Shown here: one piece after another, positions 1 to 64,000 of the stretch
Position numbering within the stretch: the stretch's first letter is position 1
Layout of the letters: every line of letters starts with the position of its first letter
Virus record (IMG/VR): IMGVR_UViG_3300042502_000594
Coordinates: 1,485 to 65,484 of that record
Length of the DNA: 64,000 nucleotides
Strand: one strand, 5' to 3'
Source: a virus
Lineage: Duplodnaviria > Caudoviricetes
Program-made: the position numbers and the translations under genes
The notes under the pieces: generated by a model
Seen by the model: the letters and a program-made list of their open reading frames with translations, nothing else
Database searches by the model: none
What the model was told of the DNA's origin: nothing

Positions 1-3000
1 ATCGCCCGCCTGAGACAGCTTGCTTGTGTGCTTAGACGGATCGTAATTTTTTGCATCAATCCCACCTATTTGGTTGATTGCTCCACCGGCCATTCCAACC
101 GCTCCCGCTATGGGAGCTGTCACAGGAATAACCTTAAGGGCCGTGCCTGCAAGTTTTCCAGCGAAGTTGCCCGCCTCGTCGAACTTATCATTTGAGTACT
201 GGTCCTCGTCTATGATATCCTGCATGGACTTTATGCCAGCCACGTTGCCTATGGTTGACAGCTGAGTGTCAACAATGGTAAGCCCGACATCCTTAAGCGT
301 CTTCCAGAAACCTCCCTTCTTAGCTTTGAGGTTCGGCTCCTTTCCGGTGTAGCCTATCTTTCCACCCAACACCTCGATGTCTATACCGCCGTTCTCGTGG
401 CTTTTTCCCTTGAACTCTGTTACGATGTCCCACTTACCGCCGGGGATGAAGCCCATTCTCATGCCATGTTCGGCTTTCTTAGTTCCGGGAGGACACTTGA
501 TTTCTACGCTGCCTTCATCAACCATTTTGTCAATGTCTGCTGCGGTAATTACATTCTCACCAAGCGCCTGCTTCATCAGTGTCTCCATCTCATTGAGACC
601 GCCCTCTTTGTTCTGTGAGCGCATCTCATCGAGCTTGGCGGTAACGTCAGCAATTTGCTGTTCAGACATTGTGCCTGTGCCGGTCTCGTTTTGCTGAACC
701 TCGTTTTCAAACAACGCCTGTTCGAGGTTGTTTATTTCGGATATTCTTGTGGGCGCAGCTTGTGTTTTAGGAGCTTCTAGGGCGGCTAGTTCTGCGTCGT
801 ATTTAGCATTGATTTCTTGTCTTCTTTGTTCTCTTTCTTTTCTGTCTTGTTCGTTTTTTGCAATCCTCTCTTTGTCTTCTTTTGTTGGATTTTCTTCATC
901 TATAAGAGGATAAAGCCTTTCTACGTTTTCAGGTTTATTTAATTCTTCTTTTCTTCTTTCTTCTATTTCTTCCCTTTGTGCTTGAAGTACTCCACCTGCT
1001 TGAGTCGTTTCTGTGCCTGCGCCTTGGATAACCCTGGCTTGGATAGGTTCTTGCCCGACTCCGACTTGACCTGGTAGCCCTTGGATGTTTTCTTGATCAT
1101 ATATTGCTTGTTTTTGCTGTTCTAATTGATCGGCGAACATGGCGTTAACCTCGTCCTCCAACTGCTTAATCTCCGCGTCTTTTTGCTCATCTGGTATTCT
1201 AAGCTTCTTCATTCTCTCCTGCTCCTTCTTCATCAGGGCGGCTTGTTGTGCGAGGGCGAAGGCTTGGTTTTGCTTTTCGCGACTCATGCCCTTCCACGCA
1301 CTGTGAGAACTCATAGCATCGAAAACCTCAGTTGCTTCATTGAAATCTTTTAAGTCTTCTTTATTTCCTATTTTGTCGGCAGCAGTTCCGCGCTCAGTCA
1401 ACATGTCTCTTCTGTCAACCATCTCACGCATTACCTCTTGTTGTACAGGGCTTTTAGGAGTTGGTCTAGAGAACACGGATAGTCCTCCACCCGCTATCAA
1501 TCCGCCTAATATGGCGTCTGTGTATGCCTCTCCATTAAACGTATCATTAAAATACTCTCGTTTTCCAACCGCGTTTATTGTTTCTTTTCCTACATCTTCC
1601 CCCACTTGACCAAGCAATTCTTCTCCCGCTTCTTTTACAGCGGTTTTAGCATAAGTTATTCCCGACTCAGGCACAGCCTTAAGTGCGTTTTTCAAAGATA
1701 ATTTTGCAGCCTCTTTTATTGGAAGCCCTGATTTAACTCCAGATTTAAGTCCTTGTATAACGCTTTTTCTAAAAGCACTAGGTTGAAAGTATTTAACATC
1801 GGGGATAATTGATTCGATAAGTGCTGTTTGAGCGGCTAAAAACGAACCTGCTACAGCCGCCTCTTGCGGAGACATCCCCGCATCAAGAGCCTCTTGGTAG
1901 TAGTCTGCTTCACTAGTCAAAAAAGCAGTTCCAAATGTGGCTGCCGATTGGCCAAGCGACGTTGCCCCGCCTAGCGAGCCTCCCGCAGCAAATAAAGCTG
2001 CCGACCCTATTGCGTTACCTCCAACAACTGCAAGTCGAGCGGTAAATGGAAGGTCGGACATATTCTTGCCCTGGGGTAATGGTGCGCCAAATTCACGATC
2101 TAAATCAGACTTTTGACCTGATACCATGTCGTACATCTGGTCGGACCAGTCGTAATCCGTGTCACCGACTAAATCACCAAGAACCTTAGGAACTTGAGCC
2201 ACGCTTAATACACCATTCGCTACAGCACCTCCGATTCCCTTAAAAAACTCGACAGTATTACCGTCTCCTGCTTGAAGGGCTTCGAATCGGCGCAACTTAG
2301 CCTCCTCATCTACCATTTCGGTTCCTGCAATTTTTCCATATTGCAGTTTATTCTGAGCGTATACAGCCGAGGTGCCTAGCAGTGAATTTCTCTTCTTTTC
2401 GTACTTGCCGTACAAATCATTTAATTGAGCTTTCTGCTCATCTGTTACAGCTATTTTTTGAAGCTCATCAATTTGATTTGATACTTGACCTAGCTCCCAT
2501 TCCTTAGCATCATAAAACTCTCCTACAGCTTCAGATTCAACTTGTCTTAAAAACTTTTCATCTTGATCTGTTCTATCGGCCTTTGGTTTCGCTTTTAAAG
2601 CCTTGTATTTTTCTTTATAAGTATCACTTTTACTAGAACCAACAAGCTCCAAATAATCTAAGTAATTACTTGTAATATCTGCTGCATATTCATTGGATTC
2701 ACCCGGCGTTGGCATCTTATAAATATCCTTATCGCCAATAACAGAATTAAAAATAGCCTTGCTTTTCTGTGAGTTTTTAGCAACGATAATAGGATCAGCG
2801 AATTTAGGTGCGCTAATCTCATCGGGCTTTTCTTCAACGTCAACCTCAAAGTATTTAGACGTGGGAATCTTGGCTTTCTTTTCAGCCGCCTTTTGCTCCT
2901 GCTCTTGTTGAAAACTCGTCTTTAATGGGACTTGGGTTTCGCTTGCAGAGTTTACAATCTTCTCAGTTATTTTTTGCCCAAAGCTCGGCGCAGAAGGCTG

Positions 3001-3231
3001 ACCAGGCTGCCCGACAGGCGCTGAAGAGTCTGTAGGTACTTTTTTTTTTGAAGGGGAGAAGTATTCATTGTAAAAATCATCAGACCCTTTAGTGGTCAGT
3101 TGATTATCTACCATGAATTTATGAAGTTGAGCCGACTTGTTTGGGTCGGAGTATTCAGACAAAAATGTAGCCTCGTCCTTTTGGGTGAGACCATTGTCTT
3201 TCATGAACTTGTATATTGGGTTAATCTCCAT
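1..3231 (-). CDS. Giant virion/ejection-type protein, 3' end runs off the window (>1075 aa)
   Basis: ATG at 3231-3229 overlaps the upstream TAA (TAATG). Translates MEINPIYKFMKDNGL...; absent from the ORF track because no stop is reached; stretches I translated are open. Contains GKSHENGGIDIEV and KAKKGG motifs; lies after the muzzle gene where ejection proteins usually sit. Confidence 0.75.
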   Translation of the reverse strand, partial: MEINPIYKFMKDNGLTQKDEATFLSEYSDPNKSAQLHKFMVDNQLTTKGSDDFYNEYFSPSKKKVPTDSSAPVGQPGQPSAPSFGQKITEKIVNSASETQVPLKTSFQQEQEQKAAEKKAKIPTSKYFEVDVEEKPDEISAPKFADPIIVAKNSQKSKAIFNSVIGDKDIYKMPTPGESNEYAADITSNYLDYLELVGSSKSDTYKEKYKALKAKPKADRTDQDEKFLRQVESEAVGEFYDAKEWELGQVSNQIDELQKIAVTDEQKAQLNDLYGKYEKKRNSLLGTSAVYAQNKLQYGKIAGTEMVDEEAKLRRFEALQAGDGNTVEFFKGIGGAVANGVLSVAQVPKVLGDLVGDTDYDWSDQMYDMVSGQKSDLDREFGAPLPQGKNMSDLPFTARLAVVGGNAIGSAALFAAGGSLGGATSLGQSAATFGTAFLTSEADYYQEALDAGMSPQEAAVAGSFLAAQTALIESIIPDVKYFQPSAFRKSVIQGLKSGVKSGLPIKEAAKLSLKNALKAVPESGITYAKTAVKEAGEELLGQVGEDVGKETINAVGKREYFNDTFNGEAYTDAILGGLIAGGGLSVFSRPTPKSPVQQEVMREMVDRRDMLTERGTAADKIGNKEDLKDFNEATEVFDAMSSHSAWKGMSREKQNQAFALAQQAALMKKEQERMKKLRIPDEQKDAEIKQLEDEVNAMFADQLEQQKQAIYDQENIQGLPGQVGVGQEPIQARVIQGAGTETTQAGGVLQAQREEIEERRKEELNKPENVERLYPLIDEENPTKEDKERIAKNEQDRKEREQRRQEINAKYDAELAALEAPKTQAAPTRISEINNLEQALFENEVQQNETGTGTMSEQQIADVTAKLDEMRSQNKEGGLNEMETLMKQALGENVITAADIDKMVDEGSVEIKCPPGTKKAEHGMRMGFIPGGKWDIVTEFKGKSHENGGIDIEVLGGKIGYTGKEPNLKAKKGGFWKTLKDVGLTIVDTQLSTIGNVAGIKSMQDIIDEDQYSNDKFDEAGNFAGKLAGTALKVIPVTAPIAGAVGMAGGAINQIGGIDAKNYDPSKHTSKLSQAGD

Positions 3232-4445
3232 TAGAATCCTCCTTGTGGTACGCCTGTAAATGTTTTTCCTGTAGAGGTAGTTACACCAGTTCTTGTTCTA
3301 AACTCATCAAATACATTGGGATATCCTTGAGCATCAAAGTTACCCTTGTTTTTATCGTAGTCAACCTCTAGTTGAATTTGCTTAACGAGTTTGCTTCCGT
3401 CTGGCTGAACCTCTTCTATTGTTCCATAACCAACCGCAGCTACAGCGCCTCCTGGCTTCAAGTAAAATCCGTCAGCAGGGACAAAATTCATAACAGGGCT
3501 TCCTTTATCATCGTAAACATAAACGGGCTTTGTCTTACCAAGAGCTATCTTGTTAATTCCATAAGACTGATCCCACTTTGGGTTGGTCTCTTTGGTTTGT
3601 CCAGTAATTAGAACATCGGGTTCTTTTTTAGGACCGCCGTCGGATCCGCTTTTAGAACCGCCACCTGCCGGCACTTGTCTATCTTCTTTTGCCGGGTATC
3701 TCTTTTGACCCTCGGTGGCAACCCTTTCAGCAAACGCCATCTCGTCTTCACCATCTTTCTTGAGTGATTCAAACACGTCCTGCCCGGATGGGTCGTTCAT
3801 GATAAAGTCCAAAACTAAGCCTCTGTGGGCCTCTTTGTTCCGAGATGTAATCTTTAATCTTCCTTTATCTACAACCTCTTCCTTTGGAATTGTGTTGTCT
3901 ATAAAGTCTATCATGTTGTAGTTGATCTTGAACGGATTGGACTCGGTACGCATCTTTGCCCTTTCCTGTGGTGTCTTGTTGGGGTCGGCGTAGTCTTTGA
4001 GCCATTTAGTAGCGTGGTCTTTATTGTACTTGTTGGCCTTGTCTTGGTTGAGTACGTTAAAGGACTGGTTAGAATACGCTTCGTTGTCCTTCGCCGCCGA
4101 TGTGGTCCTGCGAATGTTAGCCTCTAGCTCCTTCATCTTACGCATCAATGAAGGGTCCATGTTGCCTGGGTCTATGCCCTTTGCCCTAAGGTCTATGATA
4201 AAGTCGTTGTACTCGTTAACGGCCTTGTTCACGTACTCAAAGTCTGACTGCCACACGTCGCCTGGGTCCTCTAAAAGGGCGTTCCAAGTCTGTTGCTGTT
4301 TCTTTAACTCTTCCTGCTTTTTTTTACGCTCGGCTATAATATCCTTTTGGATATTATACATTTGGTTGTAAAAACCAGACGTGTTAAAGACGGTAGCTTC
4401 ACCACCACCTTCTGGACCTACTCTTCCTTGGCTTGCTACTTCCAT
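3231..4445 (-). CDS. Putative internal virion/ejection protein (404 aa)
   Basis: Long ORF tightly packed in the structural operon; helical charged N-half; function inferred from position only. Confidence 0.5.
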   Translation of the reverse strand: MEVASQGRVGPEGGGEATVFNTSGFYNQMYNIQKDIIAERKKKQEELKKQQQTWNALLEDPGDVWQSDFEYVNKAVNEYNDFIIDLRAKGIDPGNMDPSLMRKMKELEANIRRTTSAAKDNEAYSNQSFNVLNQDKANKYNKDHATKWLKDYADPNKTPQERAKMRTESNPFKINYNMIDFIDNTIPKEEVVDKGRLKITSRNKEAHRGLVLDFIMNDPSGQDVFESLKKDGEDEMAFAERVATEGQKRYPAKEDRQVPAGGGSKSGSDGGPKKEPDVLITGQTKETNPKWDQSYGINKIALGKTKPVYVYDDKGSPVMNFVPADGFYLKPGGAVAAVGYGTIEEVQPDGSKLVKQIQLEVDYDKNKGNFDAQGYPNVFDEFRTRTGVTTSTGKTFTGVPQGGF

Positions 4446-4448
4446 TTT

Positions 4449-5339
4449 TTAATATATCGGATTGTTTAAATCGCTATCTGGGCTATTAAAGAAACCAGAA
4501 CTAAAATTGCTTCCCGTGTATCCGCTTGGAGCTTGTGGTACTACGGGTTGATAATAGTCCCACACGCTTGGGTTTTTACCCATCATTCCGCCCATACCAA
4601 AAAAATCGCCGTACATTGGCGCTGAAGGATTAGTCATGGATGGTTGATTTGCTATTGAAAAAGGCAATGGATCAACCGATGGGGTTGGTACTTGAGAATT
4701 TTTATCAAGAGAACCTTCGACACCACCTGGTGTACTCCCAATTTTTCCAAACAACTGTGATGCGGCATCAGTTCCCAAGAACTGAACAGCCGCCTGAGTC
4801 AATCCTTGTAGTCCGCCCATCCTGTTTTGCATAGAGGCCCCCTTCATTGCCGCAGCTGCTGCCGCTCTTTGGTTCCAGTCTAACTGCCTGTCGGCGGTAA
4901 CCTTGTCTTGATAAGCAGCCATAGTGTTTAGGGCTGACTGCAATGTTTGTTGGCGCTTATTGTAGTCCTGAGCGGCAGCCGCACCTAGTTTTAATTGGCC
5001 TTCTTGACCAGCTTCCCCTAACTGAGTAATTACGCCTAACAGGTCTTGTGCCGACGTGGCCGCCTTCGATGCCCTACCAGCAGTTTTAGCGTTCTCTTGG
5101 TCTATCATGTACTGCATATAGGTCTGCCCCGCCATTTCGCGTGGACGAGCAACATCCTCAGCAATACCCAGAGCCCTGTTGGCGCTGTCTGGTATTTCAT
5201 ACGCAACGCGAGGCCCGAGCGCTTGCTGCATCTTCTCAGCTTCTTTACCCTGCTTTCTGGCTGTGCCCATTTGAAGAAGGCCAGGACCTAATTGCACTAA
5301 AGAAGAAACTAACTGTGGGGTTAACCAACTCATATCCAT
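4449..5339 (-). CDS. Putative ejection (pilot-type) protein, Ala/Gln/Gly-rich
   Basis: Hydrophobic N-terminus then A/Q/G-rich helices, directly after the muzzle gene. Start moved to ATG 5339, just downstream of a TAAATTTG box. Confidence 0.55.
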   Translation of the reverse strand: MDMSWLTPQLVSSLVQLGPGLLQMGTARKQGKEAEKMQQALGPRVAYEIPDSANRALGIAEDVARPREMAGQTYMQYMIDQENAKTAGRASKAATSAQDLLGVITQLGEAGQEGQLKLGAAAAQDYNKRQQTLQSALNTMAAYQDKVTADRQLDWNQRAAAAAAMKGASMQNRMGGLQGLTQAAVQFLGTDAASQLFGKIGSTPGGVEGSLDKNSQVPTPSVDPLPFSIANQPSMTNPSAPMYGDFFGMGGMMGKNPSVWDYYQPVVPQAPSGYTGSNFSSGFFNSPDSDLNNPIY

Positions 5340-5350
5340 AGCTCGCAAAT

Positions 5351-8300
5351 TTAAGATAAAACACCCTTAATTCCAACAGAGAAAAGAACAGAACCTTCAC
5401 CCGACGATCCTGGCGCTGCTGGGTCATAACTCAACGTGTGGGTCAAGGCGTTTGCTCTTACGTCTTCTCCATTTAATAAAACCTTTTCACTCAAGTACCA
5501 TGTGCCCTCCACGTTGTACGTGTTGGGCTCCAACCCTACTAACTCAACGTCAGTGGTGTTCGGTCCTGAGCTATAAACAGGGTTGTCAATAATCCCTGTG
5601 TATATGTTCTTGTCTTCCTGTACAATTGTAATGGTCTCACCAGCGAGCGAGGATTGGTTGCCGTTCAGTGTCCATGTGTTTGAACTGGTAAAGCTCACGT
5701 TTCCTGAAACAAAGAAGCGAGGATCGTACAGGTTCTTACGGTAGTTTGTCTTACCATATCCCTCATACATTCCAAGCAAGTTCTCGGTCATGATGGTCTT
5801 CATTCCGAGCGGGTAGTTCCTGTTCGGCTCTGATGATGCATCAACCGCGAACTTGTCGTCCGAAATCAAGGTTATATCTTGATAACGCTTTAATAGTAAA
5901 GGATTTTCGTTTGATACAAACTTGACCTTCTGAATGAATGAATCTCCGTGGAACGTCCACTCGCCGTCTTGGTTGTGGAGATAGAGCTGATTGTTCTCTC
6001 CCCAACCAACTAGCGTCTGACCAAGGTTACAGAACAGGGCAAAGTTGTAGTCGTAGGTTGAACGCCATCTCATGTTTACATAGTCAAACACTACATGATC
6101 GTTGTAGTAAACATACCTAGACCGCTTTATTGTAGCTGTGTCTGCGAATATTGTATAAAATATTGGGTCGGGACCAACGCTAATAGTGTCCCCGGTAATT
6201 CCTGTAACATTTCCAGTATACAATGAAGTTCCTAACTCTATATCAACTATTTCAATGAAGTCGCCTAATTGATATTGAGTCCCATCGTTTGAGATGAAAA
6301 ACTCGTCATCATAATCAATCTGGTTAGGGTTTGTCTCCGTTCCTATAAGGTCGAGTTCTTGAAGTTTAAATGCAAATCCAACCTCTCCAACAGTCTCGTT
6401 AATGTAAGTCCTTACCATCGGGCTTGGGCTGTCGTTGTAAGCCTTGGCAAGCGCTTTAGTCTTTGTTCTGAACTTGTAGTCCTTTCCTGTGTCGGGATCT
6501 ATCTCGCTGACCACCATTTGACCGTTTCCTCCTGAGTAAATAAACACCCCAGAGTTGTTGTCGAAGTACATCACGGATCCGTTTGGAAGAAGGGCGGTCG
6601 CCCCTGCGTCAGTACACCCGAACAGACTCTTGTAGTCAAACCACGACGCAAACGTCTTGTTAGAAACACGAACAGTTGAGTCTGATCCCACCTCGTTTGG
6701 ATAGAACTGGATGTAAATAGAGTTCTCTCTCTTTGGTTGTAGACACTTCAAGGTCTTACCCTCGCGGCCTGACATATACGTCCTAACAATCTCCCCGTAA
6801 AGAGGGTTCATGTCCTCGATGTTTGTGTTGTCGAGGGCGAATGAAGAGAGTCCGTTTATCTGCGTCCCAAGCACGAAGGATTCGGAGTGGATAGACGACG
6901 CCCTGCGGTGAACCATCTTGGCGTTTTGGTCCTCGATCCTGAGCCTGCCGTCGTTGTGTATGTCGCTTGGGAAGTAGTCTGAATAGTTAAAGTCTTCTAT
7001 GAAATAATATATAATGGACCTACCTCCGCCAAAACCGGAATAACTGTTCCTCTGCCTCAAGTAAACGTCACCGTAGTTTATTTGGTAAAACGCGGCGGTG
7101 GTGCTGACAAGGTTGTCAACTACTTGGTCTTGACCGTTAAGCGTAACATAAGCAATCGTTATGTCGGTTCCTATGGCGCTTAATGTTATCGTGGTTATGT
7201 TCCTGATACTGTCATAAATAGCCGAAGTTACATCGGTTGTGTCTTGATCAATAGAACCATCACCATAGTAAATAGTGGCAGGCCATCCAGTTGTTCCGTT
7301 TAATTGGCTCTGATCCCCGCTCATGTAAAAATATTCAACCGCAGGCTCGGTGTCTATCTGTATGTAATACTGAACAGGAGAACCATGAGACCTATCCTCA
7401 GTGTGTGGATTTTTTATCTGAATAGCCTCTGTTATGTCTTTCCACGTAGAAACAAACACGTTCCCGGTGTCGTCCACAGATGGTCTTGGGGTATAAATCT
7501 CAAGCTCTTGTCCGAATATTTTACTAGTGGAGGCCGTGAAATCATCACCAATAGAAATCATTTCAGCTTGAAACAAGTTAGTGTATATAACCGTTCTACC
7601 AGACTCCACGCCAACCTCTACGATGTCCAATTCAAGGTATGGCAAATATTGTAGGTAGTATGCGTTAGACCTCTTGAATCGCAACTTGTCACCCACCTTA
7701 ATCTCGTGCCTAATGTTAGCCCCCTTGTTATTGGTCACATAGTAGTTGTCAAGATATATCTTGTAACGACTGTTTCCTGAGTCAAGGACCACAGATGCCT
7801 GGTAAGCTGCCGTTCCGTTGTTTAGGTTTGTTATATACTGTCCAAAGCTCAATATCTCGGTTGCCGGTTTTGCCACTATCCAATACTTAGTAGCCCAAAC
7901 TGGTGGCACGTGATTTATTGCAATTTTGGGGATTACAGTAAACGGGTTTTTAAAATCGTTAAGCGCTCCTGATTGGGATATGTCATAGAACCATGGAACA
8001 AACAAGTTCATAGAGTCGACGGTGTAAACCGTGCTGTCCCTATATGCTCTGTCTCCATAAACGATCCCAAACTCATGAGTTGCCCCAACCTTTAGGCTTG
8101 GGGTAACGCCCGTTACCTTGTCGTAGTCTAATGTTCTTGAAGACCAATTAGAGCCATAAGGTAAGTTTCCATTTATGGACTGCAATCCCCCTCCTCCTTG
8201 GTACCCGAAAGGACTATTCTCCCATTTAGCCATCCTGTTTGATTCAATCGTTCCTGATCCAACCGTCCCCGAATAAGTAAAGTCACCAAGAACCCAAGTG

Positions 8301-10804
8301 TAAGACCCGTTTGTTATGGTGTAGACTGGGTCGCCGCCGACAAATGAGTTTGCTGCATCGTTATCAAAAGCACCATCAGCATCTAACCTAACAAACTTCT
8401 CTCTTGATATTCCTTTGTAAGAAGTAAACCTTCCGCAAACGTATACAAATAACCCATTATAGTCCACAGAATATACAAGGTCATCAAAACCAGTTCCTGG
8501 ATCAAATGTTGAGGTTGGTGGCAGGGTTCCGTCAGCGTTTAACAGGGCGATTCTGTTTCTTGAAGAGCCGTTGCAGGTGTTGAAATTTCCTCCAATATAA
8601 GCCCTGTCTAGCCCCGTGAAAGTGGGGATAATCGATATAGAGAATACGGCGCCGTTGGTGAATCCAGAATAAGTCGGGTCATGTGTTCCGTCGCTGTTTA
8701 ATCTAGCCAAATTTGTAAGGAATGACGGTATGCCTAAGGAAAATCCGCCTATAATCACTCTCCCCGTAGACTGGACATCTATCGCGTAAACCTTGCTTAA
8801 TGATGGTGTAACCGATGTTATCGGGGACGTAAAGCCCGTGTCTAAGGTTCCGTCAGGATTTAATCGAGCAATCAAGTTTCTTGACACGCCGTTAAACTCG
8901 GTGAAGTCTCCCCCAACTAAAATCTTTCCATCAGATTGTATTTTTATCGCGTATACGTCCCCATTAAATCCCGAACCTACGTTAAAAGACGTGTCTATTG
9001 GTCCGTTTGGCTGTAATCTCGCTATTCTATTTCTAGGGTTGCCATTAAAGTCAGTGAACTTACCCCCAACTACTATATAGCCATCAGACTGAACCTTTAT
9101 CGCAAGAACAGTGTCATTGAATCCCGTGCCTACATTAAAGTTGGGATCTACAGTTCCGTTTGAATACGTTGTTGATGTGCCAATCCTGCATATTCTGTTT
9201 GAGGAAACATTAGCAATAGCCGTAAACTCACCTCCGACTATTTTATAGTTGCCCTGATTGTCACCTGTTTTAATGGCCCCATTGAAGCCATATCTACCAA
9301 CTGCGGTGTATTGCATTCCGTCTGTAGAGTAAGATATGACGGTTCCAGGTAATTCAAAATAACCTTGCGCCCCCCATTGTTCTATGAACGAATTACCTAC
9401 CAGTTCCATTATGTAGGCGTTCTGGTCAAAGAATGTTGGCAGTGTAAGCGCTGTGTCTACATCTTCCTGAGACACACTATAGAATAGGCGTTGGTTGCTG
9501 TATGGGTTACTGGTATAAACTGTATCAGTCCATGTAACAAACTGCAAAATGTCTCCGGCTTGAAATATAAATGAATTAGTCACATCCCCATAAGCATCTC
9601 CAGAGTATCTAAATATAAAATCGCCACCTGTTATTTGAACCGTAAAAAGAGTGCTAAAGTCAACAGAGTTCCAAAGAACCTCCCTGACGTCATACCCGGT
9701 CTGAACATCTAAAATAAATGGAGCCTCGGTAGGCTTGTCGTAACCCTCTCTAAAGTTAGAATATGCCAACTGATTGGTTGGGAGATACTCTTGACAGTCA
9801 GAAGTTATCGGTAGCCTGTCGTAGTTCTTAAACACGTCAGTGGCAGCACTTGTAGCAACACTGCCATAAAAGTTTACGGTGTGAAATGCATTGTCGCTTA
9901 TAGAGTCTTGGTCCTTGTTGAGTTGAAGGAATACACCAAATGGAGGCACTGTTCCGAATGAATCCCTATCGAATTGCTGAACTGCTAGGTTGAAACCTCT
10001 AATAACCTTAGGTCCTGTATCAAATTGGATCCTTATTACATTGTCGTTGTTGAGGAACACCCAGTTGGTTCCACTAACAAGTTCTGACTGGTCAGGTAGG
10101 GCCAAGTTAGAATACATCGACCAAACACCAATCTCGCCGTTTTCGTATATAGGCTGAATGATAAACTTAAATAGTTTACCACGCAGCTTGTTGTCATTGC
10201 GAGCAGTGTCCGTAAAGTAACTGACGATAGGTGGCTCCATTGGCCACTTAATTGCGTCTATAGTTTGAAGATCGTATATCGTGTAAAAGCCGTCAAGGGC
10301 CTTACGTATGTTAATCTGATAAGGAGGATTGAAAAGACGGGTTCCGTCGTCTTCATACATTGCGGGGTCCCAACGTCCGTCAGTCCATTTAAGGATATCG
10401 TCTATCACATTCGCGTGAAAGATTGGCCAGTCTGGACTAAAGTTTAATACCAAGTCTTGAACTACGAGTTGATGAGTTTGAGTTGCGATATAGTAAACCC
10501 AAATCTCGTGAGGAACGGGGGGTGGAGGGAACGGAAGTACTGGAGGTGGTGTGTATTTGTAAACGAAATAAACAATAGCGTTTTCCTTCAGCCACTGTGT
10601 GGCCCCAAGCACCTTGTCTTCAGGCTCAATATCATCATTGGTAATCTCAATAGTACCATCTGAGGTCTCTACCGCGAATGCATTACCCGAATTAAAACCA
10701 AGGCGACAATATGAAAAGTCACGATAGTCGCCCTTGGGTATACTCTGTGGGGTGTCGTCGGTGTTTATACCGCCCTCAAATGTTATTATCTCGTTGAAAT
10801 CCAT
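5351..10804 (-). CDS. Tail stabilization/muzzle protein (P22 gp10/crAss-like) with inserted delta-60-type beta-propeller
   Basis: 1817 aa; starts FEGGINTDDTP, with LKWTDG, LKVGATHEFGIVY and INGLSSF motifs typical of this family; internal GFNxxVxAIxVQSDGKILVGGxF repeats. Confidence 0.75.
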   Translation of the reverse strand: MDFNEIITFEGGINTDDTPQSIPKGDYRDFSYCRLGFNSGNAFAVETSDGTIEITNDDIEPEDKVLGATQWLKENAIVYFVYKYTPPPVLPFPPPPVPHEIWVYYIATQTHQLVVQDLVLNFSPDWPIFHANVIDDILKWTDGRWDPAMYEDDGTRLFNPPYQINIRKALDGFYTIYDLQTIDAIKWPMEPPIVSYFTDTARNDNKLRGKLFKFIIQPIYENGEIGVWSMYSNLALPDQSELVSGTNWVFLNNDNVIRIQFDTGPKVIRGFNLAVQQFDRDSFGTVPPFGVFLQLNKDQDSISDNAFHTVNFYGSVATSAATDVFKNYDRLPITSDCQEYLPTNQLAYSNFREGYDKPTEAPFILDVQTGYDVREVLWNSVDFSTLFTVQITGGDFIFRYSGDAYGDVTNSFIFQAGDILQFVTWTDTVYTSNPYSNQRLFYSVSQEDVDTALTLPTFFDQNAYIMELVGNSFIEQWGAQGYFELPGTVISYSTDGMQYTAVGRYGFNGAIKTGDNQGNYKIVGGEFTAIANVSSNRICRIGTSTTYSNGTVDPNFNVGTGFNDTVLAIKVQSDGYIVVGGKFTDFNGNPRNRIARLQPNGPIDTSFNVGSGFNGDVYAIKIQSDGKILVGGDFTEFNGVSRNLIARLNPDGTLDTGFTSPITSVTPSLSKVYAIDVQSTGRVIIGGFSLGIPSFLTNLARLNSDGTHDPTYSGFTNGAVFSISIIPTFTGLDRAYIGGNFNTCNGSSRNRIALLNADGTLPPTSTFDPGTGFDDLVYSVDYNGLFVYVCGRFTSYKGISREKFVRLDADGAFDNDAANSFVGGDPVYTITNGSYTWVLGDFTYSGTVGSGTIESNRMAKWENSPFGYQGGGGLQSINGNLPYGSNWSSRTLDYDKVTGVTPSLKVGATHEFGIVYGDRAYRDSTVYTVDSMNLFVPWFYDISQSGALNDFKNPFTVIPKIAINHVPPVWATKYWIVAKPATEILSFGQYITNLNNGTAAYQASVVLDSGNSRYKIYLDNYYVTNNKGANIRHEIKVGDKLRFKRSNAYYLQYLPYLELDIVEVGVESGRTVIYTNLFQAEMISIGDDFTASTSKIFGQELEIYTPRPSVDDTGNVFVSTWKDITEAIQIKNPHTEDRSHGSPVQYYIQIDTEPAVEYFYMSGDQSQLNGTTGWPATIYYGDGSIDQDTTDVTSAIYDSIRNITTITLSAIGTDITIAYVTLNGQDQVVDNLVSTTAAFYQINYGDVYLRQRNSYSGFGGGRSIIYYFIEDFNYSDYFPSDIHNDGRLRIEDQNAKMVHRRASSIHSESFVLGTQINGLSSFALDNTNIEDMNPLYGEIVRTYMSGREGKTLKCLQPKRENSIYIQFYPNEVGSDSTVRVSNKTFASWFDYKSLFGCTDAGATALLPNGSVMYFDNNSGVFIYSGGNGQMVVSEIDPDTGKDYKFRTKTKALAKAYNDSPSPMVRTYINETVGEVGFAFKLQELDLIGTETNPNQIDYDDEFFISNDGTQYQLGDFIEIVDIELGTSLYTGNVTGITGDTISVGPDPIFYTIFADTATIKRSRYVYYNDHVVFDYVNMRWRSTYDYNFALFCNLGQTLVGWGENNQLYLHNQDGEWTFHGDSFIQKVKFVSNENPLLLKRYQDITLISDDKFAVDASSEPNRNYPLGMKTIMTENLLGMYEGYGKTNYRKNLYDPRFFVSGNVSFTSSNTWTLNGNQSSLAGETITIVQEDKNIYTGIIDNPVYSSGPNTTDVELVGLEPNTYNVEGTWYLSEKVLLNGEDVRANALTHTLSYDPAAPGSSGEGSVLFSVGIKGVLS

Positions 10805-11535
10805 TATCCTAAGTTAAACTCTGAACTTTGTGCAAGGGCGTCAATCATCTCGCTCAGTCGTGGGGCCTTAACCAAAATGTTGGCACTCCACTGAGCCGCC
10901 TCGTACTGCATCTGTAACTCCTTGAACTTCGAGCGGTCTAGTGCTGTTCCCTTGTGGAGACAATACTCCGCCATGAGGTACAAACGGAATGGTTCGGCGT
11001 ATGCTGTGTCGATGAGGCTATTCTCGTTAACGTCCGAGCCGTTTGAGAAGTACTCGATTACCAACTGCCCGTCGGGTATATTGTGATCAAAAATGATATT
11101 GTTGCCGTCTATTCGGTAATAGTTTTGATTCCGTCCACCACCTAAGCCAAACTGACTCTGGTTGTAAAAGAAACCAAAGTATCCGTATGGGAAAAGGCCA
11201 TCCGCAATTACGGGGTCGGTCTTGTCGCTTTCGCATTGAAAGAACTCCTCTGGATATGTCAATGACGTGTCTGGAGTCAGAGTCCAAATGCGACGGCCGG
11301 ACTTGAGTCCAACCTTGGTAATCCTCATGCAGTCCCCTGGCATGGTAAACACTCTTGCCCCAGTATCAATCTTTCCGTAGATCGTTCTCAAAGACACGTT
11401 TCCGTCTAGTGGAGACTTCTCGCTAAAGTAGTCAATGGCTACCTGCACCATCCAGTTAAGCTCACGACCTGTTGGGTTCTTCCCCAAGCGGTAAAGAGCT
11501 GACGTGGCTATGTATTTTATGTTCTTGATCGTCAT
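10804..11535 (-). CDS. Putative tail ring/adaptor protein
   Basis: 243 aa, MPGDCMRITKVG motif, coupled to the muzzle gene; one of three consecutive ~200-250 aa genes matching the crAss-like ring-protein arrangement. Confidence 0.55.
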   Translation of the reverse strand: MTIKNIKYIATSALYRLGKNPTGRELNWMVQVAIDYFSEKSPLDGNVSLRTIYGKIDTGARVFTMPGDCMRITKVGLKSGRRIWTLTPDTSLTYPEEFFQCESDKTDPVIADGLFPYGYFGFFYNQSQFGLGGGRNQNYYRIDGNNIIFDHNIPDGQLVIEYFSNGSDVNENSLIDTAYAEPFRLYLMAEYCLHKGTALDRSKFKELQMQYEAAQWSANILVKAPRLSEMIDALAQSSEFNLG

Positions 11536-12140
11536 TGAGCAACTTGATTTTGCATGTTCTGACCGTCAACCGAGTCGTTACTCAAGTCGTCTTGGTACTG
11601 AGGCTGTGAAGTCAACAACTGCATACACGCCTGGAAGAGCATCACCTCACCTCGGTTTCCTTCCCCGTAAGGTATAATCAAAACGTCGTCGTCAGCCATT
11701 TGATATATGTTGGGAACCATAACAACCGTTACGTCACCCTCAGGCCTCTTGTTGAAACGAAGTTTGTTATTGTACAGAATAGCAGCCGAGCTGTTTGCCC
11801 CACGCAACACCTTCATGGCGTTTGCCTCTGCCTTTGTCTGAATAATGTATTCGTTACTTCCTGTACCTTCGTCCGTAACCGTGAATATAGCAAGTGACCC
11901 CGCCACAGGTTGTGGGTTTAGAGTCACGTAGTATCCGTTCGCGTCCGTTGCTGGAGTAAAAACGTATGGAACTGCCATATCACTCGCATCGTATGGGTTG
12001 GCGCTTACAATATCTGCAAGGGCCATGTTCATCACGCGAGAAATAACCGAGCGTGGATACAGGCGGCGCAAGTCCTCCGGAGTGTCTCCTCCAGTCAACC
12101 TGTGCTGTATGAGTTCTATGGCCTGGCGTTTTGTTATCAT
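11532..12140 (-). CDS. Putative tail ring/adaptor protein
   Basis: 202 aa, ATGA overlaps on both sides; synteny. Confidence 0.45.
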   Translation of the reverse strand: MITKRQAIELIQHRLTGGDTPEDLRRLYPRSVISRVMNMALADIVSANPYDASDMAVPYVFTPATDANGYYVTLNPQPVAGSLAIFTVTDEGTGSNEYIIQTKAEANAMKVLRGANSSAAILYNNKLRFNKRPEGDVTVVMVPNIYQMADDDVLIIPYGEGNRGEVMLFQACMQLLTSQPQYQDDLSNDSVDGQNMQNQVAQ

Positions 12141-12892
12141 ACCTTACTTGGCATTTGAGTCTGAATGTTCCACTGGTTCTCGTTACCGATACCAACATAC
12201 GTCTTAATCATGTCGATCAAGTGGTCTACGCAGCTCTCAGGATACTCAAACTCAACGCTCAAACTAGGATCTCCTGTAGATGCAACAGTATTGTTGGTAT
12301 GTACACTACCCGGAGGTAAATATACGGCAACTCCGTTAACAATGTCGTAGTCGAAGTAAGGAATATTTGGAGTCCTTATGTAAGTAAACGTGATGCGCGG
12401 GATGTACGGATAAATGAAATACTTGTCGTTTCGTGTGACAAGGATTGGGTCATTCTCTTCCGGGTTGTCTACAGGGCTTATGAGAGAGCTTCTCATCTTT
12501 GCGTCGTACTGATGCTGGCTAACAAACTCAACACTTCTGTAGTTGTATTCCATCCCACAGTTCACGTTTAAAAGTTCTAGGTAGCTAGATGACGCCTCAT
12601 ACCAAATGTCGTCTGGAATGTCAGCATAGCCACCCTTTTTCGGATCCCCAGCAAATACCGGGGTGAAATTCATCGCAGGATACTGAGGACTACCCAGGGT
12701 CTTGATGAAGGTCTGAAGGTCGCTTGTAATCTCCCGGTTCTTTTCAAAAAGGTCAACCAAGCGGTTTAAGTATCGTTGGTTAACCGTCTTGATTCCCTTG
12801 TTGAAGGTTTCGGGAGTTACGTATCCTCCGCGCAAGTCCTTACCCGCGCGGAAGAGTAACTCTTCATATATCTGACCTAGGTTAGTAATCAT
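12137..12892 (-). CDS. Putative head-tail adaptor/tail tubular (ring) protein
   Basis: 251 aa; KDLRGGYVTPETFN, ITFTYIRTP and SVEFEYPE motifs resemble adaptor proteins of Bacteroidota podoviruses. Confidence 0.6.
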   Translation of the reverse strand: MITNLGQIYEELLFRAGKDLRGGYVTPETFNKGIKTVNQRYLNRLVDLFEKNREITSDLQTFIKTLGSPQYPAMNFTPVFAGDPKKGGYADIPDDIWYEASSSYLELLNVNCGMEYNYRSVEFVSQHQYDAKMRSSLISPVDNPEENDPILVTRNDKYFIYPYIPRITFTYIRTPNIPYFDYDIVNGVAVYLPPGSVHTNNTVASTGDPSLSVEFEYPESCVDHLIDMIKTYVGIGNENQWNIQTQMPSKV

Positions 12893-15800
12893 TATGGATA
12901 GATTTCAATTCTTATAGTCGCGCCATCTAATACCCCGTTATCTAATTGCGGTCCCGTTCCTCCACTTGGCGCACCAAAAGAAAGAATTTGAACAGTATCG
13001 TTTCCAGCTCTTCTGCCAGCAACACTAACAAGAGCGCCACTATATGCGCCTAAACCAGACTTGTATCCACCAAGGGTCGCCGTAACAACTGTTTTAGAAA
13101 CAGTAAATATTGAGTTTGTTATTGATGCTTCATACGTTCCCACGCCTAAATATCCCCACGTAATAGTCTCTCCTGTAGTGTTTAAAACAACAGTAGCAGT
13201 TGGATCTGATGTGCCGACTTGACTGACGATGGCTAGATACACCTTTGGTGCTATTGTTTCAATTATTTTACCAGAGGCATCAACACTTAATGAACGTGCC
13301 GCCGTTCCAGTGTAGGTCCCAGAGCCATACTCATTTAAAGTGGCTGATAAGTCATCATTTAAAGTAAGTGAAGTGAGCGGAGATGCCCCGCCTGCTTTTA
13401 CCTTAAACTCAAGAGTCCCTCGTTGTGTAGAGGCGTTGGTTACAGGGCTTTCAATAGCCGCTGTTGTAATTGTACTAGACGCCCCTTCTGATTTGAATTG
13501 AATGGAAGATCCGATTCCAGCAGCTCCAACACCTGAGTCTACAGTAGTCTGTAAAATAAGGTTGGTAGCAACCGTGTTATTTGTAGCGCGATCCACCTTC
13601 AATGTAGCTGCTGTGTTGGTTGTAGCAGTAACATCAAGAGCGTTAGTCGTTCCTGTAAGACTAAGCGCATTCGTTGTGCCTGTTACGTCAAGCGCTGTGC
13701 CTATAGTCGATGAAATTTCCACATCACCGGTAGTGCCTGATATTGTCAGCTTCCTAGTATTTAAGTCAATAGTGGTTGCAGCATCTAAAGAGCCACCAAG
13801 AACTATATCTCCAGACGAAATTGATAAACCATTTGAAGCGCCGCTTTCAATTACATTGCCATTAACGTCAACACCTAAAAAATAGGCGGGGTCCCCCGTG
13901 AAGTTTCCGTCACCATATAAAGGAAGTGTTACAGAGGCGTTTGGATTAATAGTAAGCGCAGTTGACTCAACTCCCGCAAGCGTTGTCGTGATGTCTAACT
14001 TAGAGTTTTTTGCAGACGCATTTTGCCATGTGCTTATTATACTAGACATATATCCGGTATAACTTGCGGTTGGCTCATTGGCAGAGAATCTTAAAGAAGT
14101 TCCATGGCCATTACCAGGGAATAATGAGACACCTGCTAACAATAATGTTGGAGAAGCGGTGTTGGTGCTAGCGAGATCCAATGTATTTAAAACTGCCGAC
14201 CCAACACTATGAACGCCCTGAGAACTGAATGCTCTACCCGTTGAATTAGAAACGCTAAGAGAAGGTGAAGTGTCTGATCCAGTTATGCTAACAGAACTTG
14301 TGGTTCCGCTTATTGTTAAATCATTAACGCCTCTGCTTATTGTGGTAGGCTTGGTTAAAGAGCCGCCTAGTTCAATGTTGTTGGCAAACTCAGTTAAACC
14401 ATTTGATGCGCCTAAAATGGAGTTTGTCTCAATAATGTTACCATCAACATCAACTCCTAAAGCATAAGTTGGAGTGCCCGTAATGGTTCCACCGCCATAA
14501 GAATCCAATCTAGCAGAGCCGTCTGAATCAAGAGTAAAGACCGTTGATTCAACACCAGCTAACGCTGTTGTTAATTCAAGTTTAGAATTTTGAGACGCAG
14601 CATTTTCCCACGAGCTTTTTATAGAAGATGTTGTAGGTGTTCCTGCTGTTGTATTTTCTAAAACAAACTCCAATGAGGCGCCAAATCCATTTCCAACGGT
14701 TCCACTTGTACCTGTTTGTACCTTTATGTTTTTAGCAACCGTATTGTCAGTAGCAGTTCTATTAACGGCAAACACACCAGCAAAATCATCGGTGGCTTGC
14801 GCTGCAAAAGCGTTATCAACACCACTTACAACCATTGCGGGGAAACCGCTAGTAGATTTCGCTATGCTTATAAAGCCTGTTGTAATTGGGTAGCTTAAAA
14901 AATAAGGACCTACATTTATTGTAGTGTTTTGATTCAGTATTCCGCCAAGCTCAAGATTAGTTCCTGTCTTGTTGATACCGTTTGCTCCATCGTAAATAAA
15001 GTCAGCGGCAATTTCTTGAAGTTGTCCTTGAACCGTTCCCGCAGTTAGTGGCGCGTTTGGTGTAGCGATAACATCGATTGCTAGGATTGTACCAGCAGGG
15101 TTGTAGTATACTTCCCATTCTAATTCTCCCGGAGTTGCGACTGTACAACGGTAAAGAATACCCGTGCTAACGTCCTGCCAAATTGCGCCAAATTCCACCG
15201 ACGTTTGCAAAGCGCCTGGGTCATCCCCGCCGCCATCATACAAACGGTATTGAATGTTTGCAAGCAGCTCGTCGATTACAGACGTAGCAGAGTTGTTTGA
15301 TACCCAATAGTAAGTATTGTCGTCGCAGCAAGAACACTCGCAACCTGATGCGTCTAATTGAGCCTCTAAAAGTGTAAGTGTTTCTCTGTACTTATCGAGT
15401 TCCCCGCAAGCTCTGTAGTTCATCGCCTGCATATAATATAGGGCCACGTTGTCTACAAATACTTGATACTTAGAAATTCTGTTTCGGATAAGTTCTGTCG
15501 CATGAGCCGCACGAAGGTTCTCAATACAAGGAATTAGCCCGCAAAGTGTTCCCGCGCAAGTAACCGCGAACTCCTTAATTACGGAGTTGTTGTAAAGAAC
15601 AACGAGACCAGAAACTTGCGTTTGTTGGATTTGCTGACTTAAAACAACGGTATAAGTACCTGTAGCAAGCGGAGTCAGTGACGGTGTTGTAGGGTATGGT
15701 AATGAGCTTATTACAACTGGAGGTGTAGTCGTCCAAGATGGATAGTTTACCGTGCAGTTTAAACTCGAAACAATCTCGCCAGATGCAAGATTAGTTGTGT

Positions 15801-16479
15801 TTGAAACTGACCATGTTCCAAAATCGCCGTACTCACAATCGTATATAAAATTTACGTCAGCGCTTACCTGTGTACATCCTGCGTAACTATATGTTGCGCT
15901 AAGCTGTACATTTGATACATCGTAAGTTAGATCGTATGAGCCTGATGGACTAACGGGAGTGTTAAGGGTTATTACGGTATTTCCAGCTGTATAATTTATA
16001 CTAGAAATAGTTCTAGAGCTTGGAAAACCAGGAACAACAGGTGTTAATGTAATGCTATCCCCAACCTCAAAAAAGTCACTCATCCATTCATATCCAGAAA
16101 GAGTGAGAGCGCTTGATGCGGATCCTGTTGGATTAGGAGCGCCTTCAGTCAATCTCAGGCTGTAGCTAATCCCGTAAAGACCATTAGCCACATTTCCGTT
16201 AAGGTCAAGTGGCAAGTCAAAATATCCAGTTGGAGTTCCGTCTAATCCAAAGTTCCAGTTCTGAAGATCAATCAACGGATCTCCAACGGAGTTTTTAGAA
16301 TCGATTACATCTCCGTTAAAAGTGAGAACACCGTATCCCTTAGCCTGTTGCAACACTAAATCAAAGTCTGCAAGACCGGCATAGTCGGTTGAATCGGTGA
16401 CAACGCATCGCGGTATAACTGTCCCTGTAAGGGGATCAACATACGTTAAATCAAACGAAAGGGATACGGTGCTAATCAT
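12892..16479 (-). CDS. Virion structural/fibre protein with three ~190-aa internal repeats
   Basis: 1195 aa, T/S/G-rich; repeated GA(S/-)NG...ELGGxL...TTI and LGVDVxGNxIE units; Cys-rich junction GCECSCC. Confidence 0.6.
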   Translation of the reverse strand: MISTVSLSFDLTYVDPLTGTVIPRCVVTDSTDYAGLADFDLVLQQAKGYGVLTFNGDVIDSKNSVGDPLIDLQNWNFGLDGTPTGYFDLPLDLNGNVANGLYGISYSLRLTEGAPNPTGSASSALTLSGYEWMSDFFEVGDSITLTPVVPGFPSSRTISSINYTAGNTVITLNTPVSPSGSYDLTYDVSNVQLSATYSYAGCTQVSADVNFIYDCEYGDFGTWSVSNTTNLASGEIVSSLNCTVNYPSWTTTPPVVISSLPYPTTPSLTPLATGTYTVVLSQQIQQTQVSGLVVLYNNSVIKEFAVTCAGTLCGLIPCIENLRAAHATELIRNRISKYQVFVDNVALYYMQAMNYRACGELDKYRETLTLLEAQLDASGCECSCCDDNTYYWVSNNSATSVIDELLANIQYRLYDGGGDDPGALQTSVEFGAIWQDVSTGILYRCTVATPGELEWEVYYNPAGTILAIDVIATPNAPLTAGTVQGQLQEIAADFIYDGANGINKTGTNLELGGILNQNTTINVGPYFLSYPITTGFISIAKSTSGFPAMVVSGVDNAFAAQATDDFAGVFAVNRTATDNTVAKNIKVQTGTSGTVGNGFGASLEFVLENTTAGTPTTSSIKSSWENAASQNSKLELTTALAGVESTVFTLDSDGSARLDSYGGGTITGTPTYALGVDVDGNIIETNSILGASNGLTEFANNIELGGSLTKPTTISRGVNDLTISGTTSSVSITGSDTSPSLSVSNSTGRAFSSQGVHSVGSAVLNTLDLASTNTASPTLLLAGVSLFPGNGHGTSLRFSANEPTASYTGYMSSIISTWQNASAKNSKLDITTTLAGVESTALTINPNASVTLPLYGDGNFTGDPAYFLGVDVNGNVIESGASNGLSISSGDIVLGGSLDAATTIDLNTRKLTISGTTGDVEISSTIGTALDVTGTTNALSLTGTTNALDVTATTNTAATLKVDRATNNTVATNLILQTTVDSGVGAAGIGSSIQFKSEGASSTITTAAIESPVTNASTQRGTLEFKVKAGGASPLTSLTLNDDLSATLNEYGSGTYTGTAARSLSVDASGKIIETIAPKVYLAIVSQVGTSDPTATVVLNTTGETITWGYLGVGTYEASITNSIFTVSKTVVTATLGGYKSGLGAYSGALVSVAGRRAGNDTVQILSFGAPSGGTGPQLDNGVLDGATIRIEIYP

Positions 16480-16483
16480 CTTT

Positions 16484-17407
16484 TTATAGTTTTCTTAATT
16501 TACTTAACAATTCATCATTTACTTTGAGGTGATCAATCAAGGCAAATGCGTCCTTCTCTCCTGTTGATTCGAAGAGCGGATTCTTTAACCATTTAGTTCC
16601 GTCACCTCTACGGTCGCGAAGATACCAAATTCCGTCCTCATTTTTAATAAAACCTTCAGAAGAAAGTCGATTTACCATCTCGTGGATAGTCTCCTCGGCC
16701 TTCACCTCTTGTTTCTTTGGACGAGAGTCAAGTATTTCGAACGCGTTTTTGCGGAATGTCTCACTTCCATTCTTGATAGAGTCGTGAAGCATCACGCGGT
16801 TTTCCTCCTCGGAGTTCTTCTTTGGAAGGGCAAGACCGTCGATTGTCTTCAACACCATTTCGTATGGAGTGTCAAAATAAATCATGTTCTCTAACTCACG
16901 AGCGCTCTTAGCTTGGTCAATCTTGCTCTTGGCATCCATCTCTGGTCTGTCAAACTCATAGAAGGGATCTGCCGCAGGGTTTATACACTTGTTTCCCTTA
17001 ATGTTTGGACACAAGAAATACAAGTAGAACAAGAAATCTTTTTGCCCCGGCTGAACGGTCATATTGTTGTCAAGGGTTGTATACCCCGATGGGTAACCCC
17101 AAGATATTTGACCGTCTGCTCTTTTTGGGTAGGTTGTGGCATATTGAACCGGATAAGTGTAACCGTCTTCAGGATCTACAACTAGACCCCTAGCCTTTCT
17201 TGTATTTCCCGTAGGAGCTTCGATTACTGTTCTTATTTCTCCGTCTTTATCTGAAGAAGAAACCTTTTGCAGTCGAAGCATTTTTGATTGCGTAACCTTG
17301 ATTTTCAGAGGAATTCCGTTGTAAAACTCAGGAAATTCTTTTTGCATTATTTCATCTGCCCATATTGGAACAGGTATGGACTCACCTGTACTTATATCGA
17401 AAAGCAT
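16484..17407 (-). CDS. Conserved hypothetical protein following the major capsid gene
   Basis: 307-aa ORF immediately downstream of the MCP terminator; function unknown. Confidence 0.55.
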   Translation of the reverse strand: MLFDISTGESIPVPIWADEIMQKEFPEFYNGIPLKIKVTQSKMLRLQKVSSSDKDGEIRTVIEAPTGNTRKARGLVVDPEDGYTYPVQYATTYPKRADGQISWGYPSGYTTLDNNMTVQPGQKDFLFYLYFLCPNIKGNKCINPAADPFYEFDRPEMDAKSKIDQAKSARELENMIYFDTPYEMVLKTIDGLALPKKNSEEENRVMLHDSIKNGSETFRKNAFEILDSRPKKQEVKAEETIHEMVNRLSSEGFIKNEDGIWYLRDRRGDGTKWLKNPLFESTGEKDAFALIDHLKVNDELLSKLRKL

Positions 17408-17425
17408 AACGTATGTTGGGTTTAT

Positions 17426-17461
17426 AAAAACAAGGGGGTTTTTACACCCCCTATGTTTTTG
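17426..17461 (-). terminator. Intrinsic terminator after the major capsid gene
   Basis: Minus strand AGGGGG-TGTAAAAA-CCCCCT followed by TGTTTTT, just after the MCP stop. Confidence 0.75.
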
Positions 17462-17473
17462 AGTTTACAAAAA

Positions 17474-18865
17474 TTAGTTTACGTTGGTCAACAAACCGTA
17501 CTTCTGAGCGTTGATAAATTTGAACGCGATTTCAGATACGATGTGAACACCAAGTTGCCATACGTCGGTCTTATTAGCCGCCGCACGACCACCAGTCTGC
17601 CACATGTTCATGAATGCACCAGGCTTGTGAGCAAGACGGATATATTTACCCATGTTACCCAAACCGTCGTCAACACCCTGAGAAGTCATTGGCAAGAACA
17701 CCGCGTAACCAGGCCATGGGTTAGCATTGCCATTGCCAGCAGCTACGTTGAACGTCTGTGGGTTATCGAAGATACCCATACGAACAAGACCGAAGTTCTT
17801 GTTGTTGAACACCAAATTGTTGAATGAGTAGGTAGTAGACATCAAGTCTGCGTAAGCACCCTCACCCCAGAAGGTTTTCTCCATCTGAACTTTGTTGATG
17901 CTGATGTTAGCATTCTTGTTGTACTGCAACAAAAGTTGCTCAAGAACAGATGAGCTTTGACCGCTAGTCCAAACCATATAGTTCTTCACAGAACCATCGA
18001 TTTTAGAGAGCTTAGCTTCCAGAGCGTAGATGTCAGTGATGTCGGGACCAGCAGTTGTGGTGTCGCAGTCTACAACCTGACCTGAAGTCAAGATGGTAGG
18101 CAACAAACCATTTGCGAACTGATATCCATTCAATCCGGTGTTGTCAGCTGGAGAGCCTGCCAAGAACGTGTTCACGATAGCAACCTGGTGCTCGCGCTGC
18201 AAGTAGATAATGTCGCGTGAGTTAGAGTATGGAGTCGCAGTACCGTTCTCAAGTTGAGTGTACCAAAGTTGGTTGTAAAGAGCCTCAGAGCTAGAAAGGG
18301 CATCGTTACGGAATGTCTGCAACTTTGCGCTATACTTTGTATCAAATATGAACTTAGGGTCTTGTGCGGGTGAATTTTCCTGAACAGATACACCAACATA
18401 GAAGAATGTGTCATTAGCTGCAATATCAGTAGCAGGAACAACACTAGCCTTTAAAGGACGAAGAGTCAATTGGTTTGCAGCGGGCTTGGTAATAATCTGA
18501 TACAACTCACCAGTCCTAGCATGACGCCAAATTTCATTCTTGATAGGGAAAGAGTAACCAGTTAATGCATCCACCTCGCCAGAAGGAATGGTAACGGTAA
18601 TTGTAGAACCAGCTGTTGCACCACCTGTTTCAGTAGCAACTGTGAAAGGAACCTCCATACGGTTCATTTCGAACCAGTTTACGATTTGCTGCTTAGCAAT
18701 TTCGCGGTTACCAATACCGTTCATGATTTGGTTCATAGCATCCCAGTATTCGTCACCGAACGGGAGGTATGCTACTGCATCGAAGTCGTCCTTCAACGCG
18801 TCCCAGTTATTTAGGATCCCATTGGTCATACCGCCGGGTATCGCTTGGGCTATAAGATTTGCCAT
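17474..18865 (-). CDS. Major capsid protein (crAss-like HK97 fold, inferred)
   Basis: 463 aa, strongly biased codon usage, follows portal and scaffold-like genes, followed by a terminator; NWFE, LQTFR and GLLPTI motifs. Confidence 0.8.
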   Translation of the reverse strand: MANLIAQAIPGGMTNGILNNWDALKDDFDAVAYLPFGDEYWDAMNQIMNGIGNREIAKQQIVNWFEMNRMEVPFTVATETGGATAGSTITVTIPSGEVDALTGYSFPIKNEIWRHARTGELYQIITKPAANQLTLRPLKASVVPATDIAANDTFFYVGVSVQENSPAQDPKFIFDTKYSAKLQTFRNDALSSSEALYNQLWYTQLENGTATPYSNSRDIIYLQREHQVAIVNTFLAGSPADNTGLNGYQFANGLLPTILTSGQVVDCDTTTAGPDITDIYALEAKLSKIDGSVKNYMVWTSGQSSSVLEQLLLQYNKNANISINKVQMEKTFWGEGAYADLMSTTYSFNNLVFNNKNFGLVRMGIFDNPQTFNVAAGNGNANPWPGYAVFLPMTSQGVDDGLGNMGKYIRLAHKPGAFMNMWQTGGRAAANKTDVWQLGVHIVSEIAFKFINAQKYGLLTNVN

Positions 18866-18884
18866 TTTCTTTTAAATTTTTTAA

Positions 18885-19940
18885 TTATTCAACACTCTTT
18901 AATTTCTGTGACGGAAGAGAAATACCTCTAGCCAACAAGTCTTGCTGTGCAGGGGTTAAGTTCTTCGCGTCTACAGTTGTTTTGTCTACACGGTTAATTG
19001 TTTTAGGTTGACCGTTGTAGACCTCTTTGACCACCTTCTTTTCTACGCTTGCCGAAAGTGACTTGGCTATTTGAACTCCGAGATCCCCAGACTGAACCTT
19101 ATGAATGAGGATTTGGTTCTCTAACCAGCTTCTGACCGCTTGCTTTCCTTCTTTAGTGGTCGTATCAAATGCTTGACCTAAATAACCTGCATACTGCGAC
19201 TTCAAAATCGAATCAATCTCTTCGTTTGAAACTTTTAACGAAACTTCTGACTCTCCGAATTTGTAGGGGACATCCTTTAGCTGCTTGGCGTAGGACTCTG
19301 CCTCGGCAAGTGCTATTGTCTGTCTTTCCGCAATCTGCTTTTGAGTTTGGCTCTTTAGCTCTTTTGCAAAGGTAAAAGGATTTTTAACAGTTTCAACATC
19401 TTTCTTAGTCTTTTCAATTATTTCTATAGCGTCTATAGCATCAGACTTTAAAAGAGCTGTCGCGTAATAATCCCCTTCACCTAAGTTATACTTTTCACGA
19501 ATAGCCTCCTCGATGGTCGATTGGCCTAAACGCTTGAATTTGTCTGGGTTCTTTACCGCCTCGGCAATGACGAGTGCCTTGAGTGGATCCTCCATTAATG
19601 AGTCTGGGTTTGAAGAAACGATTTGATTGGCAATCGAAGGATTGATACCCTTTTTGCCAAAGGACACGAGTGTACGTGCTTCTTCATTCCCCCCGAACGG
19701 ATCGTCGGCCTCTTGCAGCAAGGAAAGGCCTTCGTTAATCTCAGCCTCTTTGCTTACAATGTAAGCAGCGCGTTCCTTGTATCCTTTTAACTCCTCGAAC
19801 TCACTTTTAAAGGAGTCCTCGTTTTCATAGCCATAAGCTGCAAACCATGGCATATCAGCCTGGTTTACTTGATCGGCTACTTGTTCGTTAACTTGTTCGT
19901 TAACCTGCTCGTCTTGATTTTCTAATTCGTTGTTTTCCAT
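18885..19940 (-). CDS. Putative capsid scaffolding/assembly protein
   Basis: 351 aa, acidic helical with N-terminal EQVNEQVN repeats, between portal and MCP. Confidence 0.6.
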   Translation of the reverse strand: MENNELENQDEQVNEQVNEQVADQVNQADMPWFAAYGYENEDSFKSEFEELKGYKERAAYIVSKEAEINEGLSLLQEADDPFGGNEEARTLVSFGKKGINPSIANQIVSSNPDSLMEDPLKALVIAEAVKNPDKFKRLGQSTIEEAIREKYNLGEGDYYATALLKSDAIDAIEIIEKTKKDVETVKNPFTFAKELKSQTQKQIAERQTIALAEAESYAKQLKDVPYKFGESEVSLKVSNEEIDSILKSQYAGYLGQAFDTTTKEGKQAVRSWLENQILIHKVQSGDLGVQIAKSLSASVEKKVVKEVYNGQPKTINRVDKTTVDAKNLTPAQQDLLARGISLPSQKLKSVE

Positions 19941-19945
19941 ATATT

Positions 19946-22342
19946 TTATACTCTTCCTGTGATTTCGTTTCCTAACTCAGCTTCAAGGGTTGCCTCAAGC
20001 TGTATCTCTTCGAGGGCCTGCTTACCCTTCAATAATTGTACTTGGTAATTTGCATCAGCCTTAATCTTAGCAAGCTGCTGCTCCTTCATAAGCTCCATGT
20101 TAGCCATCTCGCGCTGCTTCATGATTTCAATCTGGGCAAGCTGCATAGCCGTTTGACGCTTGGCCTCTTCAGCCATCATAGCAGACTGCTGCTGACCTTG
20201 GATGGTCTGTTGCATCATCATCTGGGCATTCTTCTGCTCGCGTTCACGGGCCTCAGTTTCTTCGGTCGCCATAAACCAAAGCGCTTCGTCAACATCGCCA
20301 TTCTTAAGCAACTGAGCAACACGCTCTACGCTTGATGGGGAAAGCAGAACCGAACCGTCTTTGGTTGGAATTTGAGACATTTGAATAGCCCTTTGAAGTA
20401 TTGCGCTCTTTTCCTTTTCGTTTGGAATAGACTTAACGCTAATTGCTAGTTGGTCCAATGAAAGACCTTCGATTTCGTCCAGGGAGTCAACCATGTTCTT
20501 TCCAATTACGCCTTCGTAGAACTCGCGAATCTTAGAGTCGTATTCTATGTCTATACGTGCCTGGTGAATGATACGCTCTCCCACCTTGCGCTTAAAGTCA
20601 CGCTCTGAATCGCGAAGGGTCCAGTTTGCGTGGTTGCCGGCTTGGTAGTCTTGTTCCATAACACCAACAAGTCTTTCCGCGCTTTGGTCGGGACTAGCTG
20701 CCATTGCATCCGGGATACCCATGGTGTCCTTGATCATCATCTGCAAGTTGGCTATCTGCTGAATCCATTCAGCTCCCTGTGGACCTAAGCCGTTGTCCAT
20801 CTCAGTAAGTGGTTGAGAAACGTACTTTCCTGTTGCCGCGTTGAACTTGGTGGCAACAACCTGAATACCGTTCTGACGATGTACGTGTACAAGGTCAAAC
20901 AAGTCATACTCTACCCCGCCAATCTTTATGTTTGCGGCCTCGCCCACATCAATTCGGTATCCTTTAGGAGCCGCAGCCCATACGGCAGCACGAAGTTTAA
21001 GTATGGCGAACATTAAGTCGTCAAGCAATCCTCTTACACTACGTGTGGGTGACTGTCCAGGAATACGGTCGATAACGTAAGAGCTCATCGGTGTGAGTCC
21101 CTTCTGCATCTGGTTAGGCTTCTTCTTCCACTCGTAGATTCGGTCAAGACCGGTTCCTGAGATGATATATGAACCCTCGTACCAATAGTTGCAGGCAACC
21201 TCTTCGTATGTGTCGTTTGGATTCTTTTTCTTTTCGTCTACAGGCTTGTTGTTGCGAAGGAATGATGCATACCCCTGCTTATTCTTTCTCTCTACGTATT
21301 GCTTGTAGTCAGTGGAAAGGTATTCAAACTTCAGGACGTAAACCTTGAAGTCCATCCAAACCCAGCGGTTTGATGTCTCGTCCTTTCTTTCAAAGGCCCA
21401 AACGGGAATCATGGAGGCATTCGTCTGATAAGGAACGTAGGACTTAGCCATTGACTGAATCTGCTTCTCATCAAATCCCGCCTCAACTAGCTTTGGGAAT
21501 ATAGACTGAATAGTTTCAATCTCAATGTGACCAATAGCCACGGGTTCGTTCTCATTGTCCTCGTTCCAGAGCATGATAAGACGGGCAGGATCAATGTACT
21601 GAACCTTCACCTGTCCTGTAATTGGGTCGTTGTAAATCTTTGCAGATCGGAAGTGATAATCAATGGCATCACGATTTATATCGGTACGCATCGAACCCCA
21701 GTTAGATGAACGAAAGCCTGACTCAGCTAATTTCTCTAAAGCTACCTCATACTTTGTCTTGAAAAAACCAAGACGGTCCGCCATCTCTAGCATGGTCTCG
21801 TCCTTTGGCACAAACGGAAGTTTAAACTCCGGCAGGCCAAGCTCGCGCATCAACGGGTTAGTAAAGTTCGCCTTAGCGTATACATCATTCTTGTTGCGCT
21901 TCTTTTTATTGATGACGTTTTTATCAAGAGAAACACAATCAAGTTTATAATCGTTATCTGAAAGAATCGATAAAAGAACATTCGTTAGTTTTTTCATTGG
22001 AGAGAAAATGTCGTAGCTTATGTTAGCCATCGCCTTTCTCTGCGCGATATTCATTCCCTTTGTTGACTGAGACGCCTCGTTGTTTGACCTTGTCTTAGTT
22101 CCAATAGGGGATCCGTTAGTAAACCAGTTCTTATATTTCTCCACCGACTGAATTCCAGAGCCGTAGTTTCGGGTCTCCTGCATCTCAGGGAGCTGAGTGT
22201 ATGAAAAATAAGTACCTCCTGTACAGAAGCGAGAATACAATGCCCTTCCGCATCGCAAGCCAAACTCAGGCTTTAGCTTTTCTATCTCTGGCACATTATC
22301 GCTCGGAAACAAATAGTTTCCAGCCATTTGAGGCAGTATCAT
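19946..22342 (-). CDS. Portal protein
   Basis: 798 aa directly after the large terminase; YIDPARLI motif and long Q/E/A-rich C-terminal barrel helix. Confidence 0.85.
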   Translation of the reverse strand: MILPQMAGNYLFPSDNVPEIEKLKPEFGLRCGRALYSRFCTGGTYFSYTQLPEMQETRNYGSGIQSVEKYKNWFTNGSPIGTKTRSNNEASQSTKGMNIAQRKAMANISYDIFSPMKKLTNVLLSILSDNDYKLDCVSLDKNVINKKKRNKNDVYAKANFTNPLMRELGLPEFKLPFVPKDETMLEMADRLGFFKTKYEVALEKLAESGFRSSNWGSMRTDINRDAIDYHFRSAKIYNDPITGQVKVQYIDPARLIMLWNEDNENEPVAIGHIEIETIQSIFPKLVEAGFDEKQIQSMAKSYVPYQTNASMIPVWAFERKDETSNRWVWMDFKVYVLKFEYLSTDYKQYVERKNKQGYASFLRNNKPVDEKKKNPNDTYEEVACNYWYEGSYIISGTGLDRIYEWKKKPNQMQKGLTPMSSYVIDRIPGQSPTRSVRGLLDDLMFAILKLRAAVWAAAPKGYRIDVGEAANIKIGGVEYDLFDLVHVHRQNGIQVVATKFNAATGKYVSQPLTEMDNGLGPQGAEWIQQIANLQMMIKDTMGIPDAMAASPDQSAERLVGVMEQDYQAGNHANWTLRDSERDFKRKVGERIIHQARIDIEYDSKIREFYEGVIGKNMVDSLDEIEGLSLDQLAISVKSIPNEKEKSAILQRAIQMSQIPTKDGSVLLSPSSVERVAQLLKNGDVDEALWFMATEETEAREREQKNAQMMMQQTIQGQQQSAMMAEEAKRQTAMQLAQIEIMKQREMANMELMKEQQLAKIKADANYQVQLLKGKQALEEIQLEATLEAELGNEITGRV

Positions 22343-22406
22343 ATCTTACAAATTTAAGTAAACAACTACAAATGTATGAAAATTTATCATAAATGGTTGA
22401 AAACAA

Positions 22407-24869
22407 TCAATCTATTTCGAAAAACGAAAACCCTCCCTGTACCTCTATCGGTTGATAAGCCTCCTTGTAAAGGTCAGGCATCCGGCTCTTTATGGCCCTC
22501 ATACACCACCCCGTGGCGGCACACAAGTCATGGTTTGTCAAGTCATCAATACCCCTCATTTGACTCCACTCCTCGACTATCTCCCACATCTTCACGTACT
22601 TAACGTTATTATTGAAGAAGGTCATGATGTCTCCGGCCATCTCGTTTTTTTCGGCTTCACCTGCCCAAACGCCTGGCCTTGCGTCCTGCTTTCCGTCTGA
22701 TCCCAAGTCCTTCAATAGGTATCCATCGAACCCATTGTCTCTAAAGTATTCAACCAGAGCTTCTCCGTCGGGCCACTCTGGGTAGACGTAGGCCCCAAGG
22801 AACACAGCCGCCTTTAACCACTCCTCGTGATACTCGGCCTTGTCTTCTGTCTGTCTGTTGTAAATCAAAATCCAGTCGTTACTTACCCACTCACTCCTAG
22901 GCTTGGTGTCTGAATCGACCTGGCTGTCCCTCTTATAGAAAACAGCAGCAGCCGCGTTTGACTTCTTTTTACCTACAGTGTTTCGTTTATGGAACTTTAC
23001 CGGGTCACAGCAAAGGAAGAATTTGTTCATTACAGATGGATCGGGAGCGTAAATAGGACCCCTATTCTTTGGTTGAATGTAACCCTCTTCTGCTGTAACA
23101 ACGGTCTTCCTGTTACGCATCTCATTTGGTGGAAGGTAACTCATGGTCCAACTTCCCTTAGGATCATTCTCCACATAAACATCACCACCAAACTTGTCGC
23201 CCATCCACTTGAAGTTAATCTTTGTGGTAATAGGGGTACGAGAAAACTTAAGTTCCGATATGCGGTCACGCATCTTCTCGATAGGCATACCCATGTCCTT
23301 TGGTATTACCGCGAATGCCTGCTTCCAACTCATCGGGAAGTTCTGCTGTAACTTAATCAGCTTCTGCCATTCTCTCTTACGTTCAAAGTAATCCGCTTGG
23401 TTTAAAAGATATGACTTGGCTCCCTTGGTGATCCACTTGCCCTCGTTGGACATTACAGGTTCCTTTGGATCATCAATAATACTTGCCCCATACTCGTCAA
23501 TGTATCCTTCTACCGCGTAGTAACCCGGCAAGAAGAAATTTATAAGTCCCGACGGTGTAGTTCCGTTCTCGTTGCGGTCAGAGAAGTGTGAGTCATTGGC
23601 AATATCAAAGAACTGCGCTCCACCCCCTGTGTCCATGTCACCTACCGTAGATGGCATGATGCAAAATCCACGAATGTTTTCCCCGCGCTCGATGGCGGGT
23701 TTCATCGTATTGTACCACCACGTCGGGATGTTTTGGTCCGCCGCCTTCGCATCCGTTTTCTTCGCTGGCTCGTCACGGTAGACAAAAGCGATCTCCGCCT
23801 CTCCGTCCGCCGCTTTCTCCGTCGAAGGGAGCGGCGTGATGAAGCACTCCATTTGTTCGGGGATGATTCCTGCCCTTGCTGCTGATGCGATTGCTCCTTC
23901 ATACTGGAAACGCAAACCCTCCTTCGCTTCTATTCGTCCGCGATAGTACGGGCGAAAGAAGAAAGGGAGCTTGCTTACAGGTGTTTGAATTTGTTTTATG
24001 AATATCTTGTTCACCGCCTGGTCCTCGTTCATCGCCTGGATAATGAAGGTCTGGTCGGGCATGTTGAGTGTTCCCCACGTGCAGAAGCAACAAGCAATTG
24101 CCGTCTTCGCAATACGTCGACCAGAGACGAAGTTTATTCCATGTACAGTGCGCTTCCCCTTCTTAACAGTGATGTTGACATTCGGTTCCATGAAATATTC
24201 CACTCCCATGTCGTTCATTTCGTCAACCACGTTCTTGACGTCTTGGTTTGAGTACTTTGTTTTTACTACCGCGTCTTCCCTATAAATAATCTTGTGCTTG
24301 TAGAACGCATCCTCTGTGCTGTAGGCATACATGAACAGGTGAAACATCTTTCTTTGGTAGTCCCTGTAGTCGGGCCTGTTGTTATTCTTACCGAAGTTTT
24401 TTACCGTCCAAAAGTTTAAGAAGAAGTAGTTTGCTCCGTTTATGTAGGTAGGTTTCCCTTTAATGAAACACCAATATCCAACATATCTGCGCTTTATCTG
24501 GAGCTTGATCCACTCAATCTCCATAGCGTAATACTTCTGATTTGATTCGATTTCTTCGTAAATATCTTCCAACCTTACGTCGCCAACCTCCTTGTACTTG
24601 GACTTGTTGGTTGCGTGTTTCTTATTGAAAACAACCTCGTAGATGAGCCTTATCTTTTCAGGAGTTTCCTGATAAGTAAACTTTTGGTCTTTTGGATTCA
24701 TTCCATACCCATCAACGTAGGTAAGGGCCTCCTCCCTTGTCACCTCTCTTTTTAGGTGGTGTGAATACCACTCCTCAAGGCGCGGAAGCGGAATGCGGAT
24801 CGTGTCCAACTCGTCGTCATCCTCGTGGAATGAAACATACTTATCCTCCTCTTCGTATTCGTACTTCAT
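22407..24869 (-). CDS. terL: Terminase large subunit
   Basis: GYWCFIKGKPTYING, Walker A-like SGRRIAKT, Walker B YRDE, STV coupling motif, nuclease CCDP...HDL. Start moved to ATG 24869, which overlaps the upstream TGA. Confidence 0.9.
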   Translation of the reverse strand: MKYEYEEEDKYVSFHEDDDELDTIRIPLPRLEEWYSHHLKREVTREEALTYVDGYGMNPKDQKFTYQETPEKIRLIYEVVFNKKHATNKSKYKEVGDVRLEDIYEEIESNQKYYAMEIEWIKLQIKRRYVGYWCFIKGKPTYINGANYFFLNFWTVKNFGKNNNRPDYRDYQRKMFHLFMYAYSTEDAFYKHKIIYREDAVVKTKYSNQDVKNVVDEMNDMGVEYFMEPNVNITVKKGKRTVHGINFVSGRRIAKTAIACCFCTWGTLNMPDQTFIIQAMNEDQAVNKIFIKQIQTPVSKLPFFFRPYYRGRIEAKEGLRFQYEGAIASAARAGIIPEQMECFITPLPSTEKAADGEAEIAFVYRDEPAKKTDAKAADQNIPTWWYNTMKPAIERGENIRGFCIMPSTVGDMDTGGGAQFFDIANDSHFSDRNENGTTPSGLINFFLPGYYAVEGYIDEYGASIIDDPKEPVMSNEGKWITKGAKSYLLNQADYFERKREWQKLIKLQQNFPMSWKQAFAVIPKDMGMPIEKMRDRISELKFSRTPITTKINFKWMGDKFGGDVYVENDPKGSWTMSYLPPNEMRNRKTVVTAEEGYIQPKNRGPIYAPDPSVMNKFFLCCDPVKFHKRNTVGKKKSNAAAAVFYKRDSQVDSDTKPRSEWVSNDWILIYNRQTEDKAEYHEEWLKAAVFLGAYVYPEWPDGEALVEYFRDNGFDGYLLKDLGSDGKQDARPGVWAGEAEKNEMAGDIMTFFNNNVKYVKMWEIVEEWSQMRGIDDLTNHDLCAATGWCMRAIKSRMPDLYKEAYQPIEVQGGFSFFEID

Positions 24870-25519
24870 GGTATTACCTCCGGGAATATCTCTTTCTTTT
24901 CGCGCCAAATCCTAGCATAGTGTTCGGGCTGTATTCCTAGGTTCTCAGCGCGAACAGAAAACGTGATTGCCTTCTGTAGTGTGATGCTAACCTCGTCACT
25001 CATGATTCGAGTACGGGCATCCACAAGTGTCTGACGCCAACTCTCAAGACCCGCTTGGAAGTTCTTGTCATCATTCGATCTGTCAACAGGCTGAGTCAAG
25101 AGCGCCCTTTGCAACGCAGCTATTCGAATGTCTGCCGTACTCATGATCGAATAATCTTCCGAGCATTGCAGGCGTGTAAACGTGATGTACCGCTCCACCG
25201 CCCAGTCTACATTCATCATGCAGAGCTGGGCGTACCCATCCTCCGAATCCGTGTCATCAACCATGATATTCAGCTTGTTCAACGTGTATCGTTTGCGCTG
25301 GTTGATGTCCGGATACGCATCTTTAACGGGTGTGCCTGGAGCGAACATATATATGAGATATCGAACAACCTTGTCGGCGCTAACCCCCTCAGGAAGGTCA
25401 TCTGACCTGTCCAGAATATGGGCTTGACTGGCCAGGTCCGAGAAGCGGTAGATTACCGACTCGTCATCCGGGATGCCTTCAATGTTGTAGGATATTTTAC
25501 TAAAGTCTAGTTTTATCAT
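24866..25519 (-). CDS. Hypothetical protein, candidate terminase small subunit
   Basis: 217 aa helical, coupled (ATGA) to terL; position only. Confidence 0.4.
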   Translation of the reverse strand: MIKLDFSKISYNIEGIPDDESVIYRFSDLASQAHILDRSDDLPEGVSADKVVRYLIYMFAPGTPVKDAYPDINQRKRYTLNKLNIMVDDTDSEDGYAQLCMMNVDWAVERYITFTRLQCSEDYSIMSTADIRIAALQRALLTQPVDRSNDDKNFQAGLESWRQTLVDARTRIMSDEVSITLQKAITFSVRAENLGIQPEHYARIWREKKEIFPEVIP

Positions 25520-26319
25520 TCTTCGATTGCTAATATAACCCTAGGTTGAAACCTAACGTAGTCGCTTGACTCAGCCATGGTTGAGTCTAGCTTAACTGCA
25601 AAATGCTTTTTTATACAGACCACATCCCCCTTCTTTACCTCTGTGTTTGTCCATACGTCATGGGCTATGTACTTTGGCATCTTGGCTGGAGGAACTTCTA
25701 CTTGCACCCTTTCTGTTTCTGAGTCTAGCAGAAAAATGCTTCCTGACTTTCTATCGTTAGGTAAAACCTTTCCAATGATGTATCCGTTCATGCTCTTAAT
25801 CTCTCCGTTCCTCTTCGCGGCATAAATACATTCAGAAGGAACAAGCACATATCTTTTTCCGTCCTTCTCAAAACCTCCGTCGCCTTCTGTGATAAAGTTC
25901 CTTGTGTAAGTAGAGTCAAACCAAATCTCGTCGCCAGGCTCTCCGTCAAACTCGCAAAAGAAGTCCCAATTCTTTGTGGTAGAACCTTTTTCAGGCTTCT
26001 TCACAAGCACCCCTCTCCTAACGGCCTGGGTAGCTCTAACATCCTCTTTATTTGGATCCACCTCCTTCTTCTGTTCACCAGCCATTCTCACGTATTCAGA
26101 CATGGCCCTCTTGTCTTTGTAATTGCTTTTCTTCATGGACTTTAAAAGCGAACCCATGTCGTTAATGCTACCCTCTTCGGTTATACCCTTTAGGCTGTTT
26201 ACCAACTTTAGTGTTCCGCCATTAAAAGATATCTCATCTTCAGTCCAAGAATGTATCTCGACCAAACAGTCGCCGTCTATAAGCCTTAACTGGTCTATGT
26301 CAACGTCTTCAAAGTTCAT
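25516..26319 (-). CDS. Tandem double-domain GroES-like co-chaperonin
   Basis: Two units: LRLIDGDCLVE...GDEIWF...YVLVPSECIYA and KSMNGYII...KSGSIFL...EVKKGDVV...RVILAIEE. Confidence 0.65.
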   Translation of the reverse strand: MNFEDVDIDQLRLIDGDCLVEIHSWTEDEISFNGGTLKLVNSLKGITEEGSINDMGSLLKSMKKSNYKDKRAMSEYVRMAGEQKKEVDPNKEDVRATQAVRRGVLVKKPEKGSTTKNWDFFCEFDGEPGDEIWFDSTYTRNFITEGDGGFEKDGKRYVLVPSECIYAAKRNGEIKSMNGYIIGKVLPNDRKSGSIFLLDSETERVQVEVPPAKMPKYIAHDVWTNTEVKKGDVVCIKKHFAVKLDSTMAESSDYVRFQPRVILAIEE

Positions 26320-26567
26320 TAGAGTATCTTTTTGTAAATTTCAAACAGTTGCTTTTGGGTCTCAAAGTTTTTCTTACCAACCGGCATGCGTCTCTTTATC
26401 TTGTTCACTCCCCGGCGCAGGGATGAATACGTTCCAAACAGGTTAATCGCGTCCCAGTTACTCATCAGCTTCTCCACATCCTTCATGTCTGTGTTCTCCC
26501 GCTCGATGTAATAGTTGTACACCTCTATGATCCTGTGGTAATTACTTTTTGTCTTTGTCCTTATCAT
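26319..26567 (-). CDS. Hypothetical protein (82 aa)
   Basis: ORF overlapping neighbours in the same operon. Confidence 0.55.
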   Translation of the reverse strand: MIRTKTKSNYHRIIEVYNYYIERENTDMKDVEKLMSNWDAINLFGTYSSLRRGVNKIKRRMPVGKKNFETQKQLFEIYKKIL

Positions 26568-26844
26568 AATGCTCCTTCAGTTTTTGGAAATACATTGAAC
26601 GCTTTATTCGCGTCTCGACCTGTGTCTTCCCTATTTCTTCTAGCGTGTTGTTGTATCTTACGATGGCTTTCTCGACCTGATCTAAGTCATCTGTCGTGAT
26701 GCTAGGATCACAGTAAAGCAGTTTTCTCCGCGCAGATGTGGCCATGGGGGTGAAGATCTTCATCACCTCGTATATCTCAATCTTGTCGTCAATCATCCTG
26801 TTGACGATTGATATGGCTCGTTTCCAGTTATCTATTTTATTCAT
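26542..26844 (-). CDS. Hypothetical protein (100 aa)
   Basis: ORF overlapping neighbours in the same operon. Confidence 0.55.
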   Translation of the reverse strand: MNKIDNWKRAISIVNRMIDDKIEIYEVMKIFTPMATSARRKLLYCDPSITTDDLDQVEKAIVRYNNTLEEIGKTQVETRIKRSMYFQKLKEHYDKDKDKK

Positions 26845-27052
26845 ACAAAAATGCTATATGTCTTTCGTGTACCGAGTACATCTCAGTGTCCTGTAGCTCA
26901 ACCTTTTCAATCTTACCTATAACGCAGGCCTTTTGGCCGACCTCTAGGTCAACCCCGTTTCCTACCGCCATTATGGTTACATCTATTTGCTTTGGCTGTC
27001 TCTTGTCAATGATCACAAAGACACGTCCGTCTGGTGGTCTCAAATTCGTCAT
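26837..27052 (-). CDS. Minimal GroES-like protein (71 aa)
   Basis: NLRPPDGRVFV...IMAVGNG...LEVGQK...YSVHERHIAF aligns by eye with GroES (NIRPLHDRVIV...LAVGNG...VKVGD...IMSESDILA). Confidence 0.65.
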   Translation of the reverse strand: MTNLRPPDGRVFVIIDKRQPKQIDVTIMAVGNGVDLEVGQKACVIGKIEKVELQDTEMYSVHERHIAFLYE

Positions 27053-27056
27053 GGTG

Positions 27057-27124
27057 CAAATATACTCAAAAACAACACAGTGTCAAATTATTGCTTGTAA
27101 ATAGTACTAAACAACGTATATTTG
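27057..27124. promoter_or_regulatory. Divergent Bacteroidota-type housekeeping promoters
   Basis: TATATTTG on minus (27064-27057) 4 nt before ATG 27052, and TATATTTG on plus (27117-27124) 4 nt before ATG 27129; matches the TAnnTTTG -7 consensus. Confidence 0.75.
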
Positions 27125-27128
27125 CAAT

Positions 27129-27320
27129 ATGTTTCTCCTCTCAATTATCTTAACTATTGTATCTATCTATCTGATGATTAAGAACTCTATTTACGGATGT
27201 GGCAAGCGGTGTTACAAGACCCGGAAAGAGGCTAAGGATCATTGTGATTACGACCAACAGGTTTATATGTGCTGGGACTGTGAAATGTGGCACGTAAAAA
27301 ATAATGAAGAAAATACTTGA
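27129..27320 (+). CDS. Small membrane-anchored Cys-rich protein
   Basis: N-terminal hydrophobic helix, then CGKRCY...YMCWDCEMWHV zinc-finger-like pattern; has its own promoter. Confidence 0.55.
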   Translation: MFLLSIILTIVSIYLMIKNSIYGCGKRCYKTRKEAKDHCDYDQQVYMCWDCEMWHVKNNEENT

Positions 27321-27339
27321 CAACCTCGCGTGGTTGTTT

Positions 27340-27460
27340 TATGTTTGCAAAATATATCCTGCCTCCCGTTTGTTAAAGAGCAACAGCAAACGGGGGTTAG
27401 GATAGGTAAATTATCTTTTACCTAATTAGGCCCGTAAAGTTGCTCTTACGGGCTTTTTTT
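27340..27460 (+). ncRNA. Structured leader/attenuator (kissing-loop element 1) upstream of the replication initiator
   Basis: TATGTTTG promoter 27340-27347; long hairpin 27355-27404 with loop AAAGAGCAAC; small hairpin 27404-27423; terminator GCCCGTAA-AGTTGCTC-TTACGGGC-T7. Confidence 0.7.
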
Positions 27461-27464
27461 ATTT

Positions 27465-28154
27465 ATGAATACAGGACAAATAGTAAAAGGGAAACGCACG
27501 CATGACTTTGCGATTATCCCAAATGAAATCTCGCAGTCAAAAGAACTGACCATGGAAGAAAAGGGCATGATGTGTTTCCTTCTTTCGCTCCCAGAGAACT
27601 GGGTTCTTTACAAAAAGAATCTTTACAATCAAATGCCAGATGGTAAACACGCAGTGGATAGGGTGTTTAAGTCCCTGCAAGAGAAGGGGTATATCCTAAG
27701 CTGCCGTCAAATAGACGTAAGTACAGGCAGAATGGAGGGGTGGAACCACATTGTTTACGACGAGCCTCAACTTGACCGAGATGCGGATTTACCGACATCC
27801 GGTTTTCCCGTTGTCGGTGAAACCCGTAAATCGGAAAACATCGATATATATAAAGAAACAAACATCTACAAAGAAACAATAACATATAAATACGCATTTG
27901 AGGATTTTTGGCTTGCATACGACAAGAAGGTGGACAAGAAACAAACCCTTGCTGTTTGGAATAAACTATCTGATGAGGACCGAACCCTAGCAGTTGAAGG
28001 CATGGGAAACCACAAGAGTGGTCGCGAGCGCAAATACTGGAAGGACCCGGTGCGCTATCTTCGTGATAAAAGGTGGGAGGACGAGACAACAACAACGAAC
28101 GTAAAACAAACAAACTATAGCTATGACCCAAATGATGCAAGGAATAAATGGTAA
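27465..28154 (+). CDS. Phage replication initiator/replisome organizer (HTH)
   Basis: FAIIPNE...LTMEEKGMMCFLLSLPENW HTH N-terminus and FEDFWLAYDKKVDK...YLRDKRWED C-terminus. Confidence 0.8.
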   Translation: MNTGQIVKGKRTHDFAIIPNEISQSKELTMEEKGMMCFLLSLPENWVLYKKNLYNQMPDGKHAVDRVFKSLQEKGYILSCRQIDVSTGRMEGWNHIVYDEPQLDRDADLPTSGFPVVGETRKSENIDIYKETNIYKETITYKYAFEDFWLAYDKKVDKKQTLAVWNKLSDEDRTLAVEGMGNHKSGRERKYWKDPVRYLRDKRWEDETTTTNVKQTNYSYDPNDARNKW

Positions 28155-30075
28155 GGTATCCATCTACAAAGACTTCAATGACCTGCAAGGACACACAATT
28201 AGTGTACTGGGCGCACTTGAACGAATTAGGACTGGAAAATCAAAGGCACTTGTTGAGAAGGCGAGGGAAGCCAAGACCAAGAAAGAGGCGGACGAGTTAA
28301 AAAAGAAACTCCCAGCAGTTTGTTTCAGTGGAACTTTTTCCAAAAGGAAGGATTCTGAGCTGATTGAACACTCCGGATACATCGTGTTGGACTTCGATAA
28401 CGTGGCGGATATGGCCCAAAAACGAAGCGAATTGTGTTCAGTGAGGTATATTACCGCTGTTTGGGAATCACCCTCAGGAAAGGGCTTAAAAGCGCTCGTC
28501 CAAATTGAGTGGAAAACAAAGCATAAGGAACACTTTGATGCTTTGATGGAGGAGATGCCCGACATTGACAAGACTGGTCGAAATGTTTCTCGCCTATGCT
28601 TTGAGTCGTATGATCCTCAAGTTTGGTATAACCCAAACGCTGAGGTATACAGCAAGTTGCCTGTAAAGAAAGAAGACAGGAGGTTGCCCCAACAGACAAC
28701 TACAGAGACTATTAACGACGACGACAAGATATTCCAAAACCTTCTAACGTGGATGACGTCCAAGGGTGATGCGTTCCGTGAAGGAGAAAGGAACCACTTT
28801 GTGTTCAAACTCGCAGCAAGCTGTTGCAGATTTGGGATGATGGAAGAGACGTGCTATAGCCTGATGATGATGCACGTTACCCCAGACTCTAGCTTTAGTC
28901 AGAAGGAGTGCAGGCAAGCCATTCGCAGCGCGTATAGGGCCAACATGAATCAGTGGAACACCGCTGAGTTTACTAAAGACCAACTGGTTACAAAGAGTAA
29001 CCACAAGGAAGTAGAGATCGTAATCACCGCAGAAGATGCGGAGAATATCGCCGCAGAAGATGTCATTTATGCGGAGGAAGTATTTGAACAGGCGTCTGAG
29101 ATTTATCACAAGGGCTATCAGGCGGCCATGCCGCTTGGCGTTCCGCTTCTAGACAAACACTTCAAAAGAGTCAAGGGAGAATTAACAATTGTTTCCGGAA
29201 TTGGAAACTACGGTAAGTCTTCTTTCATGAAGTGGGAGATGATATTCCGCATGGTCAGGTTCGGGGAGAAGGTTGCCATATTCACTCCTGAGGAATTACC
29301 TGCTGAACAGTTTTATCATGACCTAGTTGAAATTTACTTTGGTAAGGACTGCACTCCGAATAATTACCACAGGCCGAGTTACGATTCGTACAAGAAGGTG
29401 TACGAAATGATTGGTCAACACATCTTCATGGTGTACCCCAAGAACGTAAGCCCGACTCCTGACTACGTGAAAGAAGTCTTCCTAAGCATGATCATCAAGC
29501 ACGGAATAGACCGCGTTGTAATCGACCCGTTCAATCAGATGGCAAACGACTACACCAAGGGAGGTGGTCGAAGCGACAAGTACCTTGAGACGTTCCTTTC
29601 TGACTGCACAAGGTTTGCAAGGAAGAACAACGTGTACTTCGACATCGTTGTCCACCCGCACAAGATGAGGAAGGGAGACGACGGAAACTACCCATGCCCG
29701 GAGGTGTTCGACCTTGCAGATGGAGCGATGTGGAACAACAAGGCGGACAACATCATCATCTACCACAGGCCTGTTGCTCAGACAGCTCCCGAAAGTCCGC
29801 TCTGTGAGTTTCACTCCAAGAAGATCCGCAGACAGAAGATCGTCGGGATAAAGGGTTTCTTTGACTTTGAACTTGTAAGGTCTACTCGCAGGTTTATGTT
29901 TGATGGAGTAGATTATTTGCAGAGAGCCATAGACGGTCAGTACGTTCAGTCTAACATCGAAGAGCCAAAGCCCTCTGTAATCAAGCCAAACAGAAACTGG
30001 ACTGATTCTAAAGAAGCAAAGGAATGGAATGAGGAGCCAGGACACCCGAACGGGTATAGGGAGGATTGGGAATGA
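28123..30075 (+). CDS. Primase-helicase (VirE-N/BT4734-like + PriCT + SF4 DnaB/T7 gp4-like helicase)
   Basis: KKKLPAVCFSGTF, HSGYIVLDFD, SPSGKGLK, GERN; Walker A GIGNYGKS, VVIDPFN, VHPHK, W.NKADN. Confidence 0.85.
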   Translation: MTQMMQGINGKVSIYKDFNDLQGHTISVLGALERIRTGKSKALVEKAREAKTKKEADELKKKLPAVCFSGTFSKRKDSELIEHSGYIVLDFDNVADMAQKRSELCSVRYITAVWESPSGKGLKALVQIEWKTKHKEHFDALMEEMPDIDKTGRNVSRLCFESYDPQVWYNPNAEVYSKLPVKKEDRRLPQQTTTETINDDDKIFQNLLTWMTSKGDAFREGERNHFVFKLAASCCRFGMMEETCYSLMMMHVTPDSSFSQKECRQAIRSAYRANMNQWNTAEFTKDQLVTKSNHKEVEIVITAEDAENIAAEDVIYAEEVFEQASEIYHKGYQAAMPLGVPLLDKHFKRVKGELTIVSGIGNYGKSSFMKWEMIFRMVRFGEKVAIFTPEELPAEQFYHDLVEIYFGKDCTPNNYHRPSYDSYKKVYEMIGQHIFMVYPKNVSPTPDYVKEVFLSMIIKHGIDRVVIDPFNQMANDYTKGGGRSDKYLETFLSDCTRFARKNNVYFDIVVHPHKMRKGDDGNYPCPEVFDLADGAMWNNKADNIIIYHRPVAQTAPESPLCEFHSKKIRRQKIVGIKGFFDFELVRSTRRFMFDGVDYLQRAIDGQYVQSNIEEPKPSVIKPNRNWTDSKEAKEWNEEPGHPNGYREDWE

Positions 30076-30179
30076 CGAAAAAAACCATATCGGGTATAAA
30101 TTTAACAATTTTTTTCTTGCACAAAAGAAACATATATGCTACATTTGCGAATATAATCAATTAATTAATCATAAAAATT

Positions 30180-30812
30180 ATGGGATTAAATCAAGGTGGT
30201 TCATCAAACCGTACTTACCTCAGCATATCTGACGGTAAGATTGCTAGGCGAGTTCAAGAAGGAACAGCTGGCTCAATTAAGTGTAACAGCAAGGACGGCA
30301 CAAGCGTGTGGTACGAACAGCGATTTGCTTCGCTGTCTGGTCACATCACGGACGTATTCAAGCGCGTATCCGAAAAAGGATATGGAGACCAACTCTGCAT
30401 AGTTCTAAAGGATGGAGGAGAAGAATATCAAATCCAAATGCCTTGGTCTTCACGATACTCGTCAGGTTTTTTCTTATGTATGCCAAACATCGACGCAGGA
30501 AAGGAAATTACTCTTTCTCCGTGGTCAAAGCAAATTGATGGAAAAACTCGCACAATGCTTTATTTGCGCCATGGCCAAGAGGACATCAAGTGGGCATGGA
30601 CCAAAGACAACCCAGGCAACATGCCAGAAATGAAACAGATCAAGGTGAAGGGACAAGTTGTATGGGACGACTCAGAGCGCCAGGAGTTCTTTGAGAGGCA
30701 CCTCAACGACATCTTCCTTCCACAGGTAAAGGCTGTGAGTTCTGTAAAGAAATTAGACTCATACGCTGCTATAGCTCCTTCTGAGGACCCTGGAGACGAC
30801 TTACCATTCTAA
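30180..30812 (+). CDS. ssb: Single-stranded DNA-binding protein (putative)
   Basis: Acidic C-terminus ending DDLPF; next to the helicase; preceded by a TACATTTG box. Confidence 0.65.
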   Translation: MGLNQGGSSNRTYLSISDGKIARRVQEGTAGSIKCNSKDGTSVWYEQRFASLSGHITDVFKRVSEKGYGDQLCIVLKDGGEEYQIQMPWSSRYSSGFFLCMPNIDAGKEITLSPWSKQIDGKTRTMLYLRHGQEDIKWAWTKDNPGNMPEMKQIKVKGQVVWDDSERQEFFERHLNDIFLPQVKAVSSVKKLDSYAAIAPSEDPGDDLPF

Positions 30813-30878
30813 TCTTAACCAAGAGTCGTGGCGGGGGATAAACGCAGGTAAACCCGCCACGGCTTTAAACAAACGAAC

Positions 30879-31364
30879 ATGAGATACACATTCAAAGACC
30901 TAGTGGACCTTGTCCACGTAAACAAACGGAACGAGTTTACAAAAATTTACGAGTACTTACATAAGATAGACAACCCTCAGGAGAACGAAATTCTTGAGAA
31001 GGTTGGCAAACACTTCGAGGTTACACCTAAGGAGATCAAGGGAAGGAACAGGTACGCCGACGTTGTACTAGCAAGACAGATGTTCATGGCAACAATCAAG
31101 GTGTGTTCAACTAAAACCCTTGCCGAGGTTGCAAGGATCGTAGACAGAGACCACGCCACCGTTTGTCACGCCATGAAGACCATTCGCATGGACTACGACT
31201 ACAACCCGGCTAGAAGGAACAAGATAAGACACTTCATCGCCGACCTAGACCCAACAAGACAAGAACTATTATTAGACTTTTTAAATGAACGGAACCCCGA
31301 TATACTTGCCGCCTACTCCATCGACGCTGACCGAGTTACAGCACCTTCGGAATTTGAGGCATAA
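30879..31364 (+). CDS. DnaA C-terminal-like HTH DNA-binding protein
   Basis: ILEKVGKHFEVTPKEIKGRNRYADVVLARQ...TLAEVARIVDRDHATVCHA matches the DnaA domain IV signature. Confidence 0.8.
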   Translation: MRYTFKDLVDLVHVNKRNEFTKIYEYLHKIDNPQENEILEKVGKHFEVTPKEIKGRNRYADVVLARQMFMATIKVCSTKTLAEVARIVDRDHATVCHAMKTIRMDYDYNPARRNKIRHFIADLDPTRQELLLDFLNERNPDILAAYSIDADRVTAPSEFEA

Positions 31365-31551
31365 CCTCCTCATTCAGGACATGGAATACCCCAAGCTGGG
31401 TATACACAAGCCAAAGATTAAATACGACCGTGAAAAGTCTCTCATGCGTTTGATTAACGTAAGGCTGTACGAACTAACCGGAAATGATATGTATCTTTGG
31501 ATCAGCGGACACTTTAACGAACTTAAAAAAATAGAAGATGGGACGAATTGA
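31285..31551 (+). CDS. Hypothetical protein (88 aa)
   Basis: ORF overlapping flanking plus-strand genes. Confidence 0.5.
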   Translation: MNGTPIYLPPTPSTLTELQHLRNLRHNLLIQDMEYPKLGIHKPKIKYDREKSLMRLINVRLYELTGNDMYLWISGHFNELKKIEDGTN

Positions 31552-31816
31552 AATAAAAGACGCAAAGCGCACAGTAGACGGACAGAAGGTCAACGCATAC
31601 CGCGTCCGTACTATTGGAGACAACAACGAAATACTTCAGACCTCTGAGGTATTGAACACGATTGACAGCGTAAAGAAACATATCCGGGCAATGGCCCTTG
31701 CATGGAACAGCGAGGGGTACGCCGAGGTTGTAGACTGCACGTATCGCGGAAAGTTTGATGGTAAAATCATTGACCTTGAAGAGTACGACAAGCTAAAGTT
31801 TGAAACAATTTCCTAA
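31538..31816 (+). CDS. YegP/DUF1508-like protein
   Basis: YRVRTIGDNNEILQTSEVLNT...KKHIRAM resembles the YegP motif FRLKAxNGEIIATSEGY. Confidence 0.55.
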   Translation: MGRIEIKDAKRTVDGQKVNAYRVRTIGDNNEILQTSEVLNTIDSVKKHIRAMALAWNSEGYAEVVDCTYRGKFDGKIIDLEEYDKLKFETIS

Positions 31817-32222
31817 TGGACACCATTGAGTCTATCATGTACGTGCCATACAATGTGTGTGAGGGCGGCGAAGAAAAAATAATGTATATTTGCGTCCCTG
31901 CCACACTGGTAATCATGAGGAATCAAAAAGTCGAAAAATCACAATTTATATTTTGGAACTAAAAAAGTCATTCCCAGCCTACATGTTGGAACTTCCCAAC
32001 ATTACACTTACAGCATTCCTGTTTGCGTTCGTTATCGCGTTTGTGTTTTCCCTTTGGGAGAAGAACTACGCAACTGCGATTGCTTCGTTTCTAATCGTTG
32101 CATCCATCCTTCCAATTAAGTACTACATGTGGAAGAAGATAAAGGTGCAAGGCGATGACAACGAAAAAAAGCACAAAGTCATCGTAATCAAAAGAAAGTG
32201 AGCAAACTAAATTGTTTGTCGA

Positions 32223-32313
32223 TACATTTGCTGAGTTGTGCTTTTATAGCGCAAGTTCAGTTTGTTTTATTCATTTCGTTTGTGAAAACCGTCTCCTAAG
32301 CGAGGCGGTTTTT
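32223..32313 (+). ncRNA. Candidate small RNA (promoter, U-rich segment, terminator)
   Basis: TACATTTG 32223-32230; terminator AAAACCGTCTC-CTAAGC-GAGGCGGTTTTT 32285-32313; no credible ORF between them. Confidence 0.55.
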
Positions 32314-32356
32314 GCTTTTATGGTGATAGTTATTACATTTGCAAATATCTACCTTA

Positions 32357-33376
32357 ATGAAAAACAACGTACAGAACTATCGCAACATCTTAAACGACAC
32401 GCGAGACCTTAGTCAAAACAAAAAGATTGAATTAGAGTATGATAACGTAACGTCCGGGATCACACTTGACTCTTTTAAACGACAGTTTCTCTCCTGGAAG
32501 AAGAACAACAAAGTAGAACCAGTAAAGAAGGCCAGGATAACTCCAAAGGCCATCGCAAACGCATTCGAGGATATCATTAATGAGCTGATTCCCGACAGTA
32601 ACCCACTAGGGTTGCCTGACTCAAAGGAAAAAAGTTACAGCCCATATAAATTCCCAGTTAATCACAATGATATCCTATTTCTCACCGACATTCACGTACC
32701 ATATCACAACATTCCCGCCCTCACAGCGGCGCTCAAGTACGGACTTGAAAACGAGGTCAACACGGTCTACATCAACGGGGACCTCATCGACTTCTATGCG
32801 ATCAGCCGGTTCCAAAAAGACCCGCGCAAGAGAGACCTCGCTTCTGAAATCTATATGGCAAGGGAGTTCCTCTACACACTGCGGAAGCTGTTCCCTACTC
32901 AAGCAATATACTTCAAGGCAGGAAACCACGACATTCGCTGGGACCACTACCTGATCAACAACGCGTCAGATTTAGTTGGGATTGAAGAATTCTCCTTGGA
33001 ATCCATCCTGCATCTCAACCAGCTCAACATTACCTTCATCCCAGACAAGCAGCTTGTAAGAATGGGCAAGCTAATAGCCCTGCATGGTCACGAGTTTGGG
33101 TCAAGCATGTTCAGCCCGGTGAACATTGCCCGTGGACTTTACCTCCGGGCCAAGGACAACGCAATCTGCGGGCACCACCACCAGACGTCGGAGCATACCG
33201 AGCCAAACATCAACGGCAAGGTTACGACCTGCTGGTCGGTAGCCTGTTTGTGTGAGCTGCACCCTGACTATATGCCGATCAACAAGTTTACTCACGGCTT
33301 TGCACACGTGAAAGTGTTTGATAATGAGGAGTTTGAGGTTACAAACTACCGGATTGTGAACGGCAAGATTAAGTAA
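32357..33376 (+). CDS. Calcineurin-like metallophosphoesterase
   Basis: DIHVPYH, NGDLIDF, GNHD, HGHE and GHHH motifs; ATG 32357 follows the TACATTTG box at 32334-32341. Confidence 0.9.
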   Translation: MKNNVQNYRNILNDTRDLSQNKKIELEYDNVTSGITLDSFKRQFLSWKKNNKVEPVKKARITPKAIANAFEDIINELIPDSNPLGLPDSKEKSYSPYKFPVNHNDILFLTDIHVPYHNIPALTAALKYGLENEVNTVYINGDLIDFYAISRFQKDPRKRDLASEIYMAREFLYTLRKLFPTQAIYFKAGNHDIRWDHYLINNASDLVGIEEFSLESILHLNQLNITFIPDKQLVRMGKLIALHGHEFGSSMFSPVNIARGLYLRAKDNAICGHHHQTSEHTEPNINGKVTTCWSVACLCELHPDYMPINKFTHGFAHVKVFDNEEFEVTNYRIVNGKIK

Positions 33377-33454
33377 TAGCTGTAACATTTTTATGCACGT
33401 TTTTGTTACAGGACGTGTACATTTTTTTCTGTATTTTGCATAACAGGATGTGCA

Positions 33455-33697
33455 ATGGAGAACCCAAGGATCAAATACAGGAAGTTAGGCAGGGAAAGGG
33501 CGCGTGGCCTTTACCATGAGGACGGTCTTATTGAGATCGATCCAAGACTCCCTGCAAAGGAACACCTTGAGGTAATTATTCACGAATATCTTCACCACGA
33601 GTTCAAACACTGGGAGGAAAGCCATGTTGAAGAATACGGGAGAAAAATCTCCGAGTTCTTATGGGCATTAGGTTACAGACGCGTAAATTTGGAATGA
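33455..33697 (+). CDS. Small HExxH zincin-like protein (IrrE/ImmA-like)
   Basis: GLYHEDGLIEIDPRL...EVIIHEYLH...EESHVEE. Confidence 0.65.
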   Translation: MENPRIKYRKLGRERARGLYHEDGLIEIDPRLPAKEHLEVIIHEYLHHEFKHWEESHVEEYGRKISEFLWALGYRRVNLE

Positions 33698-33698
33698 C

Positions 33699-33950
33699 AT
33701 GAGAGTTATCCTTCCGATCGTTGTGGATACAGACGAAAAAAGAATCGCAGAGATGGTTGGCTCTACGCCAGACAAGTTCGAATGCGAGCCGGCTGTGTTT
33801 TATTCAATAGACAACGTGCGTCCATACATGAACTTTAAAAACCTGTGCATGGTAAGCAGTGGTGGAGACGACTTTATTGTCGGACTGTCGATGGAGGAGG
33901 TAGACGAGATCATTATGGACGACTTTACATTCACGTTTAGCGCAAATTAA
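33699..33950 (+). CDS. Hypothetical protein (83 aa)
   Basis: ORF 1 nt after the previous stop. Confidence 0.55.
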   Translation: MRVILPIVVDTDEKRIAEMVGSTPDKFECEPAVFYSIDNVRPYMNFKNLCMVSSGGDDFIVGLSMEEVDEIIMDDFTFTFSAN

Positions 33951-34009
33951 TGTTAATTTTCTTGCATATTGCCACGCGTGTATTATATTTGCCAACATAA
34001 ATAAACGAA

Positions 34010-34468
34010 ATGAACGATTTAGAAAGAAAAAAACGACTGATTGTGACCGCCCTAGGCGCACAACAGATCTACGCGCAGTGTCACGACGAGTGTGTGGACC
34101 TAAAGTTCTTCAAGCATGACCTGAAGATGCACTCCAAGAACCTAATTGCCAAGCTAGAGCGTGAGCTGATGCCGATCTTTGGCGTTCTTGGTAACGTGGA
34201 CGGCGGGGACGCATATCTAAACGCTGTAAGCTCGATGGAGGACACCTTGCAGAACCTTGCGACACTCCCTGTGGAGTACTGGGCATTAGTAAACCAAGGG
34301 ATTTATGACATAAAACAACTAATTCATGAAAAGAACCAAGAAGGGGATAACGGAGTACCTGGCGGAGAGGATAATGGAGTGGAATCCGAAGGTGGACAGC
34401 CAAGCGATAGCATGGACGCTGAGCCGGAACATACCTCAGCTCAAGAGCATGAGGCAGGCGGACATTGA
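34010..34468 (+). CDS. Hypothetical protein
   Basis: Upstream TATATTTG box and A-rich leader; low-complexity tail overlaps ORF 34326..34583. Confidence 0.55.
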   Translation: MNDLERKKRLIVTALGAQQIYAQCHDECVDLKFFKHDLKMHSKNLIAKLERELMPIFGVLGNVDGGDAYLNAVSSMEDTLQNLATLPVEYWALVNQGIYDIKQLIHEKNQEGDNGVPGGEDNGVESEGGQPSDSMDAEPEHTSAQEHEAGGH

Positions 34469-34683
34469 AACACTTCTTCAGGCCTGCAAAGATGATCTTT
34501 CCCAATGGTCCTATACCGGTCACGACTCCCCTTGGAGACGGATACATCCTCTACATAACACCGAACGGCTTCCTGGAGAATGACGAGATAACGGTCGTGC
34601 TGTCAAACGGCGGCGAAATAAGGCACTTCTCTAGCGACCAGGTGCGTGTGTGGAAAAACTCAACCTACGGGATACATGAATAA
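34465..34683 (+). CDS. Hypothetical phage protein
   Basis: PIPVTTPLGDGY...ENDE...GEIRHF, protein-like composition; exact start uncertain. Confidence 0.55.
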   Translation: MKHFFRPAKMIFPNGPIPVTTPLGDGYILYITPNGFLENDEITVVLSNGGEIRHFSSDQVRVWKNSTYGIHE

Positions 34684-34818
34684 CTACGTGATAACGATAT
34701 GGGACGGCGAGAAGATCGTCCACAACGCAAGGGCTAAGGCCAAGAGTCCTGAATCTGCCAAGACAAAGGCTTTAAGTGACTGTTTGAAGATGGATAAACT
34801 AATGGGAACTGAACGTAA

Positions 34819-35046
34819 ATGGTTAAGCTACAGATGGGACATACAAGCGACAATAAGCCGATAAAATACGCCTCAGACCTACTCAATGAAGTGGTTATGG
34901 ACATGATTATGCGTGAAAAGAAGGGTTTTTCTCAGTATAATCACACAATGGACCGCACGGACCTGACCAAAGACGAGTGGCTGCAACACGCATACGAGGA
35001 GGCGCTCGACCTTGCGCTGTATCTCAAGAAGATTATGAACTCATAA
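34819..35046 (+). CDS. Small all-alpha NTP-pyrophosphohydrolase-like (MazG-like) protein
   Basis: KGFSQYNHTMDRTDL...WLQHAYEEALDLALYL with an EExxD motif. Confidence 0.55.
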   Translation: MVKLQMGHTSDNKPIKYASDLLNEVVMDMIMREKKGFSQYNHTMDRTDLTKDEWLQHAYEEALDLALYLKKIMNS

Positions 35047-35055
35047 ACAAACGAA

Positions 35056-35337
35056 ATGAAAAAGAAGACACAGTACACAATCTTTGCCTATGAGCCAGGC
35101 ACTGAGGTTTATGCCATCTCGATGTGGCATGATAACGGAAAGCCAACCGACCACCTCGCAATCTACAAGGCCAAGGTGGCGTCGTGGAGCTATGACGCGG
35201 AAGAGAAAGACGTTCTCTACTACCTTGAAAGCCCCGGCGGCAAGTGGTGGGGAGACAGTATCAAAGGGGAGTATGTTTCAGAATCTTTTGAAGAGCTTTC
35301 TCAGTACGCTAAAGAACTCTGGACAAATGGGAAATAA
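35056..35337 (+). CDS. Hypothetical protein (93 aa)
   Basis: A-rich leader ACAAACGAA before the ATG. Confidence 0.6.
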   Translation: MKKKTQYTIFAYEPGTEVYAISMWHDNGKPTDHLAIYKAKVASWSYDAEEKDVLYYLESPGGKWWGDSIKGEYVSESFEELSQYAKELWTNGK

Positions 35338-35427
35338 AAACAACCTCCGCAGAGACATTGAACACGTCGTCCCCTACCTGATCTTACTTGCAATTTATGC
35401 AGCAATAATGCTAATACTATTTTCGCT

Positions 35428-36492
35428 ATGAGTGAAAAGGTAAAGTACATTTCCGTCTGTAGCGGAATAGAAGCAGCCTCCGTTGCGTGGCACGACATGG
35501 GATGGGAACCCGTGGCATTCTCAGAGATTGAACCGTTCCCCTCAGAGGTTCTCAAAATCAGATTTCCAAACACCCCGAACTGGGGTGACATGACTAAATT
35601 TAATACTTGGCCAAATGCAAATGTCAATCTTCTCGTTGGAGGCACACCATGCCAGTCCTTCTCAGTCGCAGGTCTCAGACAAGGTCTTAAGGACCCAAGA
35701 GGCAATCTCATGCTCACGTTTCTTGCAATCGCTGAGCGTTACAAACCTAAGTGGATTGTCTGGGAAAACGTCCCCGGAGTCCTGTCATCTAACGGAGGAA
35801 AGGATTTTGGTTCCTTCCTCGGGGCGTTGGGGGAGTTGGGGTACGGGTGGGCCTATCGGGTACTGGACGCTCAATGGTTCGGAGTGGCCCAAAGACGTAA
35901 ACGTGTGTTTGTTGTCGGATGTCTTGGAGACCAACGAGCTGCCGCAGAGGTTCTATTTGAGTCAGAAAGCGTGTCAAGGAATCCTGCGCCGAGCAGAGAA
36001 AAGAGGCAAGCAGTTACCAGAGCAACTGAAGAGAGCGTTGGAAGCGGTAAGTGGTGGGACGGAGGAGACACCTCAGCAACCCTAACTACAAGAAGTGGCG
36101 GACAGTACATGCCCGACAAAGACAACTTCCAAGCAGTAATTCAGCCAACCATAATAGACCGTGCTGCATTCAACCAGGGCGAGAATGCTCAATATGAACC
36201 AAAGATTGAGGAGTCGGAAACCATGCCTTCACTTGTTGCGAGGGGTCCACACGCTGTTGCCCACACGGCTTCACGCATAAGCAATCCTCCGATGGCTATC
36301 AGACGCCTTACCCCGGTGGAGTGCGAAAGGCTTCAAGGCTTTCCCGACAATTGGACAAAGATCCCGTGGAAGAAGAAACCAGCAGAGGATTGTCCCGACG
36401 GACCAAGATACAAGGCGTGTGGGAACTCAATGGCCGTTCCTGTAATGCGGTGGATTGGTCAGCGAATAAACAAAAAAACCGACCATTTCTGA
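35428..36492 (+). CDS. DNA (cytosine-5)-methyltransferase
   Basis: Motif I SVCSGIE, IV GGTPCQSFS, VI WENVPG, VIII AQRRKRVF, IX RRLTPVECERLQGFP, X YKACGNS. Confidence 0.95.
   Translation: MSEKVKYISVCSGIEAASVAWHDMGWEPVAFSEIEPFPSEVLKIRFPNTPNWGDMTKFNTWPNANVNLLVGGTPCQSFSVAGLRQGLKDPRGNLMLTFLAIAERYKPKWIVWENVPGVLSSNGGKDFGSFLGALGELGYGWAYRVLDAQWFGVAQRRKRVFVVGCLGDQRAAAEVLFESESVSRNPAPSREKRQAVTRATEESVGSGKWWDGGDTSATLTTRSGGQYMPDKDNFQAVIQPTIIDRAAFNQGENAQYEPKIEESETMPSLVARGPHAVAHTASRISNPPMAIRRLTPVECERLQGFPDNWTKIPWKKKPAEDCPDGPRYKACGNSMAVPVMRWIGQRINKKTDHF
35615..36085 (+). CDS. Nested alternative-frame ORF, M.EcoHK31I beta-polypeptide-like
   Basis: 156 aa in the +1 frame inside the MTase; RWGSWGTG...YWTLN.SEWP...CLLSDVLET...YLS..AC.GILRRAEKRGKQLPEQLKRAL resembles the beta subunit of heterodimeric C5-MTases. 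Confidence 0.65.
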   Translation: MQMSIFSLEAHHASPSQSQVSDKVLRTQEAISCSRFLQSLSVTNLSGLSGKTSPESCHLTEERILVPSSGRWGSWGTGGPIGYWTLNGSEWPKDVNVCLLSDVLETNELPQRFYLSQKACQGILRRAEKRGKQLPEQLKRALEAVSGGTEETPQQP

Positions 36493-36500
36493 TCGGCTTT
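36471..36500 (-). terminator. Intrinsic terminator of the small basic protein operon
   Basis: Minus strand GCCGATCA-GAAA-TGGTCGGT then T run; overlaps the MTase stop. Confidence 0.7.
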
Positions 36501-36540
36501 AGTCGTAACTACAACGGTCCCTGCACGAGACCGTGTTTCT

Positions 36541-36804
36541 TTAGCAGTCCCACTTTCTCAAAGCTAAAGCCTTGCGAGTGGGTTTGCCATTTGGTTTCTT
36601 CATAGGACCTGGCATACCACCCATTCTAGCACAAAAAGACTTCCTCCGAGCAGCGCTCTTGGGAGACTTCTTTGCTTGCTTGGCCGATACTGGGGGCTTC
36701 AATGTGCCTCCTGTTTCACGCTTGTACGAGGCTCGGCCCTTGGCGTTTAGACCGCCTTCTGGGTTCTTGCCCTCCTTTCTTTGCCATGCTGCTGTCCTTG
36801 CCAT
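36541..36804 (-). CDS. Small basic phage protein (DUF6321-like)
   Basis: WQRKEGKNPEGGLNAKGRASY...RRKSFCARM...ALRKWDC. Confidence 0.75.
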   Translation of the reverse strand: MARTAAWQRKEGKNPEGGLNAKGRASYKRETGGTLKPPVSAKQAKKSPKSAARRKSFCARMGGMPGPMKKPNGKPTRKALALRKWDC

Positions 36805-36959
36805 TATTTTTTCTTTTTAGCGGTCTTTTTTGACTTCTCAAAGTCCTTCGATGTAGGTGCGCCTGGTGTTCCGGGCTTCCTCATCTTCTCGCCTGATCCC
36901 TCAGCTATTCGCTTTCTCTTGGCGTGAATGTTCGCATATAGTCCTGCCTTTGCTTTCAT
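36804..36959 (-). CDS. Small basic phage protein (51 aa)
   Basis: Hand-translated MKAKAGLYANIHAKRKRIAEGSGEKMRKPGTPGAPTSKDFEKSKKTAKKKK; coupled on both sides. Confidence 0.75.
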   Translation of the reverse strand: MKAKAGLYANIHAKRKRIAEGSGEKMRKPGTPGAPTSKDFEKSKKTAKKKK

Positions 36960-37075
36960 CCTTGTCCTCTTGATGGTTTTACATTCTTGTCCATTGGTGA
37001 CTTGCGCTTAAAAGGCTTCCCATCCTTGCGCTTGCCAAACGTGGTCTTAGACCCGGTACCCATCGCCTTAGCCAT
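36956..37075 (-). CDS. Small basic peptide (39 aa)
   Basis: Hand-translated MAKAMGTGSKTTFGKRKDGKPFKRKSPMDKNVKPSRGQG; ATGA overlap with the next gene. Confidence 0.65.
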   Translation of the reverse strand: MAKAMGTGSKTTFGKRKDGKPFKRKSPMDKNVKPSRGQG

Positions 37076-37226
37076 GGCTACCCCCTTCACACTTACACTT
37101 CTCCGCCTCCTTGGCCTCCATCTCCATCCTTTCCATCTCCGAGCGACGTCTGTTCTTTACCATCTGCTTGGCAGGTGTATACCCCCCAAACATGTTATCC
37201 ATAAAGTCCTGTGACGCGTATTTCAT
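37068..37226 (-). CDS. Small hypothetical protein
   Basis: MKYASQDFMDNMFGG...; ATG 37226 follows a TATATTTG box (37247-37240). Confidence 0.55.
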   Translation of the reverse strand: MKYASQDFMDNMFGGYTPAKQMVKNRRRSEMERMEMEAKEAEKCKCEGGSHG

Positions 37227-37277
37227 AGCCTTTTTTTTACAAATATACACGGAGTCATGAAATATCCAACAAATTCC

Positions 37278-37349
37278 GTAAACTCATAATGGTTGTAAAC
37301 TCATAGTGGTTGGGGTCAATAAACTATAGACTCATCCTGGTTGGGGTCA
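37278..37349. repeat. Three imperfect 17-nt direct repeats, two followed by GGGGTCA
   Basis: GTAAACTCATAATGGTT 37278-37294, GTAAACTCATAGTGGTT 37295-37311, ATAGACTCATCCTGGTT 37326-37342. Confidence 0.8.
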
Positions 37350-37692
37350 CCCCCCACACTGCCCCTGCCCTGTCCCCGTCCCGAAGTCGATTCAGCAAAG
37401 GGGGTGGGGTGCTTGTCTTGCCGCCCCTGTCCATGCCGCGGGTATTTTGTCTCCACCGCGTGTAACAACCGCATTTTTGCGCTGATAGTCAGCACGTTAT
37501 ATTTCGCGTCCCATGCGTGGCGTATTTATGCCAGACCTTTTCGGGGTATTTCAGGCAGTATTTGCCCGTTTCGAGGGGTGCGCGGGGTATGTATTGTTTC
37601 ACGTCCAGGCCGCACATTCTTATTTAGAATGATTCCAGATAAGCATTTCAGCCCGTTTAAAGGCATGTAAACAGCCCGCCTACCGTAGATAC

Positions 37693-37990
37693 TGCCCGCG
37701 TAGATTGCCCGCGTTTATTGGGCTTCCTTGCAGTTGTGGAGGGGTGCGGGGCTTTTGGTTGGGGCAACCCGAGAAAGGGGTTTTTAATCGTGTGTGCGCG
37801 CATGAGTGCCTTAACTGCTCTTTGTCTATTCTCTTACATTCTCTTTGAGTACTTGGGCTATCCGTTGCAGATTTGCCCGCGTGAGGGGTTGCCCTTTCCG
37901 GGTTGCTTCCATGTTTGCCTCGTCTATTTGTTTCCTGTCTCTTTACCCTTGTGAAATACTGCGCGGATCCCTTTGACTATTTGCCCGCGT
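37693..37990 (+). repeat. Four dispersed TGCCCGCGT repeats
   Basis: Exact copies starting at 37693, 37706, 37874 and 37982. Confidence 0.8.
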
Positions 37991-38136
37991 CCAGGCTATC
38001 CGACCAACACAAACCAACACCGTTGAACCCTTCTCAAATATACAACAAAAGCCGGCACGAAAAAAATTTTTTTTCACTTAAATCATTGAAAATGAGCAAG
38101 TTTTATTTAGAATGAGTATAAATAACGGTTAGGGTA

Positions 38137-38166
38137 TTGACAAGAAATAAAGTTAGACTATCTTAG
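38137..38166 (+). promoter_or_regulatory. Probable early promoter
   Basis: TTGACA 38137-38142 and TATCTTAG 38159-38166, ahead of the first small plus-strand gene (ATG 38186). Confidence 0.6.
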
Positions 38167-38185
38167 CCGAAAATTTAGAAACAAC

Positions 38186-38383
38186 ATGAAAAAAGGCATT
38201 CAGTACACACACTATCTAGCGGGCGACATTCTCGAAATTATCAACGGGGCGCACCTTGCAAAAGAGCTGATGAATGAAGGCAGCGCGGAAGCCGCCGAAT
38301 GGCTAAGATACACCATTGAGCGCGCCCAACAACTAAGCGAAAAACTAGCTCGTTTGGATATAATCAACGAAATGAAATACTAA
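38186..38383 (+). CDS. Small early hypothetical protein
   Basis: First ORF after the early promoter; AC-rich leader. Confidence 0.65.
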   Translation: MKKGIQYTHYLAGDILEIINGAHLAKELMNEGSAEAAEWLRYTIERAQQLSEKLARLDIINEMKY

Positions 38384-38407
38384 ACACATCAATAATAAAT
38401 TAACACT

Positions 38408-38698
38408 ATGAGTAACATCGTAACCCCTCAAGATTTTACACGTATCAACAACGACGTAAACGGAAACCCGCGCTATGTGGTACACTTCACCCAACTAGTA
38501 AATGAAGCCGACCGCGAGACCGCGAAGAACTGCGCGCCTCCGTTCGGTTATATTTCGGAACTTTACAGTATAGCCGTAAAAAAGGCCAATAAATTAGGCG
38601 GGCGCAAATACCATACGAAAAGCTACGGCGGCGGCATTGTATTCCAGTCTTACAACCTCGACAACCTGTGCGAACACATCAACAACATCAACAAATAA
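38408..38698 (+). CDS. Conserved small early phage protein
   Basis: FTRINNDVNGNPRYVVHF...GGRKYHTKSYGGGIVFQSYN; function unknown. Confidence 0.7.
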   Translation: MSNIVTPQDFTRINNDVNGNPRYVVHFTQLVNEADRETAKNCAPPFGYISELYSIAVKKANKLGGRKYHTKSYGGGIVFQSYNLDNLCEHINNINK

Positions 38699-38721
38699 CA
38701 ACCTCTTAAAATTTCAACACT

Positions 38722-39015
38722 ATGAAAAACATTTTAGAAATTCACAACGTTAGCGACTCAATAGCATTTTGCGAAGCGCAAGGGCTAGCCATTTGTTTTC
38801 AAGCATACGCCGACGAGTGCGCGGGCGAATCAATTATGAACGTCGGCTTTAATTCAAACAGCGGGTATGTATACATAGCCCTCGAAAATGGTATTTCGAT
38901 ATGCTCAATGTTGGGGCGCGGCGTTGAGTATCTGGTGACCAACTTTGAAGACGGCGAAGAGACGTTTTTAGAAAGTTACAGCGAAGCGGAGCAGTTGCTC
39001 GCTTCAATGTATTAA
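38722..39015 (+). CDS. Acidic early hypothetical protein
   Basis: GFNSNSGYVYIALENG; AC-rich leader. Confidence 0.65.
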   Translation: MKNILEIHNVSDSIAFCEAQGLAICFQAYADECAGESIMNVGFNSNSGYVYIALENGISICSMLGRGVEYLVTNFEDGEETFLESYSEAEQLLASMY

Positions 39016-39091
39016 ACGGGCAATGGTGCACGAGCGGGTTCGATTCCCGCTCCTGTTTCTAAAATTTCAACAACAATAAAAATTCAACATC

Positions 39092-39304
39092 ATGAACACC
39101 AATTTACAAACATTCGAATGCCATGTAAGATTAGCCCAACACAGCAACGGAGGGATAATCTTCGCGGACGTATTCTACACACACACAGGCAACCGATTCG
39201 GAGCCATAAGAAAGGGAATTTTACAAGCCCGCAAATACAACGCTGACGAGGTTAGAAGGGTGAACATCTTGCACCAATATGCCCCTACGTATTTTGAAAT
39301 ATAA
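39092..39304 (+). CDS. Small early hypothetical protein
   Basis: ORF with AC-rich leader. Confidence 0.55.
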   Translation: MNTNLQTFECHVRLAQHSNGGIIFADVFYTHTGNRFGAIRKGILQARKYNADEVRRVNILHQYAPTYFEI

Positions 39305-39324
39305 AAACAAAAATAGACCACCAC

Positions 39325-39492
39325 ATGACACTATCAACCAACACGCAGTGCCTACTATCCAACGGCAAAGTAGGAACATTCAAAGGTTACAAAGAAACAC
39401 CGTCCGGTTTATTGCTTCGGTTCATATACCCCGAACGCGGGCGAATGATAGAGCAGACCTTTTCAAAATACGAAATAATCAAGAAAGTATAA
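39325..39492 (+). CDS. Small early hypothetical protein (55 aa)
   Basis: Hand-translated MTLSTNTQCLLSNGKVGTFKGYKETPSGLLLRFIYPERGRMIEQTFSKYEIIKKV. Confidence 0.55.
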   Translation: MTLSTNTQCLLSNGKVGTFKGYKETPSGLLLRFIYPERGRMIEQTFSKYEIIKKV

Positions 39493-39509
39493 CCAAACAC
39501 AAAAAAGCT

Positions 39510-39785
39510 ATGTATCAGAATTTCAACTTCCAAACTACGTTGGGCAATGTATCGCTAGACCTTTACAAGCCAACCAAAGTGAATTTATGCGGCATAAACT
39601 ACGCGAGCGAGTTACAGGTGCAAGTCTGGACGAACCACGAAGAAACAGCCGGGTATATCGTGTACGCAAGCATTCCCAAAAAAACAGCGAGATACAGCCG
39701 AATCAAAAAACACTACATCGACGAGGCGAGCGCGAAAAAGTACGGTCGTCAGTTAATCAGCGAAATTTTACCAATAATCAAATAA
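39510..39785 (+). CDS. Small early hypothetical protein (91 aa)
   Basis: C-terminal part of track ORF 39279..39785; ATG 39510 has an A-rich leader. Confidence 0.55.
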   Translation: MYQNFNFQTTLGNVSLDLYKPTKVNLCGINYASELQVQVWTNHEETAGYIVYASIPKKTARYSRIKKHYIDEASAKKYGRQLISEILPIIK

Positions 39786-39794
39786 TTCAACACC

Positions 39795-40070
39795 ATGAGC
39801 AACGAAAGATTTGCGCGGATATGCTCCGCAACCAACAAAGGCATGAACGAAGGTTTCCTGTTCGAAGAATCTCTAATGTACTTCATTGAGAAGGAAGACG
39901 CCGAACGCTACGCAATCGAAATTGGCTATACCGACCTAGACGAGGCATACGACGACGGCGCATACTGCTATACCGAATGGGACATTGAAGATGAGGGCGA
40001 GTGGTATGAGAAGCACGAAGGCGAATGGTACGAATGCACAGATGAAGAAAAAGTAAAATACAACCAATAA
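39795..40070 (+). CDS. Highly acidic early protein
   Basis: About 27 D/E in 91 aa by my count; many aromatic residues. Confidence 0.7.
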   Translation: MSNERFARICSATNKGMNEGFLFEESLMYFIEKEDAERYAIEIGYTDLDEAYDDGAYCYTEWDIEDEGEWYEKHEGEWYECTDEEKVKYNQ

Positions 40071-40081
40071 AATTAAAAACC

Positions 40082-40303
40082 ATGTTTCAAGTAACAGTAA
40101 CACGAACAACAACCGGTGAATGTATCTACAATGATGAATTCGCCACCATAGGAAAGGCATACAACCGCTTTGCGGAGTGGTGCGAAGATTATTCATACAT
40201 CATTGAAGAAACAAGCGAGGAAGAATTCAATGCAGGCGGCTTTACTGCCGGGGGTAGGGGCTTCGATTACACAATAGAACTAAAACAAGTAACTCAAGAA
40301 TAA
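40082..40303 (+). CDS. Small acidic early protein
   Basis: ORF with A-rich leader. Confidence 0.6.
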   Translation: MFQVTVTRTTTGECIYNDEFATIGKAYNRFAEWCEDYSYIIEETSEEEFNAGGFTAGGRGFDYTIELKQVTQE

Positions 40304-40327
40304 ACAACAATTAAACACTTCAATACA

Positions 40328-40855
40328 ATGACAACGCAACAACAAAACATCATTGACGCACTAACCGACGAGTTCACACGCATCAACAAGGCGAGTGCAA
40401 CCAAAAAATCATTCAACCTCATCAATGTTGATGCCCTACAAGACAAAACAAGGGCTCAAAAAGAGTTCAAAGAACTCTCAAAGCAAGACCTTGCGACCTG
40501 GCAATTAGCCGCCTACGCTGAAATGGAACGCATTATCGAACTATTAGTAAAAGATTTACCCGACCATGTAAGGGTTGAGAGGTACGATGAGCGCATTGGC
40601 AAGTACAAGTCACCCGAAATACAAATACGACACGAAAGTGTTAGCCCAAGAGCGCATTGCGATGATGTAGTTTCAATTAGAGTGAAGATTGATTTTTGTA
40701 GGAGGTACAATGAATACGAGATGGGTTTTGATTTCGGTAAACGATTATTATACACAACAAGTGAAACAGGCTGCATGAGTGAATTTGATACAATCGAAAA
40801 AGCCGTTAGCCACATAAAATTCCAAGAAGGACTACGCCAAAAAGTATTACGATAA
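40328..40855 (+). CDS. Early hypothetical protein (175 aa)
   Basis: ORF with AC-rich leader. Confidence 0.65.
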   Translation: MTTQQQNIIDALTDEFTRINKASATKKSFNLINVDALQDKTRAQKEFKELSKQDLATWQLAAYAEMERIIELLVKDLPDHVRVERYDERIGKYKSPEIQIRHESVSPRAHCDDVVSIRVKIDFCRRYNEYEMGFDFGKRLLYTTSETGCMSEFDTIEKAVSHIKFQEGLRQKVLR

Positions 40856-40897
40856 TAATTAAACACAACAACAACCAACAAATAAAAAATAAACAAC

Positions 40898-41392
40898 ATG
40901 CCAAACCACGTAATTCACCGCCTGTACATTCATGGCGACAACCAACAAGAAGTTAAATCATTCATTCGCGGAGAAGCAGCGATAGACTTCAACAGGATTA
41001 TTCCAATGCCGGAGGATCTGAATGATACACCCGCCCCGACCCCAATGAAGACCGAAGAGGATATAAAGAAACACCACGAACTGATGCAAAAGTATGGAGT
41101 ATCTAATTGGTACGACTGGAGATTGAGTAATTGGAACACAAAGTGGAATGCCTATAACATAGAAGAAACCGAGCATTACATCCAATTTCAAACCGCATGG
41201 AGCACACCCCTTGCAGTAATTGAAAAGCTCAGTTTGTTATTCCCTGAAAATACCTTTGAGGTATCATTTGCCGACGAAGATTTAGGATATAACTGCGGAA
41301 GCTACATGTATCAAAACGGCGAGCGCATAAGCGAAGAGCAAGGAGACATGGCCTGGGCTTGTGAGCTATGGGAATACGAACTAGAATCGTAA
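40898..41392 (+). CDS. YubB/DUF1281 ferredoxin-like domain protein
   Basis: MPNHV...DFNRIIPMP...WYDWRLSNWNTKWN...FQTAWSTP. Confidence 0.85.
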   Translation: MPNHVIHRLYIHGDNQQEVKSFIRGEAAIDFNRIIPMPEDLNDTPAPTPMKTEEDIKKHHELMQKYGVSNWYDWRLSNWNTKWNAYNIEETEHYIQFQTAWSTPLAVIEKLSLLFPENTFEVSFADEDLGYNCGSYMYQNGERISEEQGDMAWACELWEYELES

Positions 41393-41576
41393 ACAATTAG
41401 CTTACAAACGATGATAAACAAAAAAACAACCGCCCAGATGCTCGATATATATGAGCGAATTGTGGCTGTAATTGCCGCGATAATCTTGATAGTCGTACTA
41501 CTATCATAAATTAACAACCATTAACAAGTGGGTGCAATACTTAGAACTATATTGCACCCACATTTAAAACAACACT

Positions 41577-43240
41577 ATGCAACAATCCAACTTTCACAAC
41601 GTAAGTTTCTTACAATGGATGCGCGATGCATCCTACGAATACAACGCAGAATTCGACGTTAAGGTTTATGAGGACAAAGAAACCGGAATCGTTTACATAG
41701 ACATTCACGACACCTACGACAAAGACAGCTCGAATGTACTTGAATCATTCAGCTACATGGACATGGAAGAAATAGACCAGGACATAGAATGGGCAGAGAA
41801 AGAATTTAACGTAACAATTAACACTATAAAAAATGAGTACTGAAGAAAAAGTAATCAGCCACATCCAACAACAAATCATGGACGAATGGCGGGCAGTCAT
41901 GAAGTATGAAGAGCAACTGAAAAAGCCGGCATGGGAGGGTGACCAAATCATCAAAGACTGCATCGCCAATGCCAAAGACCGCATCGAAATCTATACAATA
42001 ATCCTAAACAAGTTTGAACAATGAACCACGAAGAAATCGACCAAGCAAAAGAGGTGTTACGCAAAGCCGGATACAATGTTGAATCCCTATGGCACGTCCA
42101 AGACGTAACCGATCGGTACGAATGCGATGAGGAAACAGCATACGATATTCTTACCAATGCGCTTGATAGAAGCATTGAAAGAACATTTGATGTCATATCT
42201 GACGAAGCAATGTTTTACGAACTAAAAGAAAAACAACAATGAGATACTTTAATTACGACGATTGGAAACTATCCAACCCCGACGACGACGGGCACTACAC
42301 CGAAGAAACAACCGACCACATTGAGGAGACCATCTTCTTTAAGTATCTGCAAGGGTACAAGGGCAGATTCGCCTACGGCATGATAACCAAGCAAGGTTAC
42401 TGCATAACAATTACCGACTGCCTCAGCATTCCGGCAATAGAAACTGACGAGATTGAGCCGACGCAAACTGAGCAGGATGATGAGATACATAGACTACGAA
42501 TGAACTACAAGGAGTTTACCTTTATTGATCGCTCCGAGTTTATGGGACAGTATCATTTAGCACATGGACACTTAGCAACCATCATCGCAAATGAGACGCG
42601 TAATTGACCAGATAGTATTCAACCTAATGATGTGGCTCTTAAAAGACATTGACAAATGATAATCGACTATCGCACCGGCGACGACATAGTCGCAATCAAA
42701 GACCACTCACAGGGTGTGTTCCTAAAAGGAGATGTGTTCACAGCTATGGCCATGCAAAGGAATGGCTGTGGATGCATCATCCTTGTGGACATCGGATTGA
42801 AAAGTGACAGGCCATTCACCAAGTGTCCTGTATGCGACATGAACGACGAGAAGACCGACAATGTATGGTGGGTAGATGCTCGTGCGTTTCGTAAGCTACT
42901 GACTAAATCGGAGGAAGCAGACCTCGCAGATGTGCTCGCTGAGGTGTTCGCTGAAGAACTAAATAGTCTTAATTAGACTAAGATTAACTGATACCATTGA
43001 AGTTACACTATATTTGCAATCTAAATGACAAAGCTATTTAAAACCAAAGACGGGTATGAAGTTGTAAAAAGTTCGCGTGACGTTTATGCAATCATAGGCA
43101 AGCGCGTGAAGTACATAGGCAAGGTCTCGCCCAGTTACCAGTCGAGCGGAAGGCTGCTCAAGAATATACCAAACGAAATCAAATCAATCTTTTTTAACAT
43201 TCAACGAAATGAATTGGAATCTACAACAACTATGGAATGA
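41577..43240 (+). other. Run of six small hypothetical genes (41577-41843, 41833-42024, 42021-42242, 42239-42607, 42656-42976, 43025-43240)
   Basis: Co-oriented, mostly overlapping ORFs; several acidic; 42656 has CGC and CPVC zinc-ribbon-like cysteines. Confidence 0.6.
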
Positions 43241-44204
43241 ATGCGTTTATTCCCAACAACGTGCGCTAGAGCCACGAGACTACTGCTATGCATCGGAAAT
43301 CGGTCAGCCCCTCGTTGACCGTTATCTCAAGATGAAAGCGGTTACACCAACCAACCCACCAAACATGAGAAGCCTCCGCAAGTTCGAGGCGGGTAACCTT
43401 GTCGAATGGGTAGTACGCTATGTGTTAGAACGTGCTGGCCTGATCAACAATACACAAGAGCGTGTTATGGTCGAGTACCCGAACATGCTCAAGGTATCGG
43501 GTCGATTAGACTTCCTTGCGGGCGGCAAGATTGACATCGAACGTGCCAAGCAAGACATCACATCCTCGCACCTCCCGGAGTCTATCCAAGCATCCTCCCT
43601 GTACATCGCGGAGAAACTACATGAGAAGTTTGGTGACAAGGAATTAGAGAAGAAGGTTCTCGAAATCAAGTCATGCTCATCATTCGTGATGGACATGATG
43701 GAGAAGACAGAGAAACCCATCAAGCACCACAGACTCCAACTATTCCACTACATGAAGGGATTGGGTTTGAACGGTGAACTCGTGTACATCTGCAAGGATG
43801 ACCTACGGATGATGTGTTTCCAATACGAGCCGTCGGCTGAACTTGAAGCTGAGTACCTCGCAGACCTTGAGAAGATAACGCACCACTTCAACACATCCAC
43901 TCGTCCGCCACTTGAGAAACACATCGTGGTCGAAGACGGCAAGTTCAAAAAGAATTTCGGAATCGAATACTCCAATTACCTCAAGTTCCTGTACGACTTC
44001 GAGGAGCCACGCGACTACGCTGACTCAGTTAAGTCCCAGGTTGCACGCTGGACTCGTGTGGTTGCCCGCTACGCTAAGGGCGACAAGATAACTCCAAAGA
44101 ACGAGGAAGTACGTGCTGAGATCGAAGCAGCCGGATACAACTTTAATCAAATCGTAGAACAAGCCAAGAAGTTTGGCGTAACTGAAGAAGAAGAAGAAAT
44201 TTAA
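43209..44204 (+). CDS. PD-(D/E)xK exonuclease (Cas4/RecB-like)
   Basis: YASEIG, VSGRLDF, LEIKS and HRLQLFHYM motifs. Confidence 0.8.
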   Translation: MNWNLQQLWNECVYSQQRALEPRDYCYASEIGQPLVDRYLKMKAVTPTNPPNMRSLRKFEAGNLVEWVVRYVLERAGLINNTQERVMVEYPNMLKVSGRLDFLAGGKIDIERAKQDITSSHLPESIQASSLYIAEKLHEKFGDKELEKKVLEIKSCSSFVMDMMEKTEKPIKHHRLQLFHYMKGLGLNGELVYICKDDLRMMCFQYEPSAELEAEYLADLEKITHHFNTSTRPPLEKHIVVEDGKFKKNFGIEYSNYLKFLYDFEEPRDYADSVKSQVARWTRVVARYAKGDKITPKNEEVRAEIEAAGYNFNQIVEQAKKFGVTEEEEEI

Positions 44205-44216
44205 TAATCAAACCAA

Positions 44217-44435
44217 ATGAAAATACAAATCGACACCAAATTCTCCGTAGGAGACACAATCTTTTTCATCGATGATGACAAGATTAAATTCGCAGTAATC
44301 TACAAGATGGAAATTACTATCGAAGAACACGAACACAGAACGTATCTATTTGCGAGAGACCAAGACAGAAACGTATCGGTAGTTCCGGAAAGAAGAGCAT
44401 TCATATCAAGAGAACAACTAATCCAATCACTATGA
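44217..44435 (+). CDS. Hypothetical phage protein
   Basis: MKIQIDTKFSVGD...FISREQLIQSL. Confidence 0.65.
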   Translation: MKIQIDTKFSVGDTIFFIDDDKIKFAVIYKMEITIEEHEHRTYLFARDQDRNVSVVPERRAFISREQLIQSL

Positions 44436-44665
44436 GAATCCAAATAGAAAAGAACGTACCAGCTCCCAAGCACAGTACAAGATCGGGCAAGTACCCATTC
44501 AAGGACATGGTAGTGGGAGATTCATTCTTCATTACGGATGAAAACCCAGAGCCCATACGCAAGAAGATATCAGCAGCCGCTTGTATGTTCTGCAAGAAGA
44601 ATGACAAATATAAATTCAAGACTCAGGTCTTAGATACCGGAGTCAGGGTATGGAGGGTACAATGA
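44432..44665 (+). CDS. Small putative DNA-binding phage protein
   Basis: IEKNVPAP...KYPFKDMVVGDSFF...GVRVWRV. Confidence 0.7.
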   Translation: MRIQIEKNVPAPKHSTRSGKYPFKDMVVGDSFFITDENPEPIRKKISAAACMFCKKNDKYKFKTQVLDTGVRVWRVQ

Positions 44666-45096
44666 AACACAACGCAGTAATCACACCACAGGGGGCATTG
44701 CGAATCTACAATCGCCCCCTCTTCGAAGAGGACGTCAGAGCGATGTCCCGTGAGACGGACTTGGCTGTGACCATCGAAGTCAAACTGAAGAAGCGGTTCC
44801 GGTCGGACGTGCAGAACGCATACTATTGGGGCGTGGTAGTGGCCATGATATCGCAGAGACTACGCGAGCTTGGACACGACGTCGACCGAGACCTCACGCA
44901 TGAGTTCCTCAAGGGAAGGTTTCTCTATACTGAGTTCACAGACCCGACATCCGGTGAAGTCATGAAGATTCCACGCAAGACGTCGGAGCTTGCAACGGAA
45001 GAGTTTATGGAATACGTCGAACACGTCAAGCAGTTTGCTGCTGAGACGTTGGACATTTATATTCCCGACCCAAATGAGCAACTTGAGATAGGTTAA
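44650..45096 (+). CDS. NinB/Orf-like recombination protein
   Basis: RSDVQNAYYWG...HEFLK...TSELATEEFMEYVE...IPDP. Confidence 0.7.
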   Translation: MEGTMKHNAVITPQGALRIYNRPLFEEDVRAMSRETDLAVTIEVKLKKRFRSDVQNAYYWGVVVAMISQRLRELGHDVDRDLTHEFLKGRFLYTEFTDPTSGEVMKIPRKTSELATEEFMEYVEHVKQFAAETLDIYIPDPNEQLEIG

Positions 45097-45296
45097 ACCT
45101 TGGACTCATTCAAAAGAAAAGACAGAGAAAAGAAACAAGTCAAGAAGAAACCTAAAGAGAAGAAAAGAAAAAGCCTCCCCCCGTGAAAAACAAACTACCC
45201 CGCCCCACAAAGGGGCAGCTACCCGATCCAACATACTCGCGTATGAAGTTTGCCTCTTGCACCGACAGGGCTGATTCGGATAGGTGGGAAACGGGT

Positions 45297-45412
45297 AAAA
45301 AAAAAGCCCTCGTCTGGTACGTCCGAGGGCAATTTTGGCATGAGAATTAGATTTCTCAATTCCCACATTGCACTGGTACCAGACACTGCAATGTGAGAAC
45401 GCAACAAAAGTA
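45297..45412 (-). ncRNA. Structured RNA (kissing-loop element 2)
   Basis: Minus strand: TACTTTTG promoter 45412-45405; hairpin TTCTCACATTGCA/TGCAATGTGGGAA with loop containing GTCTGGTAC; small hairpin TGAGAA/TTCTCA; terminator GCCCTCG-GACGTACCAGA-CGAGGGC-T9. Confidence 0.7.
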
Positions 45413-45480
45413 TGGCTACAAAAATGTAAAAGTCAAAAAAAATAATTGCATAAAAACAACACATAAGTTATCTTTGTAAA

Positions 45481-45747
45481 ATGAAAACAACATCTTTAAC
45501 AATTTTAATCGCGCTATCCCTACTTGCATGCAAGAAAGAGGAGCAACCGGAACCCGCACAACCAACACAACAATGTAACTGCGGGACTATCGCTAACGAC
45601 GGCATCGACTCGGCCACCAACTGCTACTGGTTGGAGATACGAAACGAATGCTCCGGCAACAAGAAGAAGTTCTGCTTTGACCAAGACGTTTGGACAAACA
45701 ACTTTGTCGGCGACAGATTCTGTGTAACTAACGTAACATCTTGGTGA
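45481..45747 (+). CDS. Small Cys-rich lipoprotein
   Basis: Signal peptide with lipobox LLAC followed by KKEE; six further Cys; TATCTTTG box 4 nt upstream. Confidence 0.75.
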   Translation: MKTTSLTILIALSLLACKKEEQPEPAQPTQQCNCGTIANDGIDSATNCYWLEIRNECSGNKKKFCFDQDVWTNNFVGDRFCVTNVTSW

Positions 45748-45750
45748 ACA

Positions 45751-45984
45751 ATGAACCTACCAATGTTTGAAAAAGACAAGGCGAACCACGCCATCTACGG
45801 TGTGGTAATCTATGGACTATCTTCCATCCTAATCACGCCTATATTCTCCTTAATCGCGGTGTTTACCACAGCGGTAGCAAAGGAGCTGTATGACAACTAC
45901 AACGGCAAGAGGTTCAGCTATGGAGACATCATGGCGACCCAGGCCGGTGGGATAATCGGGTTCTTGATATCAATTATTAACTAA
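45751..45984 (+). CDS. Small membrane protein (DKxxH motif)
   Basis: DKANHAIYG...AKELYD...FSYGDIMAT with hydrophobic helices. Confidence 0.65.
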   Translation: MNLPMFEKDKANHAIYGVVIYGLSSILITPIFSLIAVFTTAVAKELYDNYNGKRFSYGDIMATQAGGIIGFLISIIN

Positions 45985-45997
45985 AACAATTTGACGA

Positions 45998-46497
45998 ATG
46001 AAACAACAAACAGCAGTAGAGTGGTTAATTAAAGAATTAGAATCATATGGTGATCCACAATTTTGTAAAATAGAATGGGAAACATTAGATTTACTAATAC
46101 AACAAGCCAAAGCAATGGAGAAGGAGCAGATTATGAATGCTTACTTAGAAGGAGAATCAGATGCTGACCACTCCGATGATTCGGCATTACGATTTTACAA
46201 CGAAACATACGGAGGTGACAAATGAATGAACAAACCGCAGTAGAATGGCTAGTGGAACAAGTCAACAGCGACTGCCTAAACTCCACGTTTATCAGGCCAG
46301 AGCTGATCAGGAAGGCCAAGGCAATGGAACGCGAACAGATTGAGGGCGCGTTCAATTCGGGTACTAACTTTGACGCATACAGGCCGAACTGCCCCGCAGG
46401 TTACGCCTATTACGAGGCGATGTACGAGAAGCGTAAGGTTATGATGGGTGACCTAAAGGATTTCTTTAACTTTAGCAAATACAAGAAAAAGAAATGA
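45998..46497 (+). other. Two tandem paralogous small genes (45998-46225, 46222-46497)
   Basis: Both carry QTAVEWL...AKAME(K/R)EQI. Confidence 0.75.
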
Positions 46498-46981
46498 AAG
46501 CAATACTTGAATTTAATTTGCCGGAAGATCAGTCCGATTTCGACCTCGCAGTTAAAGCCCTCGACATGAGGATTGCATTAGACGGAATCCGACAATACCT
46601 CAGGGGCAAGGTCAAGTACGACACCCATGACGAGAAACAGTGGGAGGCGTATAACGAGGTATACGAACAATTCTACGAAATAATAAACAATTACAACATA
46701 AAGCTATGATCAAAATCTCAGACAAGCCATCTAAGAAGGTGGAACACTTTACCGGAACCATAACCATGTCGTTCCCAAACATAGAAAACAAAATTTGGAA
46801 CTTCACGGTGTTGCGTACAACGAACGGATCAACTACCTTTGCCGTACAAGCAGACTATGAACAATTCATACAACACATTAACGACGAGGTGGATGGCGAG
46901 TTATACACGACAATACTCGAAGAAACCGTCAAGGCAAACTTGGCTAAAGAACAGGCAGAGTGGAAACCTGCCGAAAAATAA
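46494..46981 (+). other. Two small hypothetical genes (46494-46709, 46706-46981)
   Basis: ATGA-coupled ORFs; the first begins MKAILEFNLPED. Confidence 0.6.
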
Positions 46982-46989
46982 GATAGCGT

Positions 46990-47529
46990 ATGAAGGCGAG
47001 GAATAAGAAGTGCAGAATCTGTAGGCAGGAGTTTATCCCTAAGTACAGCACGATGCAGGCAACGTGTGAGAACATCGAATGCATGATAGCCTATTCCTCC
47101 AAGCAGAAGGATAAGAAAACCAAGGCTGAGTTCAAGGCCATCAAGGAGCGGAACAAGTCCGTCTCCCAGTGGAGAAAAGAACTACAGCAGGTGTTCAACC
47201 AATACATCCGGCTTCGAGACCAAGGAAAGGGCTGTATATCCTGCGGGAAGCAGCTACAGGGCAAGTATGACGCGGGTCATTACTTTTCTGTAGGCTCCTA
47301 CCCAAACCTCAGGTTCAACGAGTCGAACGTGCATGGCCAGTGTGTGGGCTGCAACCAACACAAGCACGGCAACCTGTTGGAGTACGCCATAGGAATTGAG
47401 AAGCGCATTGGCAAGAGCAAGCTAGAGGAACTGAAGTCCATGCGTAACGACCGACTCAGCCTACCACTAGATAAGATGAAGGAGTTGATATACCACTACA
47501 AGGACAAAGTAAAAGAACTAAAAAAATGA
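46990..47529 (+). CDS. ninG: NinG/Rap-like HNH recombination endonuclease
   Basis: KKCRIC...C...C, VFNQYIRLRD, CISCG, DAGHY, LRFNESNVHGQCVGCNQHKHGN. Confidence 0.9.
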   Translation: MKARNKKCRICRQEFIPKYSTMQATCENIECMIAYSSKQKDKKTKAEFKAIKERNKSVSQWRKELQQVFNQYIRLRDQGKGCISCGKQLQGKYDAGHYFSVGSYPNLRFNESNVHGQCVGCNQHKHGNLLEYAIGIEKRIGKSKLEELKSMRNDRLSLPLDKMKELIYHYKDKVKELKK

Positions 47530-47568
47530 TTGATCCACCCACCTGGGAAGACCTAGGATACGCTAACT

Positions 47569-48307
47569 TTGAATAACATGGACAAGACCAAAAACATTTA
47601 TACTCTCATCGTCCTCGCGCTAAGCGTGGTCATCCTCTGCGGGGTGTTCTTTCTAGTCTTCCACATGGGAGGATTGAAGGAAAGCTCCGAGAACGAGGCT
47701 GTGGCCATAGACAGGCTGCATGAGATAACCGAAAAGTACGAGGCCAAGATGGACCAGAACATCATCATCGTACAGGAAACCAAGGCCGCCATCGACTCCC
47801 TGCTAGTTCAAGACGAGAAGCAGTTCGTCATAGAGCAGGAGCAGATAGCCAAGTCTAAGATATTGATTTCACGAATACCCAAAATGCCAAATGACACACT
47901 ACAAAAACTTTACACGCTCTCTTGGAATTATCTTCTTAATGAGTATCGCTCAGGCCGTCTACAGCCAGCCGAGTGAGATCCCACAGCTCCCAAGAGAGGC
48001 ACAGGAAATCGTATCAGCAGCCGCTGAGACCATCCGGCAGAACAAGATGACCATCGAGTCACGTTCGATGCGTATACAACAGATGAAGGACCAGCTAGAG
48101 GCTGCCCAGATAGCCCTTGACTTGGCCATAGAAAATAACGACCTTTGCAACGAGGTTCGTCAGAACCAACTGGCGGAGATCAGGTTTCTAAAGAGTCAAT
48201 ACCTTGACATGAAGCAGGAGATGAAGAAGGAGAGAAGGAGAAAGATATTTTGGAAGTGTGCAACCATTGTTACTTCCGCCACGACATTATACTTTTTTGT
48301 CTTTTAG
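47569..48307 (+). other. Two overlapping membrane/coiled-coil genes (47569-47976, 47891-48307), possibly spanin-like
   Basis: First has an N-terminal TM plus coiled coil; second has a signal-like N-terminus, coiled coil and C-terminal hydrophobic tail; adjacent to the endolysin. Confidence 0.4.
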
Positions 48308-48341
48308 TGTTATAGTTGTTATAGTTGTTTATTGTTGAAAG

Positions 48342-48372
48342 AGGGCCATCCAACGGGGTGGCCTTTTTTTTA
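48342..48372 (+). terminator. Intrinsic terminator between convergent operons
   Basis: GGCCATCC-AACG-GGGTGGCC followed by a long T run. Confidence 0.8.
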
Positions 48373-48954
48373 TCTAAAGCTGGTAGCCTTTTTCCAACGT
48401 GTGATGTGGGTGTTCTTAGACAGCGGACGGATCTTGACGTAGACACCATCCCGTGACCGGCTGTCACGCATTCCCTGTTCGTTAGTATTACCCTCGATAA
48501 CCCTTACCGAATACTCCCCAACGCGGTCTACGATTCCGGTGTGTCCGATCCCTTTGTATCTTGACTTCTTGAAGCTTGAGTATGTGTATGTGGCAACAAG
48601 GACATCGCCATCACGAAAGCTCTGATAAAATCTTCCATTCGTAAAGATTACATCTTTTTGGTTATAAGCAGACGGAGACCACCCAGTTATGGTGTTTGGG
48701 ATGTTGCAGTCGTCAAGGATAGCCCGGACGAAGAATGCACACCACGCGTAGCCGGGCTTCCACCCGACCGCCGCCATCATCTTCTGGAGGTCTCTGTCAT
48801 TGAAACCCTGATTGTTACCTCCTTTCTCCTTTACGCCTACAAAGGAAGCGGCTGTGGCACGGACGCAGTAACCGTCATTATCAGCCACAAGATTAGAAGG
48901 AAGGATAAGAGTAATCCAAAGTAAACAACAAGGTATAAAACGATTCTTTGCCAT
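48370..48954 (-). CDS. CHAP-domain endolysin with hydrophobic N-terminus
   Basis: VGVKEKGGNN, AWCAFFV, GHTGIV and VIEGNT motifs. Confidence 0.9.
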   Translation of the reverse strand: MAKNRFIPCCLLWITLILPSNLVADNDGYCVRATAASFVGVKEKGGNNQGFNDRDLQKMMAAVGWKPGYAWCAFFVRAILDDCNIPNTITGWSPSAYNQKDVIFTNGRFYQSFRDGDVLVATYTYSSFKKSRYKGIGHTGIVDRVGEYSVRVIEGNTNEQGMRDSRSRDGVYVKIRPLSKNTHITRWKKATSFR

Positions 48955-49229
48955 GGTGTAGATGCGTATTCTAGTTCCTCCTTGGCGTGTTTCGAATAGA
49001 AGTAGTTCTGTAAACCACGGAAGTTGAAGAACCCACCAAGGAATGCTACAAAGTTAGCAAAAACCATGACAAGTGCGGCAAGTAAAACCTGCTGAATGTA
49101 CTCCGTGGAGATCAGTCCGTCACCGAAATACTCGGCGCTGTAGGATCCTGCGAGTAGGAATAGGAAGAACGCGAGCGGGATAGTCCATACCCCGTCGAAG
49201 AGTTGTAGTTTGCGTAGTATCTTTTTCAT
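48837..49229 (-). CDS. Putative holin (three TM segments)
   Basis: Three hydrophobic helices; directly upstream of and overlapping the endolysin. Confidence 0.5.
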   Translation of the reverse strand: MKKILRKLQLFDGVWTIPLAFFLFLLAGSYSAEYFGDGLISTEYIQQVLLAALVMVFANFVAFLGGFFNFRGLQNYFYSKHAKEELEYASTPWQRIVLYLVVYFGLLLSFLLILWLIMTVTASVPQPLPL

Positions 49230-50326
49230 AAAAGGTATTTGTTCATTGTATCTAAATCGATTGATGATCCGCTAGTTTCGTTCTTGCCCTGGGCAGGGAG
49301 AAACTCAAAGTCAAAGGCTAGTCTGCTTCCCTCAGGGTAAGTCAGCATTTTAGTTGCCTGGTCGTACTTAACCTCGTCACCCTTGACAAGTCTTATGGTT
49401 GTATCTTGACTAGAGTACAGGGTTATATCCCACGCAGTCCCGAACACGTTGGTTCCTGTCTTTGTGAACTTGTCATTATACAGCTTCCATCTACACACAA
49501 AGTCTGGGAGTAGTTTACCATACGAACTGATAAGGCTGGTATACGGAATGTCCTTAGCCAAGATACCGTTGATATAAACCTCGCCCTTTAACGTGGTGTC
49601 GTCAACCATAACAATGTCCGAGGCAATGTTCAAACAATGTGTGTCGTGGCTCTTAAACTCAACGTGCCATGTGGTCCCGAACGCGTCTGCCAGTTGGAAG
49701 TCATTCAGCCCCGTCTTTGCCTTCAATTCAGCAATGGTATACTTAGGGTAAGACTTTGTAAAACGTGTCGGATTTGGGGTCGATGTGGTCTTGATAAAGG
49801 TCTTTCGAAGAATCGATCTCCACATCACATTCTCATCGTGTGGGTAATGAACCCCGAAATAGTTGTTGAACCCCTGCTCGTAGTAGAAGTTATAGTCATA
49901 CCCGTTAGCTGTAGGGACGATACGAACCTCGTTCCACCCGGTCCAGCTCTTCTGTCCTGTTCCCTCTGGGAGGTTGACAAGGTTTCCGCTTGAGTCAAGC
50001 ACCGTGTCGATAGTGAACTCCTCGTATGGACGATAGAATACAAACGTCCCGTTCTCCATGCTCACAAGGTCCATATTGCTTGAATGCAGGTGTATCGCGG
50101 CAAGGTTCAGGGGATATGCCCCGAACAAGGAGACCGTTGAATCTATGACATAGTTATAGGTAATAGTCGGGCCGAACTTTCCGTTAGCCCCCTTGACCAT
50201 CTTAGTGTAATCCATCAAACAGATTTCCACAAGGGACTTAGTTGTCCTCTTGTTGATCTGCCCGTTGATTGCCCCCATCTCCGATGGCAAGTTCAATAAC
50301 CTTAGTGACTTATCTAAGTTCTGCAT
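49226..50326 (-). CDS. Hypothetical protein (366 aa)
   Basis: Start moved to ATG 50326, downstream of TATATTTG (50350-50343); beta-rich. Confidence 0.6.
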   Translation of the reverse strand: MQNLDKSLRLLNLPSEMGAINGQINKRTTKSLVEICLMDYTKMVKGANGKFGPTITYNYVIDSTVSLFGAYPLNLAAIHLHSSNMDLVSMENGTFVFYRPYEEFTIDTVLDSSGNLVNLPEGTGQKSWTGWNEVRIVPTANGYDYNFYYEQGFNNYFGVHYPHDENVMWRSILRKTFIKTTSTPNPTRFTKSYPKYTIAELKAKTGLNDFQLADAFGTTWHVEFKSHDTHCLNIASDIVMVDDTTLKGEVYINGILAKDIPYTSLISSYGKLLPDFVCRWKLYNDKFTKTGTNVFGTAWDITLYSSQDTTIRLVKGDEVKYDQATKMLTYPEGSRLAFDFEFLPAQGKNETSGSSIDLDTMNKYLL

Positions 50327-50352
50327 AGGTGTATTATTTGTACAAATATAAT

Positions 50353-50982
50353 CTAAGAAAATGATATTGAACTTACTGTAGGTGGTTGTGTAACCATTAC
50401 ATACCAATTAGATGAAGTAGTTACAGTTCCTTTATATGTCCATAAGGTACAGTCAGCGGAGCTATCTATATCTGTAACTCTCAGATAATCAACATATTGG
50501 CTAGTCAGTCCGTTGTTAAGTAGATTAAAAATTCTTGGTGTTCCGGGAGAAGAAGACACTAAATTTATAAAACCAGCAGGAGTTCCTAATGCAGCAAAAG
50601 AAGAACTGAGCGTAAGTGTTCCTGCCAATTGTATAGTTGTATTTATAGTAGAAAATCTTAGACCGCACCCTATTGTGGATCCTCCAGGGTCTAATATAGA
50701 ATTGGCACTAATAACAATAGAGGATGTACCTGATATACTGTTTGTACTTGATAAGGTTACATTCCCAGCTACAGTTAGCAAAGCATTTACTATTAAGTTG
50801 CCTGTATAACCTGTTGTTGTTAGTGATAATAATGCAGTTGTAGCAGCACCTACTGTGCACTGGCCGTTGTTAGTTCCTGTAAATACTACATCATCCCCAG
50901 CTGCAGGTACACCTGCTGGAGACCAACTTGCTGCTGTTGCCCAAGTGGATGCTGTATTTGATATCCAGGTTTTAGTAGGCAT
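50353..50982 (-). CDS. Fibre/spike-associated protein, short paralog of the upstream gene
   Basis: W...SW.PAGVPAAGDDVVF N-terminus and DIDSS...TLWTYKG...NW C-terminus. Confidence 0.6.
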   Translation of the reverse strand: MPTKTWISNTASTWATAASWSPAGVPAAGDDVVFTGTNNGQCTVGAATTALLSLTTTGYTGNLIVNALLTVAGNVTLSSTNSISGTSSIVISANSILDPGGSTIGCGLRFSTINTTIQLAGTLTLSSSFAALGTPAGFINLVSSSPGTPRIFNLLNNGLTSQYVDYLRVTDIDSSADCTLWTYKGTVTTSSNWYVMVTQPPTVSSISFS

Positions 50983-52793
50983 TAGTTAGATATAAATGTT
51001 GAGTGTCTTGTTCTAGGATAATCCCAGTTTTTCCAGTTTTTTGTGTTTGGAGATATAAATCCTCCTCTTGTCCAAATTGTCTGCCCATTGGAACTATCAA
51101 CATCGAGACCACCAGTCCCTGCACTAATGTAAAATAAATCTTGGGATGCACCTGGAAGAAGAGTAAATATAGTGCTTGCAGTAGCGGGATCTGAGCCTAT
51201 TGATAATCCATTAGCGGGAACAGCTATCCAAGATAGCATTATTAAACTTGTCCTTATCTTATACTCTACTGATGGAAGCAATCTAAGAGCAGATCCAGTG
51301 GAGCTTGGTGCAAGAGAACATGATAAGCTATCACAATCCCATCCTATAGTTCCTCTGTGTGTAAATGTAAGGTTTGATATAGCATTAGTTAGAGTAAAGG
51401 TCAATATCCTAACCGGAACCGTATCATAGAAAAACAAAAGTGTTCCAGATGTAGAGCCAGCACCATTTGTGTTGTGTTCAAGAGAGGGTATGGTAGCTCC
51501 CGAAGAACCAAGGCCGTAAAATGCAGCAGACTGTCCTGCTAATATGCCTGCCCCTAAACTAAAGTTTAACAGTCCAGAAGTATACGTCAATGATCCAGAA
51601 TCTCTAAATCCGATAATAGTTGAAATCGTTACCGACCCCGTTGTGTTTATTTGAACCTGCCAGCTTATACCCCATGACACAAAAGATGTGGTGGCATTAC
51701 TTTCTGAATATGTTACGGAAGTTCCCTGTAGTACAAGAACCGTGGTGCTTGATGCCCTCATGCCAGCAGCATGAGAAAAGTTTCCGTTTAAATATATCGT
51801 GCCTCCTGAGGTAAGCATTGGACCTTTAGTGACTTGGGTAGGTGTGGTGCTTAAGTTTCCAACAACGCAGATGTTACCTACTATATTCATGGTCTGAGGG
51901 CCAGATAGAGCGGCTGTCCTTATCTCTAGGTTATTAAAGTTTACACCCGTTGAGTTAGTTGTTGTGGCTGATGTAGAACTACTTCCGTTTAAGTTTACAG
52001 TATACGTTGCTGAGGTTTGAACATTTTGGTATAGTATAAAGGTCCCATCACACACAACCGTTCCTGCAACATATAAAAACGTAGACCCTACCGCTGTACC
52101 TAGTCCACCATATCCAGAATTACCGGCAAGGGTAACGGTTTGACCTGGAGCATCTATTGTTAGGTTTAACCCGAAGCCTCCACTATTAACGACACCAAAC
52201 CAAGAGTAAGTACCAGTACCAGTCATCCTTATGGTTGAGATAGAGCCAGCTGTAGCAACTATTCTACCAGCTGCCCCAGATAGTTGTATAGTAACATTTG
52301 CACCAGCATTTATTGTAAACGCTCCAGAGAAGGTAACAACATTAGCTGCGCCTGGTCCAATAAATATATTCCCATTTATTGTCCAGTTATCAAGTAAGGT
52401 AACGCTAGGGTTCGCAAATGCTGCAATAGTAGCTATACCAAAAGCATTTGACCATACTCTTCCATTACTTCTAAGACTAGTATTACCATTTGCTCTTGTA
52501 AGTATAGCACCAGTTCCTGCTATTCCCATAGTGGGAGAAAGAGTAACTGTATGACCTGGATTTGCAGAACTTGTAGACCCAACTATTATATTATTAGTCA
52601 TGGTTATAGTGTTAGTATAACCAGTAAAGTTCAAGTTTCTACAAACAGCCGTTGTAATGTTTACCGTACAGTTAGGAGAGGACGCATTAAATATGGCATC
52701 AGTACCTGCTAGTGTAGCAGAGGGTAGTACCCCGGTATCCCAATTCCCCGCAGTACCCCAGTTACTATCTATGGCCCCTGTGAAAATTGGCAT
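50982..52793 (-). CDS. Beta-helix-like fibre/spike protein (603 aa)
   Basis: T/G/N/S-rich; NWGTAGNWDTGVLP...DAIFN N-terminus. Confidence 0.6.
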   Translation of the reverse strand: MPIFTGAIDSNWGTAGNWDTGVLPSATLAGTDAIFNASSPNCTVNITTAVCRNLNFTGYTNTITMTNNIIVGSTSSANPGHTVTLSPTMGIAGTGAILTRANGNTSLRSNGRVWSNAFGIATIAAFANPSVTLLDNWTINGNIFIGPGAANVVTFSGAFTINAGANVTIQLSGAAGRIVATAGSISTIRMTGTGTYSWFGVVNSGGFGLNLTIDAPGQTVTLAGNSGYGGLGTAVGSTFLYVAGTVVCDGTFILYQNVQTSATYTVNLNGSSSTSATTTNSTGVNFNNLEIRTAALSGPQTMNIVGNICVVGNLSTTPTQVTKGPMLTSGGTIYLNGNFSHAAGMRASSTTVLVLQGTSVTYSESNATTSFVSWGISWQVQINTTGSVTISTIIGFRDSGSLTYTSGLLNFSLGAGILAGQSAAFYGLGSSGATIPSLEHNTNGAGSTSGTLLFFYDTVPVRILTFTLTNAISNLTFTHRGTIGWDCDSLSCSLAPSSTGSALRLLPSVEYKIRTSLIMLSWIAVPANGLSIGSDPATASTIFTLLPGASQDLFYISAGTGGLDVDSSNGQTIWTRGGFISPNTKNWKNWDYPRTRHSTFISN

Positions 52794-52794
52794 A

Positions 52795-53031
52795 CTACAA
52801 CTGATTTAGAACCTGCTCAGTAACCTGACGAGCAATTATTTTATCTTTCTCTGTGATTACTCTATTCTCTATATTACCCTCTACCTCTTCTACGCTTTGT
52901 GGTAGGAAGTGGTAGATTGCAACATCAACTAAGTCTGTGATGTCACCTGAAAATTGAATAGACACTTCTGTTACAAGAGCGTCTCCTTCTAGATACTTAT
53001 TGTTAATTGTGTAAGTGTGAGTTATTGCCAT
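52795..53031 (-). CDS. Small hypothetical protein in the fibre cluster
   Basis: MAITHTY...; likely start ATG 53031. Confidence 0.55.
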   Translation of the reverse strand: MAITHTYTINNKYLEGDALVTEVSIQFSGDITDLVDVAIYHFLPQSVEEVEGNIENRVITEKDKIIARQVTEQVLNQL

Positions 53032-53036
53032 TGCTA

Positions 53037-53735
53037 TTAGATTTTGGTTACAAATATCTGAAGGATAACCCAAGATACAGTAGTAGCTGAGTTTACGTTA
53101 AAACCTATAATATCATTAGCTGCTATAGATGTTGTCCATCCAGTCAAAGTACTAGATGCGGCTGTTTGTTGAGATGATAAAGTAGGTTTAGCTGAACCTG
53201 TAATTACGTTAGCAACTGTTGGGATTGTTGGTGCAGCTGTTTTCCATATATCTACAACTATAGATCCTGCTGTATTAGCTATCAATCTCCAACTTGTTAT
53301 AGTGCAAGCATAGGGAACTTGAACATATCCCTTTTGACCAACTGTAATTGTTCCTCCTGATCCATCTATAGTAGTACCTATTGTTGCTGAACTACCTCCC
53401 GCAGCAATAGTAAATGACACATCAGCAGATAGATTTTGAGTATTACCATTAATAGTAATAGTTCTTGTTGGTGGGACTTTGTCATTAAACGCGGTACGAT
53501 CCGCTGCACTCAAGTACCCGTCTACAGAGTTTGTTGCAAGTGGAATACTCAAGTTAGGGGTTGTCCCGCTAGAGGATACAAGTGGAGCTGTTGCCGTAAC
53601 GTCCGTAACCGGAGTACCCACCTGAGATGCTACATACGCCTTTACCGCAGACTGCGACGGAACCACGATGTCACTATCTAGCGACAGGGTTGGGTCGGTA
53701 TCAATCGGGGTTCCTTTTGTAAATCCTTGTGACAT
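53037..53735 (-). CDS. Fibre-associated structural protein
   Basis: VPSQSAVKAYV, DGYLSAAD...FNDK, TRTITING, GSIVVDIWK motifs common in phage fibre proteins. Confidence 0.65.
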   Translation of the reverse strand: MSQGFTKGTPIDTDPTLSLDSDIVVPSQSAVKAYVASQVGTPVTDVTATAPLVSSSGTTPNLSIPLATNSVDGYLSAADRTAFNDKVPPTRTITINGNTQNLSADVSFTIAAGGSSATIGTTIDGSGGTITVGQKGYVQVPYACTITSWRLIANTAGSIVVDIWKTAAPTIPTVANVITGSAKPTLSSQQTAASSTLTGWTTSIAANDIIGFNVNSATTVSWVILQIFVTKI

Positions 53736-53736
53736 A

Positions 53737-54984
53737 TTATCTGCTTATTTCTTCCCAGTCCATTGAACCAAATACACTTTCATTATTTGTACCTGCTGCT
53801 AAAACTAATGTGAACTCAAAAGGAGTGCCTGTTAATCCATCTCTTTCTAATTGGGTACTTAATAAAGCTGCTCTTAATATATCTACAGACACACTTGTGC
53901 TTGCTGTAGCTGTAAAATATCCTGATGCAATAACTCTAGCTCCCGTAAAAGAAAAAGAGGTTCCTGTTGTGTTATATTCTACGCAAGAATTTACTCCTGC
54001 GCTCGTCCATGAGCCTGCTGTGGTGGTGCCTCCTGATACAACTTGCCAATTAAAATTAGCTGCTGTATTACCTATTGCAGAAAGAGCTGTTGCTACAGCT
54101 ATACCATCTAGCCTTGTTGATTTAAGTCTTATAGAAACAATAGGATAATACGTACCTGCTGTTGTTAATGTTCTAGGTATAGTGATTGGTGTACCTACAG
54201 CTTGTTGTGAACCACGAAGTTCATATCCTCCTTCAGACAGTACGGTAGAGCATATCTGTTTTAAGGCACTAGCACCACTTGTAGCGCCTGTATTAGTTAC
54301 CTCATACCTTAATGGCAAGGATGCCGTTGTGATGTAGGTAGATGTAATCAAGTTGGCGTGATGGAACTTATGGCAAACGTAGAAGTTCCCATTTATAACA
54401 AAGCCTATCCTAACTGTTCCTACCCCTAACCATTCTAGATCCATGAACAAGATCTGGGCCTTTGTTAGGTCAAGTATGATCCCACTAGGTCCCGAACCAT
54501 CCATCGGGTCAACATTCCAACTTGCTTGGGCCACCGGAGTGTTTACAACTGACCCCGTAACAAAACTTCTCTCTACAAAACTTACCGTGGTATTGTTCTG
54601 TTCTAGGTAGAACCCGTTTTGTGCACCATAGTAACCAACTCTTTGTCTGAGGTTGGTCTTAGCTGCACTCATCACAAACGTGGAAAGCACAAGTAAGCTC
54701 TTGCCGGGCTGATACGAGAACACCTTGGTGGTTTCCCTCACAACCTCAGAACCTGACGCTGCTGTTACAGCAAGATCAACTAACCCTTGAGCAGCATTAA
54801 ATGTAGCTGTACCTCCTGTTGCGGTAGCTGTAGACCACAGACCATTATCAGCAAATCTATGGCTTGAGTCAAACAAGGTGAATGGCTCGCTTACCCTTAG
54901 TCTTCCAAAGGCATCTAGATTAGGAGTATTTGCAAACGAAATCTCGCTACTAATTATGTTGTATGATGAGTATCCTTGTGCCAT
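53737..54984 (-). CDS. Conserved phage structural protein (DAFGRLRVS family)
   Basis: DAFGRLRVSEPFTLFDS, YQPGKS, DLEWLGVGTVR, TASLPLRYE. Confidence 0.7.
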   Translation of the reverse strand: MAQGYSSYNIISSEISFANTPNLDAFGRLRVSEPFTLFDSSHRFADNGLWSTATATGGTATFNAAQGLVDLAVTAASGSEVVRETTKVFSYQPGKSLLVLSTFVMSAAKTNLRQRVGYYGAQNGFYLEQNNTTVSFVERSFVTGSVVNTPVAQASWNVDPMDGSGPSGIILDLTKAQILFMDLEWLGVGTVRIGFVINGNFYVCHKFHHANLITSTYITTASLPLRYEVTNTGATSGASALKQICSTVLSEGGYELRGSQQAVGTPITIPRTLTTAGTYYPIVSIRLKSTRLDGIAVATALSAIGNTAANFNWQVVSGGTTTAGSWTSAGVNSCVEYNTTGTSFSFTGARVIASGYFTATASTSVSVDILRAALLSTQLERDGLTGTPFEFTLVLAAGTNNESVFGSMDWEEISR

Positions 54985-54985
54985 G

Positions 54986-55315
54986 TTAGCTTATTTCAGA
55001 TCCGTAAAGTGAGAACGATAAGTTAGTATTCGAGGAATAAACCTTCACCCTGTCCGTTGTGGCCAAAGTTACACCTATTGTGGCAATAAAAGTATCATTT
55101 GCCCCGATAGGAAGGTCATAGTAAATGTAATCTTCAGGCTTGGTAACCCCTCCCCCTACAGCGATTGAGATTCTGAACGTGGAAAGGACAGAGGACCTGT
55201 TACACACGATGACAGAACTAGCCACCGCTGAGGTAGCCGCCGGAACCGTGTAGAGTGTTGTCTCTGTTGTTGCTGATGGACTAGACTGTCCGAGTACTTT
55301 ATATGCTGTTGCCAT
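54986..55315 (-). CDS. Small virion structural protein
   Basis: MATAYKVLGQSSPSATTETTLYTVP...LSFSLYGSEIS. Confidence 0.7.
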   Translation of the reverse strand: MATAYKVLGQSSPSATTETTLYTVPAATSAVASSVIVCNRSSVLSTFRISIAVGGGVTKPEDYIYYDLPIGANDTFIATIGVTLATTDRVKVYSSNTNLSFSLYGSEIS

Positions 55316-55316
55316 T

Positions 55317-56471
55317 TTATGCTCCCATTAATAATAAAGGTGAAAGAGTGTCTGATGATCCCCCGGTCCCGTTAGAAGCCGACGTGATGCGACCCTGCTG
55401 GTCAACGGTTATGTTCGCGTTTGTATAAGCCCCAGGAGTAACAGCCGTGTCGGCAAGGTCAATGGTTCCACTTGTTGTTATCGTCCCACCATCAAGTCCT
55501 GTCCCTGCTGTTATCGAGGTGACCGTTCCTGTGCTTGTGGAAATGTATTCAACGTGACCTGAGGCATCCAAAGCTAGAACCATTCCAGTTGTAGCAGTTG
55601 CGTGGTTAGGGGTTATGATGTCAACGTAGGTAGGCGTGACCTCTACAGACTGAGTGCCTGATACTATCCTAGAACCGGTGGCGTCTGTTTCCAATGAACC
55701 CGTAGCCGAGTTAGCCACGAAGCTCGTGTTATTATCAAACGTGAGGTCAAATCCTCCTCCGTCAATCGTATTGTTTTGAGTAAGGGTTGACCCTGAAATA
55801 AGAGTTTCTTGAAGGGTGTCTATTAGGTTTCCTCCAACAGAGGTAACATCCACGCAGAGTTGGGTCCCGTCAGGGAACCCCGCAGGGCCTGCAAGTAATG
55901 TAGAGTCAAACCGCGCGAATGTTCCGAAATCGCTATAGTTAGACAGCTGATAAACACCGTAAACGGTAGGATCTGTTTTACTAAATATGAATATCCACGA
56001 GCCGTCTTGGACAATGGGCCAGAAACCCGTAAAGTCTTGGTTGTTGGCGGTAAAATAGTTTATTCGTATTACCGAGCCACCGTCATACAATGTCCCAGGG
56101 ACATCCGGATCGCTCCCAGCTGTGTACTGAATCGAACACTCCGGCTCTGTGTTACCGCACTCGCAGCATCCCTTGAACACAGATGTTACAAGCAGTCTGT
56201 AAATCTCAATGGTCCTGTCCTGTACCTCCTTGGCTGTGTTGTTAGAGTTGAGAGACGTAAAAACATTGCCCCCAACCTCAGTCACGGTATACACAGTGAA
56301 CTGAACCGACTTGATTCCATCTTGCGTTATGGTAATCGTGTCGTAGCCGTATGAAATATACGTGGGTACCTGGGGCATGACTTGACTCATGCTTATTTGA
56401 TAGTCGGTCCCGTTTAAGAAAGATACGACATCGTTTCCCTCAATCTGTATCTTTGTAACTGTTAAATTCAT
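55317..56471 (-). CDS. Tail fibre protein
   Basis: GTVTSITAGTGLDGGTITTSGTI and VTPGAYTNANITVDQQGRITSASNG fibre motifs. Confidence 0.7.
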   Translation of the reverse strand: MNLTVTKIQIEGNDVVSFLNGTDYQISMSQVMPQVPTYISYGYDTITITQDGIKSVQFTVYTVTEVGGNVFTSLNSNNTAKEVQDRTIEIYRLLVTSVFKGCCECGNTEPECSIQYTAGSDPDVPGTLYDGGSVIRINYFTANNQDFTGFWPIVQDGSWIFIFSKTDPTVYGVYQLSNYSDFGTFARFDSTLLAGPAGFPDGTQLCVDVTSVGGNLIDTLQETLISGSTLTQNNTIDGGGFDLTFDNNTSFVANSATGSLETDATGSRIVSGTQSVEVTPTYVDIITPNHATATTGMVLALDASGHVEYISTSTGTVTSITAGTGLDGGTITTSGTIDLADTAVTPGAYTNANITVDQQGRITSASNGTGGSSDTLSPLLLMGA

Positions 56472-57118
56472 GATTTACACTCTGCGTCAGAAGCAAAGGT
56501 ACAAAACTCGTCGAGACTTTTGTACATTTTTACATACTTAGACGTAGGAAATTTGTCACGCCACTCCATCTTGACACGCGCCCACTCCGGACCAGTTCGT
56601 ACAGGCTGCGCCCGTTTTTCTTCCTTGGCTCCCGAAAAGATGAAATCAATCACAGACTTCTTGCTAGGACGACCGCCCTCCTTTCGTTTGTTCTCTATCA
56701 TCACCTTTACCTCGTCGAGCTTTTCGTGATTCGCTTCTTCAAGCAGTTCCACCATCTGACGAAGAGATATGCAAGAATCGAGCTTACCACGCGTTATCGA
56801 AACCTTCTCGCGAATGACTGGATCGCTGTCCAGGAACTTGATATCAAACCCAAGTTCACGCATAGCGAAGGTAAGGGCGAGAATGTCTGCCTTGATTTGC
56901 GCCGTCCCCCGGTTGGGAACCGAGGGGTAAATTGCGGAGTGCGAGTCTGTGCGTTTGTCACCGTCTATCCATATTGATGTAATACTAATCGCGTAGTCTG
57001 AATACTCCCTGTCAACAAGCACAGTTGCATCTGGGAATCTTTCCTTTAGCTCCTTAATTAGTACTCTATATTCACTTAATTCGTGCGGTGTTGGGTCCGC
57101 TATTTTCAGCTCTATCAT
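56468..57118 (-). CDS. Hypothetical protein (216 aa)
   Basis: Own TATATTTG box (57142-57135); ATGA-coupled to the fibre gene. Confidence 0.6.
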   Translation of the reverse strand: MIELKIADPTPHELSEYRVLIKELKERFPDATVLVDREYSDYAISITSIWIDGDKRTDSHSAIYPSVPNRGTAQIKADILALTFAMRELGFDIKFLDSDPVIREKVSITRGKLDSCISLRQMVELLEEANHEKLDEVKVMIENKRKEGGRPSKKSVIDFIFSGAKEEKRAQPVRTGPEWARVKMEWRDKFPTSKYVKMYKSLDEFCTFASDAECKS

Positions 57119-57141
57119 ATCGTTGTATTGAATGCAAATAT

Positions 57142-57222
57142 AAAAAGAAAACCCAAGCCGTTGCCTGGGTCAACCATAAGTAATCACTAACACTATTTAT
57201 TACCAAAACCGGGGCGAATATA
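57142..57222 (-). ncRNA. Candidate small RNA
   Basis: TATATTCG promoter variant 57222-57215; terminator ACCCAGGC-AACG-GCTTGGGT followed by TTTCTTTTT. Confidence 0.45.
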
Positions 57223-57273
57223 TACCCACATGTTTAGTTATGCAAATTATTTTGTATTAATTAAGAAATGTCA

Positions 57274-57359
57274 TATATTTGCCATGCAAGTTCGCGCACA
57301 TCAGTGCAGTCGGGAGACGAGAACTTTGAGGGCGGGCTGATCACCGCCCTCTGTGTTTT
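57274..57359 (+). ncRNA. Candidate structured small RNA
   Basis: TATATTTG 57274-57281; AAGTTC/GAACTT-closed junction with two mini-hairpins; terminator GAGGGCGG-GCTGATCA-CCGCCCTC-TGTGTTTT. Confidence 0.5.
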
Positions 57360-57389
57360 CAGAAGGTATACAACTACAGAAGGGAGAAA

Positions 57390-57605
57390 TTACTTGGTAG
57401 AGCGCTTCGCCTTGGACTTCTTGTGGTGTCCGTAAAGAACGACGATGGACACAGTGCAGGCTAGTAGTAGAGACGCGATTCGGAAGCCCCACTCGGCCTG
57501 TTCCTGCCATGAAAGTACGGTAGCAAATGTAGTTAATAAAACTGACGCTGCTCCGTCTGCGTATCCGTCTCCTGTCATATCCGTGTGATTGATATCGTGC
57601 TGCAT
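57390..57605 (-). CDS. Small two-TM membrane protein (holin-like)
   Basis: Two hydrophobic segments, basic C-terminal tail, own TATATTTG box. Confidence 0.5.
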   Translation of the reverse strand: MQHDINHTDMTGDGYADGAASVLLTTFATVLSWQEQAEWGFRIASLLLACTVSIVVLYGHHKKSKAKRSTK

Positions 57606-57623
57606 TGCGCTTACAAATATATG

Positions 57624-60614
57624 TTACTTTGACTCTTCTATCTTTGCTTTTTTCTCTTTTTCTTTCTCTTTTTCGTTTCCGTAAGTAGAGACTCCACCTC
57701 CCAAGAAAGCATAAGCGGTCAAGAAGCCTGCTACGGTTTCAGGTTGATCCTCCCAAAGCTCATTTACAGTACCTATGTACATAGGGTAAAGACTACCGGC
57801 AAGCTCTTCTGATAATATAAACTCTTTACCATATAGTTTTTTCTTACCTTCCTTATCCGCCTTTGTCTGCGCCCACTTAACCGCAAGAGCAGCAGAAGGA
57901 GCAAGTTTGTTCTGAACCAATTGAGTCGCTAACTCAAATCTAGTCGGAGTAAACATTCCCTCGCCTAACTTTTTAGTCTTACCTCCCTTAGTAATCGCAT
58001 CCATAATCATGCGAGCTTGGAACACGATCATCTGCTGCTTACCAGCCCATGGATCTATACGAGTATTGCCAAGGCGAATCTTCATGAAGTCTGAGCTGTA
58101 CGGATCCAAAGAAACCTCTGTTTCTTCATCGTCGTCGTCATTGAATTTAGATGCCGCCAAAGCAACAAAAGAACCTGTAATAGCCATATAAGTCATGAAG
58201 TCGGCCATAGCCATCTTCTGAGCCACCGATGGCTTATATGTCCCCTTTTGCCCCATCTTACCGAAGTGATAAAACGCAAGCGGAGTCATGGTCTTAAGAA
58301 CAGAAGCCCAGTTGCGTGGCGAGAAGAATACTGTTGAAAGGGCCTTAGACGCACCCTCCAAAGGACCGAGTGACGCTCTACCTGTAAGAGTGTTAATCAC
58401 ATCAGCTACATTCTTGTACTCATCTACGTTGTCATTGAAGTTCTTTCCTTCCATTTCGAGCTTCTTCATTCCGTCTAGGTAACGAAGGATACGAATGGTA
58501 TTCATATAACCAACCGTAGCTCTTTCTAGCGCCTTAAATACGTTGAGTTGTTTCCACTTTTCATACGCTTGCTTGCTGGCAAACTTAAGCGGCCAACCGG
58601 CATAGTCCCATATAAAGTTAACCCAGCCTCCCAAGAATTGCTCTTCCTTAGCATTGAGTTTAGCGTCAAACTCCGACAAAGAGAGTTTAGACTTCTTCAT
58701 CTGCTCGTAATAGGGCTGAGTCTTAATAAAGTCACCCCATTGTTTAGCTTTCTTTTCGCTGGTAAAGTGTTGTACCGCCTTGAAAAACGCTCTAGCTGCA
58801 TTCATGGGGTGAGCTAATGTTTGTATGCCCCCCTGAATAAGCATAAACGAAATCTCACCCGTAGCCATAAGTGCGCGGGGGATGTTCCATATTTCAAGCA
58901 GTCCGTCGCGGAACTTCTGGAACTTAGTTCTATTTTGAAGCTCTACTTTGTATAACTCAGTATCAAACTCGTCTTGCAAGTTTTGTTTTTCTACACGCAG
59001 TTTGGCGAGTTCCTCATCCTCAGTAAGCGGAGTCACCTTCTTTTTAGAGAAGTTACCTGTATCCAATCTTTCCTGAAGTTCTTCGATTCTCCTTGCCGCA
59101 CGCTGCTTAGCTTGCTCAAGCCTCTTGGCGTTCTTGATCCCAGTAGATTCCAAAAGGTTATCTACCTCTTTAATCAACTTCTTTTCTTCCTCGGTCTTTT
59201 GAGCTTTCTTCTTGGGGTCCTTCTCAGACTCAATACCTGCTTGCAGATCCTCAATTCTCGATGTGAGTTTACCTATTCGCTTAAGCCTGTTAATCTCATC
59301 CTTGATATCATCAGACGTCTTGGTTACTTCCTTTCCGTAACCAGTAATAGCGTCACGAATCTCACGATCGGTAGCGTTTGGATATGTCTCTGAAACCATG
59401 GCCTTCACCGCCGAAACAAGGTCGTCCATGTTATCGATACCTGACTCTACAAAACTGCGAATCATTCCAGACGGAATCTGTATATCTCCCGGAGTCTCCT
59501 CAGAGAATACACCCTCTACCTGTGCGCGAACAGCATCTTTGTCTGCGCTATTTAATCTCTTGTACCATTCCTCCTGCTCAACAGCGTTCATCATTGCCGC
59601 GATACCGTCAGCAATCTTACCGCTTGCCTCAATCGCCTTTGCCCCAATCTCAACTAAGTCATTCCAGGTTACACCCTGAGTCTTAATTTGAATCGGATTA
59701 CCGTTGGCGTCCTTGAACTGAACGGGCTTTGTCTTTAGTTTCTTACGGAAGTCATCCGCTACAGACTTTGCCTTTTGAGTATAACTAACTTTAGCTGTCT
59801 GCTTTTGCTTGACGCTAGTTACTATACTTGCTATAACCTGATCTTCCTCAGCTTTCTTAGCACGAGCCTCCGCTTCTTTCAACTTAGCGTTCAACTCCTT
59901 GATTTTCTCATCGAGCTTGCGGAACTTCTTCTCGATATCTTCTGGGATAAACCCTTCGTTTTTATTCTTGTACTCTTGTATCTTCTTCTCAGCAGAGTAG
60001 CCAAACTTGGAGTTGCGATAAATATCATCTAATGAAGATATGAATCTACCTGCGCTTCTTGCCTTACGGTCAAACTCATTGAATAGCTTTTGCTGCAAGT
60101 CAACCAGTTCAGCCATTTCCTGATCGGTCTCGGCATACTCCATGTCTGTTTCCACTTGGTCAATAAGCTCTGCAAACACGTATGCCGCGGCCCCATCCTC
60201 CATCATGCTCGCCCTTACCGCTTGTAACGCATCGTCAAAACCAACTGCATCCACAAACTTCTGAGCAGCTTCTCTTGCGTCAGTTCTGCTTTCTACATCG
60301 TAGGTCAATCCGTACTTGTCTATAGCTTTTTTGGCCGCTTCTACATCCATGCCCTTCACCGCTCTTCCAAACAATGCCTTGCGGCGTCTCTTTGGTTTCT
60401 CTTCCTCGGTTTCTTTTTTACCAGGGGCAGGTGGCTTGGGTGGCGTCGCCCCAAAAGGGTTATCACCGCCAAGGCGATTAGTATTTATCGTACCGTCGGC
60501 AATAAACTTTTCCAACGCCCCGTTATAGAGCATCTCCATGTAATCCTCAAAGGTCATCTCCTTTGGAGTAGCACCCTTAGAAGTCTTGATTGTTACCTTA
60601 CAAGGTTTCGCCAT
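57624..60614 (-). CDS. Large helical virion/ejection-type protein (996 aa)
   Basis: Long coiled coils; C-terminal DPYSSDFMKIRLGNTRIDPWAG motif seen in large phage internal proteins. Confidence 0.6.
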   Translation of the reverse strand: MAKPCKVTIKTSKGATPKEMTFEDYMEMLYNGALEKFIADGTINTNRLGGDNPFGATPPKPPAPGKKETEEEKPKRRRKALFGRAVKGMDVEAAKKAIDKYGLTYDVESRTDAREAAQKFVDAVGFDDALQAVRASMMEDGAAAYVFAELIDQVETDMEYAETDQEMAELVDLQQKLFNEFDRKARSAGRFISSLDDIYRNSKFGYSAEKKIQEYKNKNEGFIPEDIEKKFRKLDEKIKELNAKLKEAEARAKKAEEDQVIASIVTSVKQKQTAKVSYTQKAKSVADDFRKKLKTKPVQFKDANGNPIQIKTQGVTWNDLVEIGAKAIEASGKIADGIAAMMNAVEQEEWYKRLNSADKDAVRAQVEGVFSEETPGDIQIPSGMIRSFVESGIDNMDDLVSAVKAMVSETYPNATDREIRDAITGYGKEVTKTSDDIKDEINRLKRIGKLTSRIEDLQAGIESEKDPKKKAQKTEEEKKLIKEVDNLLESTGIKNAKRLEQAKQRAARRIEELQERLDTGNFSKKKVTPLTEDEELAKLRVEKQNLQDEFDTELYKVELQNRTKFQKFRDGLLEIWNIPRALMATGEISFMLIQGGIQTLAHPMNAARAFFKAVQHFTSEKKAKQWGDFIKTQPYYEQMKKSKLSLSEFDAKLNAKEEQFLGGWVNFIWDYAGWPLKFASKQAYEKWKQLNVFKALERATVGYMNTIRILRYLDGMKKLEMEGKNFNDNVDEYKNVADVINTLTGRASLGPLEGASKALSTVFFSPRNWASVLKTMTPLAFYHFGKMGQKGTYKPSVAQKMAMADFMTYMAITGSFVALAASKFNDDDDEETEVSLDPYSSDFMKIRLGNTRIDPWAGKQQMIVFQARMIMDAITKGGKTKKLGEGMFTPTRFELATQLVQNKLAPSAALAVKWAQTKADKEGKKKLYGKEFILSEELAGSLYPMYIGTVNELWEDQPETVAGFLTAYAFLGGGVSTYGNEKEKEKEKKAKIEESK

Positions 60615-61105
60615 TAGAACAATTTTTCTTCGAGAAGCAATAACTTAAATTTATCCTTTCCATCCACATCCTCAAGCATATTGAGCTTGTCGCTATACTC
60701 CGCAACAGACTTGGTTTGAAGCTGGCGGAACTGCTGCAAGAAATCAAACGTGCAAAGGTCTACGTTGAACATCTTCTTTGATGTTTCCTCGTACGCCTCG
60801 TACAGGTCATACTCAATTTTGTAAGCCTCTTCCAAGATCTCTAAAAGGCCGGAGAACTCCACCTGTGGCTTAGGTACAGTCGGAAGTGGAACGGTAATGT
60901 TCCAGTCCACCAAGTACTTTTCAATCTTGGCCGCGTGTTCGAGTTCGTCTTGTGACTCAGCCGCGAAAAAGGCAGCAGCCTTGAAGTAACCAACACCCTG
61001 ACACCAGTTGCTGGCGGCACGGTAGAAGTAAAAAGCATCCATCTCGTCAAGATGGCGTGGCGCCAATAGCTCTACTGCGCCTTTATCTAATTTATTGGGT
61101 ATCAT
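60614..61105 (-). CDS. Ferritin-like protein (non-haem FtnA type)
   Basis: 163 aa; DEMDAFYFY...WC...G...AAAFF..ESQDELEHA.K...Y, AYKIE, TFDFLQQF..LQ. Confidence 0.85.
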   Translation of the reverse strand: MIPNKLDKGAVELLAPRHLDEMDAFYFYRAASNWCQGVGYFKAAAFFAAESQDELEHAAKIEKYLVDWNITVPLPTVPKPQVEFSGLLEILEEAYKIEYDLYEAYEETSKKMFNVDLCTFDFLQQFRQLQTKSVAEYSDKLNMLEDVDGKDKFKLLLLEEKLF

Positions 61106-61111
61106 ATCTTA

Positions 61112-64000
61112 TTACGGGCAACCGTCGGTTTTATCTGTTATCACACCTGCGTCTTGCAGTTGCTTGTTGATCTTTGAAATATTGTCGTAAATATACTTCA
61201 ACTTTGGGTCAGATTCCAAAATACGCTTGTTGTCCAGCTTCGATTGTCTGTCCCCCTTATAATAATTGTCAATAATGTTTGCAATAGTGGCTTTGATTCC
61301 GGTCTTTGTTACTGGCGTCACGCCAAAGTCGTCTTTCAGAATCTCATCAAGTTGCTCTTTTTGATTTGCGGAGAGAGACTGATACCATTCTTGACTTCCG
61401 ATTAAATCGTCAACAGCCTCTTGAGGATCTCTCCCCGAAGAAATCTCTTCTTCAACCGCGTCAGTTGCAAGAACAACGTCTAATTCCTTCTTACCCTTAG
61501 CATCGAGGTCTTTGTATTCTTTTGTTCCCTTGAACTTGTTGATTGCCTCAATAATGTTTTCGGTAGTTTCAAGAATAGTCGCGTAAGCTTCGTATGCGGC
61601 GGCAAGTAACTTTGGACCCGCCATAAGCATCCCGCCTGAAGCGTCTCTTAAATCTTGAGCCTTTGCCCTTAGTTCTTCTGCCTTTTGGAGTCTTTTTGAT
61701 TTAGACTCTCTAGCTGCTTCTTCTTGTTGCGACGGTGCAACATCGCTAGGAAGACCTTCTCCCTGTTGGTCAAGTTGTCCAAGGTCGACTTCTTGTTTGA
61801 ATCTTTCATATTCTTCTATTAATTTTATTTTTTCATCCTCTGGAAGTAGCTCGAAGTAATCAACCTGTTCACCCTCATCAATGCGACCTTCTTCAATCCC
61901 TTGGTTTACCTTACGCATAGAGTCGTACTCAGCCGCCTCTTCCATGTCTCTGTTAAACTTATCAAGCATATCGACAAGTTCGTCCTCCATTTGTTCTTTA
62001 TTCTCAAATGAAGCCACTACATCTTGGATTTGTGCAACAGTATCTAATTCATCAAAAACGGCAGCGCCCATTTCACGAAGGTCTTCTTTGGCTATTGAAC
62101 TCGCACTTGTTCCGGTGTCGGATACAATCCCCGCTTTCTTAGCTGCTTGCAACTCTTTACTATCCCTTCCTAACTCTGAAGATGTTGTGCTGATCTTTCC
62201 TCCGTTTAAGAAATAAAGCAAAATACTTCCTCTAAGTCCAAACGTAAAGTCATTAGCCATCGCTTTCGCTGCTTTGACCTTTTCATTTCGCTCTTTATTG
62301 AATTTGCGATCGACATTCCTCCTTGATACCGCCTTGCCGTCTTTCTTGCTAACAAGCTTGATGTTCCCGCCTAGCGCAGGAGATGTGGCAAAGCCTAATC
62401 TGTCGGCTTCTTCTTTAATTTCATTCAATAAATTGCCAGCTAGAGGTTTTCTTTTCTTAGCAATCTTATTGTAGCGGTTCTTTTTGTTAATCAGCTCATT
62501 TACCGATTGGTCGAGAGCTTTCTTTTCATCGAGTTTGCTCTTTGGTTTTTCTGCTTCAACTTGTTCAACCGGGCTTACAGCGTTCTTATTAAACGCTACG
62601 ACTTGAGCGTTACCGTAAGTGCTTTCTATATCCTCATACCCTTTGTCTGTATCTATTGCGGATTGCTTTATGACTAAGCCATCATAACCTAGCCCTCTTA
62701 ATTTATCATTTACATATTTTGTTGTATCAGGATGCCATTTTGATTGCGGATTGTTTTTTGTAAACTCATTAATAAATCCTTTTATCAAATCAAAATCCCC
62801 ATCCTTTTCTACTATGTATGGATTATTTAGTTTTACTCTGTATGGCTTTCCTTTTCCTGAAGCGGCCTTCGATGCCTCTTCTGATTCAAGATAAACTGCG
62901 TCTCCTTTTGTTTTTTCACCATACCCCTCATGCCACAACACGGCTTCAAACGGCTTTGATTCTACACTAGCACCCGCCGCTTCGGTTACATCTTCTGGAT
63001 AAATAATAGCGCTTTCGTCAAGCACAGCTATTTCAGTTCCGTACTGACCGCCCTCATCTATTATAGCATCGTATCCAAGCTCTTGCGCTGCTTCACCAAA
63101 GTATTTACCCTCCTCAATGTCACTAGCGGAATAGAAATCAACGTAACCCTTCTTGTCATATTGAGATTGAAAATCTTCATTAAAAAACTTCCACTCGCCA
63201 TTTACAAATTCGGCCTCACGTTGACGTATTTTAGGCAACATTGCTTTGTTGTACAGCTCAGCAGCTTTCTTATCAACATCCTTAAACTCCTTGCTGTTTG
63301 TGTATAATGGTTTTTTAAGGTCAAGGTTTACCTCAGTTACATTATCTCCACCAAACTCATCAGTCGCTCCTTTGCGGCTACCGGCGAAGTAAACAGCCTT
63401 ACCCCATTGAGGTGCTGTGTTCGCCCTTAATCTTCCTTCGCGCTTCTTAGATGACGCGTGAAAGAAAGCAGTTTTGCCATTTATTTTTATTGGAGAAATC
63501 TTTCTTCCGTCTTTTAATGTTAACTGCTGCGTTTCGGTTTTTTCAGTAATTGCTAGTGGCTTGACTTCTTCAAACTCAGTCTCTATTCCGCCAACATCCT
63601 TTCTTGATTGCTCAAGGGCCTTTCGATACGACTCGAAGTCGTACCCTGCAAGGCCAGCTGTAGCCTTTTCGTATTGAGCTGCAAGAGGTAGAAGTTTTCC
63701 AGGCAGTTCCTCGGCGTCTACTATCTCCCCGTTTTTATCGGTAATGATTATCTCATTGTCGTAATCCCAGTCAATAGAATACCCGTTATTAGCAAACTCC
63801 ATTTCAATACCAGCCATCTCATCTGTGATCGGCTTCATATTGATTCTAATCTCTTCAGGAGTCATTTCAGGAGCAGCTTCCACCCCTGCCTCTTTAGTAG
63901 GCGCAACCTCTACCTTAGGCTCTTCAAACAGTTTGGCTAGTCTTTCACGGCGGTCTGGTTTACCCTTAGGCGCTTCCTTGACCTCGGATACTAGTTTCTG
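61112..64000 (-). CDS. Giant polyvalent-type protein, 5' part outside the window; two ART-PolyVal-like domains
   Basis: Frame stays open from 63883 (a GTG) to 64000; FFHAS...WGKAVYFA...LDLKKPL...LGYDAII...EIAVLD and LWHEG...AVYL...KLNNPY...LGYDGLVI...QVVAFN. Confidence 0.7.
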   Translation of the reverse strand, partial: QKLVSEVKEAPKGKPDRRERLAKLFEEPKVEVAPTKEAGVEAAPEMTPEEIRINMKPITDEMAGIEMEFANNGYSIDWDYDNEIIITDKNGEIVDAEELPGKLLPLAAQYEKATAGLAGYDFESYRKALEQSRKDVGGIETEFEEVKPLAITEKTETQQLTLKDGRKISPIKINGKTAFFHASSKKREGRLRANTAPQWGKAVYFAGSRKGATDEFGGDNVTEVNLDLKKPLYTNSKEFKDVDKKAAELYNKAMLPKIRQREAEFVNGEWKFFNEDFQSQYDKKGYVDFYSASDIEEGKYFGEAAQELGYDAIIDEGGQYGTEIAVLDESAIIYPEDVTEAAGASVESKPFEAVLWHEGYGEKTKGDAVYLESEEASKAASGKGKPYRVKLNNPYIVEKDGDFDLIKGFINEFTKNNPQSKWHPDTTKYVNDKLRGLGYDGLVIKQSAIDTDKGYEDIESTYGNAQVVAFNKNAVSPVEQVEAEKPKSKLDEKKALDQSVNELINKKNRYNKIAKKRKPLAGNLLNEIKEEADRLGFATSPALGGNIKLVSKKDGKAVSRRNVDRKFNKERNEKVKAAKAMANDFTFGLRGSILLYFLNGGKISTTSSELGRDSKELQAAKKAGIVSDTGTSASSIAKEDLREMGAAVFDELDTVAQIQDVVASFENKEQMEDELVDMLDKFNRDMEEAAEYDSMRKVNQGIEEGRIDEGEQVDYFELLPEDEKIKLIEEYERFKQEVDLGQLDQQGEGLPSDVAPSQQEEAARESKSKRLQKAEELRAKAQDLRDASGGMLMAGPKLLAAAYEAYATILETTENIIEAINKFKGTKEYKDLDAKGKKELDVVLATDAVEEEISSGRDPQEAVDDLIGSQEWYQSLSANQKEQLDEILKDDFGVTPVTKTGIKATIANIIDNYYKGDRQSKLDNKRILESDPKLKYIYDNISKINKQLQDAGVITDKTDGCP

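What the first reader, a model, noticed from the sequence alone, without database searches (positions are those of the whole stretch)
27340..27464. Kissing-loop attenuator-like RNA gating the replication operon
Seen: promoter TATGTTTG, then a ~19-bp hairpin (27355-27404) whose loop carries AAGAGCAAC (27376-27384), a short middle hairpin, then a terminator whose loop and first 3'-arm bases read GTTGCTCTT (27439-27447), the exact 9-nt reverse complement. The U tract ends 4 nt before the initiator ATG. Inference: loop-loop pairing competes with or stabilises the terminator, giving an RNA switch over initiator and primase-helicase expression (replication or immunity control, conceptually like P4 CI or P1 C4 RNAs but with a different layout). 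I do not recognise it as a named family.
Basis: partly seen in the sequence, partly recalled or inferred. Interest (0 to 1): 0.85.

Follow-up and report, generated by a model that had tools for sequence, protein, structure and literature searches.

The report
Kissing-loop terminator leader RNA of phage
In front of this lake-type phage's DNA-replication genes lies a short folded RNA in which the tip of a first hairpin base-pairs with the tip of the transcription-stop hairpin, a pairing that related phages keep with many different letter combinations, so it is a real and uncatalogued RNA control element.

Summary
Promoter (27317-27347), hairpin H1, hairpin H2, an intrinsic terminator H3 and the initiator ATG (27465) follow one another. 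The H1 loop and the H3 loop are 9-nt complementary.

The pairing is not chance. All 56 distinct homologous leaders keep at least 7 Watson-Crick pairs, through 9 different loop-pair alleles. Shuffled loops reach 7 in 0.28% of trials.

A second unit of the same design but unrelated sequence lies on the minus strand (45297-45436). It has no gene behind it and shows 12 alleles in relatives.

Cultured Flavobacterium Elemovirus phages carry an analogous leader before their replication genes.

Rfam has no match, and four of my literature searches found no description.

Best reading (about 0.45): the loop-loop pairing captures the terminator loop as it emerges and hinders closure of the terminator stem, so it sets read-through into the replication operon. 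This works like the guanidine-IV riboswitch, but without a ligand pocket and with variable "address" letters.

Action in trans by the terminated RNA (as with IsrK or P4 CI) is a serious rival. No transcript data were obtained.

This scan has noted the same class before on other phage DNA.

The parts
27317..27347 (+). Promoter of unit 1: TTGACA (27317-27322), spacer, TATGTTTG (27340-27347; fits the Bacteroidota -7 box TAnnTTTG). It overlaps the stop codon of the upstream 63-aa ORF.
   Evidence: 10 of 12 consensus matches. Nearly invariant in relatives: pi = 0.063 over the 60 nt upstream in 25 sequences. The Bacteroidota consensus is recalled.
27357..27402 (+). H1: 5-bp lower stem, 1x1 mismatch, 12-bp upper stem, 10-nt loop (27375-27384).
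   Evidence: I2. In one search, 8 of its 14 pairs show a change on both sides in A1 (40 sequences); RNAalifold counts 12 of 24 H1+H3 pairs as compensatory.
27376..27384 (+). L1 pairing segment AAGAGCAAC (core GAGCAAC, 27378-27384) in the H1 loop.
27403..27424 (+). H2: 8-bp A/U-rich middle hairpin (about -6 kcal/mol). It forms the tip of the alternative antiterminator fold.
   Evidence: A hairpin is present at this place, with unrelated sequences, in the folds.
27428..27460 (+). H3: intrinsic terminator. 10-bp stem (27428-27437 with 27446-27455), 8-nt loop (27438-27445), T7 run (27454-27460).
   Evidence: In one search, 4 of its 10 pairs show a change on both sides.
27439..27447 (+). L3 pairing segment GUUGCUCUU: 7 loop bases plus the first 2 bases of the terminator's 3' arm.
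27465..28154 (+). Replication initiator gene (229 aa). Its ATG lies 4 nt after the T run.
   Evidence: phrog_270 'replication initiation protein', E = 8e-18.
28123..30075 (+). Primase-helicase gene (650 aa).
   Evidence: BT4734-like_N, PriCT_1; phrog_18375.
45405..45436 (-). Promoter of unit 2: TTGAC (45436-45432) and TACTTTTG (45412-45405).
45359..45400 (-). Unit 2 H1: 14-bp stem (45400-45387 with 45372-45359). The apical loop holds GUCUGGUAC (45384-45376).
45341..45358 (-). Unit 2 H2: 6-bp hairpin.
45297..45330 (-). Unit 2 terminator: 7-bp stem (45330-45324 with 45312-45306). The 11-nt loop holds GUACCAGAC (45320-45312, its last base in the 3' arm). T9 run at 45305-45297.

Best explanation
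Unit 1 is a roughly 110-nt promoter-proximal leader RNA that gates transcription into the replication operon. H1 and H2 fold first. When the terminator's 5' arm and loop (L3) leave the polymerase, the free H1 loop (L1) pairs with L3 over 7-10 bp.

With H1, H2 and a closed H3 stem, the linker between H1 and H3 is too short for this kiss. The pairing also runs 1-3 nt into the terminator's 3' arm. A formed kiss therefore hinders closure of the terminator stem. In many members it can extend into a long antiterminator hairpin with H2 at its tip. The polymerase then reads through into the initiator and primase-helicase genes. If the kiss is missed, the transcript ends as a short RNA.

The fraction that reads through would be set by the race between kiss formation and transcription. 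Anything that occupies L1 or L3, including the terminated RNA itself, would shift it.

Shown: the anatomy, conservation of the pairing, and its position before the replication genes.

Inferred: that the RNA is made, that the pairing opposes termination, and what the input is.
For: 1. Pairing. All 56 distinct unit-1 leaders (from 67 loci) have at least 7 Watson-Crick complementary bases between the H1-loop and terminator-loop regions: 19 with 7 nt, 13 with 8, 17 with 9, 7 with 10. They fall into 9 core alleles.
   - Inside strictly parsed loops, 52 of 56 reach 7. One reaches 6, and 3 were mis-parsed by my H1 finder.
   - Shuffled loops reach 7 in 0.28% of trials. Non-cognate loop pairs reach 7 in 8 of 2014.
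   - On alignment A1 the 7 kiss pairs are 98.6% paired. Two of them switch on both sides (22 versus 17 sequences). The covariation score is 0.327 against 0.197 in shuffles (0 of 500 reach it) and 0.046-0.102 when the partner is slid.
2. RNA, not DNA. One unit-2 allele keeps the helix through a U.G wobble, and the stems also use G.U.
3. Gate position. The T run ends 4 nt before the window's ATG; in nine distant or variant loci the ATG lies 6-19 nt after the leader's end. The gene behind it matches replication-initiator families in the window and in 6 of 8 further proteins tested, from several initiator types.
4. Opposition to the terminator.
   - The complement encroaches on the terminator's 3' arm by 1-3 nt in 35 of 56 unit-1 and 21 of 25 unit-2 sequences. 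It touches the 5' arm in only 2 of 56 and 4 of 25.
   - In transcripts cut before the 3' arm, a fold with L1xL3 as a helix lies a median 2.4 kcal/mol (unit 1; 48 of 56 within 5) and 3.8 kcal/mol (unit 2; 19 of 25 within 5) above the optimum.
   - Arm-flipped controls are 2-3 kcal/mol worse for unit 1. Paired Wilcoxon gives 2e-7 and 7e-7, but these are inflated by relatedness.
5. Precedent. In the guanidine-IV riboswitch a kissing loop between the first hairpin and the terminator hairpin hinders the complete terminator stem, and growth of that stem shortens the linker and clashes with the kiss (PMC11611296, passages read).
Against: - No transcript evidence. The one RNA run found holds only fragments of a relative and none over the leader.
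- In full-length RNA the terminator fold wins by a median 9.7 kcal/mol (unit 1) and 12.1 kcal/mol (unit 2). H1 alone is -25 kcal/mol. Read-through therefore depends on kinetics that I cannot compute.
- A kiss could equally pre-organise the terminator and help it.
- Unit 2 has the same design but no same-strand ORF behind it, in the window and in two relatives. Gating a protein-coding operon therefore cannot be the whole function.
- The steric argument is my own estimate from helix lengths, not a model.
- Support for the extra antiterminator pairs is modest. Four recombinant leaders read carry a mismatch there by my reading. For unit 2 one flip control is not significant (p = 0.09).
- A ligand-free, strong kiss gives no obvious regulatory input.
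Confidence: 0.45

Rival explanations
1. Self-addressed small RNA acting in trans. The abundant terminated ~105-nt RNA carries both loops. It pairs 'hand in hand' with nascent or read-through copies of its own leader, or forms homodimers, and so raises or lowers read-through or translation according to its own dose. This would be a timer or feedback loop. The variable loop letters would keep different units and co-infecting relatives from cross-talk.
For: - Both units have full promoters and strong terminators, so a short RNA is the expected main product.
- Unit 2 stands alone with no ORF behind it.
- Two units in one genome use unrelated codes, and their alleles appear in different combinations across the contigs that hold both units (my pairing of contig names with alleles).
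- With all three hairpins closed, an intramolecular kiss looks sterically impossible in the window's RNA: there is a 3-4 nt linker plus H2 against about 35 stacked base pairs (inference). An antiparallel dimer with two kisses needs no strain.
- The kiss helix varies more than the other helices: pi = 0.27-0.31 against 0.15 for H1 and 0.04 for H3. The leader is about 4 times more variable than its flanks: 0.229 against 0.063 and 0.059.
- Precedents: the terminated form of IsrK acts in trans on its own read-through form, and P4 CI RNA pairs with seqA and seqC of its own operon (PMC4825925, passages read).
Against: - Cis pairing has the advantage of local concentration, and the sterics are relieved before the terminator stem closes.
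- Some alleles differ by only one terminal pair (GUCUGGUAC versus GUCUGGUAG), so they would cross-react.
- Kiss diversity does not exceed that of the unpaired linker (0.42) or the H2 loop (0.36). Faster change may reflect weak constraint rather than selection for new codes.
- The phage appears virulent, which removes the classical immunity setting.
- No RNA data.
Confidence: 0.27
2. Structural tertiary contact only. The kiss, or a transient one, merely compacts or stabilises a small RNA or leader whose real function lies elsewhere, for example binding a protein or acting through H2 or the linker. The terminator is a plain terminator with constitutive leak.
For: - The pairing is conserved, but nothing ties it to regulation.
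- Unit 2 has no gene behind it.
- No further complementary targets appear in the genome. The unit-2 9-mers are unique. The unit-1 9-mer has one extra copy per strand inside coding DNA, against 0.24 expected.
Against: - H2 and the linker are the least conserved parts, so they make poor functional cores.
- The encroachment on the terminator's 3' arm is one-sided.
- The near-isoenergetic alternative fold is unexplained by this reading.
- The unit sits immediately before replication-initiator-type genes in the window, in 6 of 8 further proteins tested and before the Elemovirus replication module.
Confidence: 0.15
3. DNA-level element: the two 9-bp segments are inverted half-sites of a dimeric DNA-binding protein (an operator or origin element) rather than RNA partners.
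For: An inverted repeat in DNA and complementarity in RNA are the same thing on paper. The site lies beside the initiator gene.
Against: - The segments always sit in the loops of a hairpin and of a terminator, downstream of a conserved promoter.
- A U.G wobble allele exists.
- 21 alleles would need as many protein specificities.
- The leader allele is independent of initiator type. L045 has the window's leader with a different initiator type, and L025 has a 96%-identical initiator with another allele.
- No iterons lie nearby.
Confidence: 0.03

Closest known systems
Guanidine-IV riboswitch (mepA motif)
   Same: A 5' hairpin loop and the loop of the terminator hairpin form a kissing loop that hinders the complete terminator stem and gives read-through. 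The kiss and the grown terminator stem exclude each other through the short linker (PMC11611296, passages read).
   Different: - The guanidine-IV kiss depends on a ligand (PMC11611296); that it also rests on conserved loop bases is recalled.
- Here the kiss is 7-10 plain Watson-Crick pairs, -9 to -20 kcal/mol as a free duplex, and hypervariable (21 alleles).
- No Rfam model matches.
- The genes behind it are phage replication genes, and an extra middle hairpin is present.
Leader-derived phage regulatory RNAs: P4 CI RNA (seqB with seqA/seqC), P1/P7 C4, N15 CA, Gifsy-1 IsrK
   Same: A short RNA made from the leader of the operon it controls pairs with complementary segments of the same transcript. 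In P4 the controlled operon holds the replication genes, and in IsrK the terminated form acts on the read-through form (PMC4825925, passages read). Heteroimmune relatives of P1/P7 and P4 differ by matched changes (recalled).
   Different: - No sequence or model similarity; the C4 and IsrK families are not among the matches.
- Here both partners are hairpin loops inside one ~105-nt unit, one of them the terminator loop.
- No processing is implied.
- The phage shows no lysogeny genes.
   Same: Two loops of one small phage RNA are complementary and co-vary among relatives, which would allow intermolecular assembly (recalled).
   Different: - pRNA pairs 4 nt and is part of the packaging motor.
- It is not a promoter-proximal leader ending in a terminator.
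- No Rfam match here.
IncI-alpha / IncB plasmid repZ/repA leader pseudoknot
   Same: A hairpin loop in the leader of a replication-initiator gene pairs with a distant segment just upstream of the initiator start and switches its expression (recalled).
   Different: - That system needs translation of a leader peptide and an antisense RNA.
- No ORF of 40 aa or more lies on the + strand between 27320 and 27465.
- No convincing antisense promoter was seen (and reading).
Lambda PR' - 6S RNA - tR' promoter-proximal terminator unit
   Same: A promoter makes a short terminated RNA unless the polymerase is made to read through into a gene block (recalled).
   Different: - Lambda's release is by protein Q acting at the promoter.
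- Here the conserved, co-varying feature is an RNA-RNA contact with the terminator loop.

Membership tests
Intrinsic (Rho-independent) terminator | G+C-rich stem-loop directly followed by a U run | tested here: met
   10-bp stem at 27428-27455 and a T7 run. Unit 2 has a 7-bp stem and a T9 run.
Guanidine-IV riboswitch (mepA motif) | Kissing loop between the first hairpin and the terminator hairpin | tested here: met
   Co-varying 7-10 nt loop-loop complementarity.
Guanidine-IV riboswitch (mepA motif) | Match to the family's covariance model with its conserved loop nucleotides | tested here: not met
   Not among the 8 matches at E <= 10 over 26000-29000. The whole window gives 0 matches at gathering score. 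The loop letters are hypervariable.
Guanidine-IV riboswitch (mepA motif) | Controls guanidine export or detoxification genes | tested here: not met
   The downstream genes are a replication initiator and a primase-helicase.
C4 / IsrK / P4 CI leader antisense RNAs | Match to the Rfam models of these RNAs | tested here: not met
   no such match.
C4 / IsrK / P4 CI leader antisense RNAs | A stable short RNA derived from the leader acts on the same operon's transcript | not testable with these tools
   The only RNA run found gives no cover of the leader.
Classical attenuator (mutually exclusive antiterminator and terminator hairpins) | An alternative pairing that sequesters the terminator's 5' arm and competes energetically | tested here: inconclusive
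   Before the 3' arm exists, the alternative fold is within a median 2.4 kcal/mol (unit 1) and 3.8 kcal/mol (unit 2) of the optimum. It beats arm-flipped controls by 2-3 kcal/mol for unit 1. The full-length terminator fold wins by a median 9.7 and 12.1 kcal/mol. The extra pairs are not strictly conserved.
Classical attenuator (leader-peptide type) | A short ORF in the leader whose translation decides the fold | tested here: not met
   No + strand ORF of 40 aa or more lies between 27320 and 27465, and no ATG occurs in 27348-27464 (reading).
phi29 pRNA | Match to the pRNA model and a role in the packaging motor | tested here: not met
   No Rfam match. The function is not testable here.

The most novel reading that the evidence does not exclude
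These are ligand-free, address-coded RNA gates. Each unit's terminated product is also its own effector. That would make an RNA-only timer or copy-number sensor for phage gene blocks. Orthogonal codes would allow several independent channels in one genome and insulate co-infecting relatives.
Probability: 0.22. Interest if true: 0.9.

Novelty: new variant of a known kind. Interest (0 to 1): 0.78.

Why it matters
If the pairing sets read-through, this is a widespread RNA-only switch that Flavobacteriia-type phages place before their replication genes and elsewhere. It has a freely re-codable 7-10 nt address.

It would extend the kissing-loop antiterminator principle, so far known from one ligand-dependent riboswitch class, to ligand-free phage gene control.

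It would give a natural set of orthogonal terminator switches for synthetic biology.

It would open the almost unknown field of gene timing in aquatic Bacteroidota phages.

Cultured Elemovirus phages of Flavobacterium sp. BAL314 carry an analogous leader with two alleles, so the idea can be tested at the bench.

Tried and rejected
- Rfam. An E-value search of 26000-29000 gave 8 weak matches. The best were trpB at 36.1 bits against a gathering score of 59, and anti-hemB at 27.6 against 49.5. All are generic hairpin-plus-terminator likeness. 44900-45600 gave 2 weak matches. The whole window at gathering score gave 0. There are no tRNAs.
- RNA evidence. One RNA run (X1, share 0.07, contigs only) was found. 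Laid on 26500-30100 it gave 9 pieces, 85-99% alike, none over 26984-27467. This says nothing about expression.
- Cultured and prophage relatives. blastn of 26800-30100 against cultured phages found no match. The genome-contig scan with the initiator profile gave only 3 weak loci, none with the RNA.
- Trans targets. No enrichment of the loop words elsewhere in the window.
- Iterons or an origin beside the leader: none.
- The region downstream of unit 2 (45097-45296) is highly conserved but shows no fold signal (z = -0.43) and no convincing ORF. It is left unexplained.
- DNA-operator reading: rejected (see rivals).
- A steric case for trans action only was weakened by two things: the guanidine-IV precedent, and the two-hairpin variants with long single-stranded linkers (L137, Elemovirus).
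- My first control, which compared 62 nt against 34 nt including the stems, was too loose: shuffles often reached 5-6 nt. It was replaced by a loops-only control, in which my H1 finder mis-parsed 3 of 56 leaders.
- Literature. Six searches, of which looked for a prior description, found none of this element. PMC10690425 lists 10,006 candidate structured RNAs from IMG/VR, and its supplementary tables, which I could not open, may contain this motif. PMC11979758 was seen as a search listing only.

Full report
**What the window is.**
The window is bases 1485-65484 of a complete 65,484-bp IMG/VR phage record with direct terminal repeats.
- Genes left of 27052 run on the minus strand and include a large terminase at 22407-24908.
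- Genes from 27129 run on the plus strand. They are a 63-aa ORF, the leader studied here, a 229-aa replication initiator (phrog_270, E = 8e-18), and a 650-aa primase-helicase (BT4734-like_N and PriCT_1; phrog_18375).
- The nearest cultured relatives of the primase-helicase are all below 60% identity. They are mostly Flavobacterium phages: 177 of 205 records.
- The genome has no tyrosine or serine recombinase.
- A scan of one genome for each of 185,579 species found no close prophage copy.
- The phage is therefore probably a virulent phage of a Flavobacteriia-type host.

**The observation.**
- TTGACA-N17-TATGTT lies at 27317-27345, with TATGTTTG at 27340-27347.
- H1: 27357-27361 with 27398-27402, and 27363-27374 with 27385-27396; loop 27375-27384.
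- H2: 27403-27410 with 27417-27424.
- Terminator H3: 27428-27437 with 27446-27455; loop 27438-27445; T7 run to 27460; ATG at 27465.
- AAGAGCAAC (27376-27384) is the exact reverse complement of GTTGCTCTT (27439-27447).
- The fold is far better than shuffles: -46.7 kcal/mol, z = -5.93, 0 of 200.

**Relatives and covariation.**
- The initiator protein found 57 viral loci. The 56 that include upstream DNA all carry the leader.
- An initiator profile found 18 metagenome loci, 17 with the leader.
- The primase-helicase found 68 loci. Of the 18 on new contigs, 12 have a model match.
- Together these are 67 loci and 56 distinct leaders.
- Every one has at least 7 Watson-Crick complementary bases between the H1-loop region and the terminator-loop region (7 nt in 19, 8 in 13, 9 in 17, 10 in 7).
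- There are 9 core alleles: GAGCAAC, GAACCAC, GUAAGGC, GUGGAGU, GUACGAG, GUAGAGC, GUCGAGAG, GGACUAG and GUAAGGAA, each with its exact complement.
- Restricted to the parsed loops, 52 of 56 reach 7. One reaches 6, and 3 were mis-parsed by my script. Shuffled loops reach 7 in 0.28% of trials, and non-cognate pairs in 8 of 2014.
- On the 40-sequence alignment A1 the 7 kiss pairs are 98.6% paired. Two of them switch on both sides (22 against 17 sequences). The one apparent miss (L050) is a 2-column alignment shift, and it has its own allele.
- H1 and H3 also co-vary.
- These sequences are related, so counts of sequences overstate the number of events. The safer figure is at least 8 allele changes, all compensated.

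**Mosaic structure.**
- The leader moves independently of its neighbours. L045 has the window's leader apart from one more T in the run, but an initiator of another type. L025 has a 96%-identical initiator with the GAACCAC allele.
- The leader is a variable island. In 25 sequences, pi is 0.229, against 0.063 for the 60 nt upstream and 0.059 for the first 24 nt of the gene.

**A second unit.**
I confirmed it.
- Promoter TTGAC and TACTTTTG. A 14-bp H1 whose loop holds GUCUGGUAC (45384-45376). A 6-bp H2. A terminator whose loop holds GUACCAGAC (45320-45312). A T9 run. MFE -43.3 kcal/mol, z = -4.48.
- A generic scan finds just these two units in the window. Of 20 Markov shuffles, 18 gave none and 2 gave one.
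- Unit 2 lies between plus-strand genes, a NinB-like gene and an 88-aa ORF. No ORF follows it on its own strand, in the window or in two relatives.
- A model built from it finds it in 31 of 51 NinB loci. Of 5 records without a hit, 2 have it further away and 3 have none; two of those three are complete genomes.
- Its 25 distinct copies show 12 alleles. 22 have 7-10 Watson-Crick pairs, and 3 have 9 pairs including one U.G. Seven of 8 kiss pairs change on both sides.
- The unit-2 model hits unit 1 weakly (25.3 bits, E = 0.007), so the two may share ancestry.
- The alleles of the two units appear in different combinations across the contigs that hold both. This rests on my own pairing of contig names with the alleles.

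**Wider family.**
- More distant replication modules carry a two-hairpin variant. In L137 an 11-nt H1 loop segment is complementary to the inside of a large terminator hairpin. L145 is weaker.
- The cultured Flavobacterium phages elemoE and elemoA (genus Elemovirus) have such a leader before their replication module. The first 63 alignment columns are identical between them, but the loop pairs differ: GUGGAGG with CCUCCAC, against UGAGAGC with GCUCUCA.
- The gene behind the leader matches replication-initiator families in the window and in 6 of 8 further proteins tested.
- A words search of this scan's notes shows that the same class has been noted and followed up on many other Bacteroidota phage windows, including a lake-water phage replication leader. 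Those are unchecked notes. My conclusions rest on the calls above.

**How it may work.**
That the two loops pair is well supported. What the pairing does is inference. Three observations point to opposition to the terminator.
1. With H1 (about 18 stacked pairs), H2 and a closed 10-bp H3, the window's linker of 3-4 nt plus H2 cannot span a coaxial H1-kiss-H3 stack of about 35 pairs. This is my estimate. The kiss and the complete terminator stem should therefore exclude each other. This is the relation described for the guanidine-IV riboswitch, where the kissing loop hinders the full terminator stem and the growing stem shortens the linker (PMC11611296, passages read; the lead came from note e1-5925297).
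2. The complement runs 1-3 nt into the terminator's 3' arm in 35 of 56 unit-1 and 21 of 25 unit-2 sequences. It reaches the 5' arm in only 2 of 56 and 4 of 25.
3. In transcripts ending before the 3' arm, a fold in which L1xL3 is the base of a long hairpin with H2 at its tip lies a median 2.4 kcal/mol (unit 1) and 3.8 kcal/mol (unit 2) above the optimum. For unit 1, natural sequences are 2-3 kcal/mol closer to it than arm-flipped controls.

Against this, the full-length terminator fold is better by a median 9.7 and 12.1 kcal/mol and H1 alone is -25 kcal/mol. The outcome must therefore be kinetic, and a helper role for the kiss cannot be excluded.

**Cis or trans.**
- The terminated RNA carries both loops and could pair with nascent copies or dimerise. 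An antiparallel dimer with two kisses is sterically easy.
- IsrK and P4 CI show that leader-derived phage RNAs can act on their own operon's transcript (PMC4825925, passages read).
- Several things favour some role beyond a simple cis gate: the stand-alone unit 2, the two unrelated codes in one genome, and the faster change of the kiss helix than of the other helices (pi = 0.27-0.31 against 0.15 and 0.04).
- However, kiss diversity does not exceed that of the unpaired linker (0.42). Some alleles differ by a single end pair. The phage seems virulent. A selective drive for new codes is therefore not shown.

**Novelty.**
- No Rfam family matches.
- Four of my six literature searches looked for a prior description and found none. 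sought papers on the known analogues.
- A catalogue of 10,006 candidate structured RNAs from IMG/VR (PMC10690425, passages read) may list it in supplements that I could not open.
- I class it as a new variant of a known kind: a kissing-loop antiterminator or leader RNA control. It is distinguished by a ligand-free, re-codable Watson-Crick address, several copies per genome, and stand-alone units.

Noticed in passing
window 27319-27338: The spacer of the unit-1 promoter holds a palindrome, ACAACC-N6-GGTTGT, followed by TTTTATGTTT. Relatives keep it with matched or G.U-compatible changes: ACAAAC/GTTTGT in L005, ACAGCC/GGTTGT in L048. It may be the terminator of the upstream 63-aa ORF, or an operator.
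   Followed up: partly
window 27050-27065 and 27116-27131: A 16-nt inverted repeat (88%) frames the divergent intergenic region. Each arm holds a TATATTTG-type -7 box a few bases before the ATG of the divergent genes (27052 minus strand, 27129 plus strand). This suggests mirror-image promoters with near-leaderless mRNAs.
   Followed up: no
window 45097-45296: The 200 nt behind unit 2's terminator are far better conserved among relatives than unit 2 itself. On the plus strand they hold a long purine-rich run and G/C-rich blocks. There is no fold signal (z = -0.43) and no convincing ORF. Possibly an origin, a primer-forming region or another RNA.
   Followed up: partly
L202 3762-3880 (MT497078.1) and L203 463-592 (MT497017.1): Cultured Flavobacterium Elemovirus phages have an analogous leader (a hairpin loop complementary to the apical loop of a long terminator hairpin) before a small ORF, the replication protein and the primase-helicase. 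Two alleles exist between identical flanks.
   Followed up: partly
L137 1772-1885; L145 1320-1430: Distant replication modules carry a two-hairpin variant. In L137 an 11-nt loop segment pairs with the inside of a large terminator hairpin that encloses a small hairpin. L145 has two 6-nt complements only.
   Followed up: partly
window 27129-27320: A 63-aa ORF with a hydrophobic N-terminus and a Cys-rich tail (CGKRC...CDYD...CWDC) heads the plus-strand block. It has no Pfam or PHROG match.
   Followed up: no
records G001, G002, G003 (relatives reached through L173, L183, L184): Three relatives, two of them judged 100% complete, give no match to the unit-2 model. Unit 2 is therefore not universal in the group, or it has diverged beyond the model.
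   Followed up: no

Follow-up and report, generated by a model that had tools for sequence, protein, structure and literature searches.

A conserved candidate small RNA gene in a phage genome with complementarity to the start codons of two phage genes

A short unit at 32223-32319 on the plus strand of a phage genome has the layout of a small RNA gene, in which a TACATTTG promoter box is followed by a 5' hairpin, a U/G-rich single strand, and an intrinsic terminator. Comparison with related phages suggests that it is a real, conserved, and previously unannotated RNA-like gene with two credible targets among the genes of the phage itself, which start at ATG 34010 and ATG 35056. The unit is probably a functional RNA, and the chances are about even that it acts in trans as a phage small RNA that represses these two starts. 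The window, which is the whole stretch of 64,000 nucleotides that was analysed, corresponds to bases 1485-65484 of a virus record of 65,484 bp, which is complete and has direct terminal repeats.

The gene starts of the window come from simple ORF calling. These calls give a minus-strand block (1-27 kb), a plus-strand block (27-48 kb), and a second minus-strand block (48-64 kb). According to PHROGs, the plus block contains replication and DNA-metabolism genes, including a replication initiator, a primase-helicase (ATG 28123), a metallo-phosphoesterase (32357-33376), a DNA methyltransferase (35428-36492), and a Cas4-like nuclease (43209-44204), all on the plus strand. A protein encoded inside the replication module (30879-31364, plus strand) contains a DnaA C-terminal helix-turn-helix domain (PF08299, E 3.6e-17). 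Translation in Bacteroidota initiates without a Shine-Dalgarno (SD) sequence. The original prediction had assumed leaders without SD motifs, and this was borne out for this phage, where an SD-like word occurs in 8 of 83 start regions, the same as background (0.096 versus 0.111 for random 16-mers). The start regions of the phage are A-rich. Together with the enrichment of the TAYATTTG box, A-rich starts without an SD excess point to a Bacteroidota-type host. Window DNA is present in 24 sequencing runs, 23 of which are DNA runs from lake water or freshwater. The one RNA run, X24 (word share 0.11), contains short contigs of relatives over 27000-46999 and is uninformative on strand, ends, and small RNA. 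A contig of a relative in this run skips 270 nt at 45486-45757, which indicates that some relatives lack most of the 88-aa gene at 45481-45747. A blastn search of 31500-33500 against the phage database gave no match.

The window contains 19 copies of TAYATTTG where 5.25 are expected, and none of 100 shuffles reached 19. Twelve of these copies are intergenic, at 4-90 nt ahead of a gene start on the same strand, five are inside ORFs, and two (32223 and 57274) are orphans. Because 12 copies precede genes, TAYATTTG is considered a working promoter element of the phage. The consensus TAnnTTTG is described as the -7 element of Bacteroidota promoters (PMC7366714). A TTTG at the usual -33 distance from the TACATTTG box was not found.

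The -7 box TACATTTG of the unit (32223..32230) is of the Bacteroidota type TAnnTTTG. Transcription would start about 5 bases past the -7 box, and with this distance the 5' end is predicted at about 32234-32237. The box is followed by a 5' hairpin, TTGTGC/GCGCAA with a 7-nt loop (32236..32254), by an unpaired U/G-rich stretch (32255..32285), and by the intrinsic terminator (32286..32319), whose stem pairs 32286-32295 with 32302-32311 and leads into a T tract. Both hairpins are defined by fold and covariation, and the terminator also by a terminator scan, in which 32282-32315 (plus strand) was the longest stem within 28-38 kb, with 14 pairs, six of them G-C, and a T tail. The 14-mer TTCATTTCGTTTGT (32270-32283) is unpaired in the predicted fold. 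It contains the core CATTTCGTT (32272-32280) with the anti-start CAT at 32272-32274, and in 23 of 27 variants the minimum-energy fold leaves this core single-stranded, with a P(unpaired) of 0.77-0.99. The plus strand of 32223-32320 (98 nt) folds into two hairpins at -35 kcal/mol (z -6.53), which was equalled by none of 200 shuffles, and the minus strand of the unit folds less well (-19.5 kcal/mol, z -2.83). The original prediction described a promoter-to-terminator unit of about 75 nt with an unpaired segment. Such a unit was confirmed as conserved and RNA-like on the plus strand, at about 80 rather than 75 nt; its length would be nearer 80-85 nt if the RNA starts about 5 bases after the box. 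An inverted repeat, CAAAC-N6-GTTTG (32203-32218), reaches from the end of the upstream gene to just before the -7 box in many relatives, not in all.

Conservation was investigated with the neighbouring phosphoesterase as bait, for which IMG/VR gave 64 loci. The unit occupies the same place in 34 of them, and a diverged unit is found in five more (L046, L047, L049, L050, and L052), where the phosphoesterase is 59% identical. Five of the 64 loci end at a contig edge, and 20 have coding sequence up to the phosphoesterase gene and no unit. The diverged units have the same layout, with TACATTTG, another hairpin (GCACAC/GTGTGC, positioned as in the main clade), a U-rich stretch with TTTCGTTTTGTTTG, and a terminator. 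In L275/L278 the box reads TATTTTTG. When metagenomes were searched with the 34010 protein, the unit was present in 26 of 42 loci. A scan of IMG/VR with the seed pattern gave 45 stretches, of which 35 are the unit, one of them new (L123); the other ten are chance matches in a repeated coding stretch of one large phage. The same pattern matched five times in 185,579 species genomes, in each case by chance and without the unit architecture, and no bacterial genome with the unit was found among them. A looser pattern for members with other seeds returned at least 116 stretches, and 61 of 80 listed loci were scored by the model, known contigs being left out. L194, which scored 27.9 bits among the matches listed, is just a promoter and a terminator, and the weak model matches L072, L082, and L068 are generic T-rich stretches with terminators. 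The covariance model finds one copy of the unit per genome. Rfam, with the C4 antisense RNA included, has no match in the whole window.

Among 26 distinct main-clade variants, all eight columns of the -7 box are invariant, as are 24 of the 31 columns of the unpaired stretch. In the hairpin loop (0/4), the terminator loop (0/6), and the tail (0/8), no column is invariant. An invariant box and single strand with drifting loops and tail form a profile that, as judged from the alignment, is typical of a small RNA gene. The stems pair in 97.6% of 452 cells, compared with 39.9-55.3% when the partners are slid. In an alignment that was fitted to the model and hence leans towards structure, three pairs changed on both sides, and the covariation score was reached by none of 500 shuffles. 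The two top pairs of the 5' hairpin covary (UA/GC/UG and UG/UA/CG), and the terminator covaries as CG/UA/UG; the terminator covariation is already present in a plain MAFFT alignment. Many of the pairs are G-U, which become A-C mismatches on the minus strand, and this indicates that the constraint acts on the plus-strand RNA.

The unpaired stretch has exact complements at several starts on the plus strand. A 14-nt complement covers ATG 35056 (35047-35060), 12-nt complements cover ATG 34010 (34003-34014) and ATG 43209 (43203-43214), and a 9-nt complement ends one base before ATG 30879 (30869-30877). All four had been reported by the original prediction and were found as it described them. An 11-nt complement at 38366-38376 had not been listed there; 38366 is not a gene start, because its ATG opens only MKY*. 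With up to two mismatches, the 14-mer occurs eight times in the window against 0.99 expected, and none of 100 shuffles reached eight. In an exact-match test of the seed (32256-32285) against 95 start regions (-25 to +15), the longest match was 14, the top-three sum was 38, and three matches had 12 or more nucleotides. These three values were reached by 39, 7, and 1 of 2000 dinucleotide shuffles and by 10, 0, and 1 of 2000 mononucleotide shuffles, respectively. The 95 real start regions were also matched one by one against the rest, and not one of them equalled the seed on longest match, top-three sum, or 12-mer count.

The prediction also required that the matches be enriched over an A-rich background, and here the exact-match counts exceeded those of the shuffles, whereas the duplex energy did not. 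With RNAduplex and 94 start regions of an older gene set without 35056, the minimum was -18.8 kcal/mol against a shuffle mean of -19.5 kcal/mol, and 306 of 500 shuffles were as extreme. This lack of enrichment is attributed to the fact that any U-rich 30-mer makes long weak A-U duplexes with A-rich leaders. AAATGAA is a gene start at 7 of its 18 occurrences in the window. The landing of matches on starts is partly built in, since the reverse complement of the seed resembles an ordinary start region. The match statistics within one genome are therefore suggestive, not decisive.

The first candidate target is a 152-aa protein encoded from ATG 34010 on the plus strand, which is the first gene after a TATATTTG box at 33984. 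AACGAAATG lies on this start in 28 of 30 unit-bearing loci, although the protein has diverged to a mean identity of 72%. The two exceptions, L007 and L013, read ACAAACGATATG, which is 12/13 complementary. Among 12 gene families, the -7..-1 stretch is best conserved at this start (0.99), with the protein among the more diverged; other start regions are well conserved too, with 0.95 (31538) and 0.91 in two other families. Against the seed of its own genome, the 34010 start ranks 3, 2, 2, 1, 4, and 4 among 83-103 start regions in six genomes. A palindrome, CCACGCGTG (33972-33980), immediately precedes the TATATTTG box and is conserved in G001-G003. It may serve as an operator, and it is not enriched in the window (11 versus 7.9 expected).

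The second candidate target is a 93-aa protein encoded at 35056-35337 on the plus strand, where the complement spans the whole 9-nt gap after the preceding stop. The predicted duplexes reach -21.5 kcal/mol for 35056 and -16.6 kcal/mol for 34010. The 35056 start carries AACGAAATG in 17 of 28 loci, six of them as tandem AAACGAAATAAACGAAATG. It reads AACAAATGAATATG in nine loci, which leaves 9 nt of complement shifted to the 5' side of the seed, and it has other forms in two. Against the seeds of their own genomes, the 35056 starts rank 1, 1, 12, 6, and 3. The 35056 frame has 78-90% amino-acid identity over 91-93 residues in four relatives. An overlapping frame of 113 aa (35090-35431, plus strand) has just 42-69% identity in four relatives and was rejected as a shadow frame, even though it ends with an ATGA overlap on the methyltransferase start. 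The true gene leaves about 90 nt of non-coding DNA before 35428. Pfam and PHROGs contain no family for the 34010 or the 35056 protein. For the 34010 protein, AlphaFold predicts helices throughout and a disordered acidic tail, and at a mean pLDDT of 50.4 the model is too poor for a fold search.

Two other starts were rejected as conserved targets. The match at 43209 is present only in the window and is absent from G001-G004, and CGAAATG lies on the 30879 start in only 2 of 33 loci (L027 and L063). The suggestion that one small RNA serves a gene set is thus reduced to the two conserved targets, 34010 and 35056, as the 43209 and 30879 matches are lost in relatives. A leader, CTTTTTTAACATTCAACGAAATG, precedes the nuclease (window 43009-43214, plus strand), a 100-aa ORF (G001 7445-7486), and a 70-aa ORF (G005 ~17210-17235). 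A conserved 71-aa ORF (43025-43240) has its 3' end over this leader, and a second seed-complementary box in the leader, CAAACGAAAT (43170-43179), has also been retained in G001 and G003.

All 23 distinct combinations of seed and 34010 start from IMG/VR and metagenomes have 9-14 contiguous pairs across the AUG, with G-U counted. The complementarity between the unpaired core and the 34010 start region, as originally proposed, is therefore kept in every lineage that has the core. The seed core and the target motif are both nearly invariant in these alignments, which is co-conservation and not compensatory change. Covariation between seed and target appears weakly present. Four in-register target changes preserve the pairing and three or more disrupt it; most transitions facing a U/G-rich strand leave it paired in any case. 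The pairing is preserved by a C-to-U change opposite G in L275/L278, by an A-to-G change opposite U in L024 and another in L030, and by a U-to-C change opposite G in L006. In G005, seed and start region both differ from the main clade. Its 34010 homologue ranks 4th of 101 by ungapped match and 6th by energy, and no exact complement of 10 nt or more was found on its called starts.

Another diverged lineage, L289, was found by alignment of the 34010 protein in metagenomes. Its element keeps the box, the hairpin, and the terminator, and the CATTTCG core is missing. Its 34010 homologue starts elsewhere, without AACGAAATG on the AUG, and no start-region complement of 8 nt or more was found within 7.3 kb. 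The joint absence of the core and of AACGAAATG would fit the pairing idea. Since the element persists without the core, its basic role may not need anti-start pairing. In L289 (3498-3530), ATAAACGAA, which are leader words of 34010 in the main clade, form codons 3-5 of the homologue; the 34010 start codon thus appears to have moved between lineages.

In the proposed mechanism, host RNA polymerase would initiate a few bases past the TACATTTG box and make an RNA of about 80 nt that opens with a protective 5' hairpin, continues as about 30 unpaired U/G-rich bases, and stops at its own terminator. As this terminator also ends the transcript of the upstream small membrane-protein gene, the 3' end of that transcript may be a second source of the seed. 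The core 3'-UUGCUUUAC-5' would pair with AACGAAAUG (-6 to +3) of two early mRNAs, those of 34010 and 35056, which lie on the same strand 1.7 and 2.8 kb downstream, in helices of 9-14 bp. The leaders are very short, with about 14 nt for 34010 and the 9-nt intergenic gap for 35056. As they also have no SD, such a helix would cover all that a ribosome can grip and block initiation. Both targets share the transcription unit of the methyltransferase, so the RNA could limit or time the operon from the 33984 promoter.

An alternative, which we consider unlikely, is that the unit is a real small RNA with its main job elsewhere. Its U/G-rich strand (GUUUGUUUU ... GUUUGU) would bind many A/C-rich leaders of phage or host, or a host protein, and the 34010 and 35056 matches would be secondary. 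The invariant stretch of about 26 nt indeed exceeds the 9-14 nt that the two targets would engage, and about 14 invariant single-strand bases are unaccounted for by pairing with them. All three lineages have YTTGTTT and GTTTG in common, whereas the CAT core is not shared by all of them. Per genome, 10-15 of about 90 start regions contain AAACAA, where about 2 would be expected, and shuffled U-rich seeds bind leaders equally by energy. The leader of the primase-helicase contains TAAAACAAAC / AAACAAACT (28102..28116, plus strand), which complements the 5' half of the unpaired stretch, and a 10-mer of it is kept in G002 and G004. This complement is a lead only, as the A/C-rich leader type is common here. 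A main role elsewhere does not explain why exact matches of 12-14 nt are rare among shuffles, or why relatives retain them on the same two genes. We give a rather low probability to a viral 'anti-leader' riboregulator, in which the U/G-rich strand would address many SD-free A/C-rich leaders of the phage, and perhaps of the host, with the AACGAAAUG genes as the tightest clients.

It is also improbable that the element acts in cis, either as the 3' end and terminator of the membrane-protein gene or as an attenuator that gates read-through into the phosphoesterase gene, with a protein binding the single strand. The terminator is 85 nt past the stop (32201) of the upstream small membrane-protein gene (31983-32201) and must also end its transcript. 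A cis role would further agree with the constant position of the unit between the same two genes, with the L289 element that lacks the anti-start core, and with the best Rfam score over 32150-32400, which belongs to a leader family and is far below threshold (23.7 bits against a gathering score of 55). A plain terminator, however, leaves the invariant -7 box and the invariant unpaired columns unexplained, and under a cis role the start-codon complements would be chance matches. The phosphoesterase gene does not need read-through, since a conserved TAYATTTG box of its own lies 15 nt ahead of its ATG. The adjacent membrane-protein gene was also considered in a type I toxin-antitoxin test, where no seed complement of 9 nt or more was found at its 31983 start; the only match near this gene is 10 nt between a hairpin arm and 32167-32176.

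There is little reason to regard the motif TTCATTTCGTT as a DNA site that a phage protein, such as the DnaA-type helix-turn-helix protein of 30879, would bind in either orientation. The motif does occur in both orientations, the module encodes DNA-binding proteins, and the copy at 34010 is just after a promoter box. At genes, however, every copy takes in the ATG in sense orientation, no promoter box is near the 35056 copy, and the 43209 copy is about 190 nt past one. The reverse copy falls precisely within the single-stranded segment that separates two covarying, strand-specific hairpins, and no site cluster of the origin kind was found. It is hardly credible that a minus-strand mini-ORF, MNKTN*, has its leader and start in this segment, or that the segment is a functionless relic of an inverted gene start: the minus strand does resemble a normal start region, ACAAACGAAATGAATAAA, but the mini-ORF is not conserved (one-base insertions give MK* in L006, L021, and L022, and seven variants read MIKTN*), there is no minus-strand gene nearby and no minus-strand TAnnTTTG box in 27057-35742, the G-U pairs fail on the minus strand, and a relic would not stay invariant while loops and flanks drift.

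Several known RNAs can be compared with the proposed trans-acting small RNA. Lambda OOP and P22 sar, two phage RNAs, base-pair with an mRNA of the phage at its start or close to it; they are transcribed opposite their target and are fully complementary to it. The unit, in contrast, is on the same strand as its candidate targets, distant from them, and partly complementary. The c4 RNA pairs through short complementary segments at the ribosome-binding region; it is processed out of the leader of the operon that it targets, and in its proteobacterial host it masks a Shine-Dalgarno site. In the immI region of P1/P7, c4 is described as a phage RNA that acts in trans on a downstream phage gene of the same strand (PMC8201110). 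The unit resembles c4 in that it would make a short phage RNA with short complementary segments at the ribosome-binding region and no full cis-antisense overlap. Unlike c4, it has a separate promoter box and would pair over the AUG without an SD, with targets 1.7-2.8 kb away behind other promoters. GibS of Bacteroides thetaiotaomicron is described as an intergenic small RNA with its own start site and an intrinsic terminator, whose conserved unpaired seed pairs across the start codons of SD-less mRNAs and represses them (PMC7366714). An unpaired conserved seed complementary across start codons without SD is thus shared by the unit and GibS as described. GibS is depicted as host-encoded, with a 5'-end seed spanning 30-50 nt and metabolic targets, whereas the unit is viral, has its seed between two hairpins and candidate targets among the phage's own early genes, and shows no sequence likeness to GibS. 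VpdS of vibriophage VP882 and PreS of lambda are presented as phage-genome small RNAs that regulate host or phage mRNAs post-transcriptionally; they differ in being described as Hfq-dependent and from Proteobacteria (PMC12197685). The unit belongs to neither c4 nor GibS by sequence or model score.

To our knowledge, the Bacteroidota are a phylum without Hfq or ProQ, and we know of little exploration of RNA regulation in this phylum. Literature searches at the level of abstracts found no paper on a small RNA of a Bacteroidota phage, and the main text of a 2025 review of phage small RNAs contains no words beginning with Bacteroid or Flavobacter (PMC12197685). The system is compact: it comprises a single short candidate RNA and two short leaders, and seed and target already differ among natural variants. 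Repression of 34010 and 35056, if borne out, would show a virus timing its early genes at the level of translation in Bacteroidota-type hosts, and it would provide a portable pair of repressor and leader for Bacteroidota genetics. If the anti-leader reading were true, a phage would here exert global control over translation in a phylum that is not known to have Hfq or ProQ.

The second orphan box, which reads TATATTTG, lies at the beginning of a plus-strand segment (57274-57350) between minus-strand genes. About 45 nt past this box there is a hairpin, GAGGGCGG...CCGCCCTC, together with TGTGTTTTC. This segment could be another short transcript or an 18-codon ORF.

What the first reader, a model, noticed from the sequence alone, without database searches (positions are those of the whole stretch)
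45297..45412. Second copy of the same RNA architecture with unrelated sequence
Seen on the minus strand: TACTTTTG promoter, 13-bp hairpin with loop GTCTGGTAC (45384-45376), 6-bp middle hairpin, terminator containing GTACCAGAC (45320-45312) and U9. It has the same order, the same length (~103 vs ~105 nt) and again a perfect 9-nt complement overlapping the terminator 3' arm, yet shares no primary sequence with element 1. Two instances with different 9-mers amount to covariation within one genome and suggest a reusable riboregulator family with orthogonal loop codes. No convincing gene follows, so the RNA itself or its read-through may be the product.
Basis: partly seen in the sequence, partly recalled or inferred. 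Interest (0 to 1): 0.85.

Follow-up and report, generated by a model that had tools for sequence, protein, structure and literature searches.

The report
Kissing-loop terminator leader RNA in phage
This is a real, conserved small folded RNA of a Flavobacteria-type phage in which the tip of a first hairpin base-pairs with the tip of a transcription-stop hairpin, probably a gate on what is transcribed next, and no RNA catalogue lists it.

Summary
On the minus strand, 45412-45297 holds a TAnnTTTG promoter box, a 13-bp hairpin, a 6-bp hairpin and a terminator with U9. Nine bases of the first loop (45384-45376) complement the terminator loop (45320-45312).

It is not chance. A descriptor scan found only this element and element 1 (27341-27460) in the window, and none in 20 shuffles.

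Of 51 related phage loci, 35 carry the element. The loop-loop pairing is kept with 13 different letter sets, through compensatory changes and G.U pairs that fit only the minus-strand RNA. Element 1 behaves the same way in 40 distinct sequences, always directly before the replication-initiator ATG.

The claim that no gene follows needs refining. Element 2 is always followed on its own strand by one of two highly conserved non-coding modules, or once by a winged-helix protein gene.

The best reading is a promoter-proximal leader whose kissing loop is coupled to its own terminator and gates read-through. That function is inferred, and no transcript data were obtainable.

The element is not in Rfam 15, and three literature searches found no description. 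This scan has already noted the same design in other phages. The closest published mechanism is the guanidine-IV riboswitch.

The parts
45431..45436 (-). TTGACT, upstream promoter hexamer of element 2
   Evidence: TTGACT-16-CATACT. Consensus match only.
45405..45412 (-). TACTTTTG, Bacteroidota-type -7 box (TAnnTTTG)
   Evidence: Nearly invariant in 24 distinct relatives (TACWTTTG; pairwise diversity 0.039). The motif name is recalled knowledge.
45360..45399 (-). Hairpin H1: 13-bp stem and 14-nt loop. The loop segment GTCTGGTAC (45384-45376) is the 5' partner of the kissing pairing.
   Evidence: 13 pairs, 99.0% paired, 4 pairs with changes on both sides.
45341..45358 (-). Hairpin H2, 6 bp, with variable sequence
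   Evidence: 87.2% paired; pair 66/82 is G-C in 14 sequences and A-U in 10.
45297..45330 (-). Intrinsic terminator: 7-bp GC-rich stem, 11-nt loop, U9. GTACCAGAC (45320-45312) is the 3' partner of the kissing pairing and includes the first base of the 3' arm.
   Evidence: stem 100% paired, kissing pairs 99.2% paired, 3 of 5 with changes on both sides.
45105..45296 (-). Module A: a nearly invariant non-coding block directly downstream on the same strand. It holds a GNRA-capped hairpin (45245-45232), a second terminator-like hairpin (45218-45200) followed by GGTAGTTTGTTTTT, then a G6 run and a ~75-nt polypyrimidine tract (polypurine on the + strand).
   Evidence: It accompanies element 2 in 26 of 35 loci, also when + strand genes are inserted between it and the NinB-like gene. 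Indels are not multiples of three. The hairpin loop varies GCGA/GTGA/GAGA.
27341..27460 (+). Element 1, the other copy. TATGTTTG box 27341-27348; H1 27363-27396 with loop AAGAGCAAC at 27376-27384; H2 about 27403-27424; terminator 27430-27453 with GTTGCTCTT at 27439-27447; U7 27454-27460. The replication-initiator ATG is at 27465.

Best explanation
Element 2 is one of two copies in this phage of a conserved, promoter-proximal leader RNA of about 100 nt.

Transcription from a host-type promoter (TTGACT ... TACTTTTG) makes hairpin H1, hairpin H2 and an intrinsic terminator. Nine to ten bases of the H1 loop then pair with the terminator loop, up to and including the first base of the terminator's 3' arm. 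This is a kissing loop, formally a pseudoknot.

I read it as a cis-acting gate. The loop-loop helix and the terminator stem are coupled, and the outcome decides how many polymerases stop at the U tract, releasing a compact ~100-nt RNA, and how many run on. In element 2 they would run into the conserved non-coding module A. In element 1 they would run into the replication-initiator gene.

By analogy with the guanidine-IV riboswitch, I favour the version in which the kissing helix hinders completion of the terminator and so favours read-through. Here that would happen without a ligand pocket.

Shown: the fold, the pairing, its conservation, the strand, and the fixed position in front of a downstream product.

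Inferred: that it is transcribed, that the terminator works, that the pairing changes termination and in which direction, and what input (protein, RNA, Mg2+ or transcription speed) controls it.
For: Fold and chance: MFE -43.3 kcal/mol, z -4.78. The descriptor found 2 sites in the window against 0 in 20 shuffles.

Element 2 in relatives:
- 35 of 51 loci fetched with the neighbouring NinB-like protein carry it.
- In 24 distinct sequences, 97.0% of 741 cells are standard pairs, against 39-51% with slid partners. 0 of 500 shuffles reach the observed covariation score.
- Every sequence has 7-10 contiguous complementary bases between the H1 loop and the terminator loop (mean 9.25; non-cognate combinations 6.3). 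These use 10 letter sets, and a divergent version adds 3 more.

Element 1 in relatives: in 40 distinct sequences the 7 kissing pairs are 98.6% paired. Two pairs changed on both sides in 17 sequences, and there are three letter sets.

Strand: G.U pairs in H1 and in the kissing helix fit only the minus strand.

Leader position:
- Element 1 ends a few bases before the initiator ATG, although the initiator N-termini fall into at least three types.
- Element 2 is followed on its own strand by module A in 26 loci, by module B in 8, and by a 239-aa winged-helix protein gene whose ATG ends the U tract in 1.
- Both element 2 sequence types occur with both modules.
- No TAnnTTTG box lies between the U tract and module A.

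Energetics: as a free duplex the kissing helix scores -13.2 to -21.7 kcal/mol (mean -16.8). The terminator hairpin scores -11.2 to -14.1 (mean -12.9). Non-cognate loop pairs average -9.5.

Both copies place the 3' end of the pairing flush with, or 1-2 nt inside, the terminator's 3' arm.

Against: - No transcript evidence. The only RNA run found holds assembled contigs of a relative, which show neither ends, strand nor level.
- The direction of the effect is open. A 1-3 nt linker on the 5' side of the terminator loop could, by my own rough geometry, just span the deep groove of a 7-10 bp helix. The kissing helix might therefore stack on an intact terminator and stabilise it instead.
- No antiterminator or RNA-binding family appeared among the 29 window proteins scanned.
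- The element 2 cassette is accessory. Two relatives rated 100% complete have no match to it (positive control).
- The element 2 model did not find the element 1 variants of those two genomes at E <= 1. The model-level likeness of the two copies is therefore weak.
- Module A is too conserved to show covariation: 0 of 41 predicted pairs have changes on both sides.
- 0 of 3 published phage records scanned whole have the design: two cultured Flavobacteriia phages and one host-less environmental record.
Confidence: 0.58

Rival explanations
1. Stand-alone small RNA. The terminated ~100-nt RNA is the product. The kissing loop only makes it compact and nuclease-resistant, or shapes it for a protein partner, and it acts in trans as a decoy, sponge or protein-binding RNA. 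Read-through would be incidental.
For: It is a complete promoter-to-terminator unit with a strong fold. In the window no protein gene follows. Element 2 with its module is an accessory cassette, absent from two complete relatives, as morons and anti-defence genes often are.
Against: Element 1 abuts the initiator ATG with no room for another promoter. Element 2 is never found without a conserved downstream module or gene on its strand (35 of 35 loci). The 9-mer has no other match in the window, so no obvious base-pairing target exists in the phage.
Confidence: 0.2
2. Code-specific trans control, like an immunity or incompatibility system. Released leader RNAs pair through the same loops with nascent leaders of the same code, on the same or a co-infecting genome, and change their termination. 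The varied letter sets would then be addresses that separate related phages and separate the two units within one genome.
For: There are 13 letter sets for element 2 and 3 for element 1 among close relatives, and none is shared between the two units. Non-cognate loop pairs are about 7 kcal/mol weaker. Both led units touch replication: an initiator, and in L017 a winged-helix protein with weak initiator-family hits. That recalls plasmid copy-control RNAs, which is recalled knowledge.
Against: Loop diversity (0.31-0.32) is no higher than in H2 (0.34) or the linker (0.42), so no excess variation needs explaining. In the finished RNA both loops would be occupied in cis.
Confidence: 0.12
3. DNA-level signal. 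The two 9-mers are half-sites of an inverted repeat bound by a dimeric protein, or part of an origin, and the RNA fold is a by-product.
For: An inverted repeat is also a DNA feature. The region lies among replication and recombination genes, next to a long polypurine/polypyrimidine tract.
Against: G.U (G.T) pairs occur in the kissing helix and in H1 on one strand only. The half-sites always sit in the loops of two hairpins that themselves covary as RNA helices. Letter sets differ among phages with 86-99% identical neighbouring proteins.
Confidence: 0.04
4. An ordinary terminator plus chance complementarity.
For: Relaxed descriptors give 0-3 hits per shuffled window.
Against: The strict descriptor gives 0 in 20 shuffles. 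The pairing is kept with 13 letter sets across relatives.
Confidence: 0.01

Closest known systems
Guanidine-IV riboswitch (mepA motif)
   Same: A first hairpin loop kisses the loop of the terminator-forming hairpin. The kissing loop competes with completion of the terminator and gives read-through (passages read in PMC11611296).
   Different: There the loop bases are conserved and the pairing needs guanidine; that the motif controls exporter genes is recalled, not read. Here the loop letters vary freely (13 sets), the helix is 9-10 Watson-Crick pairs and should form without a ligand, and the downstream products are a replication initiator or a non-coding RNA. No Rfam model matched.
Lambdoid PR' - 6S RNA - tR' unit released by Q
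   Same: A promoter followed at once by a terminator, so that a short RNA is made unless termination is overcome. It heads a phage transcription unit.
   Different: No Q-like protein or Q-binding element was identified. Lambda's unit has no loop-loop pairing with its terminator, as far as I recall.
P4 CI RNA (seqB with seqA/seqC) and P1/P7 c4 RNA (recalled; named in earlier notes)
   Same: Short phage RNAs whose loop letters pair with matching sites in the same transcription unit, with compensatory differences between related phages.
   Different: Those RNAs target further sites in the mRNA, and their pairing causes termination or blocks translation. Here the only partner in the window is the element's own terminator loop. 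No match to the Rfam C4 model.
Countertranscript-driven attenuation of plasmid rep genes (pT181, pIP501; recalled)
   Same: A leader in front of a replication-initiator gene that can end at an intrinsic terminator, with loop-loop contacts deciding the fold.
   Different: Those systems use an antisense RNA from the opposite strand. No such promoter was looked for systematically here, and the complementary loops lie on one RNA.
Rfam RF04312 trpB ncRNA motif
   Same: A long hairpin, a linker, and a terminator with a U tract. It is the best sub-threshold Rfam hit to element 1 (36.1 bits).
   Different: The score is below the gathering score of 59. There is no hit to element 2. The match reflects the generic hairpin-plus-terminator shape.
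Kissing-loop terminator leader RNAs noted earlier in this scan (e1-3441540, e1-5906645, e1-5869497, e1-5846641, e1-6065381, e1-5869498)
   Same: Promoter-proximal position, a first hairpin loop paired with the terminator loop, several copies per phage with different letters, and covariation in relatives.
   Different: Those are other genomes and I did not check them. Here one copy heads a non-coding module rather than a gene.

Membership tests
Intrinsic (Rho-independent) terminator | GC-rich hairpin directly followed by a U tract | tested here: met
   7-bp stem with 6 G-C pairs, then U9. Stem 100% paired in 24 sequences.
Intrinsic (Rho-independent) terminator | Actually stops RNA polymerase | not testable with these tools
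   Only assembled contigs of one RNA run were available.
Guanidine-IV riboswitch (mepA motif) | Match to the curated covariance model | tested here: not met
   No Rfam family at gathering score in the window. Nothing relevant at E <= 10 around element 2 or element 1.
Guanidine-IV riboswitch (mepA motif) | Kissing loop between the first hairpin and the terminator-forming hairpin | tested here: met
Guanidine-IV riboswitch (mepA motif) | Conserved loop nucleotides that form a ligand site | tested here: not met
   Loop segments are among the most variable parts (0.31-0.32 pairwise diversity), with 13 letter sets.
P1/P7 c4 and P4 CI type immunity RNAs | Further complementary target sites in the downstream transcript | tested here: not met
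   The element 2 9-mer and its complement occur only inside the element.
P1/P7 c4 and P4 CI type immunity RNAs | Match to the Rfam C4 model | tested here: not met
Lambdoid PR'-6S-tR' late unit | Promoter-proximal terminator in front of a transcription unit | tested here: met
   Element 1 lies 4 nt before the initiator ATG. Element 2 lies before module A.
Lambdoid PR'-6S-tR' late unit | A Q-type antiterminator encoded by the phage | tested here: inconclusive
   No such family among the 29 window proteins scanned (29 against PHROGs; 9 of them also against Pfam). Many small ORFs have no family at all.
phi29-type packaging RNA | Loops that pair between molecules to form a ring on the portal, with the gene near the packaging end | tested here: inconclusive
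   Complementary loops exist, but pairing within versus between molecules cannot be told from sequence. The location is among replication genes, and no Rfam match was found.
Kissing-loop terminator leader RNAs (uncatalogued class noted by this scan) | Promoter box, first hairpin, and terminator whose loop complements the first loop by at least 7 nt | tested here: met
Kissing-loop terminator leader RNAs (uncatalogued class noted by this scan) | Pairing kept in relatives through compensatory changes, and copies in one genome using different letters | tested here: met
Rfam RF04312 trpB motif | Score at or above the gathering score (59 bits) | tested here: not met
   36.1 bits for element 1. No hit for element 2.

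The most novel reading that the evidence does not exclude
The two leaders are ligand-free, address-coded gates on the phage's replication functions. Each terminator is opened or closed only by a loop carrying its own letters. Cognate leader RNAs made earlier, or by a co-infecting relative, could then set in trans how much initiator and how much of the conserved downstream RNA is made. The downstream RNA (module A, with its 75-nt polypurine/polypyrimidine tract) might be an origin or primer transcript. This would be an RNA-only copy-control or incompatibility system in a lytic-type Flavobacteria phage.
Probability: 0.12. Interest if true: 0.88.

Novelty: new variant of a known kind. Interest (0 to 1): 0.7.

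Why it matters
If the pairing does set termination, this is a simple and programmable transcription gate. A 9-10 bp loop-loop helix with free letters is coupled to a terminator, and nature already supplies at least 16 working letter sets (13 for element 2, 3 for element 1).

It would explain how phages of Bacteroidota, which use host-type promoters and show no recognisable antiterminator here, meter their early and replication genes. It would also give synthetic biology orthogonal parts for a phylum with few tools.

It also flags two unstudied, highly conserved non-coding RNAs (modules A and B) that these leaders head.

The family is absent from Rfam 15, and I found no description of it in print.

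Tried and rejected
- BLAST of 44600-45800 against 50,697 GenBank phage records gave no match.
- Rfam found no family at gathering score. At loose E-values only chance or sub-threshold hits appeared.
- RNA evidence: one metatranscriptome run (X1, share 0.07) holds contigs of a relative that cover parts of 27000-46999, including the bin 45009-45675. Contigs show no ends, strand or level, so this says nothing for or against transcription.
- GC skew follows gene orientation and gives no origin signal at element 2.
- Coding reading of the 81-codon minus-strand ORF 45219-45464 across the element is rejected. Relatives differ by 1-, 2- and 4-nt indels inside it.
- Coding reading of the ~82-codon frame after element 2 in L002, L016, L044 and others is rejected. 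Indels are not multiples of three and the translations diverge.
- A read-through extension of the NinB-like gene into the polypurine tract is rejected. L010 has an in-frame stop and frame-changing indels.
- Wider distribution:
  - The alignment-based initiator search added only one more locus with element 1 (L140). The other 22 new loci (L168-L189, distant initiator-like matches; 60 kb scanned including L140) gave 0 descriptor hits.
  - Three distant matches in bacterial genomes were not followed.
  - 0 hits in three whole public phage records: Maribacter phage Panino, MW202828.1 and Flavobacterium phage elemoF.
- Model R1 found nothing at E <= 1 in two complete relatives, which do carry element 1 variants.
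- Module A: consensus folding gave no compensatory pairs. Look-ups of earlier notes by sequence and by relatives returned nothing.
- Literature: three searches found no description of this design in phages. I read only passages of PMC11611296 and the search listings of the rest. Supplementary files were not consulted.

Full report
**What is there.** Read on the minus strand, 45412-45297 has the following parts in order:
- a TACTTTTG box (45412-45405), with TTGACT 18 nt upstream;
- a 13-bp hairpin H1 (45399-45360) with a 14-nt loop;
- one unpaired U;
- a 6-bp hairpin H2 (45358-45341);
- a 10-nt A-rich linker;
- a terminator with a 7-bp stem and 11-nt loop (45330-45306);
- U9 (45305-45297).

GTCTGGTAC in the H1 loop (45384-45376) is the exact complement of GTACCAGAC (45320-45312). 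That partner is the 3' part of the terminator loop plus the first base of the 3' arm. The unit folds at -43.3 kcal/mol, z = -4.78, and none of 200 shuffles does as well.

**Chance.** The window has only six strong hairpin-plus-T-run sites. Two of them belong to this element and to element 1 (27341-27460, + strand). A strict descriptor found exactly these two sites and none in 20 dinucleotide shuffles. It required a terminator, an upstream hairpin of at least 9 bp, and at least 7 nt of Watson-Crick complement between the two loops. A relaxed version again found only these two, while 10 shuffles gave 0-3 weak hits. The 9-mer of element 2 occurs nowhere else in the window.

**Relatives of element 2.** The window is 1485-65484 of a 65,484-bp virus record with direct terminal repeats. 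GenBank phages have no nucleotide match.

The neighbouring NinB-like protein retrieved 51 IMG/VR loci. By BLAST, 29 carry element 2 at 73-96% identity. The descriptor found a divergent version with other stems in 6 more.

In the 24 distinct sequences of the first type (alignment A1):
- 97.0% of 741 cells form standard pairs, against 39-51% when partners are slid.
- 0 of 500 shuffles reach the observed covariation score.
- H1 has 4 pairs changed on both sides.
- 3 of the 5 kissing pairs that MAFFT aligned consistently changed on both sides, and 99.2% of their cells are paired.

Per sequence, the longest contiguous complement between the two loops is 9 (15 sequences), 10 (8 sequences) or 7 (1 sequence). 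Non-cognate combinations average 6.3.

Ten letter sets occur. Examples are GTCTGGCTGG/CCAGCCAGAC, GTTGGAGAG/CTCTCCAAC, GTGTGAGAG/CTCTCACAC and GTCTGACGG/CCGTCAGAC, plus GTTTGGCGG/CCGCCAGAC with a G.U pair. The divergent type adds three more.

The loop segments are about as variable as H2 and the linker (0.31-0.32 against 0.34 and 0.42). The terminator arms, the U tract and the promoter box barely vary. So the letters are free and only complementarity is kept.

**Element 1.** The initiator-like protein (27465-28154) retrieved 57 loci. In 56 of them the element sits just upstream, and the 57th is cut off.

In 40 distinct sequences (A2):
- The 7 kissing pairs are 98.6% paired, and two pairs changed on both sides in 17 sequences.
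- H1 is 95.0% paired, with 6 of 12 pairs changed on both sides.
- The terminator is 99.4% paired, with 4 of 8 changed on both sides.
- H2 scored only 46% because MAFFT misaligned it, so I draw nothing from that.

Three letter sets occur, one of them in a group with unrelated stems. The element always ends a few bases before the initiator ATG, although the initiator N-termini fall into at least three types.

**One family?** The two copies share almost no sequence. Even so, a covariance model of element 2 (R1, without the pseudoknot) ranks element 1 second in the whole window, matched over its full length (28.2 bits, rough E 2.6e-05; the next foreign hit is 13 bits). Against that, R1 found nothing at E <= 1 in two complete relatives that carry other element 1 variants. 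I therefore call them one design, and homology remains possible but unproven.

**What follows element 2.** No protein gene follows in the window, but the next ~190 nt on the same strand (module A, 45296-45105) are almost invariant in 14 relatives.
- They stay attached to element 2 when + strand genes are inserted between them and the NinB-like gene.
- Indels are not multiples of three.
- One 5-bp hairpin keeps a GNRA loop (GCGA, GTGA or GAGA) on the minus strand only.
- A second terminator-like hairpin (45218-45200) and a ~75-nt polypyrimidine tract follow.

Eight loci instead have a ~290-nt module B, also non-coding, with a C(UUCG)G hairpin on the minus strand. In L017 the U tract runs into the ATG of a 239-aa protein with two winged-helix domains and weak initiator-family hits.

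In total, 26 loci have module A, 8 have module B and 1 has the protein gene, which accounts for all 35. Both sequence types of element 2 occur with both modules. Two loci end inside module B, and 14 show neither the element nor a module. Two relatives rated 100% complete lack the cassette, so it is accessory. There is no promoter box between the U tract and module A. Anything made from module A on this strand must therefore come through the terminator.

**RNA, not DNA.** The conserved U.G pair in H1 (19 of 24 sequences), further G.U pairs in H1 and in the kissing helix, and the GNRA and UUCG loops downstream all fit the minus strand only. The 9-mers always lie in the loops of helices that covary.

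**How it may work.** As a free duplex the kissing helix is worth -13.2 to -21.7 kcal/mol (mean -16.8). The terminator hairpin is worth -11.2 to -14.1 (mean -12.9). Non-cognate loops average -9.5.

In both elements the pairing ends flush with, or 1-2 nt inside, the terminator's 3' arm. In element 2 the invariant C at 45312 can pair either with the G at 45324 (closing the stem) or with the G at 45384 (extending the kissing helix).

The loop leaves the polymerase before the 3' arm does, so the kissing helix can form first. That is inference.

[quoted passage not shown] I therefore favour a gate in which the kissing helix lowers termination.

The opposite cannot be excluded. By my rough geometry, the 1-3 nt left on the 5' side of the terminator loop could just cross the deep groove of a 7-10 bp helix. 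That would allow a coaxial stack that stabilises the terminator and the released RNA. What controls the gate is unknown. No antiterminator family appeared among the 29 window proteins scanned.

**Known relatives and novelty.**
- Rfam 15 has no match at gathering score.
- The best loose hits to element 1 are the trpB motif (36.1 bits against a gathering score of 59) and anti-hemB (27.6 against 49.5). Both are generic hairpin-plus-terminator matches. Element 2 has none.
- Three full-text searches found no description of this design in phages.
- Earlier notes of this scan describe the same design in other phages, including Bacteroidota, Flavobacterium-type, Treponema and temperate phages. I used them as leads and did not check them.
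- The nearest cultured phages by primase-helicase infect Flavobacterium, Cellulophaga, Maribacter and Tenacibaculum at 24-39% identity, so a Flavobacteriia host is likely.
- Three public records scanned whole had no instance.

**Limits.**
- No transcript ends, no termination assay and no structure probing were possible.
- The only RNA run was contigs of a relative.
- The kissing pairs beyond the five consistently aligned columns were counted by my own script, not by the pair-counting tool.
- E-values from R1 are rough.

Noticed in passing
window 45105-45296 (minus strand): Module A is a ~190-nt non-coding block that is almost invariant among relatives and more conserved than the flanking genes. 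It has a GNRA-capped hairpin, a terminator-like hairpin, a G6 run and a ~75-nt polypyrimidine tract (polypurine on the + strand). It might be an RNA of its own or an origin- or primer-like signal.
   Followed up: partly
L002:3230-3515 (minus strand); also L003, L014, L015, L016, L033, L044, L048: Module B is a ~290-nt conserved non-coding block that replaces module A behind element 2. It has a C(UUCG)G hairpin and frame-breaking indels. It shares a ~21-nt core with module A (TAYGCGRGTAKGTTGRATYGG). No Rfam hit at E <= 1 in the four of these loci that were scanned (L002, L003, L016, L048).
   Followed up: partly
L017:3592-4311 (minus strand): In one relative, element 2 leads straight into a 239-aa protein with two winged-helix domains (MarR-type hit 2.5e-07). 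It has weak hits to the same replication-initiator PHROG as the gene behind element 1.
   Followed up: partly
window 45469-45483 (+ strand): A TATCTTTG box ends 4 nt before the ATG of a small lipoprotein-like gene (45481-45747). The gene is divergent from element 2's promoter and may give a leaderless or near-leaderless mRNA.
   Followed up: no
window 45486-45757: A contig of the metatranscriptome run joins 45486 to 45757, so a relative lacks the 88-aa lipoprotein-like gene.
   Followed up: no
window 27465-28154 and loci L053-L109: The replication-initiator gene behind element 1 has at least three unrelated N-terminal types joined to a conserved C-terminal half (invariant YDKKVDKKQ and GRERKYWKDP). 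This looks like domain swapping of the DNA-binding part while the leader is kept.
   Followed up: partly
window 27129-27320 (+ strand): A conserved 63-aa ORF with an N-terminal hydrophobic segment and a Cys-rich tail ends just before element 1's promoter. Transcripts from it would also meet element 1's terminator.
   Followed up: no
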